Below, one piece after another: positions 1 through 46,378 of a stretch of DNA of 46,378 nucleotides (within the stretch, counting starts at the first letter, position 1; every line of letters begins with the position of its first letter). The position numbers were made by a program, and so were the translations under genes. Origin of the DNA: Thermoplasmatota archaeon (GTDB lineage: Archaea > Thermoplasmatota > E2 > UBA202 > JdFR-43); NCBI GenBank assembly GCA_029259015.1, contig JAPDJQ010000059.1:1-46378 (forward strand), in the 5' to 3' direction. Under the pieces are notes generated by a model that was given only the letters and a program-made list of their open reading frames with translations, had not been told where the DNA came from and searched no databases.

Positions 1-585
1 GATTATTTAAAATATGCCCCAACATGGGACATGAAATGGAAACTTGTTAATAGAGAGTTAAAAAATGGTTATGTGATGCTTAGCAAAAATGAGGTGGCAA
101 GATTAATTCAGGAAGCAATAAGAAAGAAGATTTACAATGAGCTTTCATACATTTTTGCCCCCCCAGAAGTCAAAAAAGTGTTTAGAAATGAAATTATTGC
201 CATAAAAAGCAGAATTGCTTTTAAAGACAAAAGAGCAAAAATGAAAGAAGTAAATGCAGATTATTTTCCGCCCTGCATTAAAAGTCTTATTTCTGCTGCC
301 AAATCAGGCATAAATGTGCCTCATGTTGGAAGATTTACAATGGTTACTTTTTTGAATGCAATAGGAATGAGTATAGACGAAATTCTCAAAATATTTTCTT
401 CCTCTCCAGATTTCAATGAAGAGAAGACGCGCTATCAAATAGAGCATATTACTGGGAGGATATCAAGCACTGTCTATGCTCCTCCAAAATGCGATACAAT
501 AAGAACATGGGGTCTGTGTTATCCAGATGAGTATTGCAGGGGAATAAAACATCCTCTCTTTTACTACAGGAGGAGGAGAAAATGA
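1..585 (+). CDS. priL: DNA primase large subunit PriL (5'-partial; frame open from base 1)
   Basis: Fe-S domain motifs FPPCI, H..RF, F...PDFNEEKTRYQIEHI, Y.PPKC..I..WGLC, C..IKHPL..Y; stop overlaps the priS start (ATGA at 582-585). Confidence 0.95.
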   Translation, partial: DYLKYAPTWDMKWKLVNRELKNGYVMLSKNEVARLIQEAIRKKIYNELSYIFAPPEVKKVFRNEIIAIKSRIAFKDKRAKMKEVNADYFPPCIKSLISAAKSGINVPHVGRFTMVTFLNAIGMSIDEILKIFSSSPDFNEEKTRYQIEHITGRISSTVYAPPKCDTIRTWGLCYPDEYCRGIKHPLFYYRRRRK

Positions 586-1718
586 ATTTTTTGAAAAGAA
601 AATTTTATTCATATTATTTACAACCTCACATTGAATTCCCAGATAGAATTGAAAGAAGAGAATATGCATTTATTTTATTTAATGAGGATAGCATGCATCG
701 CCACATTTCCTTTTCTTCAAAAGAAGCTATTCTGACATATTTAAAGGCAAATGTTCCAGCCCATGCCTACTATTCCTCCGCCTATTATCGCACCCCCTCT
801 GCCAGTACAATGAAAGAAAAGCAATGGATGGGAGCAGATTTAATTTTTGATCTGGATGCCGATCATCTGCCAAATATCGAGAATTTAACATATGAAGAAA
901 CTCTGCAAGAAGTAAAGAAAGAATTGCTGAAGCTTCTGTCATTTTTAACAGAAGATTTTGGATTTGGAAAACATGACATAAGAATTTATTTTAGCGGGGG
1001 AAGAGGCTATCATTGCCATATAAGTAATAAAAGTGTCCTGGAATTAGGAAGCCAGGAAAGGAGAGAAATCGTTGATTACATTACTGCTAGAGGGCTAGAG
1101 ATAAAAGAAATTGTTGGAGAAAGAAGCATTTATAAAGATAGATTTGTGGACAAAAGGATAGAAATTTATCCAGACCATGGAGGATGGAAGGGAAGGATAG
1201 CCAGAGGAATAATAAACTTTTTTAAGCAAATAAAAAGCATGGAAAGAGAGGATGCAATAAAAGAATTAATGAAAATAGAAGGAATTGGAAAAAAGATAGC
1301 GGAAGCGCTGTATGATGCTCTTACTGATGAAAGAATGAAAAGAATAGAGAAAGGAATGATTGATCAAGCTTCGGAATTTAGAAGAATTGTGAAGCCATTA
1401 ATAAAAAGACTTGCTGTCTCTTTACACAGCGAGGCAGACGAGCCAGTTACAGCAGATATAAAAAGACTAATAAGATTGCCTGGGAGTCTTCATGGAAAAA
1501 CGGGACTTAAAGTTACAAGAGTAGATATAGATGCAATAGAAGACTTTGATCCTTTAACACATGCAGTTGTATTTGGAGATGATATGATTAAAGTTAATGT
1601 GGAAAAGCCAATTAAAATAAAAATGAAGGAAAATGTTTTTGAACTGGAAAAGGGAGCTGCTACTGTACCAGAATATCTTGCAGTTTTTTTGGTTGCTAGG
1701 AAAATGGCTGTCGCTTAA
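582..1718 (+). CDS. priS: DNA primase catalytic subunit PriS
   Basis: Motifs YYSSAYY, ADLIFDLDAD, FSGGRGYH, DEPVTADIKRLIRLPGSLHGKTG; start placed at ATG 582 (ATGA overlap, GGAGGAG upstream) instead of ORF-track 534. Confidence 0.96.
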   Translation: MNFLKRKFYSYYLQPHIEFPDRIERREYAFILFNEDSMHRHISFSSKEAILTYLKANVPAHAYYSSAYYRTPSASTMKEKQWMGADLIFDLDADHLPNIENLTYEETLQEVKKELLKLLSFLTEDFGFGKHDIRIYFSGGRGYHCHISNKSVLELGSQERREIVDYITARGLEIKEIVGERSIYKDRFVDKRIEIYPDHGGWKGRIARGIINFFKQIKSMEREDAIKELMKIEGIGKKIAEALYDALTDERMKRIEKGMIDQASEFRRIVKPLIKRLAVSLHSEADEPVTADIKRLIRLPGSLHGKTGLKVTRVDIDAIEDFDPLTHAVVFGDDMIKVNVEKPIKIKMKENVFELEKGAATVPEYLAVFLVARKMAVA

Positions 1719-4700
1719 ATTTCCTTAAATTTCTTTTTCATGTATACTGCTCCAACTACAACAGCTGCCACCAAAAATGCTATGACATATAAGCCAAAGC
1801 CCTTTTCTTTTATTTCATGTGGATATTCTGTTGCTCCAAATAATGCATGTCCATCTATGACTTCATAGCTTTCTATTGCATCTGGCTTTTCCCATGAATA
1901 TAATGGACTCCATACCTTCAGATCTGGGTCGCCGAAATAACAGACATTCTCCTTTATATCCCACCACCACTGCTTGGTTAGATATCCTATGCCTGTATGC
2001 ATTATTCCATTAGTGAATGCCTCTCCAACAGTTTTGCCTAATGCTATATCTCTGGCAAACATTTCCATGGCAAAGGCAGAATACCAGGATGTTTCCCATG
2101 GATCTATAACCTGAAATACAGAGCCATGCCTTACCAGTGTCAAATGCAAATATGTATTGGAAATTAGACATGAACCAGCATTAAAACCACATGAATGAAT
2201 GTTGCCCAAAGCTTTATCCATGTCATAGCCAGTATAATCCTTTGTTCTAAGCCTTCCAAACAGCACTGTTATAATATTTCCATCATATCCTGCTTTTTGT
2301 CCAATCCATGTATTCTTTATTATTGGTATGTCGCTCAGCCTTGCAGGAACAATATCCACACCAAGCAATTTACTCTGCGACAATACATCTGGTTCTTCAG
2401 TACTTCCATCCAGATAGCCAGGCAAGTAAATCTCATAGCCACGCCATGGATTTGGCTCGATGGTGGGCAAACTGATATTTATTCCAAAGAATCCCGGCAC
2501 TCCATATGGATCCCAGAATGACAAGCTACCAGAACCACCATGCCATCCATGCGTACATTCAAGCCACATTATGACACCGCGATTCAAATTCTCCATGGTA
2601 GCAGAAAAGTTAGTTGTAAAGGCAATGTCATAGCCTGCTTTTTCAAGATAAAATGGAACTATCTCGCTTTCTGTCAAATCTGGCCAGTATGCACCATATT
2701 TTCCATATTTGGCTAAAACATTATTATCTATTGGATTATTAGATGGCTCATAATATGGAGTCACACCACTTGCACATGTATAATTGAAGCCCCAATATTT
2801 GCTGGCTCTTTCATTAAAGCGATGACAATATGTAATCCATGAATTCAGCACTGGATAATAGAATTGTTCTTCTTGGCTCGGCTTGAGTATTTTTAAAGCG
2901 CCACTTGGCATCCTAACGCTTTTACTTCCATTGATGAGCATTATTCCCTGCTTGCTTAAAGCAGGATTTGCAAATATTACAGCAGGATAGAAAACGCTCC
3001 TGCATATCCAGTAGGATGTATCAACTGGCGAGCCCATTATTCTGCCAGAATAGGCAACGCCTACAAGCATTCTGTCCCATGGCGTACCAATATCAAATTG
3101 TCCTGCAACTGTTATAATGCTTTCTATTTCTCCTGGCTCATCTAGACCAACGCTGCCTAGAAAATCATATACTTCCTTGCCACTCAGATACATTGCTGCG
3201 ATATTTGGCTCCTCATCTCTTATAGCATGCTTCTTCCACCATTCATTATGCCATACCACCGCCTTTGATAACTGGCTATGCATATCAACAGCTATTAATG
3301 GCGCTCCATGATGAGCAGCAAGATAGGCAGCAGGCGCAACATATAATGCGCCATTTTTCTCCCCCTCTGGCTTTAATTTTTCTACAAGCCAGTAGCTCCA
3401 GGGATCGATGGTTGTGAAAACAATATCATTTTCCTGAGTTGTGTTCCTTATTTCCTTATAGAGAGGTATGAGGTCATTGAATTCTTTTTTAATGTCCACC
3501 ATTGTCCCAATTTCTTCTTTAACACTTGATTTTCCTCCTATATCTATGAAATATATGTTTCTTACTCCTAGTTTTTTCATTGTTTCTATAACAGAATCTG
3601 GCACTTCATCTGGCTTTACATATAGCAAAGGAGCATTGATTAAAGAAGCGTAAACAGCTCCTTCAGCAGCATTCATTATATAATTTGCCTGTTTCTCTGG
3701 CAGCTTGCATTCCCAAGAATATTTGAGAGTGTAGCTAATTGAGGAATTTGCCTCTGTTAACTGAATAATAACTGCCTTATATTTTCCCTCGCCTAACTGA
3801 TCTAGATGTAACTTCTGCTTTGATGTGTTTGTTTCTGTTGCTACTCCTACAGCAACATTATTTTCATCTACAATTATAAGGCCGAGTTTTCCATCTCCCT
3901 TCCAAGATAATTCAAAATCAACATTTCTTGCCATGAAAGGCGGCACATCTGGAAGCTCAATTTCCTCTCCTGGATATAGTTGCAAATCAATATAATATGT
4001 AACCTTTCCAGTAAGCATATCTTTTGCTCTCTGCCCTATTGTGCCATGCCTCTCCCCAAATATACCCTTTGTTGGAATGTCCACAATGGCTGCTTTCCAT
4101 TTTCCTGGATTATACACATATGTTTCAAGCTCTTCATATGGCCCAACTAAAATATTCCAGTTTTCTGAGGAAGCTACTTGCATTAACTCGTCTTCATAAT
4201 AACAATAAAGCTGCAAATCAGGATCTGCAGCAGGGATTGTTAAGCCTCCTTGTAACAAACCGAGGGTTGCTAAAAACATAATATTTGGCAGCCAGCTTAC
4301 AGATGGCCAGTATAAATCAGCTTTTATATATTTATATTCAGGGGGAACGTAAAAATCGCTGTATTGCGGAGCTATTGAATCCTGTTTTACTCCTGTCAGA
4401 GTTATTTCTTTTATTTCCTTTGGAGAAATTGTCCCGCTTACTTGATTTTCTGTCCTATTATAACTGCCATATAAAACATCCCCAACAACTGCAACAACAG
4501 CTTCTTTACTATAACTCCAGTCATGCAGGGCAATTTTACTTGCTATTTCATAAATATCATTGCTCTTTATTACCGTATAATTGTCTGCTTTCCAAGGTTT
4601 CTCATCCACATTTATATATTCTATCTCCTTAAACTTTCCAGAATAAATCTTCCAATCCTCCATAAAGTAGTCCAATCCTTGGCGGGCATTCAAGGAAAGC

Positions 4701-4984
4701 TCTTCTTCTTTCCCTTTCCTATAATCATCATAGAAAAGGAGAGGATATGAATATATTCTTCCAGTACTTTTATCATAAAATACGCTTGCTGGTATCGCCG
4801 CCATATAAGCAAAATCATCCACCAAGCCATTCTCATCAAATTTTACAAATGTTGCCTTTTTCACAGGCACTACTTTTGCCCAGGAAACCCCTTCGAATCC
4901 AGATGGCAATTCTTCTATATCTTCTGCTATGGTTGGTAAGATAAACATTGAAACTATGATCAAAGGAATAACCTTGCGCAGCAT
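1715..4984 (-). CDS. Secreted, C-terminally membrane-anchored protein with CWB2-like repeats, PPC-like inserts and a gingipain (C25)-like peptidase region
   Basis: N-terminal signal peptide; CWB2-like motifs (AVYASLINAPLLYV..PDEVP...IGG; AAYLAAHHGAPLIAV; YEIASKIA..W); C25-like motifs THG, GSCL, GKTVGEAF, YFGDPDL; C-terminal TM followed by KKKFK. Confidence 0.65.
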   Translation of the reverse strand: MLRKVIPLIIVSMFILPTIAEDIEELPSGFEGVSWAKVVPVKKATFVKFDENGLVDDFAYMAAIPASVFYDKSTGRIYSYPLLFYDDYRKGKEEELSLNARQGLDYFMEDWKIYSGKFKEIEYINVDEKPWKADNYTVIKSNDIYEIASKIALHDWSYSKEAVVAVVGDVLYGSYNRTENQVSGTISPKEIKEITLTGVKQDSIAPQYSDFYVPPEYKYIKADLYWPSVSWLPNIMFLATLGLLQGGLTIPAADPDLQLYCYYEDELMQVASSENWNILVGPYEELETYVYNPGKWKAAIVDIPTKGIFGERHGTIGQRAKDMLTGKVTYYIDLQLYPGEEIELPDVPPFMARNVDFELSWKGDGKLGLIIVDENNVAVGVATETNTSKQKLHLDQLGEGKYKAVIIQLTEANSSISYTLKYSWECKLPEKQANYIMNAAEGAVYASLINAPLLYVKPDEVPDSVIETMKKLGVRNIYFIDIGGKSSVKEEIGTMVDIKKEFNDLIPLYKEIRNTTQENDIVFTTIDPWSYWLVEKLKPEGEKNGALYVAPAAYLAAHHGAPLIAVDMHSQLSKAVVWHNEWWKKHAIRDEEPNIAAMYLSGKEVYDFLGSVGLDEPGEIESIITVAGQFDIGTPWDRMLVGVAYSGRIMGSPVDTSYWICRSVFYPAVIFANPALSKQGIMLINGSKSVRMPSGALKILKPSQEEQFYYPVLNSWITYCHRFNERASKYWGFNYTCASGVTPYYEPSNNPIDNNVLAKYGKYGAYWPDLTESEIVPFYLEKAGYDIAFTTNFSATMENLNRGVIMWLECTHGWHGGSGSLSFWDPYGVPGFFGINISLPTIEPNPWRGYEIYLPGYLDGSTEEPDVLSQSKLLGVDIVPARLSDIPIIKNTWIGQKAGYDGNIITVLFGRLRTKDYTGYDMDKALGNIHSCGFNAGSCLISNTYLHLTLVRHGSVFQVIDPWETSWYSAFAMEMFARDIALGKTVGEAFTNGIMHTGIGYLTKQWWWDIKENVCYFGDPDLKVWSPLYSWEKPDAIESYEVIDGHALFGATEYPHEIKEKGFGLYVIAFLVAAVVVGAVYMKKKFKEI

Positions 4985-5032
4985 GGTAAATAAATGAGAT
5001 ATTAATATTTAAGTATTTCATGTATTATCTTT
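4985..5032. promoter_or_regulatory. Compact divergent promoter region, probably leaderless transcripts
   Basis: Only 48 bp between divergent ATGs; AT-rich TATA-like core ATATTAATATTTAAGTA about 20-30 nt from both starts. Confidence 0.5.
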
Positions 5033-5572
5033 ATGCTAAGCTATTCAAAACTCCGTAATATTGAACAAAGAGAGAAGGCATCTCCCTTTTTAACAGACAT
5101 AGGTCCAGATTTTTATAAGCAGGCAATTCAGCATATAAAAGAACTTGAGGAAAGAGTAGAGGAGGAAAAAATAAAAAATCCTGCATCTAAAAAACTTGTT
5201 TTGCTTGCAGATGAGTTAAGAAATACCAAAAGAGTTTGGGAAAATATATTTGAAAGAAGAGAGAAAAAGATTGTACTGGCTGCTCTATCAGCAGTAAGAG
5301 GCGGCAAGGCAATACCTGAAAATTTAACAAGAGAGGAAAAGGTATTTTATGATGCGCTAGTAAGTCTATTGAAAGAGCACAGGAAAAGAATTTTTGAAAA
5401 TCAAGAAAAAGAATTTGTGATAGTTAGAATTACAGAAGACATTCCTCAATTTGTGGGAAGCGATATGAAAAAATATAGCTTAAAAAAAGAAGATGTTATT
5501 TCTCTGCCTCCAGATGTGGCAAAAGTTCTTTTAGCAAGAGGGGCGGCGGAGGAAATTAAGGCGGATTTTTGA
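5033..5572 (+). CDS. gins: DNA replication factor GINS (Gins15/Gins51 type)
   Basis: Helical A domain (L..I.PDFY, IFERREKKIV..A) plus C-terminal B domain VRITEDIPQFVGSDMKKYSLKKEDVISLP...A.VLL.RG; lies near priS as is common in archaea. Confidence 0.88.
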   Translation: MLSYSKLRNIEQREKASPFLTDIGPDFYKQAIQHIKELEERVEEEKIKNPASKKLVLLADELRNTKRVWENIFERREKKIVLAALSAVRGGKAIPENLTREEKVFYDALVSLLKEHRKRIFENQEKEFVIVRITEDIPQFVGSDMKKYSLKKEDVISLPPDVAKVLLARGAAEEIKADF

Positions 5573-6284
5573 TTTCTTCCAGAAGCTTTGACATTATCTC
5601 TCCTGCTTTGCCTCTCAGCTTATAATCTGCAATATGACTTATCATTGTGTCTTCTCTATTTATTTCAATAATAGTTGCTCCTTTTCTTTTTGCTATTAAA
5701 GGAAGCTCAGCAGCTGGATAAACAACACAGGATGTTCCTATTACAAGCATTAAATCACATCTATTTGCCATATCAAATGCTTTTACTAATGCATCTCTTG
5801 GAATTGCTTCACCAAAGAAAATTATATCTGGTTTGATTATTCCCTCTCATTTGCACTTTGGAGGTAATTCTTCCAGATTTATTTCATCTATGCCATATTT
5901 TGCTCCACATTTCATACATGTAAGCCTGTTAAAATTTCCATGAAATTCGATTACATTTTTACTTCCCGCTTTTTGATGCAAGTTATCTATATTCTGGGTT
6001 ATCACCGCCTTTAATATGCCTTCCTTTTCCAGTTCAGCCAGAGCATAATGGGCAGGATTTGGCTCCACATCTTTAAAAGTCAATAGCATCTCTGCCAGCA
6101 TTTTCCATACTTTGGCTGGATTTGCCATAAAATTTTCTATGTAGCCATATTCATTTATGTCGTATCTGCTCCATAATCCATTTTTGCTTCTAAAATCTGG
6201 AATGCCCGATTCTGTTGAAATTCCTGCTCCTGTCAAAGCTATTGCAAATTTTGCCTCCTTTATTTTTTCTGCGACCTCCTTCAT
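5556..6284 (-). pseudogene. cobB: NAD-dependent protein deacylase (Sir2/CobB) with one in-frame TGA at 5847-5849 (nonsense allele, read-through or sequence error)
   Basis: GAGISTESGIPDFR, TQNIDNLHQKAG, EFHG, CMKC, then PKCK-TGA-EGIIKPDIIFFGE, GTSCVVYPAA, EIN; the ORF-track pieces 5847-6284 and 5556-5771 are in the same frame (242 codons total). Confidence 0.85.
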
Positions 6285-7531
6285 GTTCCTTCCTTCCAGC
6301 TTTTCATATACTTTATCTGCTCCCTCGTAAGCTTATCTATTTTTATGCCCATTGTCTTCAATTTTCTTTTTGCTACTTCTCTGTCTATTTCCTCCGGCAC
6401 TCCATAAACTTTGTTCTTCAATTTGCCTTTATTTTTAACAAGCCATTTTACAGCCAAAGCCTGATTAGCAAATGACATATCCATTACATCTGGAGGATGT
6501 CCTTCAGCAGCAGCCAGATTCACAAGCCTTCCTTCTGCCAGCAGATAAATTTTTCTCCCATCTTGCAGTGTGTATTGAGTTACATTTTCTCTTATTTCTT
6601 CCTTGCTAACTGCATTTTCTTCAAGCCACTTAACATTTATTTCATTATCAAAATGGCCTGAGTTGGCAAGTACAGCACCATCTTTCATTCTTTTGATTGC
6701 ATCTCCATCAATAACATGCTTATTACCTGTTACAGTAACAAAAATATCTCCTATTTTAGCTGCCTCCTTCATGGGCATCACTTGAAAACCATCCATGGCA
6801 GCTTCTAAAGCTTTAATTTCATCTATTTCGCACACTATAACCTTTGCTCCCATCCCTCTTGCTCTATTAGCCAAGCCTTTTCCACACCATCCGTAGCCAG
6901 CAACAACAAAATTTTTGCCAGCAAGTAATAAAGAAGTTGCCCTCAATATTCCGTCTATTGTTGACTGACCTGTTCCATATCTATTGTCAAAGAAATGCTT
7001 TGTCATTGCATCATTTACTGCTATGATAGGATAGTGTAATATGCCTTCTTTTTCCATCACGCGCTGCCTGTTAACGCCTGTTGTTGTTTCCTCTGTGCCG
7101 CCTATAACATATTTAAGCAAATCTTTTTGCTCTGTATGCAATGTGGTAATCAAATCTCCTCCATCATCCATTGTAACATGGGGCTTTATTTTCAGAACTT
7201 GCTCAATGCACCAGTAATATTCCTTATTATTTCCACGCCATGCATATACAGCTATACCATTTTTTGCGAGGTATGCAGCTACACTATCATTTGTTGAAAG
7301 AGGGTTAGAGCCAGCTAAAGCGACTTTAGCTCCTCCTGCCTTTAAAGTTTTTATCAGCACAGCCGTCTCTTTTGTCACATGGAGGCATGCAGCTATTCTT
7401 ACTCCTTTCAATGGCTTCTCCTTCTCAAAATCTTTTCTTATATCCATTAAAACCGGCATATGCTGCTCAGCCCATCTTACAAGTTTTTCTCCTTCATCTG
7501 CCAACTTTATGTCCTTCACTTTATATTCCAT
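6281..7531 (-). CDS. ahcY: Adenosylhomocysteinase
   Basis: [65 protein letters not shown]. Confidence 0.98.
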
Positions 7532-7685
7532 GGATGGAAAACAGAACCAAGTTTAAATTATTTTGTTGCAATTTCAACAAATTTCAGATACAAAAATACT
7601 GTATTTTTCCATATTCCAGTCATCATTTATCAAAACTTTTTAATAAACCTTTTTGTTTTACTTTAAAAGTTTGAGGGTGGTATTC

Positions 7686-8795
7686 ATGAAGAAAATTGTT
7701 GAAGAAGCTATTGCGAGAGCGGGAAATAATGAAACTGTAACATTATCTGAGGAGGATCTAAGAGAAATGGAAGAAAGAAATAAGGAGCTGGAAGAAGTTC
7801 TGGCAGGGTTAACAACAAACATAAAAGTGGTTGGCTGTGGAGGAGCTGGAACAAACACCATAGAAAGATGTTTTGAAGCAAAAATATATGGAGCAGAACT
7901 AATCGCCATAAACACCGATGCTCAACATCTTTTGCATGCAAAAGTTCCTCATAAAATTCTCATAGGCAAACACGTCACAAAAGGCTTGGGAGCTGGCTCA
8001 TTGCCAGAAAAAGGAAGAGAAGCAGCTATCGAAAGCGAGAATGAAATTAAGAAAGTGCTCGAAGGAGCTGATATTGTTTTTATCACCTGCGGACTTGGCG
8101 GCGGAACAGGCACAGGCTCAGCCCCAATAGTGGCAAGGATTTCAAAGGAAATAGGTGCCCTGACTCTTGCAATAGTAACGCTTCCTTTTAGTGTAGAAGG
8201 ACGTGTGAGAAAGGAAAATGCTGAAATGGGTCTCGCACGTCTTAAAGATATAGCCGACACTGTCATAGTCATCCCAAATGATAAATTGCTGGAAATAGCT
8301 CCTCGTTTGCCCTTGAACAAGGCATTTAAGGTGGCAGATGAGATTTTAATGAGGAGTATTAAGGGAATAACTGAAATGATTACAAAGCCTGGCTTAATTA
8401 ATCTTGATTTTGCTGACTTAAAGACAATAATGAAGCAGGGAGGAGTTGCGATGATTGGACTTGGAGAATCTGATAGCGAGAATAGAGCTGTAGATGCAGT
8501 AAATGAGGCTTTGTCATCTCCATTGCTAGATGTGGATATAAGTGAAGCTTCTGGCGCTCTAGTAAATGTGATTGGCGGAGAGGACATGACAATAAAAGAG
8601 GCAGAAGGAGTTGTGGAAGAAATTTACTCCCGCATTAATCCAGATGCAACAATAATCTGGGGAGCAGGGATTGATCCGAGCTTAAAGAGCACAATAAAAG
8701 TAATGATTGTGCTTACTGGCGTCAAATCAAAGCAGATTTTAGGACCTTCTACTGAAATAGAAGAGAAAGAATATGGAATAGATATGATAAGATAA
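7686..8795 (+). CDS. ftsZ: Cell division protein FtsZ (FtsZ1 type)
   Basis: [17 protein letters not shown], tubulin signature [15 protein letters not shown]; start ATG 7686 follows GAGGGTG; first gene of the ftsZ-secE-spt5-rpl11 cluster. Confidence 0.97.
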
Positions 8796-8797
8796 AC

Positions 8798-9037
8798 ATG
8801 AAGCTGATAGATAAAGCGTGGGAAGTACAGCGTAAAATAGAGCAGCGTTTCCAGCGAATAGGCAAAGGAAAGTATGGGCGAGTATTCAAAATGGCTCGCA
8901 ATCCTGATCCAGATGAATACACAAAAACTGCTCAGATGACTGCCATTGGAATTTTAATCATTGGAATCATTGGCTTCACAATTTTCATTCTGGCAACTGA
9001 AGTTGCGCCATGGATTGCTGAGAAAATAGGGATTTAA
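8798..9037 (+). CDS. secE: Protein translocase subunit SecE / Sec61 gamma
   Basis: YGRVFKMARNPDPDEY followed by TM GILIIGIIGFTIF; conserved position between ftsZ and spt5. Confidence 0.93.
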   Translation: MKLIDKAWEVQRKIEQRFQRIGKGKYGRVFKMARNPDPDEYTKTAQMTAIGILIIGIIGFTIFILATEVAPWIAEKIGI

Positions 9038-9038
9038 T

Positions 9039-9485
9039 ATGACAAAGATTTTCGTAATTAAAACACAGGTTGGTCAGGAAGAAAACGTTGCAAATTTATT
9101 TGAGAAAGCGAGTAAAAGAACTGGAAAGATTTATGCCATACTTGCTCCAAAAGAGTTAAGAGGTTACATTTTTGTTGAAGGCGAGGATATAGAAACTATA
9201 AAGAGAATAATAAGACACATGAGATATGCAAGAGATGTGCTTGATCAGGACATAAAAATAGAGGAGATAGAGCATTTTCTGTTCCCGCCTTCTGCAGTTG
9301 CGAATATAGAAGAAGGAATGATTGTCGAATTAATAAGTGGGCCATTTAAAGGTGAAAAGGCTAAAGTTACTCGCATTGATGATGCAAAAGAAGAGATTAC
9401 AGTCGAGCTATTAGATGCAATGGTTCCAATTCCCATCACAGTTAGAGGAGAACAGGTTAGAATACTGAAGAAAGAGGAGGATTAA
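9039..9485 (+). CDS. spt5: Transcription elongation factor Spt5 (NusG)
   Basis: NGN domain (T.VGQE, LRGYIFVE) and KOW motif VELISGPFKGEKAKV. Confidence 0.96.
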   Translation: MTKIFVIKTQVGQEENVANLFEKASKRTGKIYAILAPKELRGYIFVEGEDIETIKRIIRHMRYARDVLDQDIKIEEIEHFLFPPSAVANIEEGMIVELISGPFKGEKAKVTRIDDAKEEITVELLDAMVPIPITVRGEQVRILKKEED

Positions 9486-9486
9486 A

Positions 9487-9966
9487 ATGGCAGAAGAAGT
9501 GGAAGTTTTAGTTGAAGGCGGAAAGGCTACAGCAGGTCCACCAATAGGCCCAGCTTTAGGCCCTCTAGGCTTAAATGTGGTAGAAGTAGTGAAGAAAATA
9601 AACGAACTTACAAAAGATTTCCAGGGAATGAAAGTACCAGTTAAAATAATCGTTGACCCAGCAACAAAAAATTATGAGCTTAAGGTGGGCACACCACCAG
9701 CATCTGCGTTGATCATGAAAAGAGCGAATATTGAAAAAGGGTCATCAGATACAACTGCACCAGTAGGCAACATAACAATGAAAGATGTCATAGATATTGC
9801 AAAGATGAAAAAGAATGATTTAATGGGCAAAGATTTGAAGGCGAAAGCAAAAGAAATCGTAGGAACATGCGTTTCCATGGGAGTAACTATAGAAGGCATG
9901 AACGCAAAAGAAGTAATTAAAAAAATAGAAGAAGGAGAGTTCGACGAACTCTTTAAAGAGGATTGA
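9487..9966 (+). CDS. rpl11: 50S ribosomal protein uL11
   Basis: GGKATAGPPIGPALGPLG, GTPPASALI, EIVGTCVSMGV. Confidence 0.97.
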   Translation: MAEEVEVLVEGGKATAGPPIGPALGPLGLNVVEVVKKINELTKDFQGMKVPVKIIVDPATKNYELKVGTPPASALIMKRANIEKGSSDTTAPVGNITMKDVIDIAKMKKNDLMGKDLKAKAKEIVGTCVSMGVTIEGMNAKEVIKKIEEGEFDELFKED

Positions 9967-11923
9967 TTACGAAAATCTCTACCTCTTCACTCTTTTTATT
10001 TCCTGCATTGTCATATGCAATAACTTTTACTGTATGTGTTCCAAATACTTTTTCTTCCCATGTCCATTCATATGGAGTTGTGGTATCTTCAGCCTTATAT
10101 TCTCCATCGATATAGAATTCTACTTTTGCAATACCTGCAAGTTCATCTGTTGCCTGCGCAACTATTGTTATTTTTCCAATAATTATAGCTTTCTGGCCAA
10201 GTATTGGCAACACTTCTCTATCAAAAATGTAAAGCTTGCCAGGATGTGGTTTTTCAATAGCCAAGGAAGGCTTTGAATTATCAACAGTAAATTTGGCTGA
10301 AATATCTTTGCCTGTATTTCCTACTTCATCTACAGCAGAGATTTGTATTAAATATTCATTGCCATCTTCCAAGCCAGTTGTATTCCATAAATACTCGCCA
10401 TCATTTTCTGTGTTTCTAACTATTCTATGCCATGTTAGGCCATTGTTTGGGCTGTATTTTATTGTTATACCTGTTATCTCTCCATTGTCTGTTGCTTCCC
10501 ATTTTATTAAAACTTCTCCTCCTACAACTTCTCCTCCTACAGGAAATACAACTTCAACATGTGGAGGAGATAAATCTTCGATTTCAAATTGATATACGCT
10601 GCTAACATTTGAATTGCCTGAAGTGTCGATGGCATAAATGTAGAATTCATAGGTGCCAATTAAATTGTATGACCTGCTGGAATAATATATGCTATCTGTT
10701 TTATTCTGGAAAATGCTGAAGTTTTCGTAGCTTCCATCTGGATATGTTACATTAATGCGAACATCTTCAACAGCTACATTATCTGTTACGCTGGCAGAGA
10801 TGGTTAAATTTTTACCCACATCCTGTATAGCAGGGCTTGCTGCCACATCTTCTATTGCTGGAGGGATAAAGTCTCCTTCTATTATTTCAAATTGGTATGT
10901 GGCAGAAATAGCTTCATTTCCATTTACATCTCTTGCATATATAGAGAAGTTATATATGCCAGCAAGGGAATATGCCTGGTTGAAATAATATTTGCTGTTA
11001 TGCTGCATTATAAATTCATGGAAGGTTGCATCAGGATATGTTATATTCACTTTTACTTCAGCAACACCAAAATCATCTGTTACAGTGCATGAAATGTTGA
11101 CATATTCATTAATTTGCTGAACATCTGGATTTGCATTTATGTTGCTTATAACTGGCGGAGTATTATCAACTATACTAAATGAATAATTGAGCCATCCAAT
11201 ATTGCCAGCATCATCCATTGCCCTTATTCTGAATGTATAATCTCCTGCATTTAAGTTATAATAACTCTTTTGTTTGGTATAACCCCATGCACTCCAATCT
11301 GTATCATATCCATCGAGCATATATGAAAATGTTATGTTTTCCTCTGGTGATGTATCATCTGTTGCAGTCCATTCAAAATAGATGTCTCTATAGTTTATTA
11401 TTGCAGGAGGATAATCAATTAATGTTATGTCTGGAGGAGTGAAATCTCCCTCTTCAGAGACAGTAACACTTCCATTAATTATATTAACATTTGTACTCCC
11501 CTGAATAACAGCATTTTCAATATTTATATAAGATATACCAGCTGATATTGCTTGAAAAGTAATAATTGCAAGCGTTCCCTCTGTTGTTATATCCTCACTT
11601 GATGCACCTATAATGTATGTGATTGTGCCATTAACATTATCTATTTCTGCTACTCCAGGCAAATCCCCTAGCCAAATATCAAACATTCCTCCATTTTCAA
11701 CACTTATCGCCTGGAGTATGGATGGGTCAAACATAATGTCACATGCTGCTGACGAAATGGGCTCTACAGGGGTGATATTTATTTTCAGTGTAAAAGTTTC
11801 CCCTAAGCCCACAATTTTTTCTTGAGGGACTATTGAGATGGTGTTTAAATCTTCTCCTTTTGAATACCCTGCCAGAATAGAGATGAGTAAAATCGTTATG
11901 ACTATTCCAACCTTTCCTTTCAT
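9953..11923 (-). CDS. Secreted protein with N-terminal cohesin domain and tandem Ig-like domains
   Basis: Signal peptide; cohesin-like ISIVPQEKIV..GETFTLKINI....ISSAACDIMFDPSILQAISVENG...GTLAIITFQA (about 11460-11845); then a Y_Y_Y-like domain and several D..PP-linked Ig folds; no C-terminal TM. Confidence 0.75.
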   Translation of the reverse strand: MKGKVGIVITILLISILAGYSKGEDLNTISIVPQEKIVGLGETFTLKINITPVEPISSAACDIMFDPSILQAISVENGGMFDIWLGDLPGVAEIDNVNGTITYIIGASSEDITTEGTLAIITFQAISAGISYINIENAVIQGSTNVNIINGSVTVSEEGDFTPPDITLIDYPPAIINYRDIYFEWTATDDTSPEENITFSYMLDGYDTDWSAWGYTKQKSYYNLNAGDYTFRIRAMDDAGNIGWLNYSFSIVDNTPPVISNINANPDVQQINEYVNISCTVTDDFGVAEVKVNITYPDATFHEFIMQHNSKYYFNQAYSLAGIYNFSIYARDVNGNEAISATYQFEIIEGDFIPPAIEDVAASPAIQDVGKNLTISASVTDNVAVEDVRINVTYPDGSYENFSIFQNKTDSIYYSSRSYNLIGTYEFYIYAIDTSGNSNVSSVYQFEIEDLSPPHVEVVFPVGGEVVGGEVLIKWEATDNGEITGITIKYSPNNGLTWHRIVRNTENDGEYLWNTTGLEDGNEYLIQISAVDEVGNTGKDISAKFTVDNSKPSLAIEKPHPGKLYIFDREVLPILGQKAIIIGKITIVAQATDELAGIAKVEFYIDGEYKAEDTTTPYEWTWEEKVFGTHTVKVIAYDNAGNKKSEEVEIFVINPL

Positions 11924-11977
11924 TTTAATCCTCCTTAGTATGTAATATATAACTCTATTTAAATTTTCACAAATTAA

Positions 11978-12020
11978 AGAATAAAAAAATAATAAAAAGA
12001 GATGAAAAAAAGAAGAGAGA
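11978..12020 (-). terminator. Archaeal oligo-T terminator after the scaffoldin-like gene
   Basis: Minus strand reads TCTCTCTTCTTTTTTTCATCTCTTTTTATTATTTTTTT directly after the stop codon. Confidence 0.55.
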
Positions 12021-14603
12021 TTAGCTGCTCTTTGTTCTCTTCTTCCACACAGCCACTACTGCAACAGCTATTATTATTAGCACCACTATTATTATCAGAT
12101 AAAGCCATATGTTCACTTTTTCTTCAGTGACTTTAATCTGGAGTACTGTCTGATGTGTTGCCCCATCATTATCTATTACTGTTAGAGTTACATTGTATGT
12201 TCCTGCCTTAATATAGGCATGTGTTGGATTGATTTCATAACTTATGTTTCCATCACCGAAATTCCATGTGTAATTTACTATGTTGCCATCATCGTCAAAG
12301 GATAATGTGGCATTGAATTTTATTTCTTCTCTTATCTTTGGCTTATCTGGCTCATAAGTGAATTTTGCTACTGGCGCAACATTTGCTACTTCTATTATCT
12401 TTTGTGCTGTCTCAGTTGCTCCCTTATCATCTGTTACTGTTAACTTAACAATATATGTGCCATTATCTGCATACTTATGGGTTGGGTTCTGTTCATTGCT
12501 TGTTGTTCCATCTCCAAAGTCCCAGTGCCATGCAACAATCTCGCCATCCTCATCTGTTGATTGATCAGCAAATGTTATTGTATCCAAATCGGTTGGTTGC
12601 TGTGGAGAGAAACTGAAATCTGCTACAGGTGGTTTATTCTTTAATATTTCAAAAGTTACCTGATGTTGCACGCCTTCATTTCCTGCATTATCAACAGCAT
12701 AATATACTATGGTATGGGTTCCTTCAGAGCTTACAACATCACTTCCTGAATTTCCTGGGAATATCTGCCAGTTTCCTCCATCAAGTCTGTATCTAATTTC
12801 TTTTACTCCTGCAAGATTATCAGATGCCTGCAAAACAACTGTTACATCGCTCGTATATTTTCCATCTTCATATGTTCCTTGTAAGGTGTGCGTTGCTGTT
12901 GGCTTTGTTGTATCTACTGATACATCAAATTCATCAGATGCATTATTTCCTGCATCATCCCTTGCATAAAAGCTTATAGTATAGATTCCATCTGATAAAT
13001 TAAATGGCCCAGTATAATCCTGCCATGCTCCATTTACCTTGTACTTAAATTCTGCTAAATTGTCATCAAATGCTGATAATTCAACTGTAACTGTGCTTAC
13101 ATACCATCCGTTTTCTCCTAGGGTGCCCGTAATATTATATGAAAGAGTTGGCAATGTTTTATCTATCTTTATTGTTTCACTCTTCTCTGTCTCTGTATTT
13201 CCTAAATTATCCACTGCATAATAATAAAGAGTATGAATTCCATCTGCTGTTATATCAAATGCTCCTGTATATTCTGTCCAGTTTCCATCATCAATCTTAT
13301 AGTAGATTGCTCCTACGCCACTTCCATTTATATCAACTGCGGTTAAATTAACTGTAACTGTGCTTACATACCATCCGTTTTCTCCTAGGGTGCCAGTCAA
13401 TTCTATACTTGTTACTGGTGGAGTATTGTCGACATATACTGTTACATTATCAATTGGGCTTGTATTATTGAATTCATCTTCAGCGTAATATTCAATATAA
13501 TACATTCCTTCTTCTGGGAGATATATGATGGCGTTTGTATTTACTGCTTCACTCTGCCATCCTTGCCAGCTTCCATTCCATATGCGATAGTAAACAGTGT
13601 AATCATGGGCATCGGTTGCATTAATGTAAATAGGCGTTAAGGATGAAACCCAGTTGCTTCCATTATAATAAGGTGTACCAAACTCAAGTGTCACATCTGG
13701 AGGAGTTAAATCTGCCTCTAGAGTGGCATTTTGTAAAATTGAATAAAGATGTTCTCCATCAACATCTATAATATCCATGTTGGTAATGTTAATGTCTGTT
13801 ACTGCTGTTTGCAACGGCGTAAATTCTATTGTTGCTAAAGTGCCAGCATTTGTTACTCCTGGAGGAATTGGTGTCTGAATAGCAAATATACTCACGACAC
13901 CAGCAACATTATCTATGTTAGGAGTTAGAGTACTAAACAGCCCTCCATCAGTCACTCCAGTTACCTGGAAATAATTTGGATCAAAAGTAATGTCGAAGGT
14001 CATAATAGAGAGTTCGTTTCCATTGGGATCTACAGTAACGTCAAAGAGAGCTGTCTCATTTCCTATCAAATTATAAGCTGGCTCAATCGAAACATATACT
14101 GGATAATTTCTCACTTCAACAGTTGCATTATTTAAAGTTAAATCATATGGAGGTACCAAGCAGTCTCCGCTTGATAGATTTATGAATGCAGTTCCAACTT
14201 TTTCTTTTGCCTTAAAGGTGATTCTAGCAAAAACACCTCCTGAAACAGGTGTAATGTTTTCTCCAAGTGGAACCATTCCCCATATATCACTTATGGTACC
14301 GTTTATGTTGTCTATAGTACCGTTTGAAGCCAATGTATCAAATATATCTCCATTCTCAACCTTGATAGCCGTTAATAAAGAGGCATCAAATGTGAGCCAA
14401 CATTGCACAACGGTAATATTTTCTGCATCTACTACAATGTCCACAGTAAATGTATCATTGAAATAAACCGCCTGATGTGAAGGCAGAATACTCATTGTTG
14501 CTGTTCCATTTTCTCCATGTGAAACAGGTAAAACTAAGGAGAATAATAGAATAAAGGGAAGAGAGGCGATTATTGCTTTCCTTATGCTTTTCATTTTCAT
14601 CAT
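12021..14603 (-). CDS. Membrane-anchored scaffoldin-like protein: 2 cohesins, about 4 Ig-like repeats, 2 PKD domains, C-terminal TM
   Basis: Signal peptide; cohesin 1 (TFTVDIVV...QCWLTFDASLL...VENG...GVFARITFKA) and cohesin 2 (FDVTVDP...FDITFDPNYFQVTGVTDG...GTLATIEF); PKD motifs WHWDFGDG, YTWNFGDG; TM then KKRTKSS; AGGAGG before the ATGs at 14603/14600/14594. Confidence 0.8.
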   Translation of the reverse strand: MMKMKSIRKAIIASLPFILLFSLVLPVSHGENGTATMSILPSHQAVYFNDTFTVDIVVDAENITVVQCWLTFDASLLTAIKVENGDIFDTLASNGTIDNINGTISDIWGMVPLGENITPVSGGVFARITFKAKEKVGTAFINLSSGDCLVPPYDLTLNNATVEVRNYPVYVSIEPAYNLIGNETALFDVTVDPNGNELSIMTFDITFDPNYFQVTGVTDGGLFSTLTPNIDNVAGVVSIFAIQTPIPPGVTNAGTLATIEFTPLQTAVTDINITNMDIIDVDGEHLYSILQNATLEADLTPPDVTLEFGTPYYNGSNWVSSLTPIYINATDAHDYTVYYRIWNGSWQGWQSEAVNTNAIIYLPEEGMYYIEYYAEDEFNNTSPIDNVTVYVDNTPPVTSIELTGTLGENGWYVSTVTVNLTAVDINGSGVGAIYYKIDDGNWTEYTGAFDITADGIHTLYYYAVDNLGNTETEKSETIKIDKTLPTLSYNITGTLGENGWYVSTVTVELSAFDDNLAEFKYKVNGAWQDYTGPFNLSDGIYTISFYARDDAGNNASDEFDVSVDTTKPTATHTLQGTYEDGKYTSDVTVVLQASDNLAGVKEIRYRLDGGNWQIFPGNSGSDVVSSEGTHTIVYYAVDNAGNEGVQHQVTFEILKNKPPVADFSFSPQQPTDLDTITFADQSTDEDGEIVAWHWDFGDGTTSNEQNPTHKYADNGTYIVKLTVTDDKGATETAQKIIEVANVAPVAKFTYEPDKPKIREEIKFNATLSFDDDGNIVNYTWNFGDGNISYEINPTHAYIKAGTYNVTLTVIDNDGATHQTVLQIKVTEEKVNIWLYLIIIVVLIIIAVAVVAVWKKRTKSS
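13083..13394. repeat. Exact 45-bp direct repeat (13083-13127 and 13350-13394) encoding GTLGENGWYVSTVTV
   Basis: AACTGTAACTGTGCTTACATACCATCCGTTTTCTCCTAGGGTGCC occurs twice, 267 bp (89 codons) apart. Confidence 0.92.
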
Positions 14604-14617
14604 CCCTCCTTTAATGC

Positions 14618-17600
14618 TCAACCAGTCCATTTCAGTATTAGCATGTAGATATCATCTGCATTTATTACGCCGTCTTTGTTCAAATCTTCAGGTATCCATC
14701 CTGGGGTGCCTGTTTCCTCCCAGTGTAATATTATCTGGTACAGATCCATTACGTTCACTCTGCCATCTCCATTGATGTCCTCTGGTATTGGTGGTACATA
14801 GCAGCTTGCCTCAGCTGTTGGAGTTGTTGATTTGGCATTGCCTAGGTAGTCCTCTGCATATACATAGAACTCATAGTAGCCAGGCTTGTAATATGTTGGA
14901 TGTGGTGCATATATGAACTGCCATGTATAGCTGTCAACGTCTTCAACGCTTCCATATTCCATCCATGATGTCCATGTTACACCATCTTCGCTGTATCTGT
15001 AGTACAATGTCAACTTCTTCACTCCAACCACATTATCACTTGCAGTAACTGTTATGTTGAATGGCATTGTATCATTTCCTTCTATGGATATACTTGTTAC
15101 TGGAGCTGTATCATCGATTATGAACTTCTGCTTGTACTCATCTGTAATGTGTCCAAGCATGTCTGTTGCCTTGAAGAATATGTGATACAATGTTCCTTCA
15201 GCCAGTCCAAAGGCGGCAGGTGTAAATGAATGACTTGCTGTGTGTGCGCCGTCATAACTTGCTGTCTCATACCATGTTATGCCATCGAAGCTCCAGAATA
15301 TCTTGTCAATGCCTGCATCGTCTTCTTCTGGCATATCTGTTGCATTCAACCATATGAGAGTATCGCTTGTAATTGCATGTCCTATCTCTTCGCCAAGATT
15401 TATTTCAATGCATGGCTGTCCATATTCTTTGGTTATTACCGGTGGCTCAGTATCAGGTATTACCCAGCATTCTGCATCATATGTTCCGTGCTCGAATGGT
15501 GGCTGTTCTTCATTGGCGAGGCAATCATATGCAATTGACTTGAAGCGATACCATCCTGGTCCTTCTGGAGCATCAAATGAGAATGTCCAGTTCGGCACAT
15601 CATTTCTCAGATCCCATGGAACTTCATATGTTGCATATAGCTTCCAGTCTCCAAATGTTACATTGTTGGAGCTGTATGAATAATACACGTCAACCTTGCA
15701 TACACCTATTGGTCCAACTGCCTCGAATCCAAAGTCTTCAATGTCCACCACTGTTATATCAAATGGAACTTCTTCTCTCACATATGGAACTATGTCATCA
15801 ACTCTTGAAATTGGTGGCATTGCATCAACCCATAAGTGCTGCTTGCTTAGCTGGTAGTCTTCGACATGGCTTACGTTATCAACAGACCAGTGAAAGAGTT
15901 CAACTATTCCTGCATCCAAACTTGGATTGGATTCGAAGTAGTCTATGATATCATCATAGCCCATTATCTGGGCAGCCTCATCAACTGTAAACCAGTGCTT
16001 GCTTGTTGTGAATACTCCTGGATAATATGGCTGTTCAAAGGTATCGGCTCCATACTTCCAGAGGAGTATTGGATCCTCCTCCCAGAACTTGTACCATGTT
16101 TCATTCACGCCACTATCCCAGATGAAATTGTCTGTTCCATTGAGCCATATCTTTGTGCTTGGAGATACCCAGTGTATTACTTCTCCTCCCGCAATCTCCT
16201 GCTCAATAACTGGTTCGCTGAATTCTTTCTTGGTGCGTGGTGGTGTGCAGTCAATACATACATCCTGTTTCTGTTCGCCAATTGTCATGTTGTTGTAGTC
16301 ATACACCTCCCAGTGTATCTCATACTTGCCACATGGATCTCCATTAACGAGTTCTCCGAGATGTATCCATATTGCAAAGTAGTCATCCCAGTATCCTCCA
16401 TCATAGAATATTCCATCATATGGTGAGGAATCATACAATGAATATGCCCTCGTCCATGGAATTATTGGCTCCCAGTATCCAGCTCCTCCAAACACATCTC
16501 TTATCTTCAGTGTCCATACACCAGTGAAATCAATATCCTCAACATGGTACCATCCATCATCGTACATGGTGTCGTATGGAGATGTCCAATATACATACAT
16601 GTAATCAGAAACGCTCCAGTTGCCGTCTCCGTTGGTATCTATCCAGTCATAGATATAGCCAGCTTCTTCTCCTTCGATATACACTGTTGCTCCGTAATAT
16701 AGTGTTGGTAACTCATTTGTTAACAACTGTATCTCAACCTCATTTGATACCCATCTCCAGACAGTGTAATCAATATACCATATTCCAGTCTGACACTCTG
16801 TATTATTTGGCAGGTCTGTTGCATTTATTATGAACCATGTACAGTTCTGGAAGTATATTGTGTTGTCTGGGCCGTAATAAACATTACCATTACTCACTTC
16901 AAACTCTATATCTGTTACAGGTGCTTCATCATCTACGCCAACATGCCATACATTTGGCTCTTCAGTGTTGCACAAGTCATCCTTGCTGAAGTAATACAGC
17001 CAGTGCTCGCATCCTTCTGTGAAGTTGAATGGTTCTGTGTATTTCATCCACCAGTAACCATCAATTTCATCTGCATAACTCGATACGTTTATATCTCCGC
17101 CCCAGATAGCACCAGGTGTTTCAGCAGTTGGATAGTATTCATACTCTCCACTGCTCTCATTATACCATACCCATCTGTAGTATGTTGCATTGCTCCAGTT
17201 GTATGGATATATGCATGGCTCTGTGCCATAATGAATTGCTGTAAGATTGATGTAATCATTTATGCATATGACAGATGGAAGAGAACCTCTGCCATAACCA
17301 TCGTAATAGTCATTCTTCGGTATTTCTGGATGGTCCGCCCATTCAACTGTTAGCTCTGTATATGGAGCTGTTCCATCAACATACCAGCGCTCGTGGAATA
17401 TCTCTGTTCTGTGGCATACATTGTCTTTGGCAAAGTAATACAAGTCGTGTATACATTCCTCATTGAATATTATGTCTACCTCATCGTCATATACAACATA
17501 CCACCAGTAATCAGTTATATTTTCGTCGGTATATCCATATCTTTCTGCTAATTCTTTTCCATGTACAATCTCATCATATCCAGTTCCATATCCGTCTCCT

Positions 17601-20600
17601 TGTGGTGGATATGGATATTCCTCTCCGCCAGTCTCATATCTCCAGAATATTGCCTCAACACCTGCATCACACTCGCTATCTATTGGTTGATCTATAACTT
17701 CAAGATGTATTGGTGCTCCTTCTCTCAGGAAGCCTAATGATGTGATGTTGATGTTATCAACAGCCCAATACTCATTATAATAACCTGAGCCAGTGAATCC
17801 GTCTCCATAGTTTGTAGTGAATCTAAATGCTATGTAAACATCCTTACCAGCATAATCCCATAATGAGATATCTACTGTTCCTGATTCACTGTAATTACTT
17901 GCATCCCAACTCCTGAGCACGGTAAAGTCAGCTGGATCTGTTCCTGTTGTCGATATTAGCACCTCTCCTTTTCCTCTGTTGCAATACCATTCATTATAGA
18001 ATGTCAGATTGCTGAATTTCGGCAAGTTTGGAATCAATGGGCTAATGAGCCATTCATCCTGCTCGCCATGCCATGGCATAATTAAAGCAGCGCTGTAACG
18101 GAATAGATTTGAATCGGGATGTGACCATCTATCCCATGTCTGATAATCTGTATCGTTGATGGCATCATAGTCTCCATAACTCTTTTCCATCCAGCCAGCT
18201 GGTGGGAAGCTTCGTTCAAATCCATCTTCAAATGTTGTCTCTGTTATTTCTCTTATTTCAACCTTTACGTCGTCAACATACCAGCCACCGTCTTTAACAG
18301 AATTGTCACTGTAAAATCTATATCTTATATACACCGTTTGTCCAATATAGCCACTTATATCAACGAATTCCTGTACCCAATCTCTGCTTCCAGTATATGT
18401 TGCAAGTGTTGTCCATGTTGTTCCGTCTGTGCTTATCTCAACATAACCATAATCGGCATCCTCCTCCATGTCATATGTATGCCAGAACATGAGCATTGCT
18501 TTCTTGCCAGTATATGTTGCATCTGTTAAATCAATTGCTGGAGATATTAGGGCATCGTTCATGCAATTGAGGTACATACTGCTTGAGTCATCTCCACACC
18601 ACCATGAATGATTATACGAATGATAATCAGTATCCACAATATGCCATCTGCTTGTTTCAAGCATTTCTCCGACCCAATTGCTCATATCGGGACTGCCAAC
18701 AGTTCCGAAATCATCAAAGAAGAATGGAGTTGTTGAATTGGAAACATTCACACTATCGATGAATACTCCATTTGCAGGCACTGCATCATCATCGCTGACG
18801 AAACGGAATCTTATCCATACGGTATCATTTCCAATATAATCTGATAAATCAATTGATTCCCATTCCCATGACTGATCTGCTGTAAATGTTGCCAAAATAT
18901 CCCAGTTACTGCTATCATTGCTTGCCTCAACATATAGTGTATCTCCACTCACATCCATCCATAATGTAAAGTTAAGCCAGACTGTATCAGACGGATCTAA
19001 AGATGAGAGATCTATCGGATTAGCAATCGTCAATGTATCATTCCAGTTGCAACCATACTGTCCAAAGCCATTATAGTTTGGCAAACTTCCGTCATAACAG
19101 TTGACTGCTGGTGCAGGCGGAGTATCCAGATAAACAGGTACTCTATTCACTGCAGTCCAATAGCTACCAGTAACTGTCAAGTCCTCAATATCCCATGCCA
19201 TGCTATCTTCAATGTCATCCTCAAATGGTGTAGCTATGCGATGTATGCCGCCGATCCACACATCATCAATGTATATCTCTCCGCTTATAACATGGAATCC
19301 TATGTATATTTCCTGTCCAGCATATGCAGATAAATCAACCTCTACTCTTCTATACATGGAATCTGTGAATGTACCAGATGTCCATAGCTGAGTGACGAAA
19401 GCAGTTGTCTCTGTCTGATCTGGATCAGTTGATACCTTTACTTCGAATTCTCCATTACCCATATAATAGAATGTGAGGTTGCCATCTTGTGGAACTGTAA
19501 TACGTGGGCTAATAAGCCATCCATCCTCACCATAAGCACAATATCTACCAGAACGAGGCATATTATCCCAGTATGGCCACCAGTCACTTATGCGATACCA
19601 GTCTCCTACCACTGCCCAATCAGTAAATGGAACTTCGAAGTCCTCAAATAATGACTGTGTTGCATTACCAATTGCACCATGCTCCGGCAATGTTTCTTCT
19701 ATAATTGGTGGAGAAGCATCAACAAAGTATACCTGATGATGTACAGTGCTGTTATGACATGCTCTATCCTTAGCCCAGTAATACAAATCATGTCTGCATT
19801 CTTCATCAAATGATATGTTTGTCTCATTGTCATATACAACATACCACCAGTATCCTGTTATGTTCTCATCATATCCATATATGGCGAACTGGCTACCATT
19901 TATTGCTCCATATTCTCCCTCCTGTGGATATTCTGTGTCATTCCACACATATCTCCAGAATATTGCCTCTATACCAGATGGACACTCGCCTGGATCCTCT
20001 GCGGTAAGTGTAATATTTACGCCTGCCTTCAGATAATAGGTGACATTTTCAATTTCAACCCACCAGTGCCATATACCTTCTCTCAAGAATTCCCAGTTAT
20101 CATAAACATAAACATATACGTAGTGGGTACTTTGTGGAGAAACTTCTACAGTAAATGTTATCGAGTCTAAATTGGTTCCATTTTCAAGCGTTATACCGTC
20201 ATCGCCCTCTACTTCTTCTATATGGAAGGTGAGTATAGCTGCCTTGTTTGGATCGTTGTTAGTGATAGTGAATCTTGCATAAGTATACTTATCAATGTAA
20301 TTGCCCGCCTGTTGCTGCATCCATCCGCCACCATACCAGTCTGTCCATTCATCAATGACTTTGAAGAAACCTTCATACTTATTTGAGCCATCATCATGCC
20401 ATCGATCAACTTCTATTTCTACTGGTGTATAATATCCATGTTCTGGATGTTTCTTATAAACTACTGGGTTGTATTCATCAACATGATATACCTGCATATA
20501 TACTGGAGTATGATGACACACGTTATCCTTAGCCCAGTAATACAGCCAGTGTATGCATTCCTCACGGAAGTGCACACCGATGCTATCGTCATACACATAC

Positions 20601-23600
20601 CAGAGATAATGACCACTGAAGTTTGTCCGTATTTCTTCATCATCGTAATAATCTCTGATATCTACAACCTGTCCATATTTTGATACATTATCGCTCTCAT
20701 TTGCAGGATGCCATACGTCATTGTAGTAATAGCCAAAGTATATTCCTTCTATGCCAGAGGCACATGGATTGTCTGTATATGACATTATCTGGAATTTCCA
20801 GTCAAAATCTGTTTTTTCTTCTCCGCTTATCCATGCATGCCCTCTCGTATATTTATCTTCTGTTGCAAAATACCATGATGCATTTGATGGTGGATTTCCA
20901 TGTGCTTCAATATAATATGTTTCGCCTGGTGTAACTGCAATTCCTGGTTCAAACGTGAATGTTACCCAGTCCTCGCCTGTTCCGCTTAAATGCTTGCTTG
21001 CGCTTCCAATTACTGCAAAGCTTGCATCATGTATGTAAATGGTTACGTCCACATCTCCTATCCATTTCAGATACAACGCTGTTGCATTTATATAACTTGC
21101 ATTTGGCATAAATGTTTGTGCATCCCATGGCCATATTACACCTGTGGTATAATTCTGCAATGTATCCAACTCATTTCCCTCTGTCTGGGCTTGATCCACA
21201 ACAACCAGTTTTTCTGGTGTATCAACAGCAGTTAAGTTAATTCTTGCACATTTCTGTATAAATGGCACGGGATCAACAATCAAATCCCAGGTGACATTTT
21301 CAATAGTCCAGTTATGCCACTCGTTGGTTTCAGTATCATTTAGCATTATCTTTGTTCCAATATCCAATGGTGCGCTTGACCATGTGAGATTATACATATT
21401 ACTGAATGTTGGATAAACTTCATGCCATAATGAACCAAGTGGATTCGACTTGAGGATACTGAAATCGGATGTCCAGGAACCATCATAATAGCCAGTAAAC
21501 TCCACATATTTTGTCTTATTGAGTGTCTCATTATATATCTCAAGTGTTATTGTCATATTCTTTATGAGGTAAAGACGATGTACTCCATATTGAGTGTCCA
21601 CGAGTTCTATATAATCTCCATCATCTGCTATGTTGTTTCCGTTACTATCAACATAGCTATCAAATTTTGGATAATAGGTGCCCTCATATTCTCTTCCGAA
21701 TTCATCAGTTGGATAGAACTGTGTCCAGTTTAAGTAAGCAATCCACTCCTCCAATGTAGGAGTGGTCCATGGGTTAGCTTCTGCAGGCCAGTTATTAGGA
21801 TGCAGATATATTATAGGTTCATCCTTATAGCATACTGGATGTTCCTTGTAAACCTCTGGGTCATAAGCATCAACATATATGTCAACCTTCGTTATATTAT
21901 CACTTGTATTAATTGTATTATCCAGCCAGTCTGAAGCTTCATAGAAGTAATATATTGAATGCAAGCATTCCCTATTAAATCTTAACGGAACCGATGCAGT
22001 TCTTGGCACAATCTTCCACCATAACTCACCATTTATTTCAACAACCTCTCCATATTCATCATCACTGTAATTTGCTGGATGCTTTTCTTTCTCTGGAGTT
22101 GTATAATTCCAGTATTCATATCTCCAGTAGAATGTGAAATCTCTCCATCCAACTGCACATTCTGGCTCATCTGTCAAGTTAAGCCAGAATGTTTTGCCCG
22201 CCCTTACAAACTGCTTTCCTGTCTCCTCATCATAATAGAAGCCATGCACATCTGGATATTCTATATGCAATTCTGGCGGGCTATCATCTACATAATGAGT
22301 CTGATTTATAATGCGTACATTACCAAGCAAATCCTCTGCTCTTATCTGCAATATATGCTTGCATTCTTCATGGAACTGTATCTTTGTGAATTCAACTGTA
22401 TCATTAATTGCAACATACCAGTATTTGCCATCTACATAGGTTATGTTATAATTACCACAATACATGTCCTTGCCATCTACTGGATGCCATGTATCATTGA
22501 ACCATATTCTGTAAAGTAGATTCTTCACTCCTACTCCTCCCATGCACCATTCATCCCATGTACTCAGAACTAATGTTGCCTGAGTAGTAAGCCATGTTCC
22601 ATTTAAGCCATCATGCTCTTCTCCCACACTATATTCTGTATATTCCATTGGATAGAAGTATGGATATATTGGATAATACTCTATCTTGAAGGCAAAATCA
22701 CATGAATAATTAACTTCTCCATCTACAATTGCGTATCCGCCTGCATATGGATTGCTTTCGTTGTAATACCAGTGTAAATCAGCATATGATTTTACAGTAA
22801 GCCAGTATGTTGCACCATGCTCCACATATAGACGCTCTGTCAAATGGAACTGTATCCATCCATCTACCTCGTCATCTATTTGTTTAACTTCTGAAGATGC
22901 CAACAGATTTCCTTCGTCATCCCATATCTCCACCCATGTATCATTTGTCTCAAACACTACATCTCCTGAACCAACTAACTTAACGCTTACAGCATCAATA
23001 TAACTCCATGGAGCAGCGAAACTCTGATTATCATCCCACATTGACCCTCCTTCTCTAAGATTTCTTATAGAAACAAATTTTCCATCTAGGGTTTGTTCTA
23101 GCGCTACTATCTTCTCAATATCTTTTCTTATGGCTGGTGGTGTATTATCTACCCAGTGCTTCTGCTTAGTAGACATATTGTTGCCAACATAATCCATTGC
23201 CCAGTAGTGTATCTCATGGCAGCAATCATATTCCAAGAATGTAACATTTGAGATATAACCTACTCTTGGATCCAAATCTCCTTTTTCATTATCAATAATA
23301 ACTACCTTCTCATATCTTGTTGTATTCCATTGCTCGCTTTCATTAGTACAATTTTCCTTCCACCATATCTCATAGCCAAACTTCCATACTCCTGCTCCGC
23401 CTCCGCAGCCAACATCACTTATATTGAACCAGATTGGTGTGCGATTTGTTACCCAAGTTGCATTTCCATAAATGCCTGGCTGCTTTGGTTCTCCAATCTC
23501 TTTAACTATTACAGGTGGTGAACAATCAACGGCGATATCAATATCAAATGGTCCATTGTGATTGCCTAGATAATCATCCATCTCCCATATTATTTCATGG

Positions 23601-24604
23601 AAGCATTCCTCTCCAATAAACTGATTTATATCCACAGATATCCTGCCAACTGTCTCGTCCAAATCGTATACGCCATTATCCATTACACTAACTTCAGTAA
23701 TCAAATCAAAAGGTCCAGGCTGATCTGGATTCCACCATATTGAGAAGTTAAGCCAAGCTGCACCGCTTGCATCATCTGTTACATTAATCCACATTGGTGT
23801 GGTACAATTTATTGCAGGGAATCCCTGAATTGTGTAATTCGGCTCACCAAATACTGGTGCCGTATATGGAGGAGGTGTTGTATCATATCCTGCACCCGCA
23901 TCTGCAGTCGAAGGAGCGGCTTCAGTATTACCTGCTGTATCATTTGCTATACTATAAAACTCATAAAATCCTTCTCCATCTGGAAAATCAAACGAGAATG
24001 ACCATCCATCACTTCCATCGGTGTCTTTTGCAAAGAATGCCCATGCACCCCATGTTGCATTATCTGTTGAATATCTATACCACAGAGAAACATTTGCCAA
24101 AGCATAATTATCACTTGCTGTAACTGTTATTGTAATAGGTGCATTATTAGTCCAATATGGTACAATAGGATCAACAGTCGATGTTGGAGGTGTGGTGTCT
24201 TGTACTACAAAGGTACCTGATGACGAGCTCCATCCTGTACCATCATATGTATTTACAGTATAGGAATATGTTCCTAATGGGTCTGGATATTGATAAGTTC
24301 TATTATAATACCATATAGTGTAATATGTATTAATGGGTATAGGATTCATTGAAAAATTACCCAATAAGGTTCCATCTGGATAATAAATTTCAACCCATGC
24401 TTCAGTAGCATCGCTTATATTCGCAGTTATGTTATTATATCCTGGAACTTCTACTGGATCTGGTGCATCATCTACCGAATTTATTGTAGGTTGTGCCATT
24501 ACATAAATTACAAACGCTACTATTACAGCAACAGCTATTGCCATTATCCCCATTACCAGCTTCTTATTTCTAATACCCTTATCCTTCATACTTATTCTAC
24601 TCAT
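14618..24604 (-). CDS. Giant (3328 aa) secreted adhesin-like protein with Cys-rich Ig-like repeats, cleaved-adhesin/MAM-like domains and C-terminal dockerin
   Basis: N-terminal hydrophobic signal; repeated F.EEC.H..YY.AKD motif; adhesin-like domains (LISP.I...VDLSAYAGQEIYIGF; GWYVDDVKV); C-terminal duplicated Ca-binding loops DINGDGRVNVMDL and DLNKDGVINADDI; many N-x-S/T sequons. Confidence 0.85.
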   Translation of the reverse strand: MSRISMKDKGIRNKKLVMGIMAIAVAVIVAFVIYVMAQPTINSVDDAPDPVEVPGYNNITANISDATEAWVEIYYPDGTLLGNFSMNPIPINTYYTIWYYNRTYQYPDPLGTYSYTVNTYDGTGWSSSSGTFVVQDTTPPTSTVDPIVPYWTNNAPITITVTASDNYALANVSLWYRYSTDNATWGAWAFFAKDTDGSDGWSFSFDFPDGEGFYEFYSIANDTAGNTEAAPSTADAGAGYDTTPPPYTAPVFGEPNYTIQGFPAINCTTPMWINVTDDASGAAWLNFSIWWNPDQPGPFDLITEVSVMDNGVYDLDETVGRISVDINQFIGEECFHEIIWEMDDYLGNHNGPFDIDIAVDCSPPVIVKEIGEPKQPGIYGNATWVTNRTPIWFNISDVGCGGGAGVWKFGYEIWWKENCTNESEQWNTTRYEKVVIIDNEKGDLDPRVGYISNVTFLEYDCCHEIHYWAMDYVGNNMSTKQKHWVDNTPPAIRKDIEKIVALEQTLDGKFVSIRNLREGGSMWDDNQSFAAPWSYIDAVSVKLVGSGDVVFETNDTWVEIWDDEGNLLASSEVKQIDDEVDGWIQFHLTERLYVEHGATYWLTVKSYADLHWYYNESNPYAGGYAIVDGEVNYSCDFAFKIEYYPIYPYFYPMEYTEYSVGEEHDGLNGTWLTTQATLVLSTWDEWCMGGVGVKNLLYRIWFNDTWHPVDGKDMYCGNYNITYVDGKYWYVAINDTVEFTKIQFHEECKHILQIRAEDLLGNVRIINQTHYVDDSPPELHIEYPDVHGFYYDEETGKQFVRAGKTFWLNLTDEPECAVGWRDFTFYWRYEYWNYTTPEKEKHPANYSDDEYGEVVEINGELWWKIVPRTASVPLRFNRECLHSIYYFYEASDWLDNTINTSDNITKVDIYVDAYDPEVYKEHPVCYKDEPIIYLHPNNWPAEANPWTTPTLEEWIAYLNWTQFYPTDEFGREYEGTYYPKFDSYVDSNGNNIADDGDYIELVDTQYGVHRLYLIKNMTITLEIYNETLNKTKYVEFTGYYDGSWTSDFSILKSNPLGSLWHEVYPTFSNMYNLTWSSAPLDIGTKIMLNDTETNEWHNWTIENVTWDLIVDPVPFIQKCARINLTAVDTPEKLVVVDQAQTEGNELDTLQNYTTGVIWPWDAQTFMPNASYINATALYLKWIGDVDVTIYIHDASFAVIGSASKHLSGTGEDWVTFTFEPGIAVTPGETYYIEAHGNPPSNASWYFATEDKYTRGHAWISGEEKTDFDWKFQIMSYTDNPCASGIEGIYFGYYYNDVWHPANESDNVSKYGQVVDIRDYYDDEEIRTNFSGHYLWYVYDDSIGVHFREECIHWLYYWAKDNVCHHTPVYMQVYHVDEYNPVVYKKHPEHGYYTPVEIEVDRWHDDGSNKYEGFFKVIDEWTDWYGGGWMQQQAGNYIDKYTYARFTITNNDPNKAAILTFHIEEVEGDDGITLENGTNLDSITFTVEVSPQSTHYVYVYVYDNWEFLREGIWHWWVEIENVTYYLKAGVNITLTAEDPGECPSGIEAIFWRYVWNDTEYPQEGEYGAINGSQFAIYGYDENITGYWWYVVYDNETNISFDEECRHDLYYWAKDRACHNSTVHHQVYFVDASPPIIEETLPEHGAIGNATQSLFEDFEVPFTDWAVVGDWYRISDWWPYWDNMPRSGRYCAYGEDGWLISPRITVPQDGNLTFYYMGNGEFEVKVSTDPDQTETTAFVTQLWTSGTFTDSMYRRVEVDLSAYAGQEIYIGFHVISGEIYIDDVWIGGIHRIATPFEDDIEDSMAWDIEDLTVTGSYWTAVNRVPVYLDTPPAPAVNCYDGSLPNYNGFGQYGCNWNDTLTIANPIDLSSLDPSDTVWLNFTLWMDVSGDTLYVEASNDSSNWDILATFTADQSWEWESIDLSDYIGNDTVWIRFRFVSDDDAVPANGVFIDSVNVSNSTTPFFFDDFGTVGSPDMSNWVGEMLETSRWHIVDTDYHSYNHSWWCGDDSSSMYLNCMNDALISPAIDLTDATYTGKKAMLMFWHTYDMEEDADYGYVEISTDGTTWTTLATYTGSRDWVQEFVDISGYIGQTVYIRYRFYSDNSVKDGGWYVDDVKVEIREITETTFEDGFERSFPPAGWMEKSYGDYDAINDTDYQTWDRWSHPDSNLFRYSAALIMPWHGEQDEWLISPLIPNLPKFSNLTFYNEWYCNRGKGEVLISTTGTDPADFTVLRSWDASNYSESGTVDISLWDYAGKDVYIAFRFTTNYGDGFTGSGYYNEYWAVDNINITSLGFLREGAPIHLEVIDQPIDSECDAGVEAIFWRYETGGEEYPYPPQGDGYGTGYDEIVHGKELAERYGYTDENITDYWWYVVYDDEVDIIFNEECIHDLYYFAKDNVCHRTEIFHERWYVDGTAPYTELTVEWADHPEIPKNDYYDGYGRGSLPSVICINDYINLTAIHYGTEPCIYPYNWSNATYYRWVWYNESSGEYEYYPTAETPGAIWGGDINVSSYADEIDGYWWMKYTEPFNFTEGCEHWLYYFSKDDLCNTEEPNVWHVGVDDEAPVTDIEFEVSNGNVYYGPDNTIYFQNCTWFIINATDLPNNTECQTGIWYIDYTVWRWVSNEVEIQLLTNELPTLYYGATVYIEGEEAGYIYDWIDTNGDGNWSVSDYMYVYWTSPYDTMYDDGWYHVEDIDFTGVWTLKIRDVFGGAGYWEPIIPWTRAYSLYDSSPYDGIFYDGGYWDDYFAIWIHLGELVNGDPCGKYEIHWEVYDYNNMTIGEQKQDVCIDCTPPRTKKEFSEPVIEQEIAGGEVIHWVSPSTKIWLNGTDNFIWDSGVNETWYKFWEEDPILLWKYGADTFEQPYYPGVFTTSKHWFTVDEAAQIMGYDDIIDYFESNPSLDAGIVELFHWSVDNVSHVEDYQLSKQHLWVDAMPPISRVDDIVPYVREEVPFDITVVDIEDFGFEAVGPIGVCKVDVYYSYSSNNVTFGDWKLYATYEVPWDLRNDVPNWTFSFDAPEGPGWYRFKSIAYDCLANEEQPPFEHGTYDAECWVIPDTEPPVITKEYGQPCIEINLGEEIGHAITSDTLIWLNATDMPEEDDAGIDKIFWSFDGITWYETASYDGAHTASHSFTPAAFGLAEGTLYHIFFKATDMLGHITDEYKQKFIIDDTAPVTSISIEGNDTMPFNITVTASDNVVGVKKLTLYYRYSEDGVTWTSWMEYGSVEDVDSYTWQFIYAPHPTYYKPGYYEFYVYAEDYLGNAKSTTPTAEASCYVPPIPEDINGDGRVNVMDLYQIILHWEETGTPGWIPEDLNKDGVINADDIYMLILKWTG

Positions 24605-24654
24605 TTTTTTCCCCCCTTATTTTGCCTAAACATGCTATTAGGTTAGGAATATTG

Positions 24655-24680
24655 TGGCTCTTTATATAAATTTCTATTTT
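24655..24680 (-). promoter_or_regulatory. Putative BRE/TATA promoter of the giant-protein/scaffoldin operon
   Basis: Minus strand GAAATTTATATAAAG about 60 nt upstream of ATG 24604. Confidence 0.45.
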
Positions 24681-24774
24681 TTTCAGGATTTTCTATCTGT
24701 TAGCCCCCTATAAAAATCTTACAAAAAATAATGATAAATTAAGTTTGGGAGCTTTTTACTTGATGAATGATTCC

Positions 24775-25317
24775 TTACCCTTCTTTAACTATCTTCAAAA
24801 TTTCCTTAAATTCTTTTGTATCTGCCGATTCAAGCATTTCATATATTGCTATTTCAGCAGTTGTTGGGATGATGCCACCTTGTATCATCTTTTCTATTGC
24901 AACTTCTTTATCTTTTTCCTTTCTTGAACCAATGCAATCTAACGCAACATGCACCTCATATCCATCTTCCAGTAAATCTAAAGCTGTTTGCAAAACACAT
25001 ATGTGAGCTTCTATTCCGATAATGATGCATTTCTTCCTATTCGCTTCCTCTAACTTTTCAACGAAACTTTCGTTTCTGAAACAGCTGAATGTGATTTTTT
25101 CTATTACCTCTATACCTTCTATTTCTCGCTTTATTTCCTCAACAATATCTCCAAGTTTTTTCTGCTTTGTTATTAAAATAGGGATGCCAAAAACTTTTGC
25201 TGCTTTTATGAGTTTGCAAGCATTTTTCAAAATTTGCTCTTTCCCTTCGATATGGGGTAGCATTCTTTCCTGAAAATCAATTAAGATTAACAATGCATTG
25301 TGTTTATCAAGCATCAT
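24775..25317 (-). CDS. Isochorismatase-family (cysteine hydrolase) protein
   Basis: LILIDFQE, IEKITFSCF, GIEAHICVLQTALDL, DCIGSR. Confidence 0.9.
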   Translation of the reverse strand: MMLDKHNALLILIDFQERMLPHIEGKEQILKNACKLIKAAKVFGIPILITKQKKLGDIVEEIKREIEGIEVIEKITFSCFRNESFVEKLEEANRKKCIIIGIEAHICVLQTALDLLEDGYEVHVALDCIGSRKEKDKEVAIEKMIQGGIIPTTAEIAIYEMLESADTKEFKEILKIVKEG

Positions 25318-25916
25318 AATTCTGCTTCAAAGTCTTCCACACTATACTGGAATTGCTCATCGCTTTTTATCTGCCCTCTCGCCTTCAGAATCTCCCTAGT
25401 CAGCAACCAGTAAGTCAATGCCAGAGATTTTCTACCTTTATTATTTACAGGTATTATCAAATCAACATATCTTGTCTCATTATTTGTATCACATAAGGCG
25501 ACGATGGGTATTCCAATTTTTATTGCTTCTGCCATTGCCTGCTTATCTCCTATTGGATCATTAACAAGTAAAATATCCACCTCATGATAATTACCGCACA
25601 ATGGATTTGTTAAAGTGCCGGGCAAAAATCTTCCAGGCTGTGCAATAAATCCACAAATTTCAGCCATCTTCGTTATGGGTTTCCTTGCATAATGTCGGAC
25701 TGCTGCCACCATCACTTTTTCTGGTTCATATCTGGCAAGTAATTTTGCAGCCTGCCTTATTCTTTTATCTGTCTCCTCAATATTTATCAGATACAAACCA
25801 TCATTTCTCACTTTTGCAATAAATGGTTTCATGTGTGCTGTCTTCTGCTGAGTACCTATTTCAGCGCCGCACGATATATACATTTCCTCTGGAACCAACA
25901 GTTTCTTTTCTTCCAT
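25314..25916 (-). CDS. rps2: 30S ribosomal protein uS2
   Basis: G.EIGTQQK, R.DGLYLINI, GRFLPGTLTNP, IPIVALCDTNN, IPVNNKGRKSLAL. Confidence 0.97.
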   Translation of the reverse strand: MEEKKLLVPEEMYISCGAEIGTQQKTAHMKPFIAKVRNDGLYLINIEETDKRIRQAAKLLARYEPEKVMVAAVRHYARKPITKMAEICGFIAQPGRFLPGTLTNPLCGNYHEVDILLVNDPIGDKQAMAEAIKIGIPIVALCDTNNETRYVDLIIPVNNKGRKSLALTYWLLTREILKARGQIKSDEQFQYSVEDFEAEL

Positions 25917-25925
25917 TATGCCACC

Positions 25926-26123
25926 TTATACAACAGGCCCTTTTATATATTTTCCTCTCCTCCTCACTGTTATTGGTATACGTCCTTTCTCAAATTCAAG
26001 CAGGGCAATTTCTAAAGGATCTATTAACCCTGAAGGCGGTTTTACAAGTAATGGTGCACCCATTGCAATTTGCAATGCCCTTGCCCCTATGATTCTTGCT
26101 TTTTCAAACCTTGTATACTTCAA
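25926..26123 (-). CDS. rpoK: RNA polymerase subunit Rpo6 (RpoK)
   Basis: [22 protein letters not shown]...DPLEIALLE...IPITVRR; TTG start after GGGGAT. Confidence 0.96.
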
Positions 26124-26173
26124 ATTATCCCCTTAAAACTTGCAAATTGGTATATAAATTGTATTTAAAAAAT

Positions 26174-26836
26174 TTACCTTTTGTCACTTTTTTCTCCTAG
26201 AGCTTTCTTTATTTCTTCCAGAAACATTTCCTCTGGAATTGCTCCAACTATTTCTCTTTCATCATTTATTATTGTTTTGGGCACGCCCATAACATTGTAT
26301 TTCTGGGCTAGGTGAGGAAACTCAATTGCCTCTATCATATCAGCCCTTATATTTTCGTTTTCCACTGCCATCTGATGAGCTATATGCACCATTGTGGGAC
26401 AGTAGGGGCATGTTGGAGTGACAAAAACTTGTATATGTAATGGTTGTTCTATCTTCTTTATCTCTTCTCTAACCTCTTCCTTAAGGTTTGTTTTTCCTGT
26501 CGAAGCATGTATTATATCCTCTATCAACGTTGAAAATTCATAGCCAGAAGGGATGCCAAAGAAACGAATGCCATATTCCTTTTTCCCAAAAATTAAAGTT
26601 GCAGGAATTTTATCTACGCCATATTTTTCTGCAACTTCCTTCTCCTTATCAAACTCGTGCACTTCCAGTCGTATCTTATCACTTAAAGCAGTAATTTCTT
26701 CAAGAATTTGTCTAGTTTCTTTACAAAACTGGCATTCAAAATCCTGTGTGAAATAAATTATTTTTACTTCTCCTTCCATTTCTTTTTCAAATCTATCCCG
26801 TATGTATTTTTTATCCTCGTCGCTTATAAACGGCAT
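26174..26836 (-). CDS. Protein disulfide oxidoreductase (two thioredoxin folds, PDO/glutaredoxin-like)
   Basis: Two CxxC motifs (CQFC, CPYC), GIPSGYEFSTL, VMGVPK. Confidence 0.92.
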   Translation of the reverse strand: MPFISDEDKKYIRDRFEKEMEGEVKIIYFTQDFECQFCKETRQILEEITALSDKIRLEVHEFDKEKEVAEKYGVDKIPATLIFGKKEYGIRFFGIPSGYEFSTLIEDIIHASTGKTNLKEEVREEIKKIEQPLHIQVFVTPTCPYCPTMVHIAHQMAVENENIRADMIEAIEFPHLAQKYNVMGVPKTIINDEREIVGAIPEEMFLEEIKKALGEKSDKR

Positions 26837-27107
26837 GCAATGAGAAAGAGCATATAATATAAAAAGGTTTTTTTAAAAAATTAAAGAGAAGCATGAATTG
26901 GATGAATAGTATCGGGTATTTTGCATGATGATAAAAAAGATAAAAATGCTAATATCCATGTTCGATCACTCACTTCTAGAAATAAAATCTAGAATTTTTT
27001 ACTGAATTCATGCTGCAACAATATCATCATTCATTTTTATCCTACAATTTTTAGCATTCCTTTATAATAGAAAAATATTTTTATCACTCACCAATTCAGG
27101 AGCATAA

Positions 27108-27416
27108 ATGATAGAAGAATTGAAGAAGATTAAAGAGGAGGAGGAAAAAGCTCTAGAAAACATTGAAAAAGCTAAGAAAGAGGCAGACTGGATAGTCAAG
27201 AAGGCAATGGAAAAAGCTGAAAAGGAGAGAAAGGCAATTATTGAAGAGGCTAAAAAAGAGGCAGAGTCTATAGTTGAGGAGGCAAAAAAGGAGGCAGAGA
27301 AAGAAGCTAGAAAAATAATTGAAAAAGCTAAGAAAGAGGCAGAGATACTCAAAGAAAAATTGAAGGATAAAATAGATGGACTGGCAGATGAAATAATAGA
27401 AGAAATAATAATGTGA
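27108..27416 (+). CDS. atpH: A-type ATP synthase subunit H (peripheral stalk)
   Basis: E/K/A-rich coiled coil, first gene of the H-I-K-E-C-F-A-B-D operon. Confidence 0.85.
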   Translation: MIEELKKIKEEEEKALENIEKAKKEADWIVKKAMEKAEKERKAIIEEAKKEAESIVEEAKKEAEKEARKIIEKAKKEAEILKEKLKDKIDGLADEIIEEIIM

Positions 27417-27420
27417 TAAA

Positions 27421-29379
27421 ATGCTCCTCCCAAGCGAGATGTCAAAGATTACAATTCTTGCTCATAAAAGTAATGGTGATAAGCTTGTTGAAGCCCTTCA
27501 TGAAAGCGGGCTTATGGAAATAGAAAGAGTTTCTGTGGAAGGAATAGAAGAAGGGAAAATACATCCTGATGCTGGCATTTTAGCTGGTTATGATTTAAGG
27601 CTTGGAAGAATTTTAGAAATATTAAAAGGTTATGCTCCGAGGAAGAAGGGTATAAAAAATTTATTAAAGAAGAAAGTTGAAAAGAAAAGGGTTAGAAAGA
27701 GGAGCATGGAAGAAAAAATAAGGGAAGCAGAAAAATTACTGGAAGAAATAGAGCAGACTGTTCTGGAAAATGAAAGGAGAATAAATGAGATAGAAGAAGA
27801 AATAGAATTTTTGAGAGCTGAAGAAAAAAAGCTGGAATATCTGGCGTTATTTGATATAAATGTGGAATGGCTCGGGAAAAGCAAATATTTGATAATAAAA
27901 TTTGGAATTTCCACAGATTTATCCTCTCTTGAAGAAAAGAATATAGATTTTTATTACAGAAAAATTGGTGAAAAGAAAGAGAATAAATGGGCTGTTTTGA
28001 TTGTAGCTCATTCTTCAATGGAGGAGGAAGTAAGCAAAATAAAAAATTTTGAGGAAATAAAAATAGAAGGTGAGGGCAAAGCTAGAGAATTGCTCAAGGA
28101 AATAAGGAAAAAAATAAAGGATGCTATAAAGGAGAAAGAGGAGATAAAGAAAAGATTGGCAAAAATTTACAGGCAGAGAAGATTGGAGTTACTGGCAATA
28201 AAAGAAGAGATAGAAATTGAAAAGGAAAGGAAAGAAGTGTATAGGAATTTTGGCGAAACACTCTATACTTTCCTGATAGAAGGATGGTGCCTGGCGGAGA
28301 ATGCGGAAAAGGTTAGGCAAATTGTTGAGGAGGCAACAGAAGGAAATAATGCCATATTCATTAAAAAAGCAAAAAGAAACCCCGATGAGCCACCTATTCA
28401 TTTAGAAAATCCGAAATGGGCTAAGCCATTTGAAACTTTTCTGGAATTGTTTGCCTTACCAAAATATAATGAAATAAATCCGACTGTATTTCTTGGCATA
28501 GCATTTGTGATTTTCTTTTCCATGATGCTTGGCGATGCGGGCTACGGCATGGTGATTTTTCTCCTTTCATTAGCTGCCTACATTAAATTTAAAGAAAGCG
28601 AATTTATAAGGAGCTGGTCCTTTGTTGGGATTTGGCTTGGGGTGGGCAATATAATTACTGGTTTCCTATTTAATAGCTTTTTCGGAGATTTTATTCCTCG
28701 CTTCATTTATGGCGATGCTGAAAAGATGCTTTATAATGCTGAAATTTTTGGAATGACTTTGCCGATAGATGCAATTCACAAGCCCGTTCTGATTCTTTCC
28801 ATCGCACTAATATTAGGATTGGCTCATTTGAACTTGGGCTTTATACTGGCTGTATATAAAAATCTGAAAAGAGGACATGTGAAGGACATATTTATAGAGC
28901 AAATTCCATGGTTTATGCTTGAAATTGGAGGAGGAATGCTAATTGGCGAGACTTTACTCGAACTATGGCAACTTAGCAGCATTGCCAAAATAATTGCCAT
29001 AATATTCACAGTAATTGGCTTAATTTCATTGTTCAAAAGAAACGGGGCATTGGGCTTTTTTGAAATCACCGGCTTTTTGGGAGACTGGCTCTCATATGCT
29101 CGTTTATTGGCTTTAGGTTTAGCAACGGCGGGCATGGCTCTGGCATTTAATGTTATTGCTGAATTGCTTCCAGATATCGTTCCATATGTTGGTATAGTAT
29201 TGGTGCCTATTCTGCTTGTTGTTGCTCACTTTGCGAATCTGCTTATTCAATCCTTGGGAGCTGCTATTCATTCATTGCGTCTTCAGTATGTTGAATTCTT
29301 CAACAGGTTTTATGAAGGAGGGGGAAAGAAATTTATGCCATTCCAGATTAGGAGAAAATATACGGAGGAAATAAAATGA
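27421..29379 (+). CDS. atpI: A-type ATP synthase subunit I (a)
   Basis: IEGW, P.YNEINPT, MLGDAGYG, SYARLLALGLA, IHSLRLQYVEFF..FYEGGG. Confidence 0.97.
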   Translation: MLLPSEMSKITILAHKSNGDKLVEALHESGLMEIERVSVEGIEEGKIHPDAGILAGYDLRLGRILEILKGYAPRKKGIKNLLKKKVEKKRVRKRSMEEKIREAEKLLEEIEQTVLENERRINEIEEEIEFLRAEEKKLEYLALFDINVEWLGKSKYLIIKFGISTDLSSLEEKNIDFYYRKIGEKKENKWAVLIVAHSSMEEEVSKIKNFEEIKIEGEGKARELLKEIRKKIKDAIKEKEEIKKRLAKIYRQRRLELLAIKEEIEIEKERKEVYRNFGETLYTFLIEGWCLAENAEKVRQIVEEATEGNNAIFIKKAKRNPDEPPIHLENPKWAKPFETFLELFALPKYNEINPTVFLGIAFVIFFSMMLGDAGYGMVIFLLSLAAYIKFKESEFIRSWSFVGIWLGVGNIITGFLFNSFFGDFIPRFIYGDAEKMLYNAEIFGMTLPIDAIHKPVLILSIALILGLAHLNLGFILAVYKNLKRGHVKDIFIEQIPWFMLEIGGGMLIGETLLELWQLSSIAKIIAIIFTVIGLISLFKRNGALGFFEITGFLGDWLSYARLLALGLATAGMALAFNVIAELLPDIVPYVGIVLVPILLVVAHFANLLIQSLGAAIHSLRLQYVEFFNRFYEGGGKKFMPFQIRRKYTEEIK

Positions 29380-29936
29380 AAGCGAAATGGAGAATATTAG
29401 TTGTAGGGGCGATGTTGCTGTTTGCCATGCCGTTTGTCATGGCAGAGAACGGAGGCGAAGAAGCAAAGCTGAATATAATAATGGGGTGCTTGATAGCAGT
29501 GGCTATAGCAGGAGTTGCATCTGCAATTGGTTTAACGCTGGCGGGAACTTCAGCTGTTGCAGTAACTGCAGAGAAGCCAGAGTTATTTGGTAGACTGCTC
29601 GTTTTACAGGTATTGCCAATGACACAATCTGTGTACGGATTGCTTACAGCTATACTGCTTATGATGGGTGCTGGCCTGCTTGGAGGAGCTGCAAAAGTGG
29701 ATTTCGCAGCCCAGCCATGGATTGGAACGGCAGCCATATGGATCGGCACCATCGTGGGCTTAACAGGCTTGTCAGCGATAAATCAGGGAATGGTAGCATC
29801 AGCCAGCATAGCATCTGTAGGCAGAAATCCTGAAGTGGCAGCAAGAGGTATAATATTTACTGTGATGCCAGAAACAATAGCCATCTTTGGATTGCTTGTA
29901 GCCATACTTCTGATGACTGGCCTCGGCTTGCTATGA
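29376..29936 (+). CDS. atpK: A-type ATP synthase subunit K (c), four-TM type with N-terminal leader
   Basis: Two hairpins: LPMTQSVYGL and INQG...MPETIAIFGLL; signal-peptide-like N-terminus. Confidence 0.95.
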   Translation: MKAKWRILVVGAMLLFAMPFVMAENGGEEAKLNIIMGCLIAVAIAGVASAIGLTLAGTSAVAVTAEKPELFGRLLVLQVLPMTQSVYGLLTAILLMMGAGLLGGAAKVDFAAQPWIGTAAIWIGTIVGLTGLSAINQGMVASASIASVGRNPEVAARGIIFTVMPETIAIFGLLVAILLMTGLGLL

Positions 29937-29940
29937 GAGC

Positions 29941-30510
29941 ATGGCCCTAGAAAATTTACTGCAAAAAATAAAAGAGGAAGCAAAAGAAGAGATAGATGAA
30001 ATCATAAGCAGGGCTGAGAAAGAAGCAGCAGAGATCATCGAAGAGGCAAAGGAAAAGGGCAAAAAAGAAGCAGAGAAGATAAAGACGCAGGGCGAGAAAG
30101 AGGCAAAGCGAGTTAAAGAAAAAATCTTGGCGGCAGCCAGAAGAAAAGCTAGGATGGAAATAACCAATGCAAAGGAGGAACTGATACAGTTATGCATGGA
30201 AGCAATAAAGGAAAAATTAAGTAAGCTGGACAGCAAAAAATATCAGAAAATAGTTAAGAGCATGATAAAAGATGCAATGAAAGAGTTAAAAGATTTCTAC
30301 ATAATTGCTACGAGAAAAGAAGATAAAAAGATTGCAGAGAAACTGGGCATCGAAGTTAAGGGAGAGAAAAAGGGGATTGGAGGAGTAATAATAAAAACAA
30401 AGGATGGAAGCAAAGAAATGGATTTAACATTTGATTTTCTGCTTGAAAGAAAGGAAGAGGAAATAAGAATAATGATTGCAAAGAAGCTATTTGGAGAAAA
30501 TGTTGATTGA
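29941..30510 (+). CDS. atpE: A-type ATP synthase subunit E
   Basis: Coiled-coil N-terminus, GGVIIKTKDG..EMDLTFD motif, operon position. Confidence 0.92.
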   Translation: MALENLLQKIKEEAKEEIDEIISRAEKEAAEIIEEAKEKGKKEAEKIKTQGEKEAKRVKEKILAAARRKARMEITNAKEELIQLCMEAIKEKLSKLDSKKYQKIVKSMIKDAMKELKDFYIIATRKEDKKIAEKLGIEVKGEKKGIGGVIIKTKDGSKEMDLTFDFLLERKEEEIRIMIAKKLFGENVD

Positions 30511-31540
30511 ATTGATCGTAACAATAGCTACAATAGCAATTGTGGCAAAATTCCTGCCTTCTTTTATTTTATTATCCAAATTTGCCTATCCAAATGCAAA
30601 ATTCAGTGCAATACCATATCCCTATATTAAAGAAAGGGAATTATCAAGGCTTCTCGAATTGAAAAATCTCGAAGAATTTAAGAATAATGTAGTGAGCAGA
30701 GATTTCATAATTGAAGGAGAAGATGCAAATGAAGTTCAAAAAAGCATAGATAAAGCTCTGGCAAAAATAATAACAATGGCAAAAAGTGATTCTCCACGGA
30801 AAGTCAGAAAGTTTTATGATGTATATCTGGAGAAACTGGATGTAGATTCAATTAAAAAGGCAGTGAGGAATATTATCGAAGAAAAAGAACTTGAGGAATA
30901 TGTTGCCTTCAGCGAAGAAGGAAAGAAATTGTTGCAGGATTTAAAAGGAGTAGAGAAGGAAGAGGCAGAAAAAATTCTGCAGCAGTATGGCTATGAAATA
31001 AACTTTGAAATGCCAATTGAAGAGATTGAGAAGGAAATAGACAGAAAAATGATGGAAAAATTGTTTGAAGTTAAATTGCCCAACTCCTGCAAAAAAGCGA
31101 GGGATAAATTTGTCAAAATATTGATTGATGTCATGAACATCAAGACCATACTAAGGGGAAAATATTATGGTCTGAAAAATATAGAAAGGAGTTTAATCTA
31201 CAATGGATGGGAAATATCAGAATGGCAGATGAAAGAATTGCTGAAAATAGATTCCATTGCAGAAATAATTTCAATGCTTGAAGGTACATCTTACATGCCT
31301 TTCTTAAGGCAAGCTATAGTCGATTTTGAGAAGGAAGGAGTTGTTGCTCTAGAAAGAGCTCTGGATAAATACATTATAAAAGCTGCCAGAGAAATTGCAA
31401 ATGAAAATCCTCTCGGCTTAGGACCAGGGATAAGATTTATAGTAGAAAAGGAATATGAAGCAAGAAACTTAAAGGCAATTGCAAAAGCAATTGCCGAAGG
31501 AATGCAGAAAGAAGCATGGAAAGTGCTGGTGGTTGAATGA
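30500..31540 (+). CDS. atpC: A-type ATP synthase subunit C
   Basis: AYPNAK, D..NIKTILRGK, LEGTSY, LERALD, EYEARNLKAI; hydrophobic N-terminus; start ATG 30500 after GGAG. Confidence 0.9.
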   Translation: MLIELIVTIATIAIVAKFLPSFILLSKFAYPNAKFSAIPYPYIKERELSRLLELKNLEEFKNNVVSRDFIIEGEDANEVQKSIDKALAKIITMAKSDSPRKVRKFYDVYLEKLDVDSIKKAVRNIIEEKELEEYVAFSEEGKKLLQDLKGVEKEEAEKILQQYGYEINFEMPIEEIEKEIDRKMMEKLFEVKLPNSCKKARDKFVKILIDVMNIKTILRGKYYGLKNIERSLIYNGWEISEWQMKELLKIDSIAEIISMLEGTSYMPFLRQAIVDFEKEGVVALERALDKYIIKAAREIANENPLGLGPGIRFIVEKEYEARNLKAIAKAIAEGMQKEAWKVLVVE

Positions 31541-31827
31541 AAATAGCTTTAATAGGAGATGAGGATACAATTGCATTGTTTAAATTAGCTGGCGTTAACA
31601 TATGCTATGGTAATGAGGAAAAATTTAGCGAGATTGTAAATGATGAAAGCATTGCCATCTTGCTTATAACAGATGAATATGCTGAAAAGTTGAGAAATAA
31701 AATAATCCAGCATCGTTTATTGAAAGAGATGCCTATTATTATTGAAATTCCCGGCAAAAAGAAAATGGAAAGAGAGGATACAATTAAAAAGCTTATTGTG
31801 AGGGCAATAGGAGTTGAGGTGGAATAA
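31537..31827 (+). CDS. atpF: A-type ATP synthase subunit F
   Basis: KIALIGDEDT...FKLAGV, PIIIEIP, LIVRAIGV. Confidence 0.95.
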   Translation: MKIALIGDEDTIALFKLAGVNICYGNEEKFSEIVNDESIAILLITDEYAEKLRNKIIQHRLLKEMPIIIEIPGKKKMEREDTIKKLIVRAIGVEVE

Positions 31828-33585
31828 ATGAAAGGAAAAATAGTTAGTGTGGCTGGGCCTGTTGTTAAGGCAAAGGGAATGAAAGGAGCAAAGATGTACG
31901 ATTTGGTTAAAGTGGGCGAGGAAGAGCTTATTGGAGAAATTATAGAATTGAAAGAAGATGTGGCAACTATTCAGGTATATGAGGATACCACCGGCTTAAA
32001 GCCGGGAGAGCCAGTTATCAATACTGGTATGCCTCTTGCCGTTGAATTGGGGCCCGGATTACTTGCTTCCATTTATGATGGGATACAGAGGCCCTTGCCA
32101 AAAATTATGGAAAAAGCAGGAGAATTTATAACTAGAGGAATGGAAGTTGAAGCTGTAAATAGAAGGAAAAAGTGGGAGTTTGTTCCAGTTGTTAAAGAAA
32201 AGGAAAAAGTGAAGGGAGGAGATGTTATTGGCGTAGTTAAAGAAACTCCCATCATTGAGCATCGCATAATGGTTCCTCCTGATATTGAAGAAGGCGTTGT
32301 TGAAAGTATAGAAGAAGGGAAGTTTAAGGTTGAAGATGTTATTGCAACCATAAAAACAAAAGACGGAAAGAAGGAACTTACAATGCTACAGAAATGGCCG
32401 GTTAGAAAGCAACGCCCCTTTAAGGAAAAGTTACCGCCAACAGTTCCATTGATAACTGGGCAGCGTGTCTTCGATACCTTCTTCCCAATGGCCAAAGGCG
32501 GCACAGGCGCCATACCAGGGGGCTTTGGAACAGGGAAAACTGTATCGCAACACCAGCTGGCAAGATGGAGTGATGCAGATATTGTTGTTTATATTGGTTG
32601 TGGTGAGAGAGGCAATGAAATGACGGAAGTGCTAAGAGACTTTCCAAAGTTGAAAGATCCGAAGACTGGCCACCCATTGATGGAAAGAACGATACTCATC
32701 GCCAATACATCAAACATGCCTGTTGCTGCAAGAGAAGCTTCAATATACACTGGTATTACATTGGCAGAATATTATAGAGATATGGGATATGATGTCGCTT
32801 TAATGGCAGATTCAACAAGCAGATGGGCTGAAGCTTTAAGAGAAATATCTGGAAGACTTGAAGAAATGCCAGGCGAAGAAGGATATCCCGCTTATTTAGC
32901 TTCGCGTCTCGCAGAATTTTATGAGAGAGCTGGAAGAGTAAAGGTATTGGGAAGCAAAGATAAGGAAGGTTCAATTTCAATAGTTGGAGCAGTCTCACCT
33001 CCTGGAGGAGATTTCTCTGAGCCAGTAACACAAAATACGTTAAGAATAGTAAAAGTATTCTGGGCTTTAGATTCTGATCTGGCAGACCGTCGTCATTTTC
33101 CGGCGGTAAACTGGCTCCGTTCCTATTCTTTATATCTGGATAGAGTTAAGGAGTGGTGGGAAAAGAATGTTGGCAAAGACTGGCTTGAATTGCGCAATGA
33201 AGCGATGGCTTTATTGCAGAAAGAAGATGAGTTGCAAGAGATTATAAGGCTTGTCGGTCCAGATGCTTTGCCGCCTTTGGATAGAGTTGTTTTAGAAGGA
33301 GCTCGCATCATAAGAGAAGATTTTCTGCAGCAGAATGCATATCATGAAGTCGATACATATTGCCCGCACAAAAAGCAGTATGAAATGTTGCGAATAATGC
33401 TCAAATTCTATCATTTGATGAGAGAGGCAGTTGAAAAAGGAGTTGATTTTGAAAAGTTAAAAGAATTGAAAAGCAAGGAAGCAATAGCAAGAATGGCTAC
33501 CACGCCCAATGAAGAATGGGAGGAAAGATTTAAGCAAATAGAAAAGGAAATGGAGGAGGAAATAAAGAGGTTAATGAGGGGATAA
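31828..33585 (+). CDS. atpA: A-type ATP synthase subunit A (no intein)
   Basis: [40 protein letters not shown]. Confidence 0.98.
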
Positions 33586-33587
33586 AA

Positions 33588-34958
33588 ATGGAAGGGATAA
33601 AATACTCTACGGTATCTGAAATTGCTGGCCCACTTATTATTGTTGAAGGAATAAGGGAAGTAGGTTATGGAGAAATTGTTAAAATTGAATCACATGGCGA
33701 GGAAAGAATGGGGCAAGTTCTGGAGGCAGCTGAAGGAAAAGCTGTCATACAAGTTTTTGAGGGTACACGCGGCCTTGACACAAAAGCTACGAGCGTTGTT
33801 TTCACTGGCAAACCAATGGAAATAGGCGTTTCAACAGAAATGCTTGGCAGAGTTTTTGACGGAAAAGGAATGCCCATCGATGGAGCCCCTTCACCTATCC
33901 CAGAGGATATAAGAAATGTCAATGGCTTTCCAATGAATCCATCTGCCAGAGAATATCCACGCGACCCCATACAGACAGGCATCTCAACTATAGATGGAAT
34001 GAATACTCTAGTTAGAGGACAAAAATTGCCAATTTTCAGCGGTGCTGGTCTGCCGCACAATGAATTAGCTGCTCAAATAGCAAGGCAGGCGAAGGTGACG
34101 GGGCAAGAAGAAGAATTTGCTGTCATATTTTGCGCAATGGGAATTACAGCTGAAGAAGCAGATTTCTTCATGAAAGATTTTGAGGAAACAGGAGCAATAG
34201 AGAGGAGTGTGTTATTTTTAAATCTGGCAAACAGCCCTGTTATTGAGCGCCTTATAGCGCCTAAGGTTGCCTTAACAACCGCAGAGTATCTCGCCTTTGA
34301 TAAAGGAATGCATGTTTTAGTCATTCTTACAGATATGACTAACTATGCTGAAGCATTGAGAGAAATTTCAGCAGCTCGTGAAGAAGTGCCTGGCAGGCGT
34401 GGCTATCCTGGATACATGTATACTGATTTGGCTCAAATTTATGAAAGGGCGGGAAGAATACAGGGTAAGAAAGGAACAATAACACAGATCCCAATACTCA
34501 CAATGCCAGATGATGATATCACTCATCCAATTCCAGATTTAACTGGCTATATTACTGAAGGACAGATTGTTTTGTCCAGGGAATTGCATCACAAAGGTAT
34601 ATATCCTCCTGTAGCAGTTCTTCCTTCATTATCGAGATTAATGGCGGAGGGAATAGGAGAAGGGAGGACAAGAGAAGATCATCATCAGCTTTCCAACCAG
34701 TTGTATGCTGCATATGCAGAAGGATGTGATTTGCGTGATTTGGTAGCTGTTGTTGGCGAGGAGGCTTTGACAGAGAGGGATAAAAAATTCCTGGAGTTTG
34801 CAGATGAGTTTGAGCAGCGCTTTGTCAAGCAGGGCAAGGATGAAGACAGAACATTTGAAGAAACTCTGAACTTGGGATGGGAGCTTCTTTCAATGCTTCC
34901 GAAGGCTGAGTTGAAAAAGATTGATGATAAGTATATAGCTAAATATTATCGAGGCTAA
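33588..34958 (+). CDS. atpB: A-type ATP synthase subunit B
   Basis: [39 protein letters not shown]. Confidence 0.98.
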
Positions 34959-34959
34959 A

Positions 34960-35595
34960 ATGGCAAAGGAGATAATAGAAGGAGTTACTCCAACAAGAAT
35001 GGAACTGTTGCAAATAAGGAAAAGGAAAGCATTAGCTGTAAAAGGGCATCAGTTGCTTTCTGAAAAAAGAGATGCCCTCGTTTCTTCTTTCTTTGAATTG
35101 ATAAAGAAAAGGAAGGAAAAGAGAAAAGAAATGGAGGAAAAGTTACAGGAAGCATACAAATCATTGATTATGGCAGAGATGATAATGGGGGAGGAGAGAC
35201 TTCGTTACATAGCAGATAAAATGGCAAGAGAAAGAGAAGTTAATGTGAGTAAGAAAAATATAATGGGTGTAGCAATCCCAAAATTTGAGATCGAAAAAGC
35301 AGAGATGCCAGAATATAGCATTTTTTCAACATGTGCGGAGTTTGACGAAGCAGTGAAAAAAGCTAATGAAGCACTAGAAAAATTGATAGAAGTGGCTGAG
35401 ATTGAAGGCAGTGTGCAAATGTTGGCAAAAGAAATAGAAAAAACAAAGAGGAGAGTTAATGCACTAGAATACATTTTCATTCCCCGCCTTCTTAATACAA
35501 TCACATATATAGAAAGACAGCTTGAAGAAAGAGAAAGAGAGGATTTCTTCAGAAGGAAAAGAATAAAGGCATTGCTTGAGAGACATGAAGATTGA
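34960..35595 (+). CDS. atpD: A-type ATP synthase subunit D
   Basis: PTRMELL, GHQLLSEKRDAL, EIEKTKRRVNALEY..IP. Confidence 0.97.
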   Translation: MAKEIIEGVTPTRMELLQIRKRKALAVKGHQLLSEKRDALVSSFFELIKKRKEKRKEMEEKLQEAYKSLIMAEMIMGEERLRYIADKMAREREVNVSKKNIMGVAIPKFEIEKAEMPEYSIFSTCAEFDEAVKKANEALEKLIEVAEIEGSVQMLAKEIEKTKRRVNALEYIFIPRLLNTITYIERQLEEREREDFFRRKRIKALLERHED

Positions 35596-35740
35596 AGAAG
35601 ATGCAATATTGGGCGAGTTTTTCGACACTCCAGAAAAGAAAGCAAAATGGATGAGGAGAATAGTCTACATCTATTTACTGTGGATCATATTTTTAATCAT
35701 AGGAGTTGCAATGATGCTTATTTTTTATATTGGTAGATAA
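35585..35740 (+). CDS. 51-aa single-TM membrane protein overlapping the atpD stop (not in ORF track)
   Basis: MKIEEDAILGEFFDTPEKKAKWMRRIVYIYLLWIIFLIIGVAMMLIFYIGR; ATG overlaps the end of atpD; acidic N-terminus, basic patch, then about 22 hydrophobic residues. Confidence 0.65.
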   Translation: MKIEEDAILGEFFDTPEKKAKWMRRIVYIYLLWIIFLIIGVAMMLIFYIGR

Positions 35741-35819
35741 GAGGGCTAGCGTTATTAGTGTTAAGTTTTTAAAAATAAAAAAATCGCAAGATTAATTATC
35801 TATCTCAATTTATAAAACA

Positions 35820-36485
35820 ATGGATTTAAAGGATGATAAAAAATCTAGATTGAGATGCTTTACAGATATTTTTGTTTCTAAATGGCTTGCTTACCTTAAT
35901 TTTCTGGTTGGTATAGCTTCTCTTTTGTTATATTTAAATTTTAAAATACCCATAAATGTTCCTGTTTATACTTTATATGCAGTTTTCTTTGCGCTCTCGG
36001 TTATTCTTATAACATATGCGATGAATTTCAAACGAGACTGGGAAATTATATGGATACTGGTTTCACTGATTTTCTACGTATTCATTATTTTCTATTTTGT
36101 TGAGGATCAAGTTAATTTGTTTACAAAATTTAAACTCGATGAAAATATTTCGTACTGGTTCCAAAGCGGTATATTACAAGGTTTTTCCGCACTCTTAGGC
36201 ATTATTGTTGGTTTTTTGGTTGCAAGCTCAGTAAATCATAAAACTACAGAAATATTAGGGGTTTTGAATCTTTTTTATCCTGCACTCATATGCATCAGCA
36301 TTTCTCTCCTCTTGTCAATAACGCTTCTTCCTTTATCACCTGTTTTGAGTTGCACAAAATATAAATCATTTTTAGTCCCAACAATTTTAACAGTCTGGCT
36401 TATAGCTACCTTGGGCATTTTTTGGTTATGCTATGCAATATACTTATTTTATAAAAATAAAACTAAAACACAAGAACAAAGATAG
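35820..36485 (+). CDS. Hypothetical multi-pass membrane protein
   Basis: 221-aa ORF with about 6 hydrophobic segments; no family recognised; T-rich compared with its neighbours. Confidence 0.6.
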   Translation: MDLKDDKKSRLRCFTDIFVSKWLAYLNFLVGIASLLLYLNFKIPINVPVYTLYAVFFALSVILITYAMNFKRDWEIIWILVSLIFYVFIIFYFVEDQVNLFTKFKLDENISYWFQSGILQGFSALLGIIVGFLVASSVNHKTTEILGVLNLFYPALICISISLLLSITLLPLSPVLSCTKYKSFLVPTILTVWLIATLGIFWLCYAIYLFYKNKTKTQEQR

Positions 36486-36489
36486 GGCA

Positions 36490-37845
36490 TCAATGCTCCA
36501 TTTTCCTTACATACATTTTAGCCCATGAGAATGCAATAAATGCTGCAATAGTATTGCCAACAACTATTCCCATCCATACACCTTTTAGGCCGAGATGGAT
36601 GCTAAATGCAAAAATATATGCCATTGGCACCGTCAATATTATGGTTCTCAGAATTGTGACAGCCAGCGAATTCATTCCTTTTCCAATTCCCTGAAACATT
36701 GCTGATGAAAACATACCAAATGTTGCAAAAGGATAGAAGAGAGTGATTATTTTAAGAAAAGTGGTTAAATCATTGGCTATACGAGCCGAATTTTGAGAAT
36801 GAGTGAATAACAGGGTAATCCAAGGGGCAAAAACATATGTAAATATTGCTACTGTTGTTCCTATCACAAATCCGAGTTTAATTGCATACATGTAAGAGGT
36901 ATTTAATTTTTCAACATCCCTTGCTCCATATGCAGCTCCTGTAACAGCTGTCACAGCAGTTGCAATACCAAGTAAAGGAATCATTCCAATCATTACAACC
37001 CTCCATCCTGTGGTGAAAACAGCTACACCATCTGTGCCTCCTGCTCTTACCACAAGAATGTTAAGAACAAGAATTGAAAAAGACATTGAAAGTTGAATAA
37101 TAGAAGCAGGTATTCCCACTTTAAGAATTTCCTTTACTATTTGCCAGTTAAAAGAAAATTCGTTGAAATGAATAGAAACATAAGTAGTCCTTTTGAAAAA
37201 TAACCAGTAAGAAAGGAGGATAGACGAAGTGATAATTGAAATAAGAGTTGCCCATGCTGCCCCAGCCACCCCTAAGCGAAAAGTGTAAATGAAAATTGGA
37301 TCCAGTACAATATTTAGGATTGAGCCCAGAAGTAATGCATACATGGCTCGTTTTGTATCTCCTTCTCCTCTTAAAATTCCATTGGCTATGCTTGAGAAGA
37401 AAATGAAGATTGAACCAGCAAACAGTATTCTTGCATATGCTGTTGCCATTTTTGTAACCTCTCCTGCACCCATTACAGCAAAGAGCTTATCAATAAATAT
37501 GAGGAAGGGCAAACTAACAGCTATAGCTACAATACCCCCAATAATTAAAGAGTGAATTGCCACGCTATCTGCATCTCTTTTATTTCTGCTGCCAATTTTC
37601 CTTGAAATTGCAGAACTTGCTCCAACACTTATACCAGTTGCAAGAGCCATTAAAAGAAAGAAGAAAGGAAAGAAGAAACCAACTGCAGCAAGAGCATCTG
37701 CTCCTAAACCAGAAACCCATATTGCATCTACAATATTATACACCATTTGTGCTGACAAGCCAACAATCATTGGCAGAGCCAGCTTCCTTATTGCTTTTTT
37801 TGGATTACCTAAAAGAATTTTCACTCCTTCCGTTACATGCTCCAT
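36490..37845 (-). CDS. MATE family efflux transporter
   Basis: LALPMI...YNIVDAIWV..LG..ALAAVG, RGEGDTKRAM, NIVLDPIFI...LGVAGAAWAT; about 12 TMs. Confidence 0.95.
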   Translation of the reverse strand: MEHVTEGVKILLGNPKKAIRKLALPMIVGLSAQMVYNIVDAIWVSGLGADALAAVGFFFPFFFLLMALATGISVGASSAISRKIGSRNKRDADSVAIHSLIIGGIVAIAVSLPFLIFIDKLFAVMGAGEVTKMATAYARILFAGSIFIFFSSIANGILRGEGDTKRAMYALLLGSILNIVLDPIFIYTFRLGVAGAAWATLISIITSSILLSYWLFFKRTTYVSIHFNEFSFNWQIVKEILKVGIPASIIQLSMSFSILVLNILVVRAGGTDGVAVFTTGWRVVMIGMIPLLGIATAVTAVTGAAYGARDVEKLNTSYMYAIKLGFVIGTTVAIFTYVFAPWITLLFTHSQNSARIANDLTTFLKIITLFYPFATFGMFSSAMFQGIGKGMNSLAVTILRTIILTVPMAYIFAFSIHLGLKGVWMGIVVGNTIAAFIAFSWAKMYVRKMEH

Positions 37846-38053
37846 TTCATCGCTCCTTTATGAAAAAGTATCATTAAAATGTTATGGATATAGCTATACC
37901 ATCAGAAATTTTAGAATTTGAAATAATGAAAAGATATTTTTGTCAGATGGAAACAGGTAGAAATGTAGCAGCATGCAATGAGTTAATAACTGACAGAAAC
38001 TTTTTCTTTTTGAAATTTAGATAAAGATATAAGGTGTGCCTCGTTGTATCAAA

Positions 38054-38479
38054 ATGAAAGTTTGTATTGTATATGAATCAAAATATGGAAATGGAAAAAA
38101 ATGTGCAGAATATTTGCAGAGCATAATAAAAGCAAAAGGATATGATGTGGATTCTTTTTCCATTCGCGAAATAAAGCCAAATTTATTGCCGGAAGCAGAT
38201 TTTTATATTTTCAGCTCTCCGACACATATAGGAAGCATTCCATGGAAAATGAGGAGATTTTTGAAGAAAATAAAACCAAAGAGCGAAGCAAAATATGCTC
38301 TCATGACAACTTGCATAAGCCTCGATACAAAAGTTATTCAAAAAATGGAAGAAATTCTCAATAAAAAGGGCATGATAAAGATTTCAGAAATTAAAATTAA
38401 AGTAAAGGGCATGAAGGGGCCCCTAGAAGAAAAATACAAAGAAAAGCTTGATGCATTTGTTGAGGAAATTTTTATATAA
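38054..38479 (+). CDS. Flavodoxin-domain protein
   Basis: IVYESKYGNGKKCAE FMN-phosphate loop, FSSPTHIG. Confidence 0.85.
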   Translation: MKVCIVYESKYGNGKKCAEYLQSIIKAKGYDVDSFSIREIKPNLLPEADFYIFSSPTHIGSIPWKMRRFLKKIKPKSEAKYALMTTCISLDTKVIQKMEEILNKKGMIKISEIKIKVKGMKGPLEEKYKEKLDAFVEEIFI

Positions 38480-38484
38480 AAATA

Positions 38485-38557
38485 TGGGCTCGGGGAGATT
38501 TGAACTCCCGACCTTCGCCTCGTCAAGGCGACGTCATAACCCCTAGACCACGAGCCC
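38485..38557 (-). tRNA. tRNA-Val(GAC), no intron, CCA not encoded
   Basis: GGGCTCG acceptor stem pairing with CGAGCCC-A; D arm TGGTCTAGGGGTTATGAC; anticodon arm TCGCC-TTGACGA-GGCGA; T arm GGGAG-TTCAAAT-CTCCC. Confidence 0.96.
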
Positions 38558-38720
38558 TGAGTTAATATGCAAAACGATATTTTAAAATTATTCCTTCCTT
38601 TCAGCAAAAGAATAACAATTGTTGCAGCAATATGCCCACTCCATTAAATAACGAACTCATGCAGCCACCAACCAATTCATTTCCATTTTTCTTCATCAAG
38701 TTTAAAAATAGGCATGATAT

Positions 38721-41030
38721 ATGGAAAAGGAGATGGAGGCGTTAGAACATATTCAGAAATTGGCAGCGGAGGCAAAGAAATATAATGAAAGGCGTATGGT
38801 AGTTTTAGCTGGCAGTAGGGAAAAAAGTTTTCATATTCTCTTTTCTTTTCTTGCAGATTATAATGGCAAGATTGCTCTCCTTTCTTCATTAGAGATGAAA
38901 TTTAATGGAATAGATTGTTTCCATTTAAAGGATTCAAGCAAACTGCTTGGCACCACTTATGACATTCTAATTTTGGACATATATCATTCCCTGCAGCCAT
39001 CTGATGTTGGCAAGTTATATGGCATAGTAAAAGGAGGAGGATTAATTTTTCTCATAACCCCAAAGCTTGAGGAATGGAAGGAAATGGTTAATAGATATCA
39101 TCTTCGCCTGCTTACGCCCCCTTATAAGGAGAAGGATATAAGGAAGAATTTTATTCCGTGGTTTGTTGAGAAGTTAAAGCAGCATAATGGTATAGCAATA
39201 ATTGAGGATGGCATTGTAATAAAAAGTGGCTTATATAAGAGCAAGAAGGAAAAAAGGAAAAAGCCTGTTCTGCCAGAAAAAAGAGAGTTTAATGACATTG
39301 CTTACAAAGTTGCCATAACTCAAGATCAGGTGGATTTCATAAAATGCTTGGAAGAAATGATAGAAAAGCCAAATCCAACGACTGCAGTGGTTTTGAAAGC
39401 TAACAGGGGCAGAGGAAAATCAAGCGCCATTGGCATTGCATTGCCTGCTTTAATAGAAAAGCTTCTTGAATATAAGAAGAGCATGTATGTCATGCTTGTA
39501 GCTCCTGATATAAAAAATGTTCAGGAAATTTTCAAGTTTGCAGAGTTAGTATGGAAAAAAATGGGACAGAAGCCAAATAAAAGAAAGGCAGGAGGAGATG
39601 CTGTTGCTCTACATTTAAACAATGTAACTATCGAATATTTCAAACCGTTGAATGCAATAGAAAAATATGCTGATTTAATTGTTGTGGACGAAGCAGCTTC
39701 CATCCCACCTAATATATTGCTCAACTTCACCAAAAACTCCAACAGGATAATTTATTCTTCAACAGTGCATGGCTATGAAGGAGCAGGCAGAAGTTTTTCA
39801 ATAAGATTTTTGAAACGCCTCAAATCAATGAATATAAAGCTGATAGAATTTGAAATGGAAGAGCCGATTCGCTATAGCAAATATGACCCTATAGAAAAAT
39901 GGGCTTTTGATACCTTGCTTTTGGATGCGGAAGCAGCAGAAGTTAAAGAAGTTGATTTGAGTAAAGTCGTATATGAAAAAATTCAGATGGAAAATATTTT
40001 GCAACAGGAGGAAAAACTTCGTCAGTTCTTCGGCATTCTCATTTTAGCTCATTACAAAAACAACCCCAATGATTTGGCAATATTATGTGATGCCCCCAAT
40101 CAGATGGCTCGCGCTTTAAGTTATGAAGGCAAAATAATTTGTTCCATGCAGCTTGCTCTGGAAGGAAATATGAGCAAAGAGGACTGCCATCGCCTCTATT
40201 ATGAAAGCTCAATGATTCCAGGCAATGTTCTCCCGCAAATAATGATAAGACATTATCGCAAGAAAAAGCTTGGACAATACAAAGGAATGAGAGTTGTTAG
40301 AATAGCAGTTCATCCTGATTTATTTAGGCATGGAATAGGCTCAAAGGCATTGGAAAATGTTATAGAGGAAGCAAGAGGAATGCAGCTTGATTATGTGGGG
40401 GCAAGCTTCGGCGCCACAGTCTCATTACTCAAATTCTGGATGAAAAATGGGTTTTTGCCGATGCATATGACAACAAGCATGAATGAAGTCAGTGCAGAAT
40501 ATTCTGTTGCTGTCATAAAGCCATTAAATGAAAAATTTGAAAAAGAATTGAGAGAGATGAGGAAAGAATTCATGAAAAGGTTCATGTACTGGCTTATTGA
40601 GCCTTTGCGTGATTTAAACAGCAGGGTTGCTTTAATGATTTTAGATTCATATGAAGGAGAGGAAATTGATTTAGGCATAGATGAAAAAGAGTTGAGTAGG
40701 CTGCTGGCATATATATGGAAGGCTGGCCTGACTTACAAAACAGTAAAAGATTGCTTATTCAAGTTATCATATAATTTCTTCCTCAGCAACAGGAAAAAAA
40801 TTTTAAATGAGGAAGAGAGATTACTCCTGCTTACAAAGAATCTGCAGTGCAAAAGCTGGGATAGGGTTGCCAATATAATGGGCAAAAATGAAGAGAAATG
40901 TAAGGAAATGCTGATTGAAGTTGTCAAAAAAATTGTAAATGAATTTTATGGTGATAAAGATGAAGTGCTTGAATTTCAAAAAGAAGTACAAAAGTTTGCT
41001 GAAAGAAGGGAAGAAAGTAGCAACGCTTAG
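38721..41030 (+). CDS. tmcA: RNA cytidine acetyltransferase TmcA/Nat10 (helicase + GNAT)
   Basis: LLGTTYD, ANRGRGKS, VVDEAA, STVHGYEGAGRSF, EPIRY, AHYKNNPNDL, RVVRIAVHP...HGIGS. Confidence 0.96.
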   Translation: MEKEMEALEHIQKLAAEAKKYNERRMVVLAGSREKSFHILFSFLADYNGKIALLSSLEMKFNGIDCFHLKDSSKLLGTTYDILILDIYHSLQPSDVGKLYGIVKGGGLIFLITPKLEEWKEMVNRYHLRLLTPPYKEKDIRKNFIPWFVEKLKQHNGIAIIEDGIVIKSGLYKSKKEKRKKPVLPEKREFNDIAYKVAITQDQVDFIKCLEEMIEKPNPTTAVVLKANRGRGKSSAIGIALPALIEKLLEYKKSMYVMLVAPDIKNVQEIFKFAELVWKKMGQKPNKRKAGGDAVALHLNNVTIEYFKPLNAIEKYADLIVVDEAASIPPNILLNFTKNSNRIIYSSTVHGYEGAGRSFSIRFLKRLKSMNIKLIEFEMEEPIRYSKYDPIEKWAFDTLLLDAEAAEVKEVDLSKVVYEKIQMENILQQEEKLRQFFGILILAHYKNNPNDLAILCDAPNQMARALSYEGKIICSMQLALEGNMSKEDCHRLYYESSMIPGNVLPQIMIRHYRKKKLGQYKGMRVVRIAVHPDLFRHGIGSKALENVIEEARGMQLDYVGASFGATVSLLKFWMKNGFLPMHMTTSMNEVSAEYSVAVIKPLNEKFEKELREMRKEFMKRFMYWLIEPLRDLNSRVALMILDSYEGEEIDLGIDEKELSRLLAYIWKAGLTYKTVKDCLFKLSYNFFLSNRKKILNEEERLLLLTKNLQCKSWDRVANIMGKNEEKCKEMLIEVVKKIVNEFYGDKDEVLEFQKEVQKFAERREESSNA

Positions 41031-41295
41031 AATGGGGACAAAAAATTATAAAAAGGATGAAATAGTGAAGATAATAGCGGGAGGAGAATATATAGGCAAA
41101 GCTCGAATTGTTGAAGTGAGGCAGATTCCCTGGAAAGAAATTAACAGAAAAGATGTCCTTATGGAAGGAATGAAAAGGAAAAAAGATTTGGAAAAAGAGC
41201 TTAAAGCCATATATGGAAAATTTGGAAAAAATAGAGTATTTACACAAATAGTGTTTGAGATAATAGGTGATGAAAATGGAGGAGGCAAAGTTTGA
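40960..41295 (+). CDS. ASCH domain protein
   Basis: LNFKKKY..LL.EGKKVATLR (GxKxxTxR), later DVLMEG; start ATG 40960 after GGTGA; overlaps tmcA by 71 nt. Confidence 0.88.
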   Translation: MKCLNFKKKYKSLLKEGKKVATLRMGTKNYKKDEIVKIIAGGEYIGKARIVEVRQIPWKEINRKDVLMEGMKRKKDLEKELKAIYGKFGKNRVFTQIVFEIIGDENGGGKV

Positions 41296-42607
41296 AAGAA
41301 TAGGAAGCCACTCTCATATTACCGGCTTAGGTTTGGAAGGAAGAAAAGCAAAATTTGTTGGCGATGGCCTAGTAGGGCAAACAGAGGCGAGGGAGGCAGC
41401 TGGCATAATTGTTGATATGGTGAAAAAGGGCAGATTTGCAGGAAGAGCTATTTTACTTGCTGGTCCACCTGGAACAGGCAAAACAGCAATAGCAGTGGGC
41501 ATAGCCAAAGAACTTGGCAGGGATGTCCCTTTTGTTTCTATCTCTGGCTCAGAAATTTATTCTGCAGAAATGAAGAAGACAGAATTTTTAATGCAGGCAT
41601 TGAGAAAAGCTATAGGAGTAAGAATACATGAAATGCGAAAAATTTACGAAGGAGAGGTAACAACTCTTGATATCCAAACAGTGCCACATCCATACAATCC
41701 ATATCAGCAAGTGCCCAAATCAGCTACACTTGGCTTAAAAACAAAGGATGAGGAAAAGCAATTTAAGGTGGATGAAACTTTTGCTCAATATTTAATTCAG
41801 CAGAATGTAGAAGTAGGTGATGTTATCCAAATAGATGCTGATTCTGGGAGAATAGTTAAGCTTGGAAAAACAAAAGAAGCTTTGAAAAAGGAAAGTATGG
41901 ATTTGCATGTTAAAGATGCAGTTGAATTGCCAGAGGGAAGCATTGTCAAGGAAAAAGAATTTGTCTATGTTCTTTCATTGCATGATTTGGATGCAGCGAC
42001 ATCAAGGAGAGGAAGTTTCTTTAGCTTATTCTTTGGTGGAAAAGAAGAAATAACAAATGAAACGAGGCAGGAAGTTGATGAAATGGTCAAGAAATGGGTT
42101 GATGAGGGAAGAGCAGAGATTATACCAGGTGTTTTATTTATTGATGAGGTACATATGTTGGATATAGAAGCATTTGCATTTTTAAACAGAGCAATGGAAT
42201 CTGATCTGGCACCAATTATTATTCTTGCTTCCAACAGAGGAATGGCAAGGATAAGAGGAACGGATATAAATTCTCCTCATGGTGTTCCTTTGGATTTCAT
42301 TGACAGGCTGCTCATAATAACAACTAAACCATATAACAGGGATGAAATTAAGAAAATTCTGGAAATACGCTTGAAAGAAGAAAAAGTGCAAATGGAAAAG
42401 GATGCTCTGGAATACTTAACAGAGATAGGAGTGAAAGCATCGTTGCGATATGCTGTCCAGCTAATAGCGCCTGCATCAAACATTGCCTCATATCATAAAA
42501 GGGAAAAGATAACAAGGGAAGACATTGAAGAAGCTGAAAAGCTATTTGTTGATGTCAAAAAATCAATGAAATATCTGAAAGAATATGAGGAAATGATGCT
42601 GGGTTGA
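41276..42607 (+). CDS. TIP49/RuvB-like AAA+ ATPase (archaeal Rvb1/Rvb2 homolog)
   Basis: RIGSHSHITGLGL, GLVGQTEAREAAG, AGPPGTGKT, SEIYSAE.KKTE, GVLFIDEVHMLDIE, ASNRG, SPHGVP.DFIDR, SLRYAVQL. Confidence 0.96.
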   Translation: MEEAKFERIGSHSHITGLGLEGRKAKFVGDGLVGQTEAREAAGIIVDMVKKGRFAGRAILLAGPPGTGKTAIAVGIAKELGRDVPFVSISGSEIYSAEMKKTEFLMQALRKAIGVRIHEMRKIYEGEVTTLDIQTVPHPYNPYQQVPKSATLGLKTKDEEKQFKVDETFAQYLIQQNVEVGDVIQIDADSGRIVKLGKTKEALKKESMDLHVKDAVELPEGSIVKEKEFVYVLSLHDLDAATSRRGSFFSLFFGGKEEITNETRQEVDEMVKKWVDEGRAEIIPGVLFIDEVHMLDIEAFAFLNRAMESDLAPIIILASNRGMARIRGTDINSPHGVPLDFIDRLLIITTKPYNRDEIKKILEIRLKEEKVQMEKDALEYLTEIGVKASLRYAVQLIAPASNIASYHKREKITREDIEEAEKLFVDVKKSMKYLKEYEEMMLG

Positions 42608-42610
42608 ACA

Positions 42611-43153
42611 ATGAAAAATGAAGAAAAGATTAAGCTCAGTAAACTCATGTGTTATATTTTACGGCATGCTCCATGGGAATTTGGTATAAAGCCAGATAAA
42701 ACTGGCTTCGTTGAGCTGCATTCGCTCCTTTCCGCCGTTAAGGAAGTTTATCCATGGGTTACAGAGAAAGATGTGAGGATAGTAGCTGAAAGCGATGAAA
42801 AAGACAGATATGAAATTAAAGGTAATAAAATAAGGGCTCGTTATGGCCATAGCTACAGCGTTATCCTTGATCATAAGGAAGATAAAGACAGCAAAATTCT
42901 CTATCACGGCACTGCATATAAAAATCTGGAAGGCATTCTGAAGGAGGGTATTAAGCCCATGAAAAGACAATTTGTGCATTTAACAATAAACAAGGAAGAT
43001 GCTCATAGAACGGCTCTAAGACATGATAAAAAAGTAGTTATTCTTTTGATAGATGCTGATTGTCTGAGGAAGAAAGACCTCAAGATTTACAGGGCTGGGA
43101 GAATAGTTAGGCTAGTAAAGTATGTTCCTCCAGATTGCATTAAATACCCATAA
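42611..43153 (+). CDS. kptA: RNA 2'-phosphotransferase KptA/Tpt1
   Basis: [39 protein letters not shown]. Confidence 0.95.
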
Positions 43154-43181
43154 TCTTTTTATATTACACTGTAATACCATC

Positions 43182-44330
43182 ATGGAAGCTTTGGGAGATA
43201 AAAAGGGTGTGTTGAAGAGCATAATAAAACAGTTGCATCAGGGTGCAAGTATTGAAGAAGTCAGAGAAAAAGCAAAAGAAATTTTAAAGGACTTAACACC
43301 TGCAGAAATAGCAGAAGTAGAACAGGAACTGGTTAAAGAAGGCATATCAAGAGAAGAAATTCAAAAACTATGTGACATTCATTTAGAGATTTTTAAAGAG
43401 GCAGTTGAGAAAAAAGCAATTTCATTGCCAGAATGGCATCCCTTGTATATATTAATGGAGGAACATAAAATTTTGCTTGAATTTGCTGAAAAGTTGAATA
43501 AAGCAGCAAACGAAAATGATGCTGAGAGGGTTGACAAAATAGTGCACCATTTGAAAGAGGCTGAAAAGCATTATCTGAGGGAGGAGAATGTTTTATTTCC
43601 TTACATAGAAAAGCACGGCATAACGGAGCCTCCTGCCATTATGTGGATGGAACACGATAAAATAAGAGAGATGAAAAAGAAAATTTATGAATTTGCAGAA
43701 AAGAAAGATTTTGAAAGGTTGAAGGAAATGGCTATTGCTCTGCAAAAAATGCTATCTAGCCATTTCTATAAGGAAAATAATGTGCTTTTCCCAACAGCTT
43801 TAAAGGTAATGGATGAAGAAGAATGGAAAGATATTAGGCAGCAATTTGATGAAATTGGATATTGTTGCTTCACACCTCCAGTGAAAAAGATTGAATATGA
43901 GGAAAAACCATGTGAGGAAAAAGAAGGTGTGATTAATTTTGAAACAGGAAGTTTATCAAAAGAAGAACTTGAGGCTATGCTGAATACACTGCCAGTTGAT
44001 ATTACTTTCGTGGATAAAGATGATACTGTCAGATATTTCAGTCAGTCAAAGGATAGAATTTTTGTGAGGACAAAAGCCATAATAGGCAGGAAAGTGCAGA
44101 ATTGTCATCCAGGCAAAAGCGTTCATATTGTAAACAAAATATTAGAGGAATTTAAAAAAGGAAATAGAGATAAAGCAGAATTTTGGCTCGATATGAATGG
44201 AAGAAAAATATACATAAGATATTTTGCAGTCAGGAAAAATGGCGAGTATATTGGCATAATAGAAGTTACGCAGGATATAACAGATATAAAGAAGATAGAG
44301 GGAGAAAAGAGATTGCTTGACTGGGAATGA
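43182..44330 (+). CDS. DUF438 + hemerythrin-like + PAS domain protein
   Basis: EI..VEQEL..EG....EIQKLCDIH; HP...LMEEH, HYLREENVLFP, MWMEHD, H.YKENNVLFP; PAS region LPVDITFVD...RIFVR....IGRKVQNCHP. Confidence 0.88.
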   Translation: MEALGDKKGVLKSIIKQLHQGASIEEVREKAKEILKDLTPAEIAEVEQELVKEGISREEIQKLCDIHLEIFKEAVEKKAISLPEWHPLYILMEEHKILLEFAEKLNKAANENDAERVDKIVHHLKEAEKHYLREENVLFPYIEKHGITEPPAIMWMEHDKIREMKKKIYEFAEKKDFERLKEMAIALQKMLSSHFYKENNVLFPTALKVMDEEEWKDIRQQFDEIGYCCFTPPVKKIEYEEKPCEEKEGVINFETGSLSKEELEAMLNTLPVDITFVDKDDTVRYFSQSKDRIFVRTKAIIGRKVQNCHPGKSVHIVNKILEEFKKGNRDKAEFWLDMNGRKIYIRYFAVRKNGEYIGIIEVTQDITDIKKIEGEKRLLDWE

Positions 44331-45475
44331 TTGAAGAAATAGTTGAACTATGGCTAGATATATCGCCCTATCTTTTATTGGGTATGTTCATAGCAGGATT
44401 GCTTCATATTTATCTGGGCAGTCCATTTATTAAAAAACATCTGGGTGGAGGTAAAAAGAGTATATTTAAAGCCAGCCTGCTTGGTGTTCCATTGCCTGTA
44501 TGTTCATGCGGAGTAATACCAATAGCAACATCCTTGCATGAAGAAGGAGCAAGTAAAAGCGCCACACTCTCGTTTCTTGTTTCAACACCTACAACAGGCG
44601 TTGATTCAATTCTTGCCACATACTCTCTACTTGGCCCTTTATTTGCTATTTTTCGCCCTTTTTTTGCATTCTTTGCAGGCATTTTTACTGGCTTTGTGAA
44701 TTACATGATTGAAGGAGATGGAAAAGAGATAAAAGAACATAAACATGAGGAGGAAAGAAAGAGCTTTTTAGATGGGCTAAAATATGCTTTTCTTGAATTG
44801 CCTGAAGATATGGGAAAATGGCTTGTGATAGGTGTTATCGCAGGAGGAATAATAGCCTCTATACCTTTTCAGATAAAAGCTTCATATCCATATGACATGT
44901 TTGCAGCTCTCGCCATTTCATTGCCTCTCTATGTGTGTGCTACAGGCTCCATTCCAATAGCAACAGCCCTCATTACAAAAGGATTCTCTCCTGGATCTGC
45001 TCTCGTTTTTTTAATAGCTGGTCCTGCAACCAATACAATAACTTTATCTTTTGTTAGATATAAGCTTGGCAGGAGAAGTTTCTTTATATATTTGTTTTCC
45101 ATTATAACACTTTCTTTATTTGCTGGCATAACATTCAATTTTATATGGGATTACTGGCAAAACATAGCCACACTCACCTTCATGCCACCGTACTGGATTA
45201 AACTATTATCTGGCATTATACTTGCAGCATTGATTGGCAGGGCTTTAATAGCTCCTTTCTTAGAAAAGAAAATGGAAATGACAGAGATTCTATTTGTGCC
45301 AGATATGCATTGTCGAAACTGTAAAGCAACAATAGAAAAAGAATTGAGAAAGAAAGGCATAAAAAATTTTTATGTCTCCCTGGAGAAAAAATCTGTTGGC
45401 TTGCTAAATCCGGAAGACAGAGAAAAAGCAATTGATGCAATAAAAAGAGCAGGATATAAAATAGAGAAGCCGTAA
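44327..45475 (+). CDS. ArsP/DUF318-type metal permease with C-terminal HMA domain
   Basis: GVPLPVCSCGVIP, STPTTGVDS, PLYVCATGSIP, AGPATN; C-terminal MHCRNC metal-binding motif. Confidence 0.88.
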   Translation: MIEEIVELWLDISPYLLLGMFIAGLLHIYLGSPFIKKHLGGGKKSIFKASLLGVPLPVCSCGVIPIATSLHEEGASKSATLSFLVSTPTTGVDSILATYSLLGPLFAIFRPFFAFFAGIFTGFVNYMIEGDGKEIKEHKHEEERKSFLDGLKYAFLELPEDMGKWLVIGVIAGGIIASIPFQIKASYPYDMFAALAISLPLYVCATGSIPIATALITKGFSPGSALVFLIAGPATNTITLSFVRYKLGRRSFFIYLFSIITLSLFAGITFNFIWDYWQNIATLTFMPPYWIKLLSGIILAALIGRALIAPFLEKKMEMTEILFVPDMHCRNCKATIEKELRKKGIKNFYVSLEKKSVGLLNPEDREKAIDAIKRAGYKIEKP

Positions 45476-45503
45476 AGCATATATATTACGCCGTAATAAT
45501 ACT

Positions 45504-45701
45504 ATGAAAGGTATTGCCATTTTTGTTGCTATTGCTATGCTAGCCATACCTTTTGGCAGCATAATAGAAGCTGGAGAAGAAAAAGCTGTTGTCGCCATAA
45601 CCTATTATGGCATCAATGGAATCAGCAAAATAAGGAAGGAGATGAGTATCAATGAAGCGAAAAAATTAATGAAAGAGAGAAAAATAACGCTTTTAATATA
45701 A
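45504..45701 (+). pseudogene. Probable truncated secreted protein (signal peptide plus about 35 aa)
   Basis: Clear signal peptide MKGIAIFVAIAMLAIPFGSIIEA, upstream TATA-like ATATATATTA; ORF ends where it meets a convergent ORF. Confidence 0.45.
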
Positions 45702-45889
45702 CTAGGTATCTCTTCTTTAATGCACTTTAGTATAAGTTTGAATCTAAATTTATATTTCGAAGATTTAATCTCACGTAACTGTTTCTTTCGTTCCTCTAAC
45801 TCTTTGTTTCGTTTTTTTAACAAACTGTCAAGCTTATTTAACGAATTATCGAGTTCCTCTAATTCGGTTTCCAGTCTTTGCAAACTCAT
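45605..45889 (-). CDS. Hypothetical coiled-coil protein or gene fragment
   Basis: Heptad-rich N-terminus (LETELEELDNSLNKLDSLL); the last ~30 codons are antisense to the 45504-45701 ORF. Confidence 0.35.
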   Translation of the reverse strand: MSLQRLETELEELDNSLNKLDSLLKKRNKELEERKKQLREIKSSKYKFRFKLILKCIKEEIPSYIKSVIFLSFINFFASLILISFLILLIPLMP

Positions 45890-45941
45890 TACCCATTACC
45901 AGCTTCTCAAATTATCTAACAAAATTGAACATTTTAAGGAT

Positions 45942-46378
45942 TTAGTTATAATAATACGTGTGTAACTGTTGCAACACATTCGTATTTAAATGAGCTATCC
46001 TCTGTGTAGAAATGCAGACTCTTAATCCGTATTTTCTCCCATGTCTTGTAGATCTTCTATAGCTTCGGAGCATTCCAATTCTTCAGTTTTTCTTCTGGCT
46101 TTGATGAATTCTTGTGCTCATCGAAAACAAATAGGATAAATGGACTTATTTTGAATTTTCTTTTTCTTCGATCTAAAATTTCCCTTGTGATTATGATGGC
46201 TAAATCTCTTATCCTATCAGGATCCGGAATGTTCAATACAATCAATTCTTTTTCGTCAGACTCTAAGCTTTCAAGCAACTCATCAATGGTGATTTCATTT
46301 TTCGCTTTTTCCTTTTCTACAGTTAAAACTTCCATCCAAGACCTTAATGCCTTCGGGATGTCATCCGGTTTATATCTC
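45942..46378 (-). pseudogene. HerA/FtsK-family ATPase C-terminal region with two frameshifts and premature end (5' part outside window)
   Basis: ILFVFDE then, after a shift near 46116, (A)QEFI...EAIEDL; after a second shift near 46048, [31 protein letters not shown]; stop at 45942-45944. Confidence 0.8.

What the first reader, a model, noticed from the sequence alone, without database searches (positions are those of the whole stretch)
9953..24604. Archaeal cellulosome-like cohesin-dockerin system displaying a 3328-aa non-glycolytic giant protein
Seen: three adjacent same-strand secreted-protein genes. The giant ends in a dockerin (DINGDGRVNVMDL...DLNKDGVINADDI, about 14621-14785) and has no C-terminal TM. 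The next gene begins within about 15 nt and encodes two N-terminal cohesins, an Ig/PKD stalk and a TM anchor, which is scaffoldin architecture. The third gene has one cohesin and no TM. Known: cohesin-dockerin pairs assemble clostridial cellulosomes, and isolated pairs have been described in Archaeoglobus fulgidus. Inferred: the giant docks on a membrane-anchored scaffold, up to two copies per scaffold or mixed with other dockerin proteins. No glycoside hydrolase or protease catalytic motif was recognised in it, so this looks like a modular adhesion or substrate-capture surface complex.
Basis: partly seen in the sequence, partly recalled or inferred. Interest (0 to 1): 0.88.

Follow-up and report, generated by a model that had tools for sequence, protein, structure and literature searches.

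The report
Archaeal giant protein with docking anchor
A deep-sea archaeon encodes its largest protein with a small docking module at its tail, directly followed by a membrane-anchored protein carrying the matching sockets, so it probably hangs a huge sticky protein on its surface by the plug-and-socket trick that bacteria use for cellulosomes.

Summary
On the minus strand lie a 3328-aa secreted protein ending in a Pfam-significant dockerin, then a protein with two cohesins, an Ig/PKD stalk and a C-terminal membrane helix. Its start lies 14-23 nt after the giant's stop, behind an AGGAGG. A third, secreted one-cohesin protein follows. The cohesin pair models confidently (pLDDT 92) and matches solved cohesins.

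The host is a small-genome Thermoplasmatota MAG of the thermophilic JdFR-43 lineage. The block giant, anchor, cohesin protein, L11, FtsZ recurs in both main families of its order. In its family, 35 of 79 dockerins are followed by a cohesin gene. Dockerin and cohesin divergence co-vary beyond the rest of the anchor protein.

No catalytic domain was found. The giant is a chain of beta-sandwich modules plus four MAM/choice-of-anchor-J modules.

Binding itself is not shown: the one complex prediction gave no verdict. This is not a cellulosome (no glycoside hydrolase, no CBM). It is a non-cellulosomal cohesin-dockerin display system, a kind already known in Archaeoglobus and ANME archaea, here in an undescribed, order-wide form with a transmembrane anchor and a giant cargo. 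Interest is moderate.

The parts
14618..24604 (-). Giant gene, 3328 aa. It is the largest ORF of the assembly: acidic, rich in Trp and Tyr, with 91 NxS/T sequons, and built as a chain of beta-sandwich modules ending in a dockerin.
   Evidence: homologues of 1966-3876 aa, almost all from Thermoplasmat* MAGs,
24479..24568 (-). N-terminal hydrophobic segment (residues 13-42). Probably a cleavable Sec signal, with V-M-A before Q37; an uncleaved signal-anchor is not excluded.
   Evidence: hydropathy; a small-x-A site follows the h-region in the giant and in five homologues read; no signal-peptide predictor was available
17765..19618 (-). Four MAM-like / choice-of-anchor-J modules (about residues 1663-2280). 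The Pfam InhA-like MAM match is at residues 2020-2128 (nt 18221-18547).
   Evidence: NF038128, 110.5 bits, 3 stretches; self-BLAST
14840..15124 (-). Ig-like module directly before the dockerin (residues 3161-3255). The second dockerin protein of the genome (C33) matches most of it together with the dockerin.
   Evidence: weak Big_13; C33 is 43% identical over residues 71-260 of the last 260, i.e. from giant residue 3139
14636..14782 (-). Dockerin with two Ca-loop plus helix repeats. The protein ends in W-T-G, which is invariant in 16 aligned sequences.
   Evidence: (best solved match 2y3n_B, E 1.1e-11)
14604..14617 (-). Gene junction: the giant's stop, then AGGAGG (14605-14610), then the start codons of the anchor gene. 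The two genes are likely co-transcribed and translationally coupled (inferred).
12021..14603 (-). Anchor (scaffoldin-like) gene. Its parts are a signal peptide, a cohesin dyad, OmpL47-type Ig-like stalk modules (nt 12651-13697), two PKD domains (nt 12129-12638), a TM helix (nt 12033-12125) and a short basic tail.
   Evidence: full-length orthologues
14178..14471 (-). Cohesin 1 of the anchor.
13776..14036 (-). Cohesin 2 of the anchor.
11924..12020 (-). A 97-nt spacer with T-runs, an A/T-rich TATA-like box and AGGAGG before the third gene. The third gene probably has its own promoter (read from the sequence, inferred).
9953..11923 (-). Third gene, 656 aa: secreted, one N-terminal cohesin (nt 11456-11803), Y_Y_Y, Ig-like and Big_7 modules. 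It has no TM helix and no dockerin.
   Evidence: a P0003-like gene follows the anchor in 11 of 11 related loci with DNA there

Best explanation
This is a non-cellulosomal cohesin-dockerin surface-display module of a thermophilic Thermoplasmatota archaeon.

Proposed mechanism:
1. The giant is exported by a Sec signal and probably N-glycosylated.
2. It is held on the cell by its C-terminal, Ca-dependent dockerin, which plugs into one of the two cohesins at the tip of the product of the next gene.
3. That anchor protein stands on the membrane on an Ig/PKD stalk fixed by one C-terminal helix.
4. The giant, about 25-30 beta-sandwich modules plus four MAM/choice-of-anchor-J modules and no enzyme domain, then acts as a long binding or coat protein.
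5. The second cohesin, and the secreted one-cohesin protein of the third gene, can take a second giant or the genome's other dockerin protein.

Shown: the modules, their order, their fold (cohesins), their conservation and their co-variation. Inferred: secretion, cleavage, binding, partner choice, stoichiometry and the adhesive role.
For: Modules score above the curated Pfam cut-offs. The cohesin dyad model has pLDDT 92 and pTM 0.73. Its best structural matches are the ScaA cohesin dyad 3l8q (E 6e-15) and single cohesins at TM 0.73-0.79 and rmsd 2.5-2.9 A, including archaeal 2xdh.

Both dockerin Ca loops are intact. D18, D22, G23, D29, D49, G54 and D60 are invariant in 16 sequences.

The giant's stop and the anchor's start are 14-23 nt apart, with AGGAGG between them.

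In 18 of 20 related loci with downstream DNA, a dockerin-ending ORF is followed at once by a cohesin-first ORF. All 13 complete ones end in a TM helix (these loci were picked through hits to these genes, so the sample is biased).

The unbiased count comes from all Pfam matches in the 25 genomes of the family. Of 79 dockerins, 33 have a cohesin within 700 nt downstream on the same strand. Two more giants have one in the next gene.

The block giant, anchor, P0003-like gene, L11, FtsZ is kept in 9 of 11 loci, from families f1 and f2. The other 2 end before that point.

Co-variation: in one same-genus pair the anchor stalk is 81% identical, but cohesins 1 and 2 are 30% and 31% and the dockerin has switched type (60%). 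In a trio with 81-83% identical dockerins the cohesins stay at 45-63%. The partial Mantel r of dockerin against either cohesin, given the stalk, is 0.54; 10 and 6 of 5000 permutations reach it, with 10 taxa.

Archaeal cohesin-dockerin pairs are reported to bind specifically, and the A. fulgidus pair is used in designer cellulosomes (PMC9012536 and PMC6394049, passages).

No catalytic family or motif was found in the giant. No catalytic family appears in the precomputed Pfam lists of its close homologues (rows P0004-P0020); among the distant rows, one (P0021) lists a single Pfam family I did not identify, and I did not check the function of every family listed in the other distant rows.
Against: No binding has been measured or confidently predicted.

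Adjacency is not a rule: 38 of 79 dockerins of the family have no cohesin next to them, among them this genome's second dockerin gene.

The genome holds six cohesins in four genes but only two assembled dockerins, so the partner is ambiguous.

The dockerin and the cohesin dyad are contiguous in the DNA, so one recombination event would swap both. The co-variation may therefore reflect linkage rather than selection for fit, and it rests on 10 related taxa.

The 21-residue hydrophobic core at the giant's N-terminus is long for a signal peptide and might stay in the membrane.

The adhesive role rests on module types only. Most of the giant has no family match.
Confidence: 0.62

Rival explanations
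1. Envelope reading. The giant and the anchor are the outer and stalk parts of the cell's main surface layer: a canopy protein held on a membrane stalk, as recalled for SlaA/SlaB of Sulfolobales. Cohesin-dockerin is the joint. The pair is then structural rather than an adhesin.
For: The gene is the largest in a 1.4-Mb assembly. The three-gene cluster takes about 1% of it (14,652 of 1,406,633 bases; my arithmetic).

It sits in a fixed place beside L11, Spt5 and FtsZ in two families of the order. Near full-length matches to a 620-position internal segment occur in 11 of 39 genomes of the order, and in none of the 158 other genomes of the class.

The protein is acidic and rich in sequons, as archaeal surface-layer proteins are (the comparison is recalled). 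ANME-2c proteins combine S-layer and dockerin domains (PMC9012536, passage).
Against: No S-layer family matched. There is no evidence of lattice formation or of high expression. Two cohesins per anchor and an extra soluble cohesin protein are not needed for a simple canopy-stalk pair. Some relatives carry two paralogous giants (G006, G009).
Confidence: 0.18
2. Two-point or cell-to-cell tether. The N-terminal segment is an uncleaved anchor, so the giant is already in the membrane. Its dockerin then reaches a cohesin on the same cell (forming a loop) or on a neighbouring cell (adhesion between cells).
For: The only hydrophobic stretch, residues 13-42, has a core of about 21 residues, which is TM-like in length. 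A comparable N-terminal segment is present in homologues.
Against: A small-x-A site follows the hydrophobic core in the giant and in five homologues read (VMA, TKA, TEA, AEA, TTA, TQA). This fits signal-peptidase cleavage. A dockerin would add little to a protein that is already anchored.
Confidence: 0.1
3. The neighbours are not partners. The giant's dockerin binds another cohesin (the third gene's, its paralogue on contig C85, or the C49 protein) or none. The anchor's cohesins serve the other dockerin proteins.
For: There are six cohesins for two assembled dockerins. The two dockerins are 50% identical and both end in WTG, so they may share a specificity. In the family, 38 of 79 dockerins work without an adjacent cohesin.
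Against: The tight junction and the order-wide adjacency. Joint type-switching of dockerin and cohesins in close relatives. A second, independent pair of the same layout in relatives: an approximately 840-aa protein ending in a dockerin, followed after 1 nt by a two-cohesin TM protein.
Confidence: 0.12
4. A degradative multi-enzyme complex (a protein- or polymer-degrading 'some') in which the giant or its partners are enzymes.
For: The lineage is reported as a degrader of detrital protein (recalled, not checked here). A papain-family protease gene follows the second dockerin gene. A possible C25-like protein lies in the window (lead only).
Against: Neither dockerin protein has a catalytic family match. 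The papain-like protease has no dockerin. There is no HExxH, GxSxG or similar motif in the giant.
Confidence: 0.05

Closest known systems
Bacterial cellulosome anchoring (for example Clostridium/Acetivibrio scaffoldins with cohesin dyads; solved structures 3l8q, 2vn5, 1g1k)
   Same: A dockerin on the cargo's C-terminus, tandem cohesins on a non-catalytic surface-bound protein, and two symmetric Ca-loop/helix repeats in the dockerin. The cohesin fold matches.
   Different: No glycoside hydrolase cargo and no CBM. The anchor is a single transmembrane helix, not SLH domains or a sortase signal (that these are the bacterial anchors is from the PMC9012536 passage). Only two dockerins are assembled in the genome. 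The cargo is one giant non-enzymatic protein. The host is an archaeon.
Non-cellulosomal cohesin/dockerin proteins of Archaeoglobus fulgidus (cohesin structure 2xdh)
   Same: Archaeal, thermophilic, not linked to cellulose. The cohesin fold matches at TM 0.79. Binding of the archaeal pair is reported and exploited (PMC9012536 and PMC6394049, passages).
   Different: According to the review cited in PMC9012536 (Peer 2009, not held), archaeal proteins then known lacked multi-cohesin scaffoldins. Here there is a cohesin dyad on a TM stalk, a giant cargo, and a conserved operon-like pair.
ANME archaeal dockerin/cohesin protein sets (PMC9012536, section 32, passages)
   Same: Extracellular archaeal networks of cohesin and dockerin proteins. 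These include scaffoldin-like proteins and S-layer proteins with dockerins, proposed to attach proteins to the cell's outside.
   Different: A different phylum. The cargoes named there are mostly substrate-binding proteins of ABC transporters, and scaffoldin-like proteins carry up to five cohesins plus a dockerin. No giant-plus-TM-anchor gene pair is described in the passages read. Its supplementary lists could not be opened.
Dockerin-type giant proteins of Omnitrophota (bioRxiv 10.1101/2023.11.21.568195, passages)
   Same: Very large extracellular proteins of uncultured prokaryotes that carry dockerin-like modules.
   Different: Those are bacterial, over 10,000 aa, and carry many dockerin/thrombospondin repeats along the chain. 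Here there is one terminal dockerin and a dedicated cohesin anchor next door.
Two-part archaeal surface layers (SlaA/SlaB type; recalled, not tested)
   Same: It would work alike: a large outer protein held by a membrane-anchored stalk of beta-sandwich modules.
   Different: No sequence relation was found and the joint is different. This is a resemblance of design only.

Membership tests
Cohesin (Pfam PF00963) | Profile score above the curated cut-off | tested here: met
   Anchor 51.8 bits in two stretches and third gene 42.5 bits, against a cut-off of 24.1. All three modules were found again in the six-frame genome search.
Cohesin (Pfam PF00963) | Flattened beta-sandwich (jelly-roll) fold of about 140 residues | tested here: met
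   AF2 model of residues 38-312 of the anchor: pLDDT 92, all-beta, two modules. Foldseek finds 3l8q (cohesin dyad) at E 6e-15 and single cohesins at TM 0.73-0.79, rmsd 2.5-2.9 A. The third gene's cohesin was not modelled.
Cohesin (Pfam PF00963) | Binds a dockerin | not testable with these tools
   Needs a binding assay. The one complex prediction gave no verdict (see Tried and rejected).
Dockerin type I (Pfam PF00404) | Profile score above the curated cut-off | tested here: met
   33.6 bits against 22.9. A profile of 16 orthologues finds dockerin 2y3n_B at E 1.1e-11, followed by calmodulins and further dockerins.
Dockerin type I (Pfam PF00404) | Two tandem segments of about 22 residues, each a Ca-binding loop (D-x-N/D-x-D-G...D) followed by a helix | tested here: met
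   Read in the translation. The loop Asp and Gly are invariant in 16 sequences. The two segments are identical at 10 of 20 positions (my count). The helices were not modelled.
Cellulosome | Dockerin-bearing glycoside hydrolases or other plant-polymer enzymes | tested here: not met
   Only two dockerin genes were found in the assembly, by Pfam and by a lineage profile. Neither has a glycoside-hydrolase family. The assembly is 86% complete.
Cellulosome | Scaffoldin with several cohesins and a carbohydrate-binding module | tested here: not met
   Two cohesins are present but there is no CBM family match in the anchor.
Non-cellulosomal cohesin-dockerin surface display | Exported dockerin protein plus a surface-anchored cohesin protein in one genome | tested here: met
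   N-terminal signal-like segments on all three proteins and a C-terminal TM helix on the anchor; modules as above. Export and surface location are inferred.
Archaeal S-layer protein | Match to an S-layer family; lattice formation; very high expression | tested here: inconclusive
   No S-layer family matched in Pfam or NCBIfam. Lattice formation and abundance cannot be tested here.

The most novel reading that the evidence does not exclude
The giant and its stalk are the principal cell coat of this lineage of Thermoplasmatota, with a cohesin-dockerin joint as the link between canopy and membrane stalk.

The joint is encoded as one contiguous cassette across the gene boundary: dockerin, about 14 nt, then the cohesin dyad. 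This cassette is swapped or diversified as a unit between close relatives (three dockerin types; same-genus cohesins only 30% identical beside an 81% identical stalk). That could happen, for instance, under pressure from viruses or neighbours that use the coat as a receptor.

If so, this would be a new way of building and varying an archaeal envelope.
Probability: 0.18. Interest if true: 0.75.

Novelty: new variant of a known kind. Interest (0 to 1): 0.5.

Why it matters
The JdFR-43 and Thermoprofundales-related archaea are widespread in marine sediments and vents, are uncultured, and their cell surface is unknown. This genome has about 1.4 Mb assembled at 86% completeness. It spends about 1% of that assembly on this one cluster, and the cluster is kept in place across an order.

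If the pair binds, it gives three things:
- a natural, probably thermostable cohesin-dockerin pair with at least three specificity types in close relatives, useful for protein-assembly tools;
- a handle (antibody or tagged cohesin) to label and enrich these cells;
- a testable model of how such archaea hold very large proteins on their surface, possibly to grip particles or polymers that they feed on.

It also extends multi-cohesin anchoring proteins to a further archaeal phylum.

Tried and rejected
1. Complex prediction. The anchor's cohesin dyad (alignment of 12) was folded against the dockerin (alignment of 16). ipSAE was 0.16 and 0.18, under the mark of 0.32, and controls were not run. The tool's verdict is 'no answer', so I use it neither for nor against binding.

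2. AF2 model of giant residues 885-1500 with 8 orthologues. Mean pLDDT was 58.7. Its Foldseek matches have TM of 0.2 or less against the query and rmsd above 20 A for nearly all. They are scattered jelly-roll accessory domains, viral capsids and insecticidal toxin domains. I rejected them as meaningless.

3. ESM Atlas on giant residues 900-1135 gave no usable hit. Two earlier tries failed on length and on frame.

4. Expression. Two metatranscriptome runs of one sample hold short contigs on parts of all three genes and on the flanking housekeeping genes. X15 laid 24 pieces and X20 laid 16, with depth in 21 and 14 of 30 bins. Depths are low and similar to the DNA runs of the same sample. The tool warns that DNA can be present in such libraries, and no silent stretch was available as a control. 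This is compatible with transcription but does not show it.

5. Habitat. 20 runs from 14 studies hold the stretch or part of it, 9 with half of the words or more. They are labelled sediment, seawater, hydrothermal vent and marine metagenomes. Only four runs of one sample were laid.

6. Catalytic motif scan of the giant found none.

Peer 2009 is not held.

8. I considered and rejected a recent transfer or island. GC is 0.35-0.41 in the cluster against 0.33-0.42 around it, and the neighbourhood is conserved.

9. I considered and rejected an assembly artefact for the giant. It has no stop in 3328 codons, and orthologous frames run from 3206 aa (cut by the fetched stretch) to 3836 aa.


Full report
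WHAT IS THERE

The window is contig C3 of a 1.41-Mb assembly of 134 contigs, 86% complete. Neighbouring genes are archaeal housekeeping genes: GINS51, S-adenosylhomocysteine hydrolase, FtsZ, Spt5, and ribosomal proteins L11 and S2. Records holding the closest relatives of the second gene are titled Thermoplasmatales archaeon JdFR-43 (96% identity), an uncultured Thermoplasmatales archaeon and a Thermoplasmata archaeon. One passage of PMC9585477 equates JdFR-43 with a thermophilic subgroup B of or near Thermoprofundales.

Three ORFs lie head to tail on the minus strand: 14618-24604 (3328 aa), 12021-14630 (869 aa) and 9953-11923 (656 aa).

THE MODULES

The giant ends in a Pfam dockerin at residues 3275-3323, scoring 33.6 bits against a cut-off of 22.9. 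Both Ca-binding loops are readable in the translation. The loop residues are invariant in an alignment of 16 sequences, all of which end in W-T-G. A profile of that alignment finds the solved dockerin 2y3n_B at E 1.1e-11, followed by calmodulins and further dockerins, as expected for an EF-hand-like pair.

The second protein has two cohesins (51.8 bits against 24.1), four OmpL47-type Ig-like barrels, two PKD domains and one C-terminal hydrophobic helix. The third has one cohesin (42.5 bits), Y_Y_Y and Big_7 modules, and no helix beyond its signal-like N-terminus.

An AF2 model of the cohesin pair, built with 12 orthologues, has pLDDT 92 and pTM 0.73. Its best structural matches are the type II cohesin dyad 3l8q (E 6e-15) and single cohesins at TM 0.73-0.79, including the Archaeoglobus fulgidus cohesin 2xdh.

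THE GIANT

- It is acidic (D+E 16.3%, K+R 5.0%) and rich in Trp (4.8%) and Tyr (8.2%). It has 91 NxS/T sequons and a single hydrophobic stretch at residues 13-42.
- Self-comparison shows four recurring module families along the whole chain. One family makes up four MAM-like / choice-of-anchor-J modules at about residues 1663-2280.
- Pfam on ten overlapping 400-aa pieces adds only weak Big_13, DUF4082 and DUF5017 hits.
- No catalytic family or simple catalytic motif is present.
- Its homologues form 22 clusters among 5.8 billion proteins. The named ones are nearly all from Thermoplasmat* MAGs and are called hypothetical or choice-of-anchor-J proteins; one partial row is labelled Thermotogae and one weak row Parvarchaeota. 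The close homologues (rows P0004-P0020) carry only adhesin-like or carrier-type families; among the distant rows, P0021 lists a single family (PF01658) that I did not identify, and I did not check every family in the other distant rows.
- It is the largest ORF of the assembly.
- The hydrophobic N-terminus is followed by a small-x-A site in the giant and in five homologues. I read this as a cleavable signal, but no predictor was available.

THE JUNCTION

The giant's TGA (14618-14620) is followed by AGGAGG (14605-14610) and by in-frame ATGs at 14603, 14600 and 14594. The two genes are thus 14-23 nt apart and probably translated from one message (inferred). Before the third gene lies a 97-nt spacer with T-runs, a TATA-like box and its own AGGAGG.

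CONSERVATION

Every one of 41 related genomes has matches to the anchor, mostly through PKD modules. Full-length orthologues (55-63% identity) occur in several genera.

I examined 21 related loci with a dockerin-ending ORF. One had no downstream DNA. In 18 of the other 20, the next ORF on the same strand starts with cohesins. All 13 complete ones end in a hydrophobic helix. The two exceptions are this genome's contig C33 and one locus of G026. These loci were reached through hits to these very genes, so I also made an unbiased count.

The unbiased count uses all Pfam matches in the 25 genomes of the family, which give 81 dockerin rows. I dropped two: a duplicate stretch, and one row below the cut-off. 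That leaves 79 dockerins and 104 cohesins.
- 33 dockerins have a cohesin within 700 nt downstream on the same strand.
- 2 more giants have one in the next gene, 1525 and 1894 nt away.
- 6 have a cohesin 16 nt upstream in the same frame (fused Coh-Doc proteins).
- 38 have neither.
Nineteen genomes have at least one pair.

A P0003-like gene follows the anchor in 11 of 11 loci that reach that far. L11 and FtsZ follow in 9 of those 11; the other two end first. These loci come from families f1 and f2.

Near full-length matches to a 620-position internal segment of the giant occur in 11 of 39 genomes of the order, counting this one. Four more genomes have partial matches: two lie at contig ends and I did not check the positions of the other two. 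None of the 158 genomes of other orders of the class has such a match; those show only single-module matches inside other very large ORFs. The last 260 residues match at 44-70% identity over their full length, or as far as the contig or locus reaches, in 15 of 38 other genomes of the order. Many misses are assembly breaks inside these repetitive genes. For example, the same-genus scaffold orthologues start or stop at contig ends.

CO-VARIATION

The dockerins fall into three sequence types that do not follow the genus. I used the C-terminal half of the anchor as a within-protein control.
- One same-genus pair has an 81% identical stalk. Its cohesins 1 and 2 are only 30% and 31% identical, and its dockerins are of different types (60%).
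- A trio of one genus has stalks at 77-78%, dockerins at 81-83% and cohesins at 45-63%.
- Across 10 taxa, the partial Mantel correlation of dockerin with cohesin identity, given stalk identity, is 0.54 for either cohesin. It is reached by 10 and 6 of 5000 permutations.

This fits co-adapted partners. But the dockerin and the dyad are contiguous in the DNA, so a single recombination would move both. The taxa are also few and related.

THE REST OF THE GENOME

Pfam and a lineage profile find only two dockerins.

The second closes a 1242-aa protein on contig C33. That protein has an FG-GAP-type propeller, DUF11 repeats and the same Ig-plus-dockerin end, 43% identical over 190 residues. The gene after it is a papain-family protease with PKD domains and no cohesin.

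There are six cohesins in four genes: the two in the window, a 5'-cut two-cohesin protein on C49, and a 3'-cut paralogue of the third gene on C85. In relatives, the C49-type protein follows an approximately 840-aa fn3/PKD protein that ends in a different dockerin, 1 nt away. So a third dockerin gene is probably missing at that contig edge. Either way, the 'cargo with dockerin, then TM protein with cohesins' layout occurs at least twice independently.

In the class, cohesins occur in 87 and dockerins in 81 of 197 genomes. They are nearly universal in this order: cohesin f1 23/24, f2 12/13, f3 1/1; dockerin f1 22/24, f2 11/13, f3 1/1. Two genomes of another family have 31 and 29 dockerin matches.

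HOW IT MOST LIKELY WORKS

The giant is exported and glycosylated, and its dockerin plugs, with Ca2+, into a cohesin at the tip of the membrane-anchored stalk. The second cohesin and the soluble one-cohesin protein offer further sockets for a second giant or for the C33 protein, whose dockerin is 50% identical. The giant's module types (MAM/choice-of-anchor-J, Ig-like barrels, jelly-rolls) suggest binding rather than catalysis.

Shown: modules, fold, order, conservation and co-variation. Inferred: export, cleavage, binding, partner, stoichiometry and function.

The one complex prediction gave no verdict and counts neither way. RNA-library contigs of one sample touch all three genes, but they cannot show transcription.

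COMPARISON WITH WHAT IS KNOWN

This is not a cellulosome: the enzyme and CBM features were tested and not met. It belongs with the non-cellulosomal cohesin-dockerin systems. Passages of PMC9012536 report the following:
- cohesin and dockerin domains occur in many non-cellulolytic bacteria and archaea;
- archaeal pairs bind specifically;
- archaea then known lacked multi-cohesin scaffoldins;
- ANME genomes have scaffoldin-like proteins with up to five cohesins, dockerin-bearing substrate-binding proteins, and S-layer proteins with dockerins.

The A. fulgidus pair is used as a working pair (PMC6394049, one passage). Dockerin-rich giant proteins are described in Omnitrophota (bioRxiv 10.1101/2023.11.21.568195, passages), but they have many internal repeats and no dedicated anchor.

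What I did not find in print is this system: a giant cargo plus a TM-anchored cohesin dyad plus a soluble cohesin protein, kept order-wide in a Thermoplasmatota lineage.
- The two Thermoprofundales genome papers show 0 occurrences of dockerin or cohesin in their main text (listing).
- The only papers in the twelve rows printed (of 60 that matched at least two terms) that combine dockerin with MBG-D or Thermoplasmatota terms are a viral-community paper and its preprint. There the dockerins belong to an ANME-related contig (passages).

VERDICT

This is a new variant of a known kind, of moderate interest. The boldest reading still open is that this is the lineage's cell coat, joined to its stalk by a swappable cohesin-dockerin cassette.

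Noticed in passing
window 1715-4984 (-): A 1089-aa protein with a signal-like N-terminus and a C-terminal TM helix. It has no Pfam, NCBIfam or PDB sequence match. Its ESM Atlas neighbours include archaeal clusters that carry Peptidase_C25 (score 0.92, 169 shared features, a lead only). It may be a divergent gingipain-like surface protease.
   Followed up: partly
L009 (G000 contig C33) 4687-8415 (-) and 2645-4627 (-): The genome's second dockerin protein is 1242 aa, with an FG-GAP-type propeller, two DUF11 repeats and an Ig-plus-dockerin end. A papain-family C1 protease with PKD and Big_7 modules follows, its first ATG 60 nt downstream (the stop-to-stop frames overlap). That protease has neither cohesin nor dockerin. 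Its C-terminal approximately 180 aa resemble the end of the window's third protein (33% identity).
   Followed up: partly
L010 (G000 contig C49) 1-2679 (+): A 5'-cut protein with two cohesins, four PKD domains, a TM helix and a cytoplasmic Cys-rich tail. The tail gives a sub-threshold RING-finger match (22.7 bits against a cut-off of 27.3). A zinc-finger tail on a cohesin anchor could link the surface to the inside. In relatives the gene upstream is an approximately 840-aa fn3/PKD protein ending in another dockerin type (L045 200-2704).
   Followed up: partly
L011 (G000 contig C85) 4142-4756 (+); window 11315-11441: A paralogue of the third gene, about 52% identical over the aligned first 200 residues including the cohesin. 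The contig ends in 127 bases identical to the window, so an exact repeat broke the assembly here.
   Followed up: partly
family f1 genomes G019 and G024 (for example G019:C48:2546-3085, G024:C43:9367-9909): Six proteins carry a cohesin 16 nt upstream of a dockerin in one frame (fused Coh-Doc adaptors). G019 alone has 13 dockerin and 12 cohesin matches.
   Followed up: no
class-level genomes G069 and G108 (family f4): These genomes have 31 and 29 dockerin matches and 10 cohesin matches each. That is far more than in the window's order and suggests elaborate cohesin-dockerin networks elsewhere in this class.
   Followed up: no
window 5847-6284 (-): A Sir2-family ORF of only 145 aa that covers profile positions 1-125 of 180. 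It may be truncated or split.
   Followed up: no
L029 (G013:C35) and L030 (G018:C21) anchor genes: In one genus the anchor protein is 1342-1706 aa long and carries about 490-610 extra residues before the cohesin dyad. The socket is therefore not always at the very tip.
   Followed up: no

Follow-up and report, generated by a model that had tools for sequence, protein, structure and literature searches.

A gene array in a Thermoplasmatota archaeon with a known tmcA-ASCH core, probably extended by lineage-specific TIP49 and kptA genes

Four same-strand genes, tmcA, ASCH, TIP49 and kptA, form a local operon in the window, the whole stretch of 46,378 nucleotides of Thermoplasmatota DNA that was analysed (Table 1). 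The operon is real, its core is known and its additions are lineage-specific. The full reading that we consider probable is that of a single array built around a tmcA-ASCH core, to which TIP49 and kptA are later additions of particular lineages. Judged from the sequences, tmcA-ASCH alone within the array is a deeply conserved, old and already described pair, a tmcA-ASCH operon having been stated on the basis of comparative genomics in a 2026 preprint (10.64898/2026.08.01.741249). The informative partner is ASCH, which the first-pass annotation of this DNA named without recognising its significance and which would form with tmcA a pair of writer and deacetylase across phyla.

The ORF listing gives four frames on the plus strand, at 38721-41030 (769 aa), 40939-41295 (118 aa), 41267-42607 (446 aa) and 42611-43153 (180 aa), and together with Pfam and NCBIfam it confirms the identities first proposed for the four genes. 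Using ATG 40960 for ASCH, ATG 41276 for TIP49 and ATG 42611 for kptA, we reproduced the previously noted overlaps of 71 nt (tmcA/ASCH) and 20 nt (ASCH/TIP49) and the gap of 3 nt between the TIP49 stop (42607) and the kptA start, while the longest ORFs give overlaps of 92 nt and 29 nt. A Shine-Dalgarno-like GGTGAT is positioned 4 nt before both ATG 40960 and ATG 41276, and the overlap of ASCH and TIP49, with TIP49 starting behind such a motif, has the look of a genuine internal cistron. Inspection of the sequence found no promoter-like box in the TIP49-kptA gap.

The four-gene unit looks bounded on both sides. The tRNA-Val(GAC) upstream is divergent from the array, as had been claimed, and is separated from position 38721 by 163 nt; this pairing is unconserved, with tRNA-Leu(GAG) (locus L034), tRNA-Val(CAC) (locus L229) or no tRNA divergent from tmcA in relatives. 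The TATA-like box TTTAAAAA is probably the promoter of the array; 25 nt separate it from the second in-frame ATG of tmcA, at 38733. Relatives align from residues 3-6 onwards, in agreement with a leaderless transcript translated from this ATG. Directly past the kptA stop, a T5 run at 43156 and TTTATATT at 43158 are probably the end of the array and the promoter of the following gene, DUF438-hemerythrin-PAS, whose start is probably ATG 43182, the alignment of relatives beginning at residue 20. RNA-library contigs from a single study span 40711-41198 (tmcA/ASCH) and 41097-41460 (ASCH/TIP49) at a depth of 2-3, which neither shows one transcript nor excludes DNA carry-over; kptA and the TIP49/kptA junction are uncovered. 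An Rfam scan of 36000-46378 found no box C/D RNA or other RNA family except tRNA.

Table 1. Features of the array and its borders, in positions of the window
Feature	Position	Strand	Evidence
tRNA-Val(GAC), divergent neighbour upstream of the array	38485..38557	-	ARAGORN; Rfam tRNA, 67 bits
TATA-like box TTTAAAAA, putative array promoter	38701..38708	+	sequence
tmcA, RNA cytidine N4-acetyltransferase (TmcA/NAT10 family), 769 aa, or 765 aa from ATG 38733	38721..41030	+	Pfam, NCBIfam
ASCH gene, predicted YqfB-type N4-acetylcytidine amidohydrolase, 111 aa; +1 frame, 71-nt overlap with tmcA 3' end	40960..41295	+	Pfam ASCH; GGTGAT before ATG
TIP49, RuvB-like AAA+ ATPase, 443 aa from ATG 41276 (alternative starts 41267, 41270); 20-nt overlap with ASCH	41276..42607	+	Pfam; AGGTGAT 4 nt before ATG
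kptA/Tpt1, RNA 2'-phosphotransferase, 180 aa; short, Pyrococcus/Thermococcus-like second copy	42611..43153	+	Pfam, NCBIfam, PDB
T5 run followed by TATA-like TTTATATT, putative array end and promoter of next gene	43156..43165	+	sequence

The tmcA product matches TmcA_N, NAT10_TcmA_helicase (E 2.5e-52) and GNAT_acetyltr_2 in Pfam, with tRNA_bind_2 at 25 bits, slightly below the 27-bit cut-off, and NCBIfam NF041296 at E 1.1e-166, under the cut-off of the model. Its P-loop R-G-R-G-K-S (residues 229-234) does not vary across 18 sequences. We found ASCH in 13 of the 25 genomes of the window's Thermoplasmata family, and in every one of them it overlaps the tmcA 3' end. When 14 family genomes were checked for the two genes, 8 carried both, 6 lacked both and no genome had just one of them. 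Of 10 Thermoplasmatota tmcA loci from outside the family, 6 have an ASCH gene that overlaps the end of tmcA by 20-92 nt, with different flanking genes. In Thermoproteota, ASCH is behind tmcA at 5 of 30 loci, one of these ASCH genes being short and 107 nt away. An adjacent ASCH was found at 0 of 10 tmcA loci of the Thermococci phylum and is absent from 25 of 30 in Thermoproteota and 4 of 10 in Thermoplasmatota. The window shares with the known operon (10.64898/2026.08.01.741249; erasers in 10.64898/2026.02.27.708502) a TmcA/NAT10 orthologue and, immediately behind it, a small stand-alone ASCH gene whose product is of the threonine-type G-x-K-x-x-T-x-R class. In the window the two genes overlap, as they do in relatives of two phyla; the window differs in the same-strand extension by TIP49 and a second kptA.

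The TIP49 product matches positions 1-346 of the 347 of the Pfam P-loop model TIP49 (E 1.1e-150) as well as TIP49_C, and matches RuvB-like 1 and 2 chains over their full length (residues 4-441, E 1e-118 to 1e-131); its Walker A motif G-P-x-G-T-G-K-T is invariant in 16 archaeal sequences. The full-length architecture, with inserted domain and AAA lid, is that of eukaryotic RuvB-like 1/2 (Rvb1/Rvb2, TIP49a/b; R2TP, INO80, SWR1). Eukaryotes carry two RuvB-like paralogues, whereas the window's genome has one TIP49 match at E <= 1e-40. No solved archaeal TIP49 is present among 28 PDB hits.

The order tmcA-ASCH-TIP49 occurs in only three genera, all from the same Thermoplasmata family, namely the window's genus g1 (5/5 genomes), g2 (4/4) and g7 (2 genomes). 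In genus g4 of the same family the tmcA-ASCH pair and TIP49 are on different contigs, and in g3 and g8 TIP49 is present while tmcA and ASCH were not found. The survey of archaeal TIP49 neighbourhoods that had been proposed as a check gave 0 of 67 loci outside the family with tmcA, ASCH or kptA adjacent, and the neighbours there are lineage-specific blocks. In the samples from Thermoproteota and from the phylum of genome G171, no genome has TIP49 and tmcA less than 49 kb apart on a shared contig. The first-pass annotation was right on the compact co-directional layout, but its inclusion of TIP49 as a functional member of the set is unsupported: the order is found in three genera only and is broken in g4, TIP49 persists in g3 and g8 where neither tmcA nor ASCH was found, and elsewhere the genes are not neighbours. 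On either side of the trio, before tmcA and after TIP49, the flanking genes vary among 10 family loci. Some selection for co-expression of tmcA, ASCH and TIP49 is possible, since the trio is kept despite changed flanks and the Shine-Dalgarno-led internal start of TIP49 overlaps ASCH.

We counted the genomes with both TIP49 and tmcA, TIP49 only, tmcA only or neither in three phylum samples and found 11/3/4/123 in Thermoplasmatota, 18/0/17/116 in the phylum of G171 and 40/26/3/52 in Thermoproteota. In all three, the two genes occur in the same genome far above the expectation of independence (tmcA in 11/14, 18/18 and 40/66 TIP49 genomes, respectively), and in the Thermoplasmatota sample TIP49 is present in 11 of 11 genomes with the tmcA-ASCH pair. 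This co-occurrence keeps the idea of RNP remodelling by TIP49 alive as a lead only, and a weak one. One explanation along these lines is that the four genes are a functional RNA-modification and RNP-remodelling operon, in which TIP49 serves as an ATP-driven chaperone or remodeller for TmcA, perhaps also for ASCH and KptA, on tRNA, rRNA or guide RNPs. The overlapping genes, the internal TIP49 start, the persistence of the trio in three genera and the RNA-library contig across the ASCH/TIP49 junction are in its favour. In eukaryotes, Rvb1/2 act in the assembly of box C/D snoRNPs, and Kre33 is guided by two snoRNAs of this class; to our knowledge, this role in snoRNP assembly is a eukaryotic one, and we know of no demonstration in archaea. 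However, the adjacency looks like a single evolutionary event in one family, tmcA is beside none of the TIP49 loci elsewhere, the genes are split in g4 and widely spaced in the other two phyla, and the scan for box C/D RNA was negative. Moreover, tmcA was not found in some genomes with TIP49 (G006, G011, G013, G016, G018, G172, G173 and 26 Thermoproteota genomes) and 24 genomes across the three samples have tmcA without TIP49. Kinship and thermophily confound the co-occurrence and can explain it. We consider a remodelling operon unlikely and find no evidence for TIP49 working as a machine with TmcA, ASCH or KptA.

The RNA-modification theme first proposed for the array was right for TmcA and KptA. 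The kptA product matches Pfam PTS_2-RNA (E 1.2e-34), the RNA 2'-phosphotransferase equivalog NF002013 of NCBIfam (260.6 bits, cut-off 231) and PDB 8tfi (265 bits over residues 6-177; 233-265 bits for 9ld4 and 8tfi). Its nearest named relatives, at 55-67 % identity, are proteins named as Pyrococcus or Thermococcus, and it is of the same length class as the Thermococcales KptA/Tpt1 of these structures (177-183 aa). It differs from them in belonging to a Thermoplasmata genome, where it is an extra copy beside a long one (G000:C64:4084-4584, 35.5 % identical to the array copy). All 5 genomes of the window's genus have the four-gene order, with kptA identities of 61-89 %; kptA adjoins TIP49 in this genus only, and the same short paralogue is found elsewhere in g2 with other neighbours.

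Alternatively, the insertion of a Thermococcales-type KptA behind the trio may have been adaptive in this genus, yielding a heat-mark turnover module with TIP49 as a bystander. With the writing of ac4C, its removal and the removal of 2'-phosphate all driven by a single promoter, thermostabilising tRNA marks would then be adjusted jointly. The KptA of T. kodakarensis erases tRNA 2'-phosphouridine-47 (Up47) in vitro and in E. coli (PMC9095486), and the array copy belongs to this type; the constant order in the genus and the 3-nt gap lacking a promoter-like box agree with such a module. Against it, the arrangement is confined to one genus, the g2 paralogue has other neighbours, a housekeeping kptA copy was already there and the array copy is without RNA-library contig cover. 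Furthermore, Thermoplasma acidophilum is listed among the species without Up47 in the same paper (PMC9095486), and a search of the genome for the Up47 writer kinase ArkI, using Pkinase and RIO1 profiles rather than an ArkI-specific one, gave only a RIO1 kinase. The module reading as a whole strikes us as quite improbable.

The ASCH ORF matches Pfam ASCH (E 1.6e-13), and YqfB is the top PDB sequence match of its profile, aligned end to end (E 3.4e-5). The AF2 model (pLDDT 91.7) has YqfB 9kyf/9kyh as its top fold match (TM 0.77-0.85, rmsd 1.8 A over 101 columns), so that the fold is the same, at an identity of only 17 % in the structural alignment. Lys21, Thr24, Arg26, Glu74 and Tyr89 of E. coli YqfB (PDB 1te7, 9kyf, 9kyh; PMC6972931) correspond to K19, T22, R24, E69 and Y85 of ASCH; in 18 tmcA-linked ASCH proteins K19, T22, R24 and Y85 are invariant and residue 69 is E or D. 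Asp27 and His70 of YqfB are lost, with a hydrophobic residue and Asp/Glu in their place, and the ASCH gene, unlike that of E. coli YqfB, is linked to tmcA, its activity being predicted. Sequence and model suggest a YqfB-type ac4C amidohydrolase, likely the remover of the mark made by TmcA. ASCH is also a PUA-like RNA-binding fold, and it is conceivable that it is a non-enzyme specificity subunit of TmcA, an adaptor comparable to the eukaryotic Tan1/THUMPD1 helper of Kre33/NAT10 and co-made by translational coupling, as the strict co-presence and co-absence in the family and an overlap kept across phyla, suiting stoichiometric co-production, would allow. We regard this as very unlikely: a mere adaptor is disfavoured by the conservation of YqfB catalytic residues unnecessary for one, including the catalysis-essential Lys, Thr and Arg, all 19 ASCH proteins tested removed ac4C from tRNA according to a preprint (10.64898/2026.02.27.708502), and many archaea with TmcA have no adjacent ASCH.

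We therefore return to a tmcA-ASCH core with later additions, in which the array is probably read as one transcript from the promoter just before tmcA to the T-run past kptA. TmcA would convert cytidine to ac4C in tRNA and rRNA, and ASCH would remove the acetyl group, either from RNA as an eraser or from ac4C nucleosides freed by RNA turnover; we judge the salvage of nucleosides to be the more likely role. The conserved overlap and the Shine-Dalgarno motif point to translational coupling, through which the dose of ASCH would be tied to that of TmcA. TIP49 would have arrived downstream of tmcA-ASCH within a single Thermoplasmata family, in one of its branches, and a horizontally acquired second kptA of Pyrococcus/Thermococcus type would have been inserted behind TIP49 in this genus only. 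Both would thus be in the same transcription unit as the tmcA-ASCH pair and may share its regulation.

The first-pass annotation had read this part of the window as an array of four RNA-related genes, and that observation was borne out: four open frames on one strand are assigned by Pfam and NCBIfam without ambiguity. Overlaps of 71 and 20 nt hold with the tabulated ATG codons as starts of the ASCH and TIP49 genes. Sequence inspection finds GGTGAT 4 nt ahead of both codons, and such motifs mark internal cistrons in archaeal operons. The kptA gene starts 3 nt past the TIP49 stop, and a divergent tRNA-Val(GAC) lies 163 nt upstream of the array. GC content across the stretch is unremarkable, the source MAG comprises 1.41 Mb in 134 contigs (completeness 86 %), and a permissive Rfam scan of 36000-46378 had the tRNA as its sole match, with no box C/D sRNA or other Rfam family.

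Features of the tmcA-ASCH-TIP49-kptA array and its flanks (window coordinates unless a locus, L, of a relative is named)
Feature	Position	Strand	Length	Basis or remark
Array	38721-43153	+		four open frames
tmcA, TmcA/NAT10 RNA cytidine acetyltransferase		+	769 aa	Pfam, NCBIfam
ASCH-domain protein	ATG 40960	+	111-118 aa	Pfam
TIP49/RuvB-like AAA+ ATPase, full-length	ATG 41276	+	443-446 aa	Pfam
kptA, KptA/Tpt1 RNA 2'-phosphotransferase		+	180 aa	Pfam, NCBIfam
TATA-like box	38701			ahead of second in-frame ATG of tmcA (38733); sequence reading
T5 run and TATA-like box	43156-43165			between kptA and next gene; sequence reading
tRNA-Val-GAC	38485-38557	divergent		just upstream of tmcA
tRNA-Leu-GAG	L034:212-297	divergent		just upstream of tmcA
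tRNA-Val-CAC	L229:8014-8086	divergent		just upstream of tmcA
DUF438-hemerythrin-PAS gene, then ArsP-type permease	43182-45475	+		overlap of 4 nt

Promoter and terminator signals were read from the sequence by eye. The array looks bounded at both ends, although another TATA-like box occurs at 41047, ahead of TIP49, and the gene after kptA most likely starts at ATG 43182; the T5 run after kptA is a weak terminator cue only, because T5 runs also occur within tmcA and TIP49. Parts of the stretch are present in three metatranscriptome runs from one sample of one study. An RNA contig of 488 nt (40711-41198, 1 mismatch) spans the tmcA/ASCH overlap and another of 364 nt (41097-41460, no mismatch) the ASCH/TIP49 overlap, at a depth of 2-3; such contigs can neither prove a single transcript nor exclude DNA carry-over. 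Neither kptA nor its junction with TIP49 is covered by RNA contigs of the three runs, and much of tmcA is bare as well; these holes carry no conclusion.

The tRNA-Val was rejected as a member of the array: the divergent tRNA varies or is absent among relatives, and the three family contexts that carry one each have a different tRNA. Downstream, the DUF438-hemerythrin-PAS gene and the permease also follow kptA in three other records of the window's genus (L031, L033, L034). The permease has a C-terminal heavy-metal-associated domain and scores 328.7 bits with the NCBIfam SO_0444 Cu/Zn efflux model, and the two genes may form a metal- or oxygen-sensing efflux pair.

The predicted TmcA has the four-part TmcA/NAT10 architecture of TmcA_N, RecD-like helicase/ATPase, GNAT and tRNA-binding domains, with PF08351 (E 5e-32), PF05127 (E 2.5e-52) and PF13718 (E 8.1e-38) above cut-off and the C-terminal PF13725 at 25 bits, just below its 27-bit cut-off. 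The P-loop (Walker A) of the helicase domain, R229-G-R-G-K-S234, is invariant across 18 aligned TmcA sequences. The NCBIfam equivalog NF041296 scores 556 bits and does not reach its cut-off of 700, a model of haloarchaeal TmcA that bears on the Halobacteria subgroup only.

The ASCH protein is closest to an enzyme of known activity. Across eighteen ASCH proteins linked to tmcA, the motif G-x-K-x-x-T-x-R and other residues are invariant, and the best solved relative of their profile is E. coli YqfB, aligned end to end (E 3.4e-5). YqfB is reported to be an N4-acetylcytidine amidohydrolase with a Thr-Lys-Glu triad (T24, K21, E74), an oxyanion hole at R26 and a substrate-binding Tyr89; by mutagenesis Lys21, Thr24 and Arg26 are essential, and Glu74 and Tyr89 also matter (PMC6972931). 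When the profile is aligned with 1te7 and 9kyf by HMMER, K21/T24/R26/E74/Y89 of YqfB correspond to K19/T22/R24/E69/Y85 of the window's protein; K19, T22, R24 and Y85 do not vary among the 18 proteins, and position 69 holds Glu or Asp. In contrast, Asp27 and His70, both 100 % conserved in the YqfB clade, are not retained in the tmcA-linked proteins, which have M/L/I/V and D/E at the respective positions; a His70Ala change in YqfB is reported to lower activity about tenfold (PMC6972931). The AlphaFold2 model (pLDDT 91.7, pTM 0.81) predicts a beta-barrel closest to YqfB, the top Foldseek PDB matches being YqfB 9kyf and 9kyh (TM 0.77-0.85, rmsd 1.8 A).

Two substrates can be considered for this predicted enzyme, ac4C on RNA and free ac4C. 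All 19 ASCH proteins assayed in a February 2026 preprint are reported to strip ac4C from tRNA (10.64898/2026.02.27.708502). For the window's protein we lean, by inference, towards salvage of free ac4C over erasure on RNA, because it would be futile to make a writer together with an enzyme that strips its mark from those very sites.

The tmcA-ASCH pair is the conserved core of the array, a real and functionally coherent pairing of ac4C writer and predicted deacetylase that is already known from the 2026 preprint literature (10.64898/2026.08.01.741249). In the window's Thermoplasmata family (25 genomes in eight genera, here g1 to g8, the window belonging to g1) ASCH is present in 13 genomes and overlaps the end of tmcA every time; 14 family genomes tested for both genes had both (8) or neither (6), with none discordant. 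A word-based homologue search with ASCH reached only 15 close relatives (identity at least 61 %), and a clade-specific HMM and genome searches were therefore used for the wider distribution, a survey of nearest ORFs that a divergent ASCH gene farther off would escape. Among 141 Thermoplasmatota genomes 15 have tmcA, and ten loci outside the family were fetched (43 of 69 flanking ORFs scanned). Six of these, from three families, have an ASCH gene, confirmed by Pfam, that begins 20-92 nt before tmcA ends, amid quite different surrounding genes, and the nearest ORFs of the other four (two families) include no ASCH gene. In Thermoproteota tmcA occurs in 43 of 121 genomes; ASCH directly follows it in 5 of 30 loci fetched from 55 matches (89 of 147 ORFs scanned), one of these being a frame of 68 aa only after a 107-nt gap. 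The phylum sample that includes a Thermococcaceae genome has tmcA in 67 of 81 genomes and no adjoining ASCH gene in the ten loci fetched.

Other neighbours of tmcA were recorded in the same loci. Two tandem same-strand genes for NYN-domain proteins (predicted RNases) lie downstream of tmcA, in place of ASCH, in 5 of the 10 loci of the Thermococcaceae-containing sample (L185, L187, L188, L190, L191). A Cdc48-type double AAA ATPase is encoded directly upstream of tmcA and co-directionally with it in 3 of the 30 Thermoproteota loci (L202:5428-7533, L205:1-2139, L217:47-1945), whose genomes may be closely related. The ribonucleotide reductase gene at L111:4321-7998, which lies downstream of tmcA-ASCH-DUF123, encodes an intein with a LAGLIDADG domain, and its orthologue in L113 has none.

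The window's TIP49 is predicted to be complete, with a P-loop domain carrying the inserted domain, an AAA lid and Walker A: it covers positions 1-346 of 347 of PF06068 (502 bits) and all 66 positions (1-66) of PF17856, matches RuvBL1/2 chains over their full length, and has a G65-P-x-G-T-G-K-T72 motif invariant in 16 archaeal sequences. The order tmcA-ASCH-TIP49 is found in all five g1 genomes, all four g2 genomes and two genomes of g7, and in 10 of 13 family loci among named records, one of the other three beginning at a contig end. In g4 the overlapping tmcA-ASCH pair and TIP49 are on separate contigs, and in g3 and g8 (genomes 84-98 % complete) TIP49 is present and tmcA and ASCH were not found. 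The convergent downstream neighbours of TIP49 (isochorismatase and ribosomal protein S2) are kept in 5-6 family loci, with tmcA-ASCH upstream or not. TIP49 is thus a local addition to tmcA-ASCH in one branch of one family.

The first-pass annotation had gone further, proposing TIP49 as a partner of the RNA-modifying enzymes. Beyond the family, 67 TIP49 loci were surveyed by tblastn (Hadarchaeota, Aenigmarchaeota, Thermoproteota, Nitrososphaeria, Bathyarchaeia, Micrarchaeia, Brockarchaeota, Asgard and others), and none has adjacent tmcA, ASCH or kptA, several loci being short and tblastn weak for ASCH; one has a tmcA fragment 6.5 kb distant. Clustering the neighbours in the 64 of them with a complete TIP49 ORF gave lineage-specific blocks only: ABC-transporter genes with a dual-specificity phosphatase (13-16 loci), HMG-CoA reductase (10), a zinc-ribbon protein (7), AcnX/UbiD (4-6) and GCD14/Trm61 (4). 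Literature searches on archaeal TIP49 and its gene context yielded, among the papers listed, none that treats TIP49 gene context in its title or abstract and no report of a tmcA-ASCH-TIP49-kptA cluster. The operon interpretation is partly supported: the array is probably an operon locally, with a conserved core of writer and predicted deacetylase, and the TIP49 adjacency does not recur in the distant lineages surveyed.

In the most recurrent TIP49 context seen, 13 loci from Thermoproteota, Brockarchaeota and other archaea (L082:8361-8837 and 12 others) have the phosphatase gene immediately behind TIP49 and co-directional with it, with three paralogous ABC-transporter membrane genes upstream. 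GCD14/Trm61, a tRNA m1A methyltransferase, is encoded directly downstream of TIP49 in its four loci (including L107:8374-9144) and near tmcA in three separate loci (L115:8504-9217, L116:5200-5928, L210:5701-6474). Four contigs of Bipolaricaulota or Acetothermia MAGs (L084, L096, L099, L101) encode a TIP49 that is 61-64 % identical to archaeal ones, reflecting either transfer into bacteria or mis-binned archaeal contigs.

At the level of whole genomes, TIP49 and tmcA occur together much above the expectation under independence in three phylum samples. TIP49 is present in all 11 Thermoplasmatota genomes with the tmcA-ASCH pair and in none of the 4 with tmcA alone; tmcA accompanies all 18 TIP49 genomes in the phylum of G171, one of the surveyed genomes, and TIP49 accompanies 40 of 43 tmcA genomes in Thermoproteota.

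Genomes with TIP49 and tmcA in three phylum samples
Sample	Genomes	Both	TIP49 only	tmcA only	Neither
Thermoplasmatota	141	11	3	4	123
Phylum of G171	151	18	0	17	116
Thermoproteota	121	40	26	3	52

The two genes are adjacent in none of the 6 genomes with both from three other Thermoplasmatota families, nor in the 18 and 40 such genomes of the other two phyla, where, on contigs that carry both, they come no closer than 72 kb (phylum of G171) and 49 kb (Thermoproteota). Kinship alone can yield this pattern, because the genomes come from few related, apparently thermophilic groups, and there are exceptions both ways. We consider the link between TIP49 and ac4C a testable statistical lead and not a finding. 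It is conceivable, and in our estimate improbable, that archaeal TIP49 has a function linked to the acetylation of cytidine in RNA, such as bringing TmcA onto structured substrates or freeing it from them; the family operon would then be the sole place where gene order shows the link and the co-occurrence in three phyla its wider trace.

The last gene of the array has a different history. PF01885 occurs in 24 of the 25 family genomes in two forms: a long kptA (open frames of about 210-260 aa) in 23 of those 24, including the window's own genome (G000:C64:4084-4584; L227:3967-4644), and a patchy short kptA (176-227 aa) in g1, three of four g2 genomes and G023. The gene in the window is of the short form, and its predicted product matches PTS_2-RNA over its whole length (PF01885 positions 2-174 of 177) with an equivalog score of 260.6 bits on NF002013 (cut-off 231). 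Its LRH, RARYGHS and KRQ.VHL stretches are identical to chain 8tfi (265 bits) in the printed alignment and may include residues of the Arg-His-Arg-Arg catalytic tetrad of KptA/Tpt1. The window's copy shares just 35.5 % identity with the long kptA in its own genome and 55-67 % with proteins named Pyrococcus and Thermococcus, which makes a horizontal origin likely. It adjoins TIP49 in g1 only, the short copy of g2 lying elsewhere with other neighbours; the kptA addition, acquired in one genus, is younger than that of TIP49.

The suggestion that such an array bears on thermostabilising marks is apt, as the KptA of T. kodakarensis is a reported eraser of tRNA 2'-phosphouridine 47 (PMC9095486). A search of the window's genome for ArkI (COG2112), the writer of that mark, using Pkinase and RIO1 profiles, none of them ArkI-specific, returned one RIO1 kinase only.

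Taken together, the four genes probably form an operon of local extent, in which a known core gained TIP49 in a single branch of the family and, in one genus, an acquired kptA. Had its linkage to RNA-modifying enzymes been conserved, it would have offered a first handle on what archaeal TIP49 does; that handle is weak, the linkage being local to one family. What remains useful is a clean further example of the predicted ac4C writer/deacetylase pair with its catalytic residues mapped, a TIP49-tmcA co-occurrence in three phyla that can be tested statistically, and a KptA of the Pyrococcus/Thermococcus type, reported as a 2'-phosphate eraser, that has joined the array in a vent-type Thermoplasmata genus.
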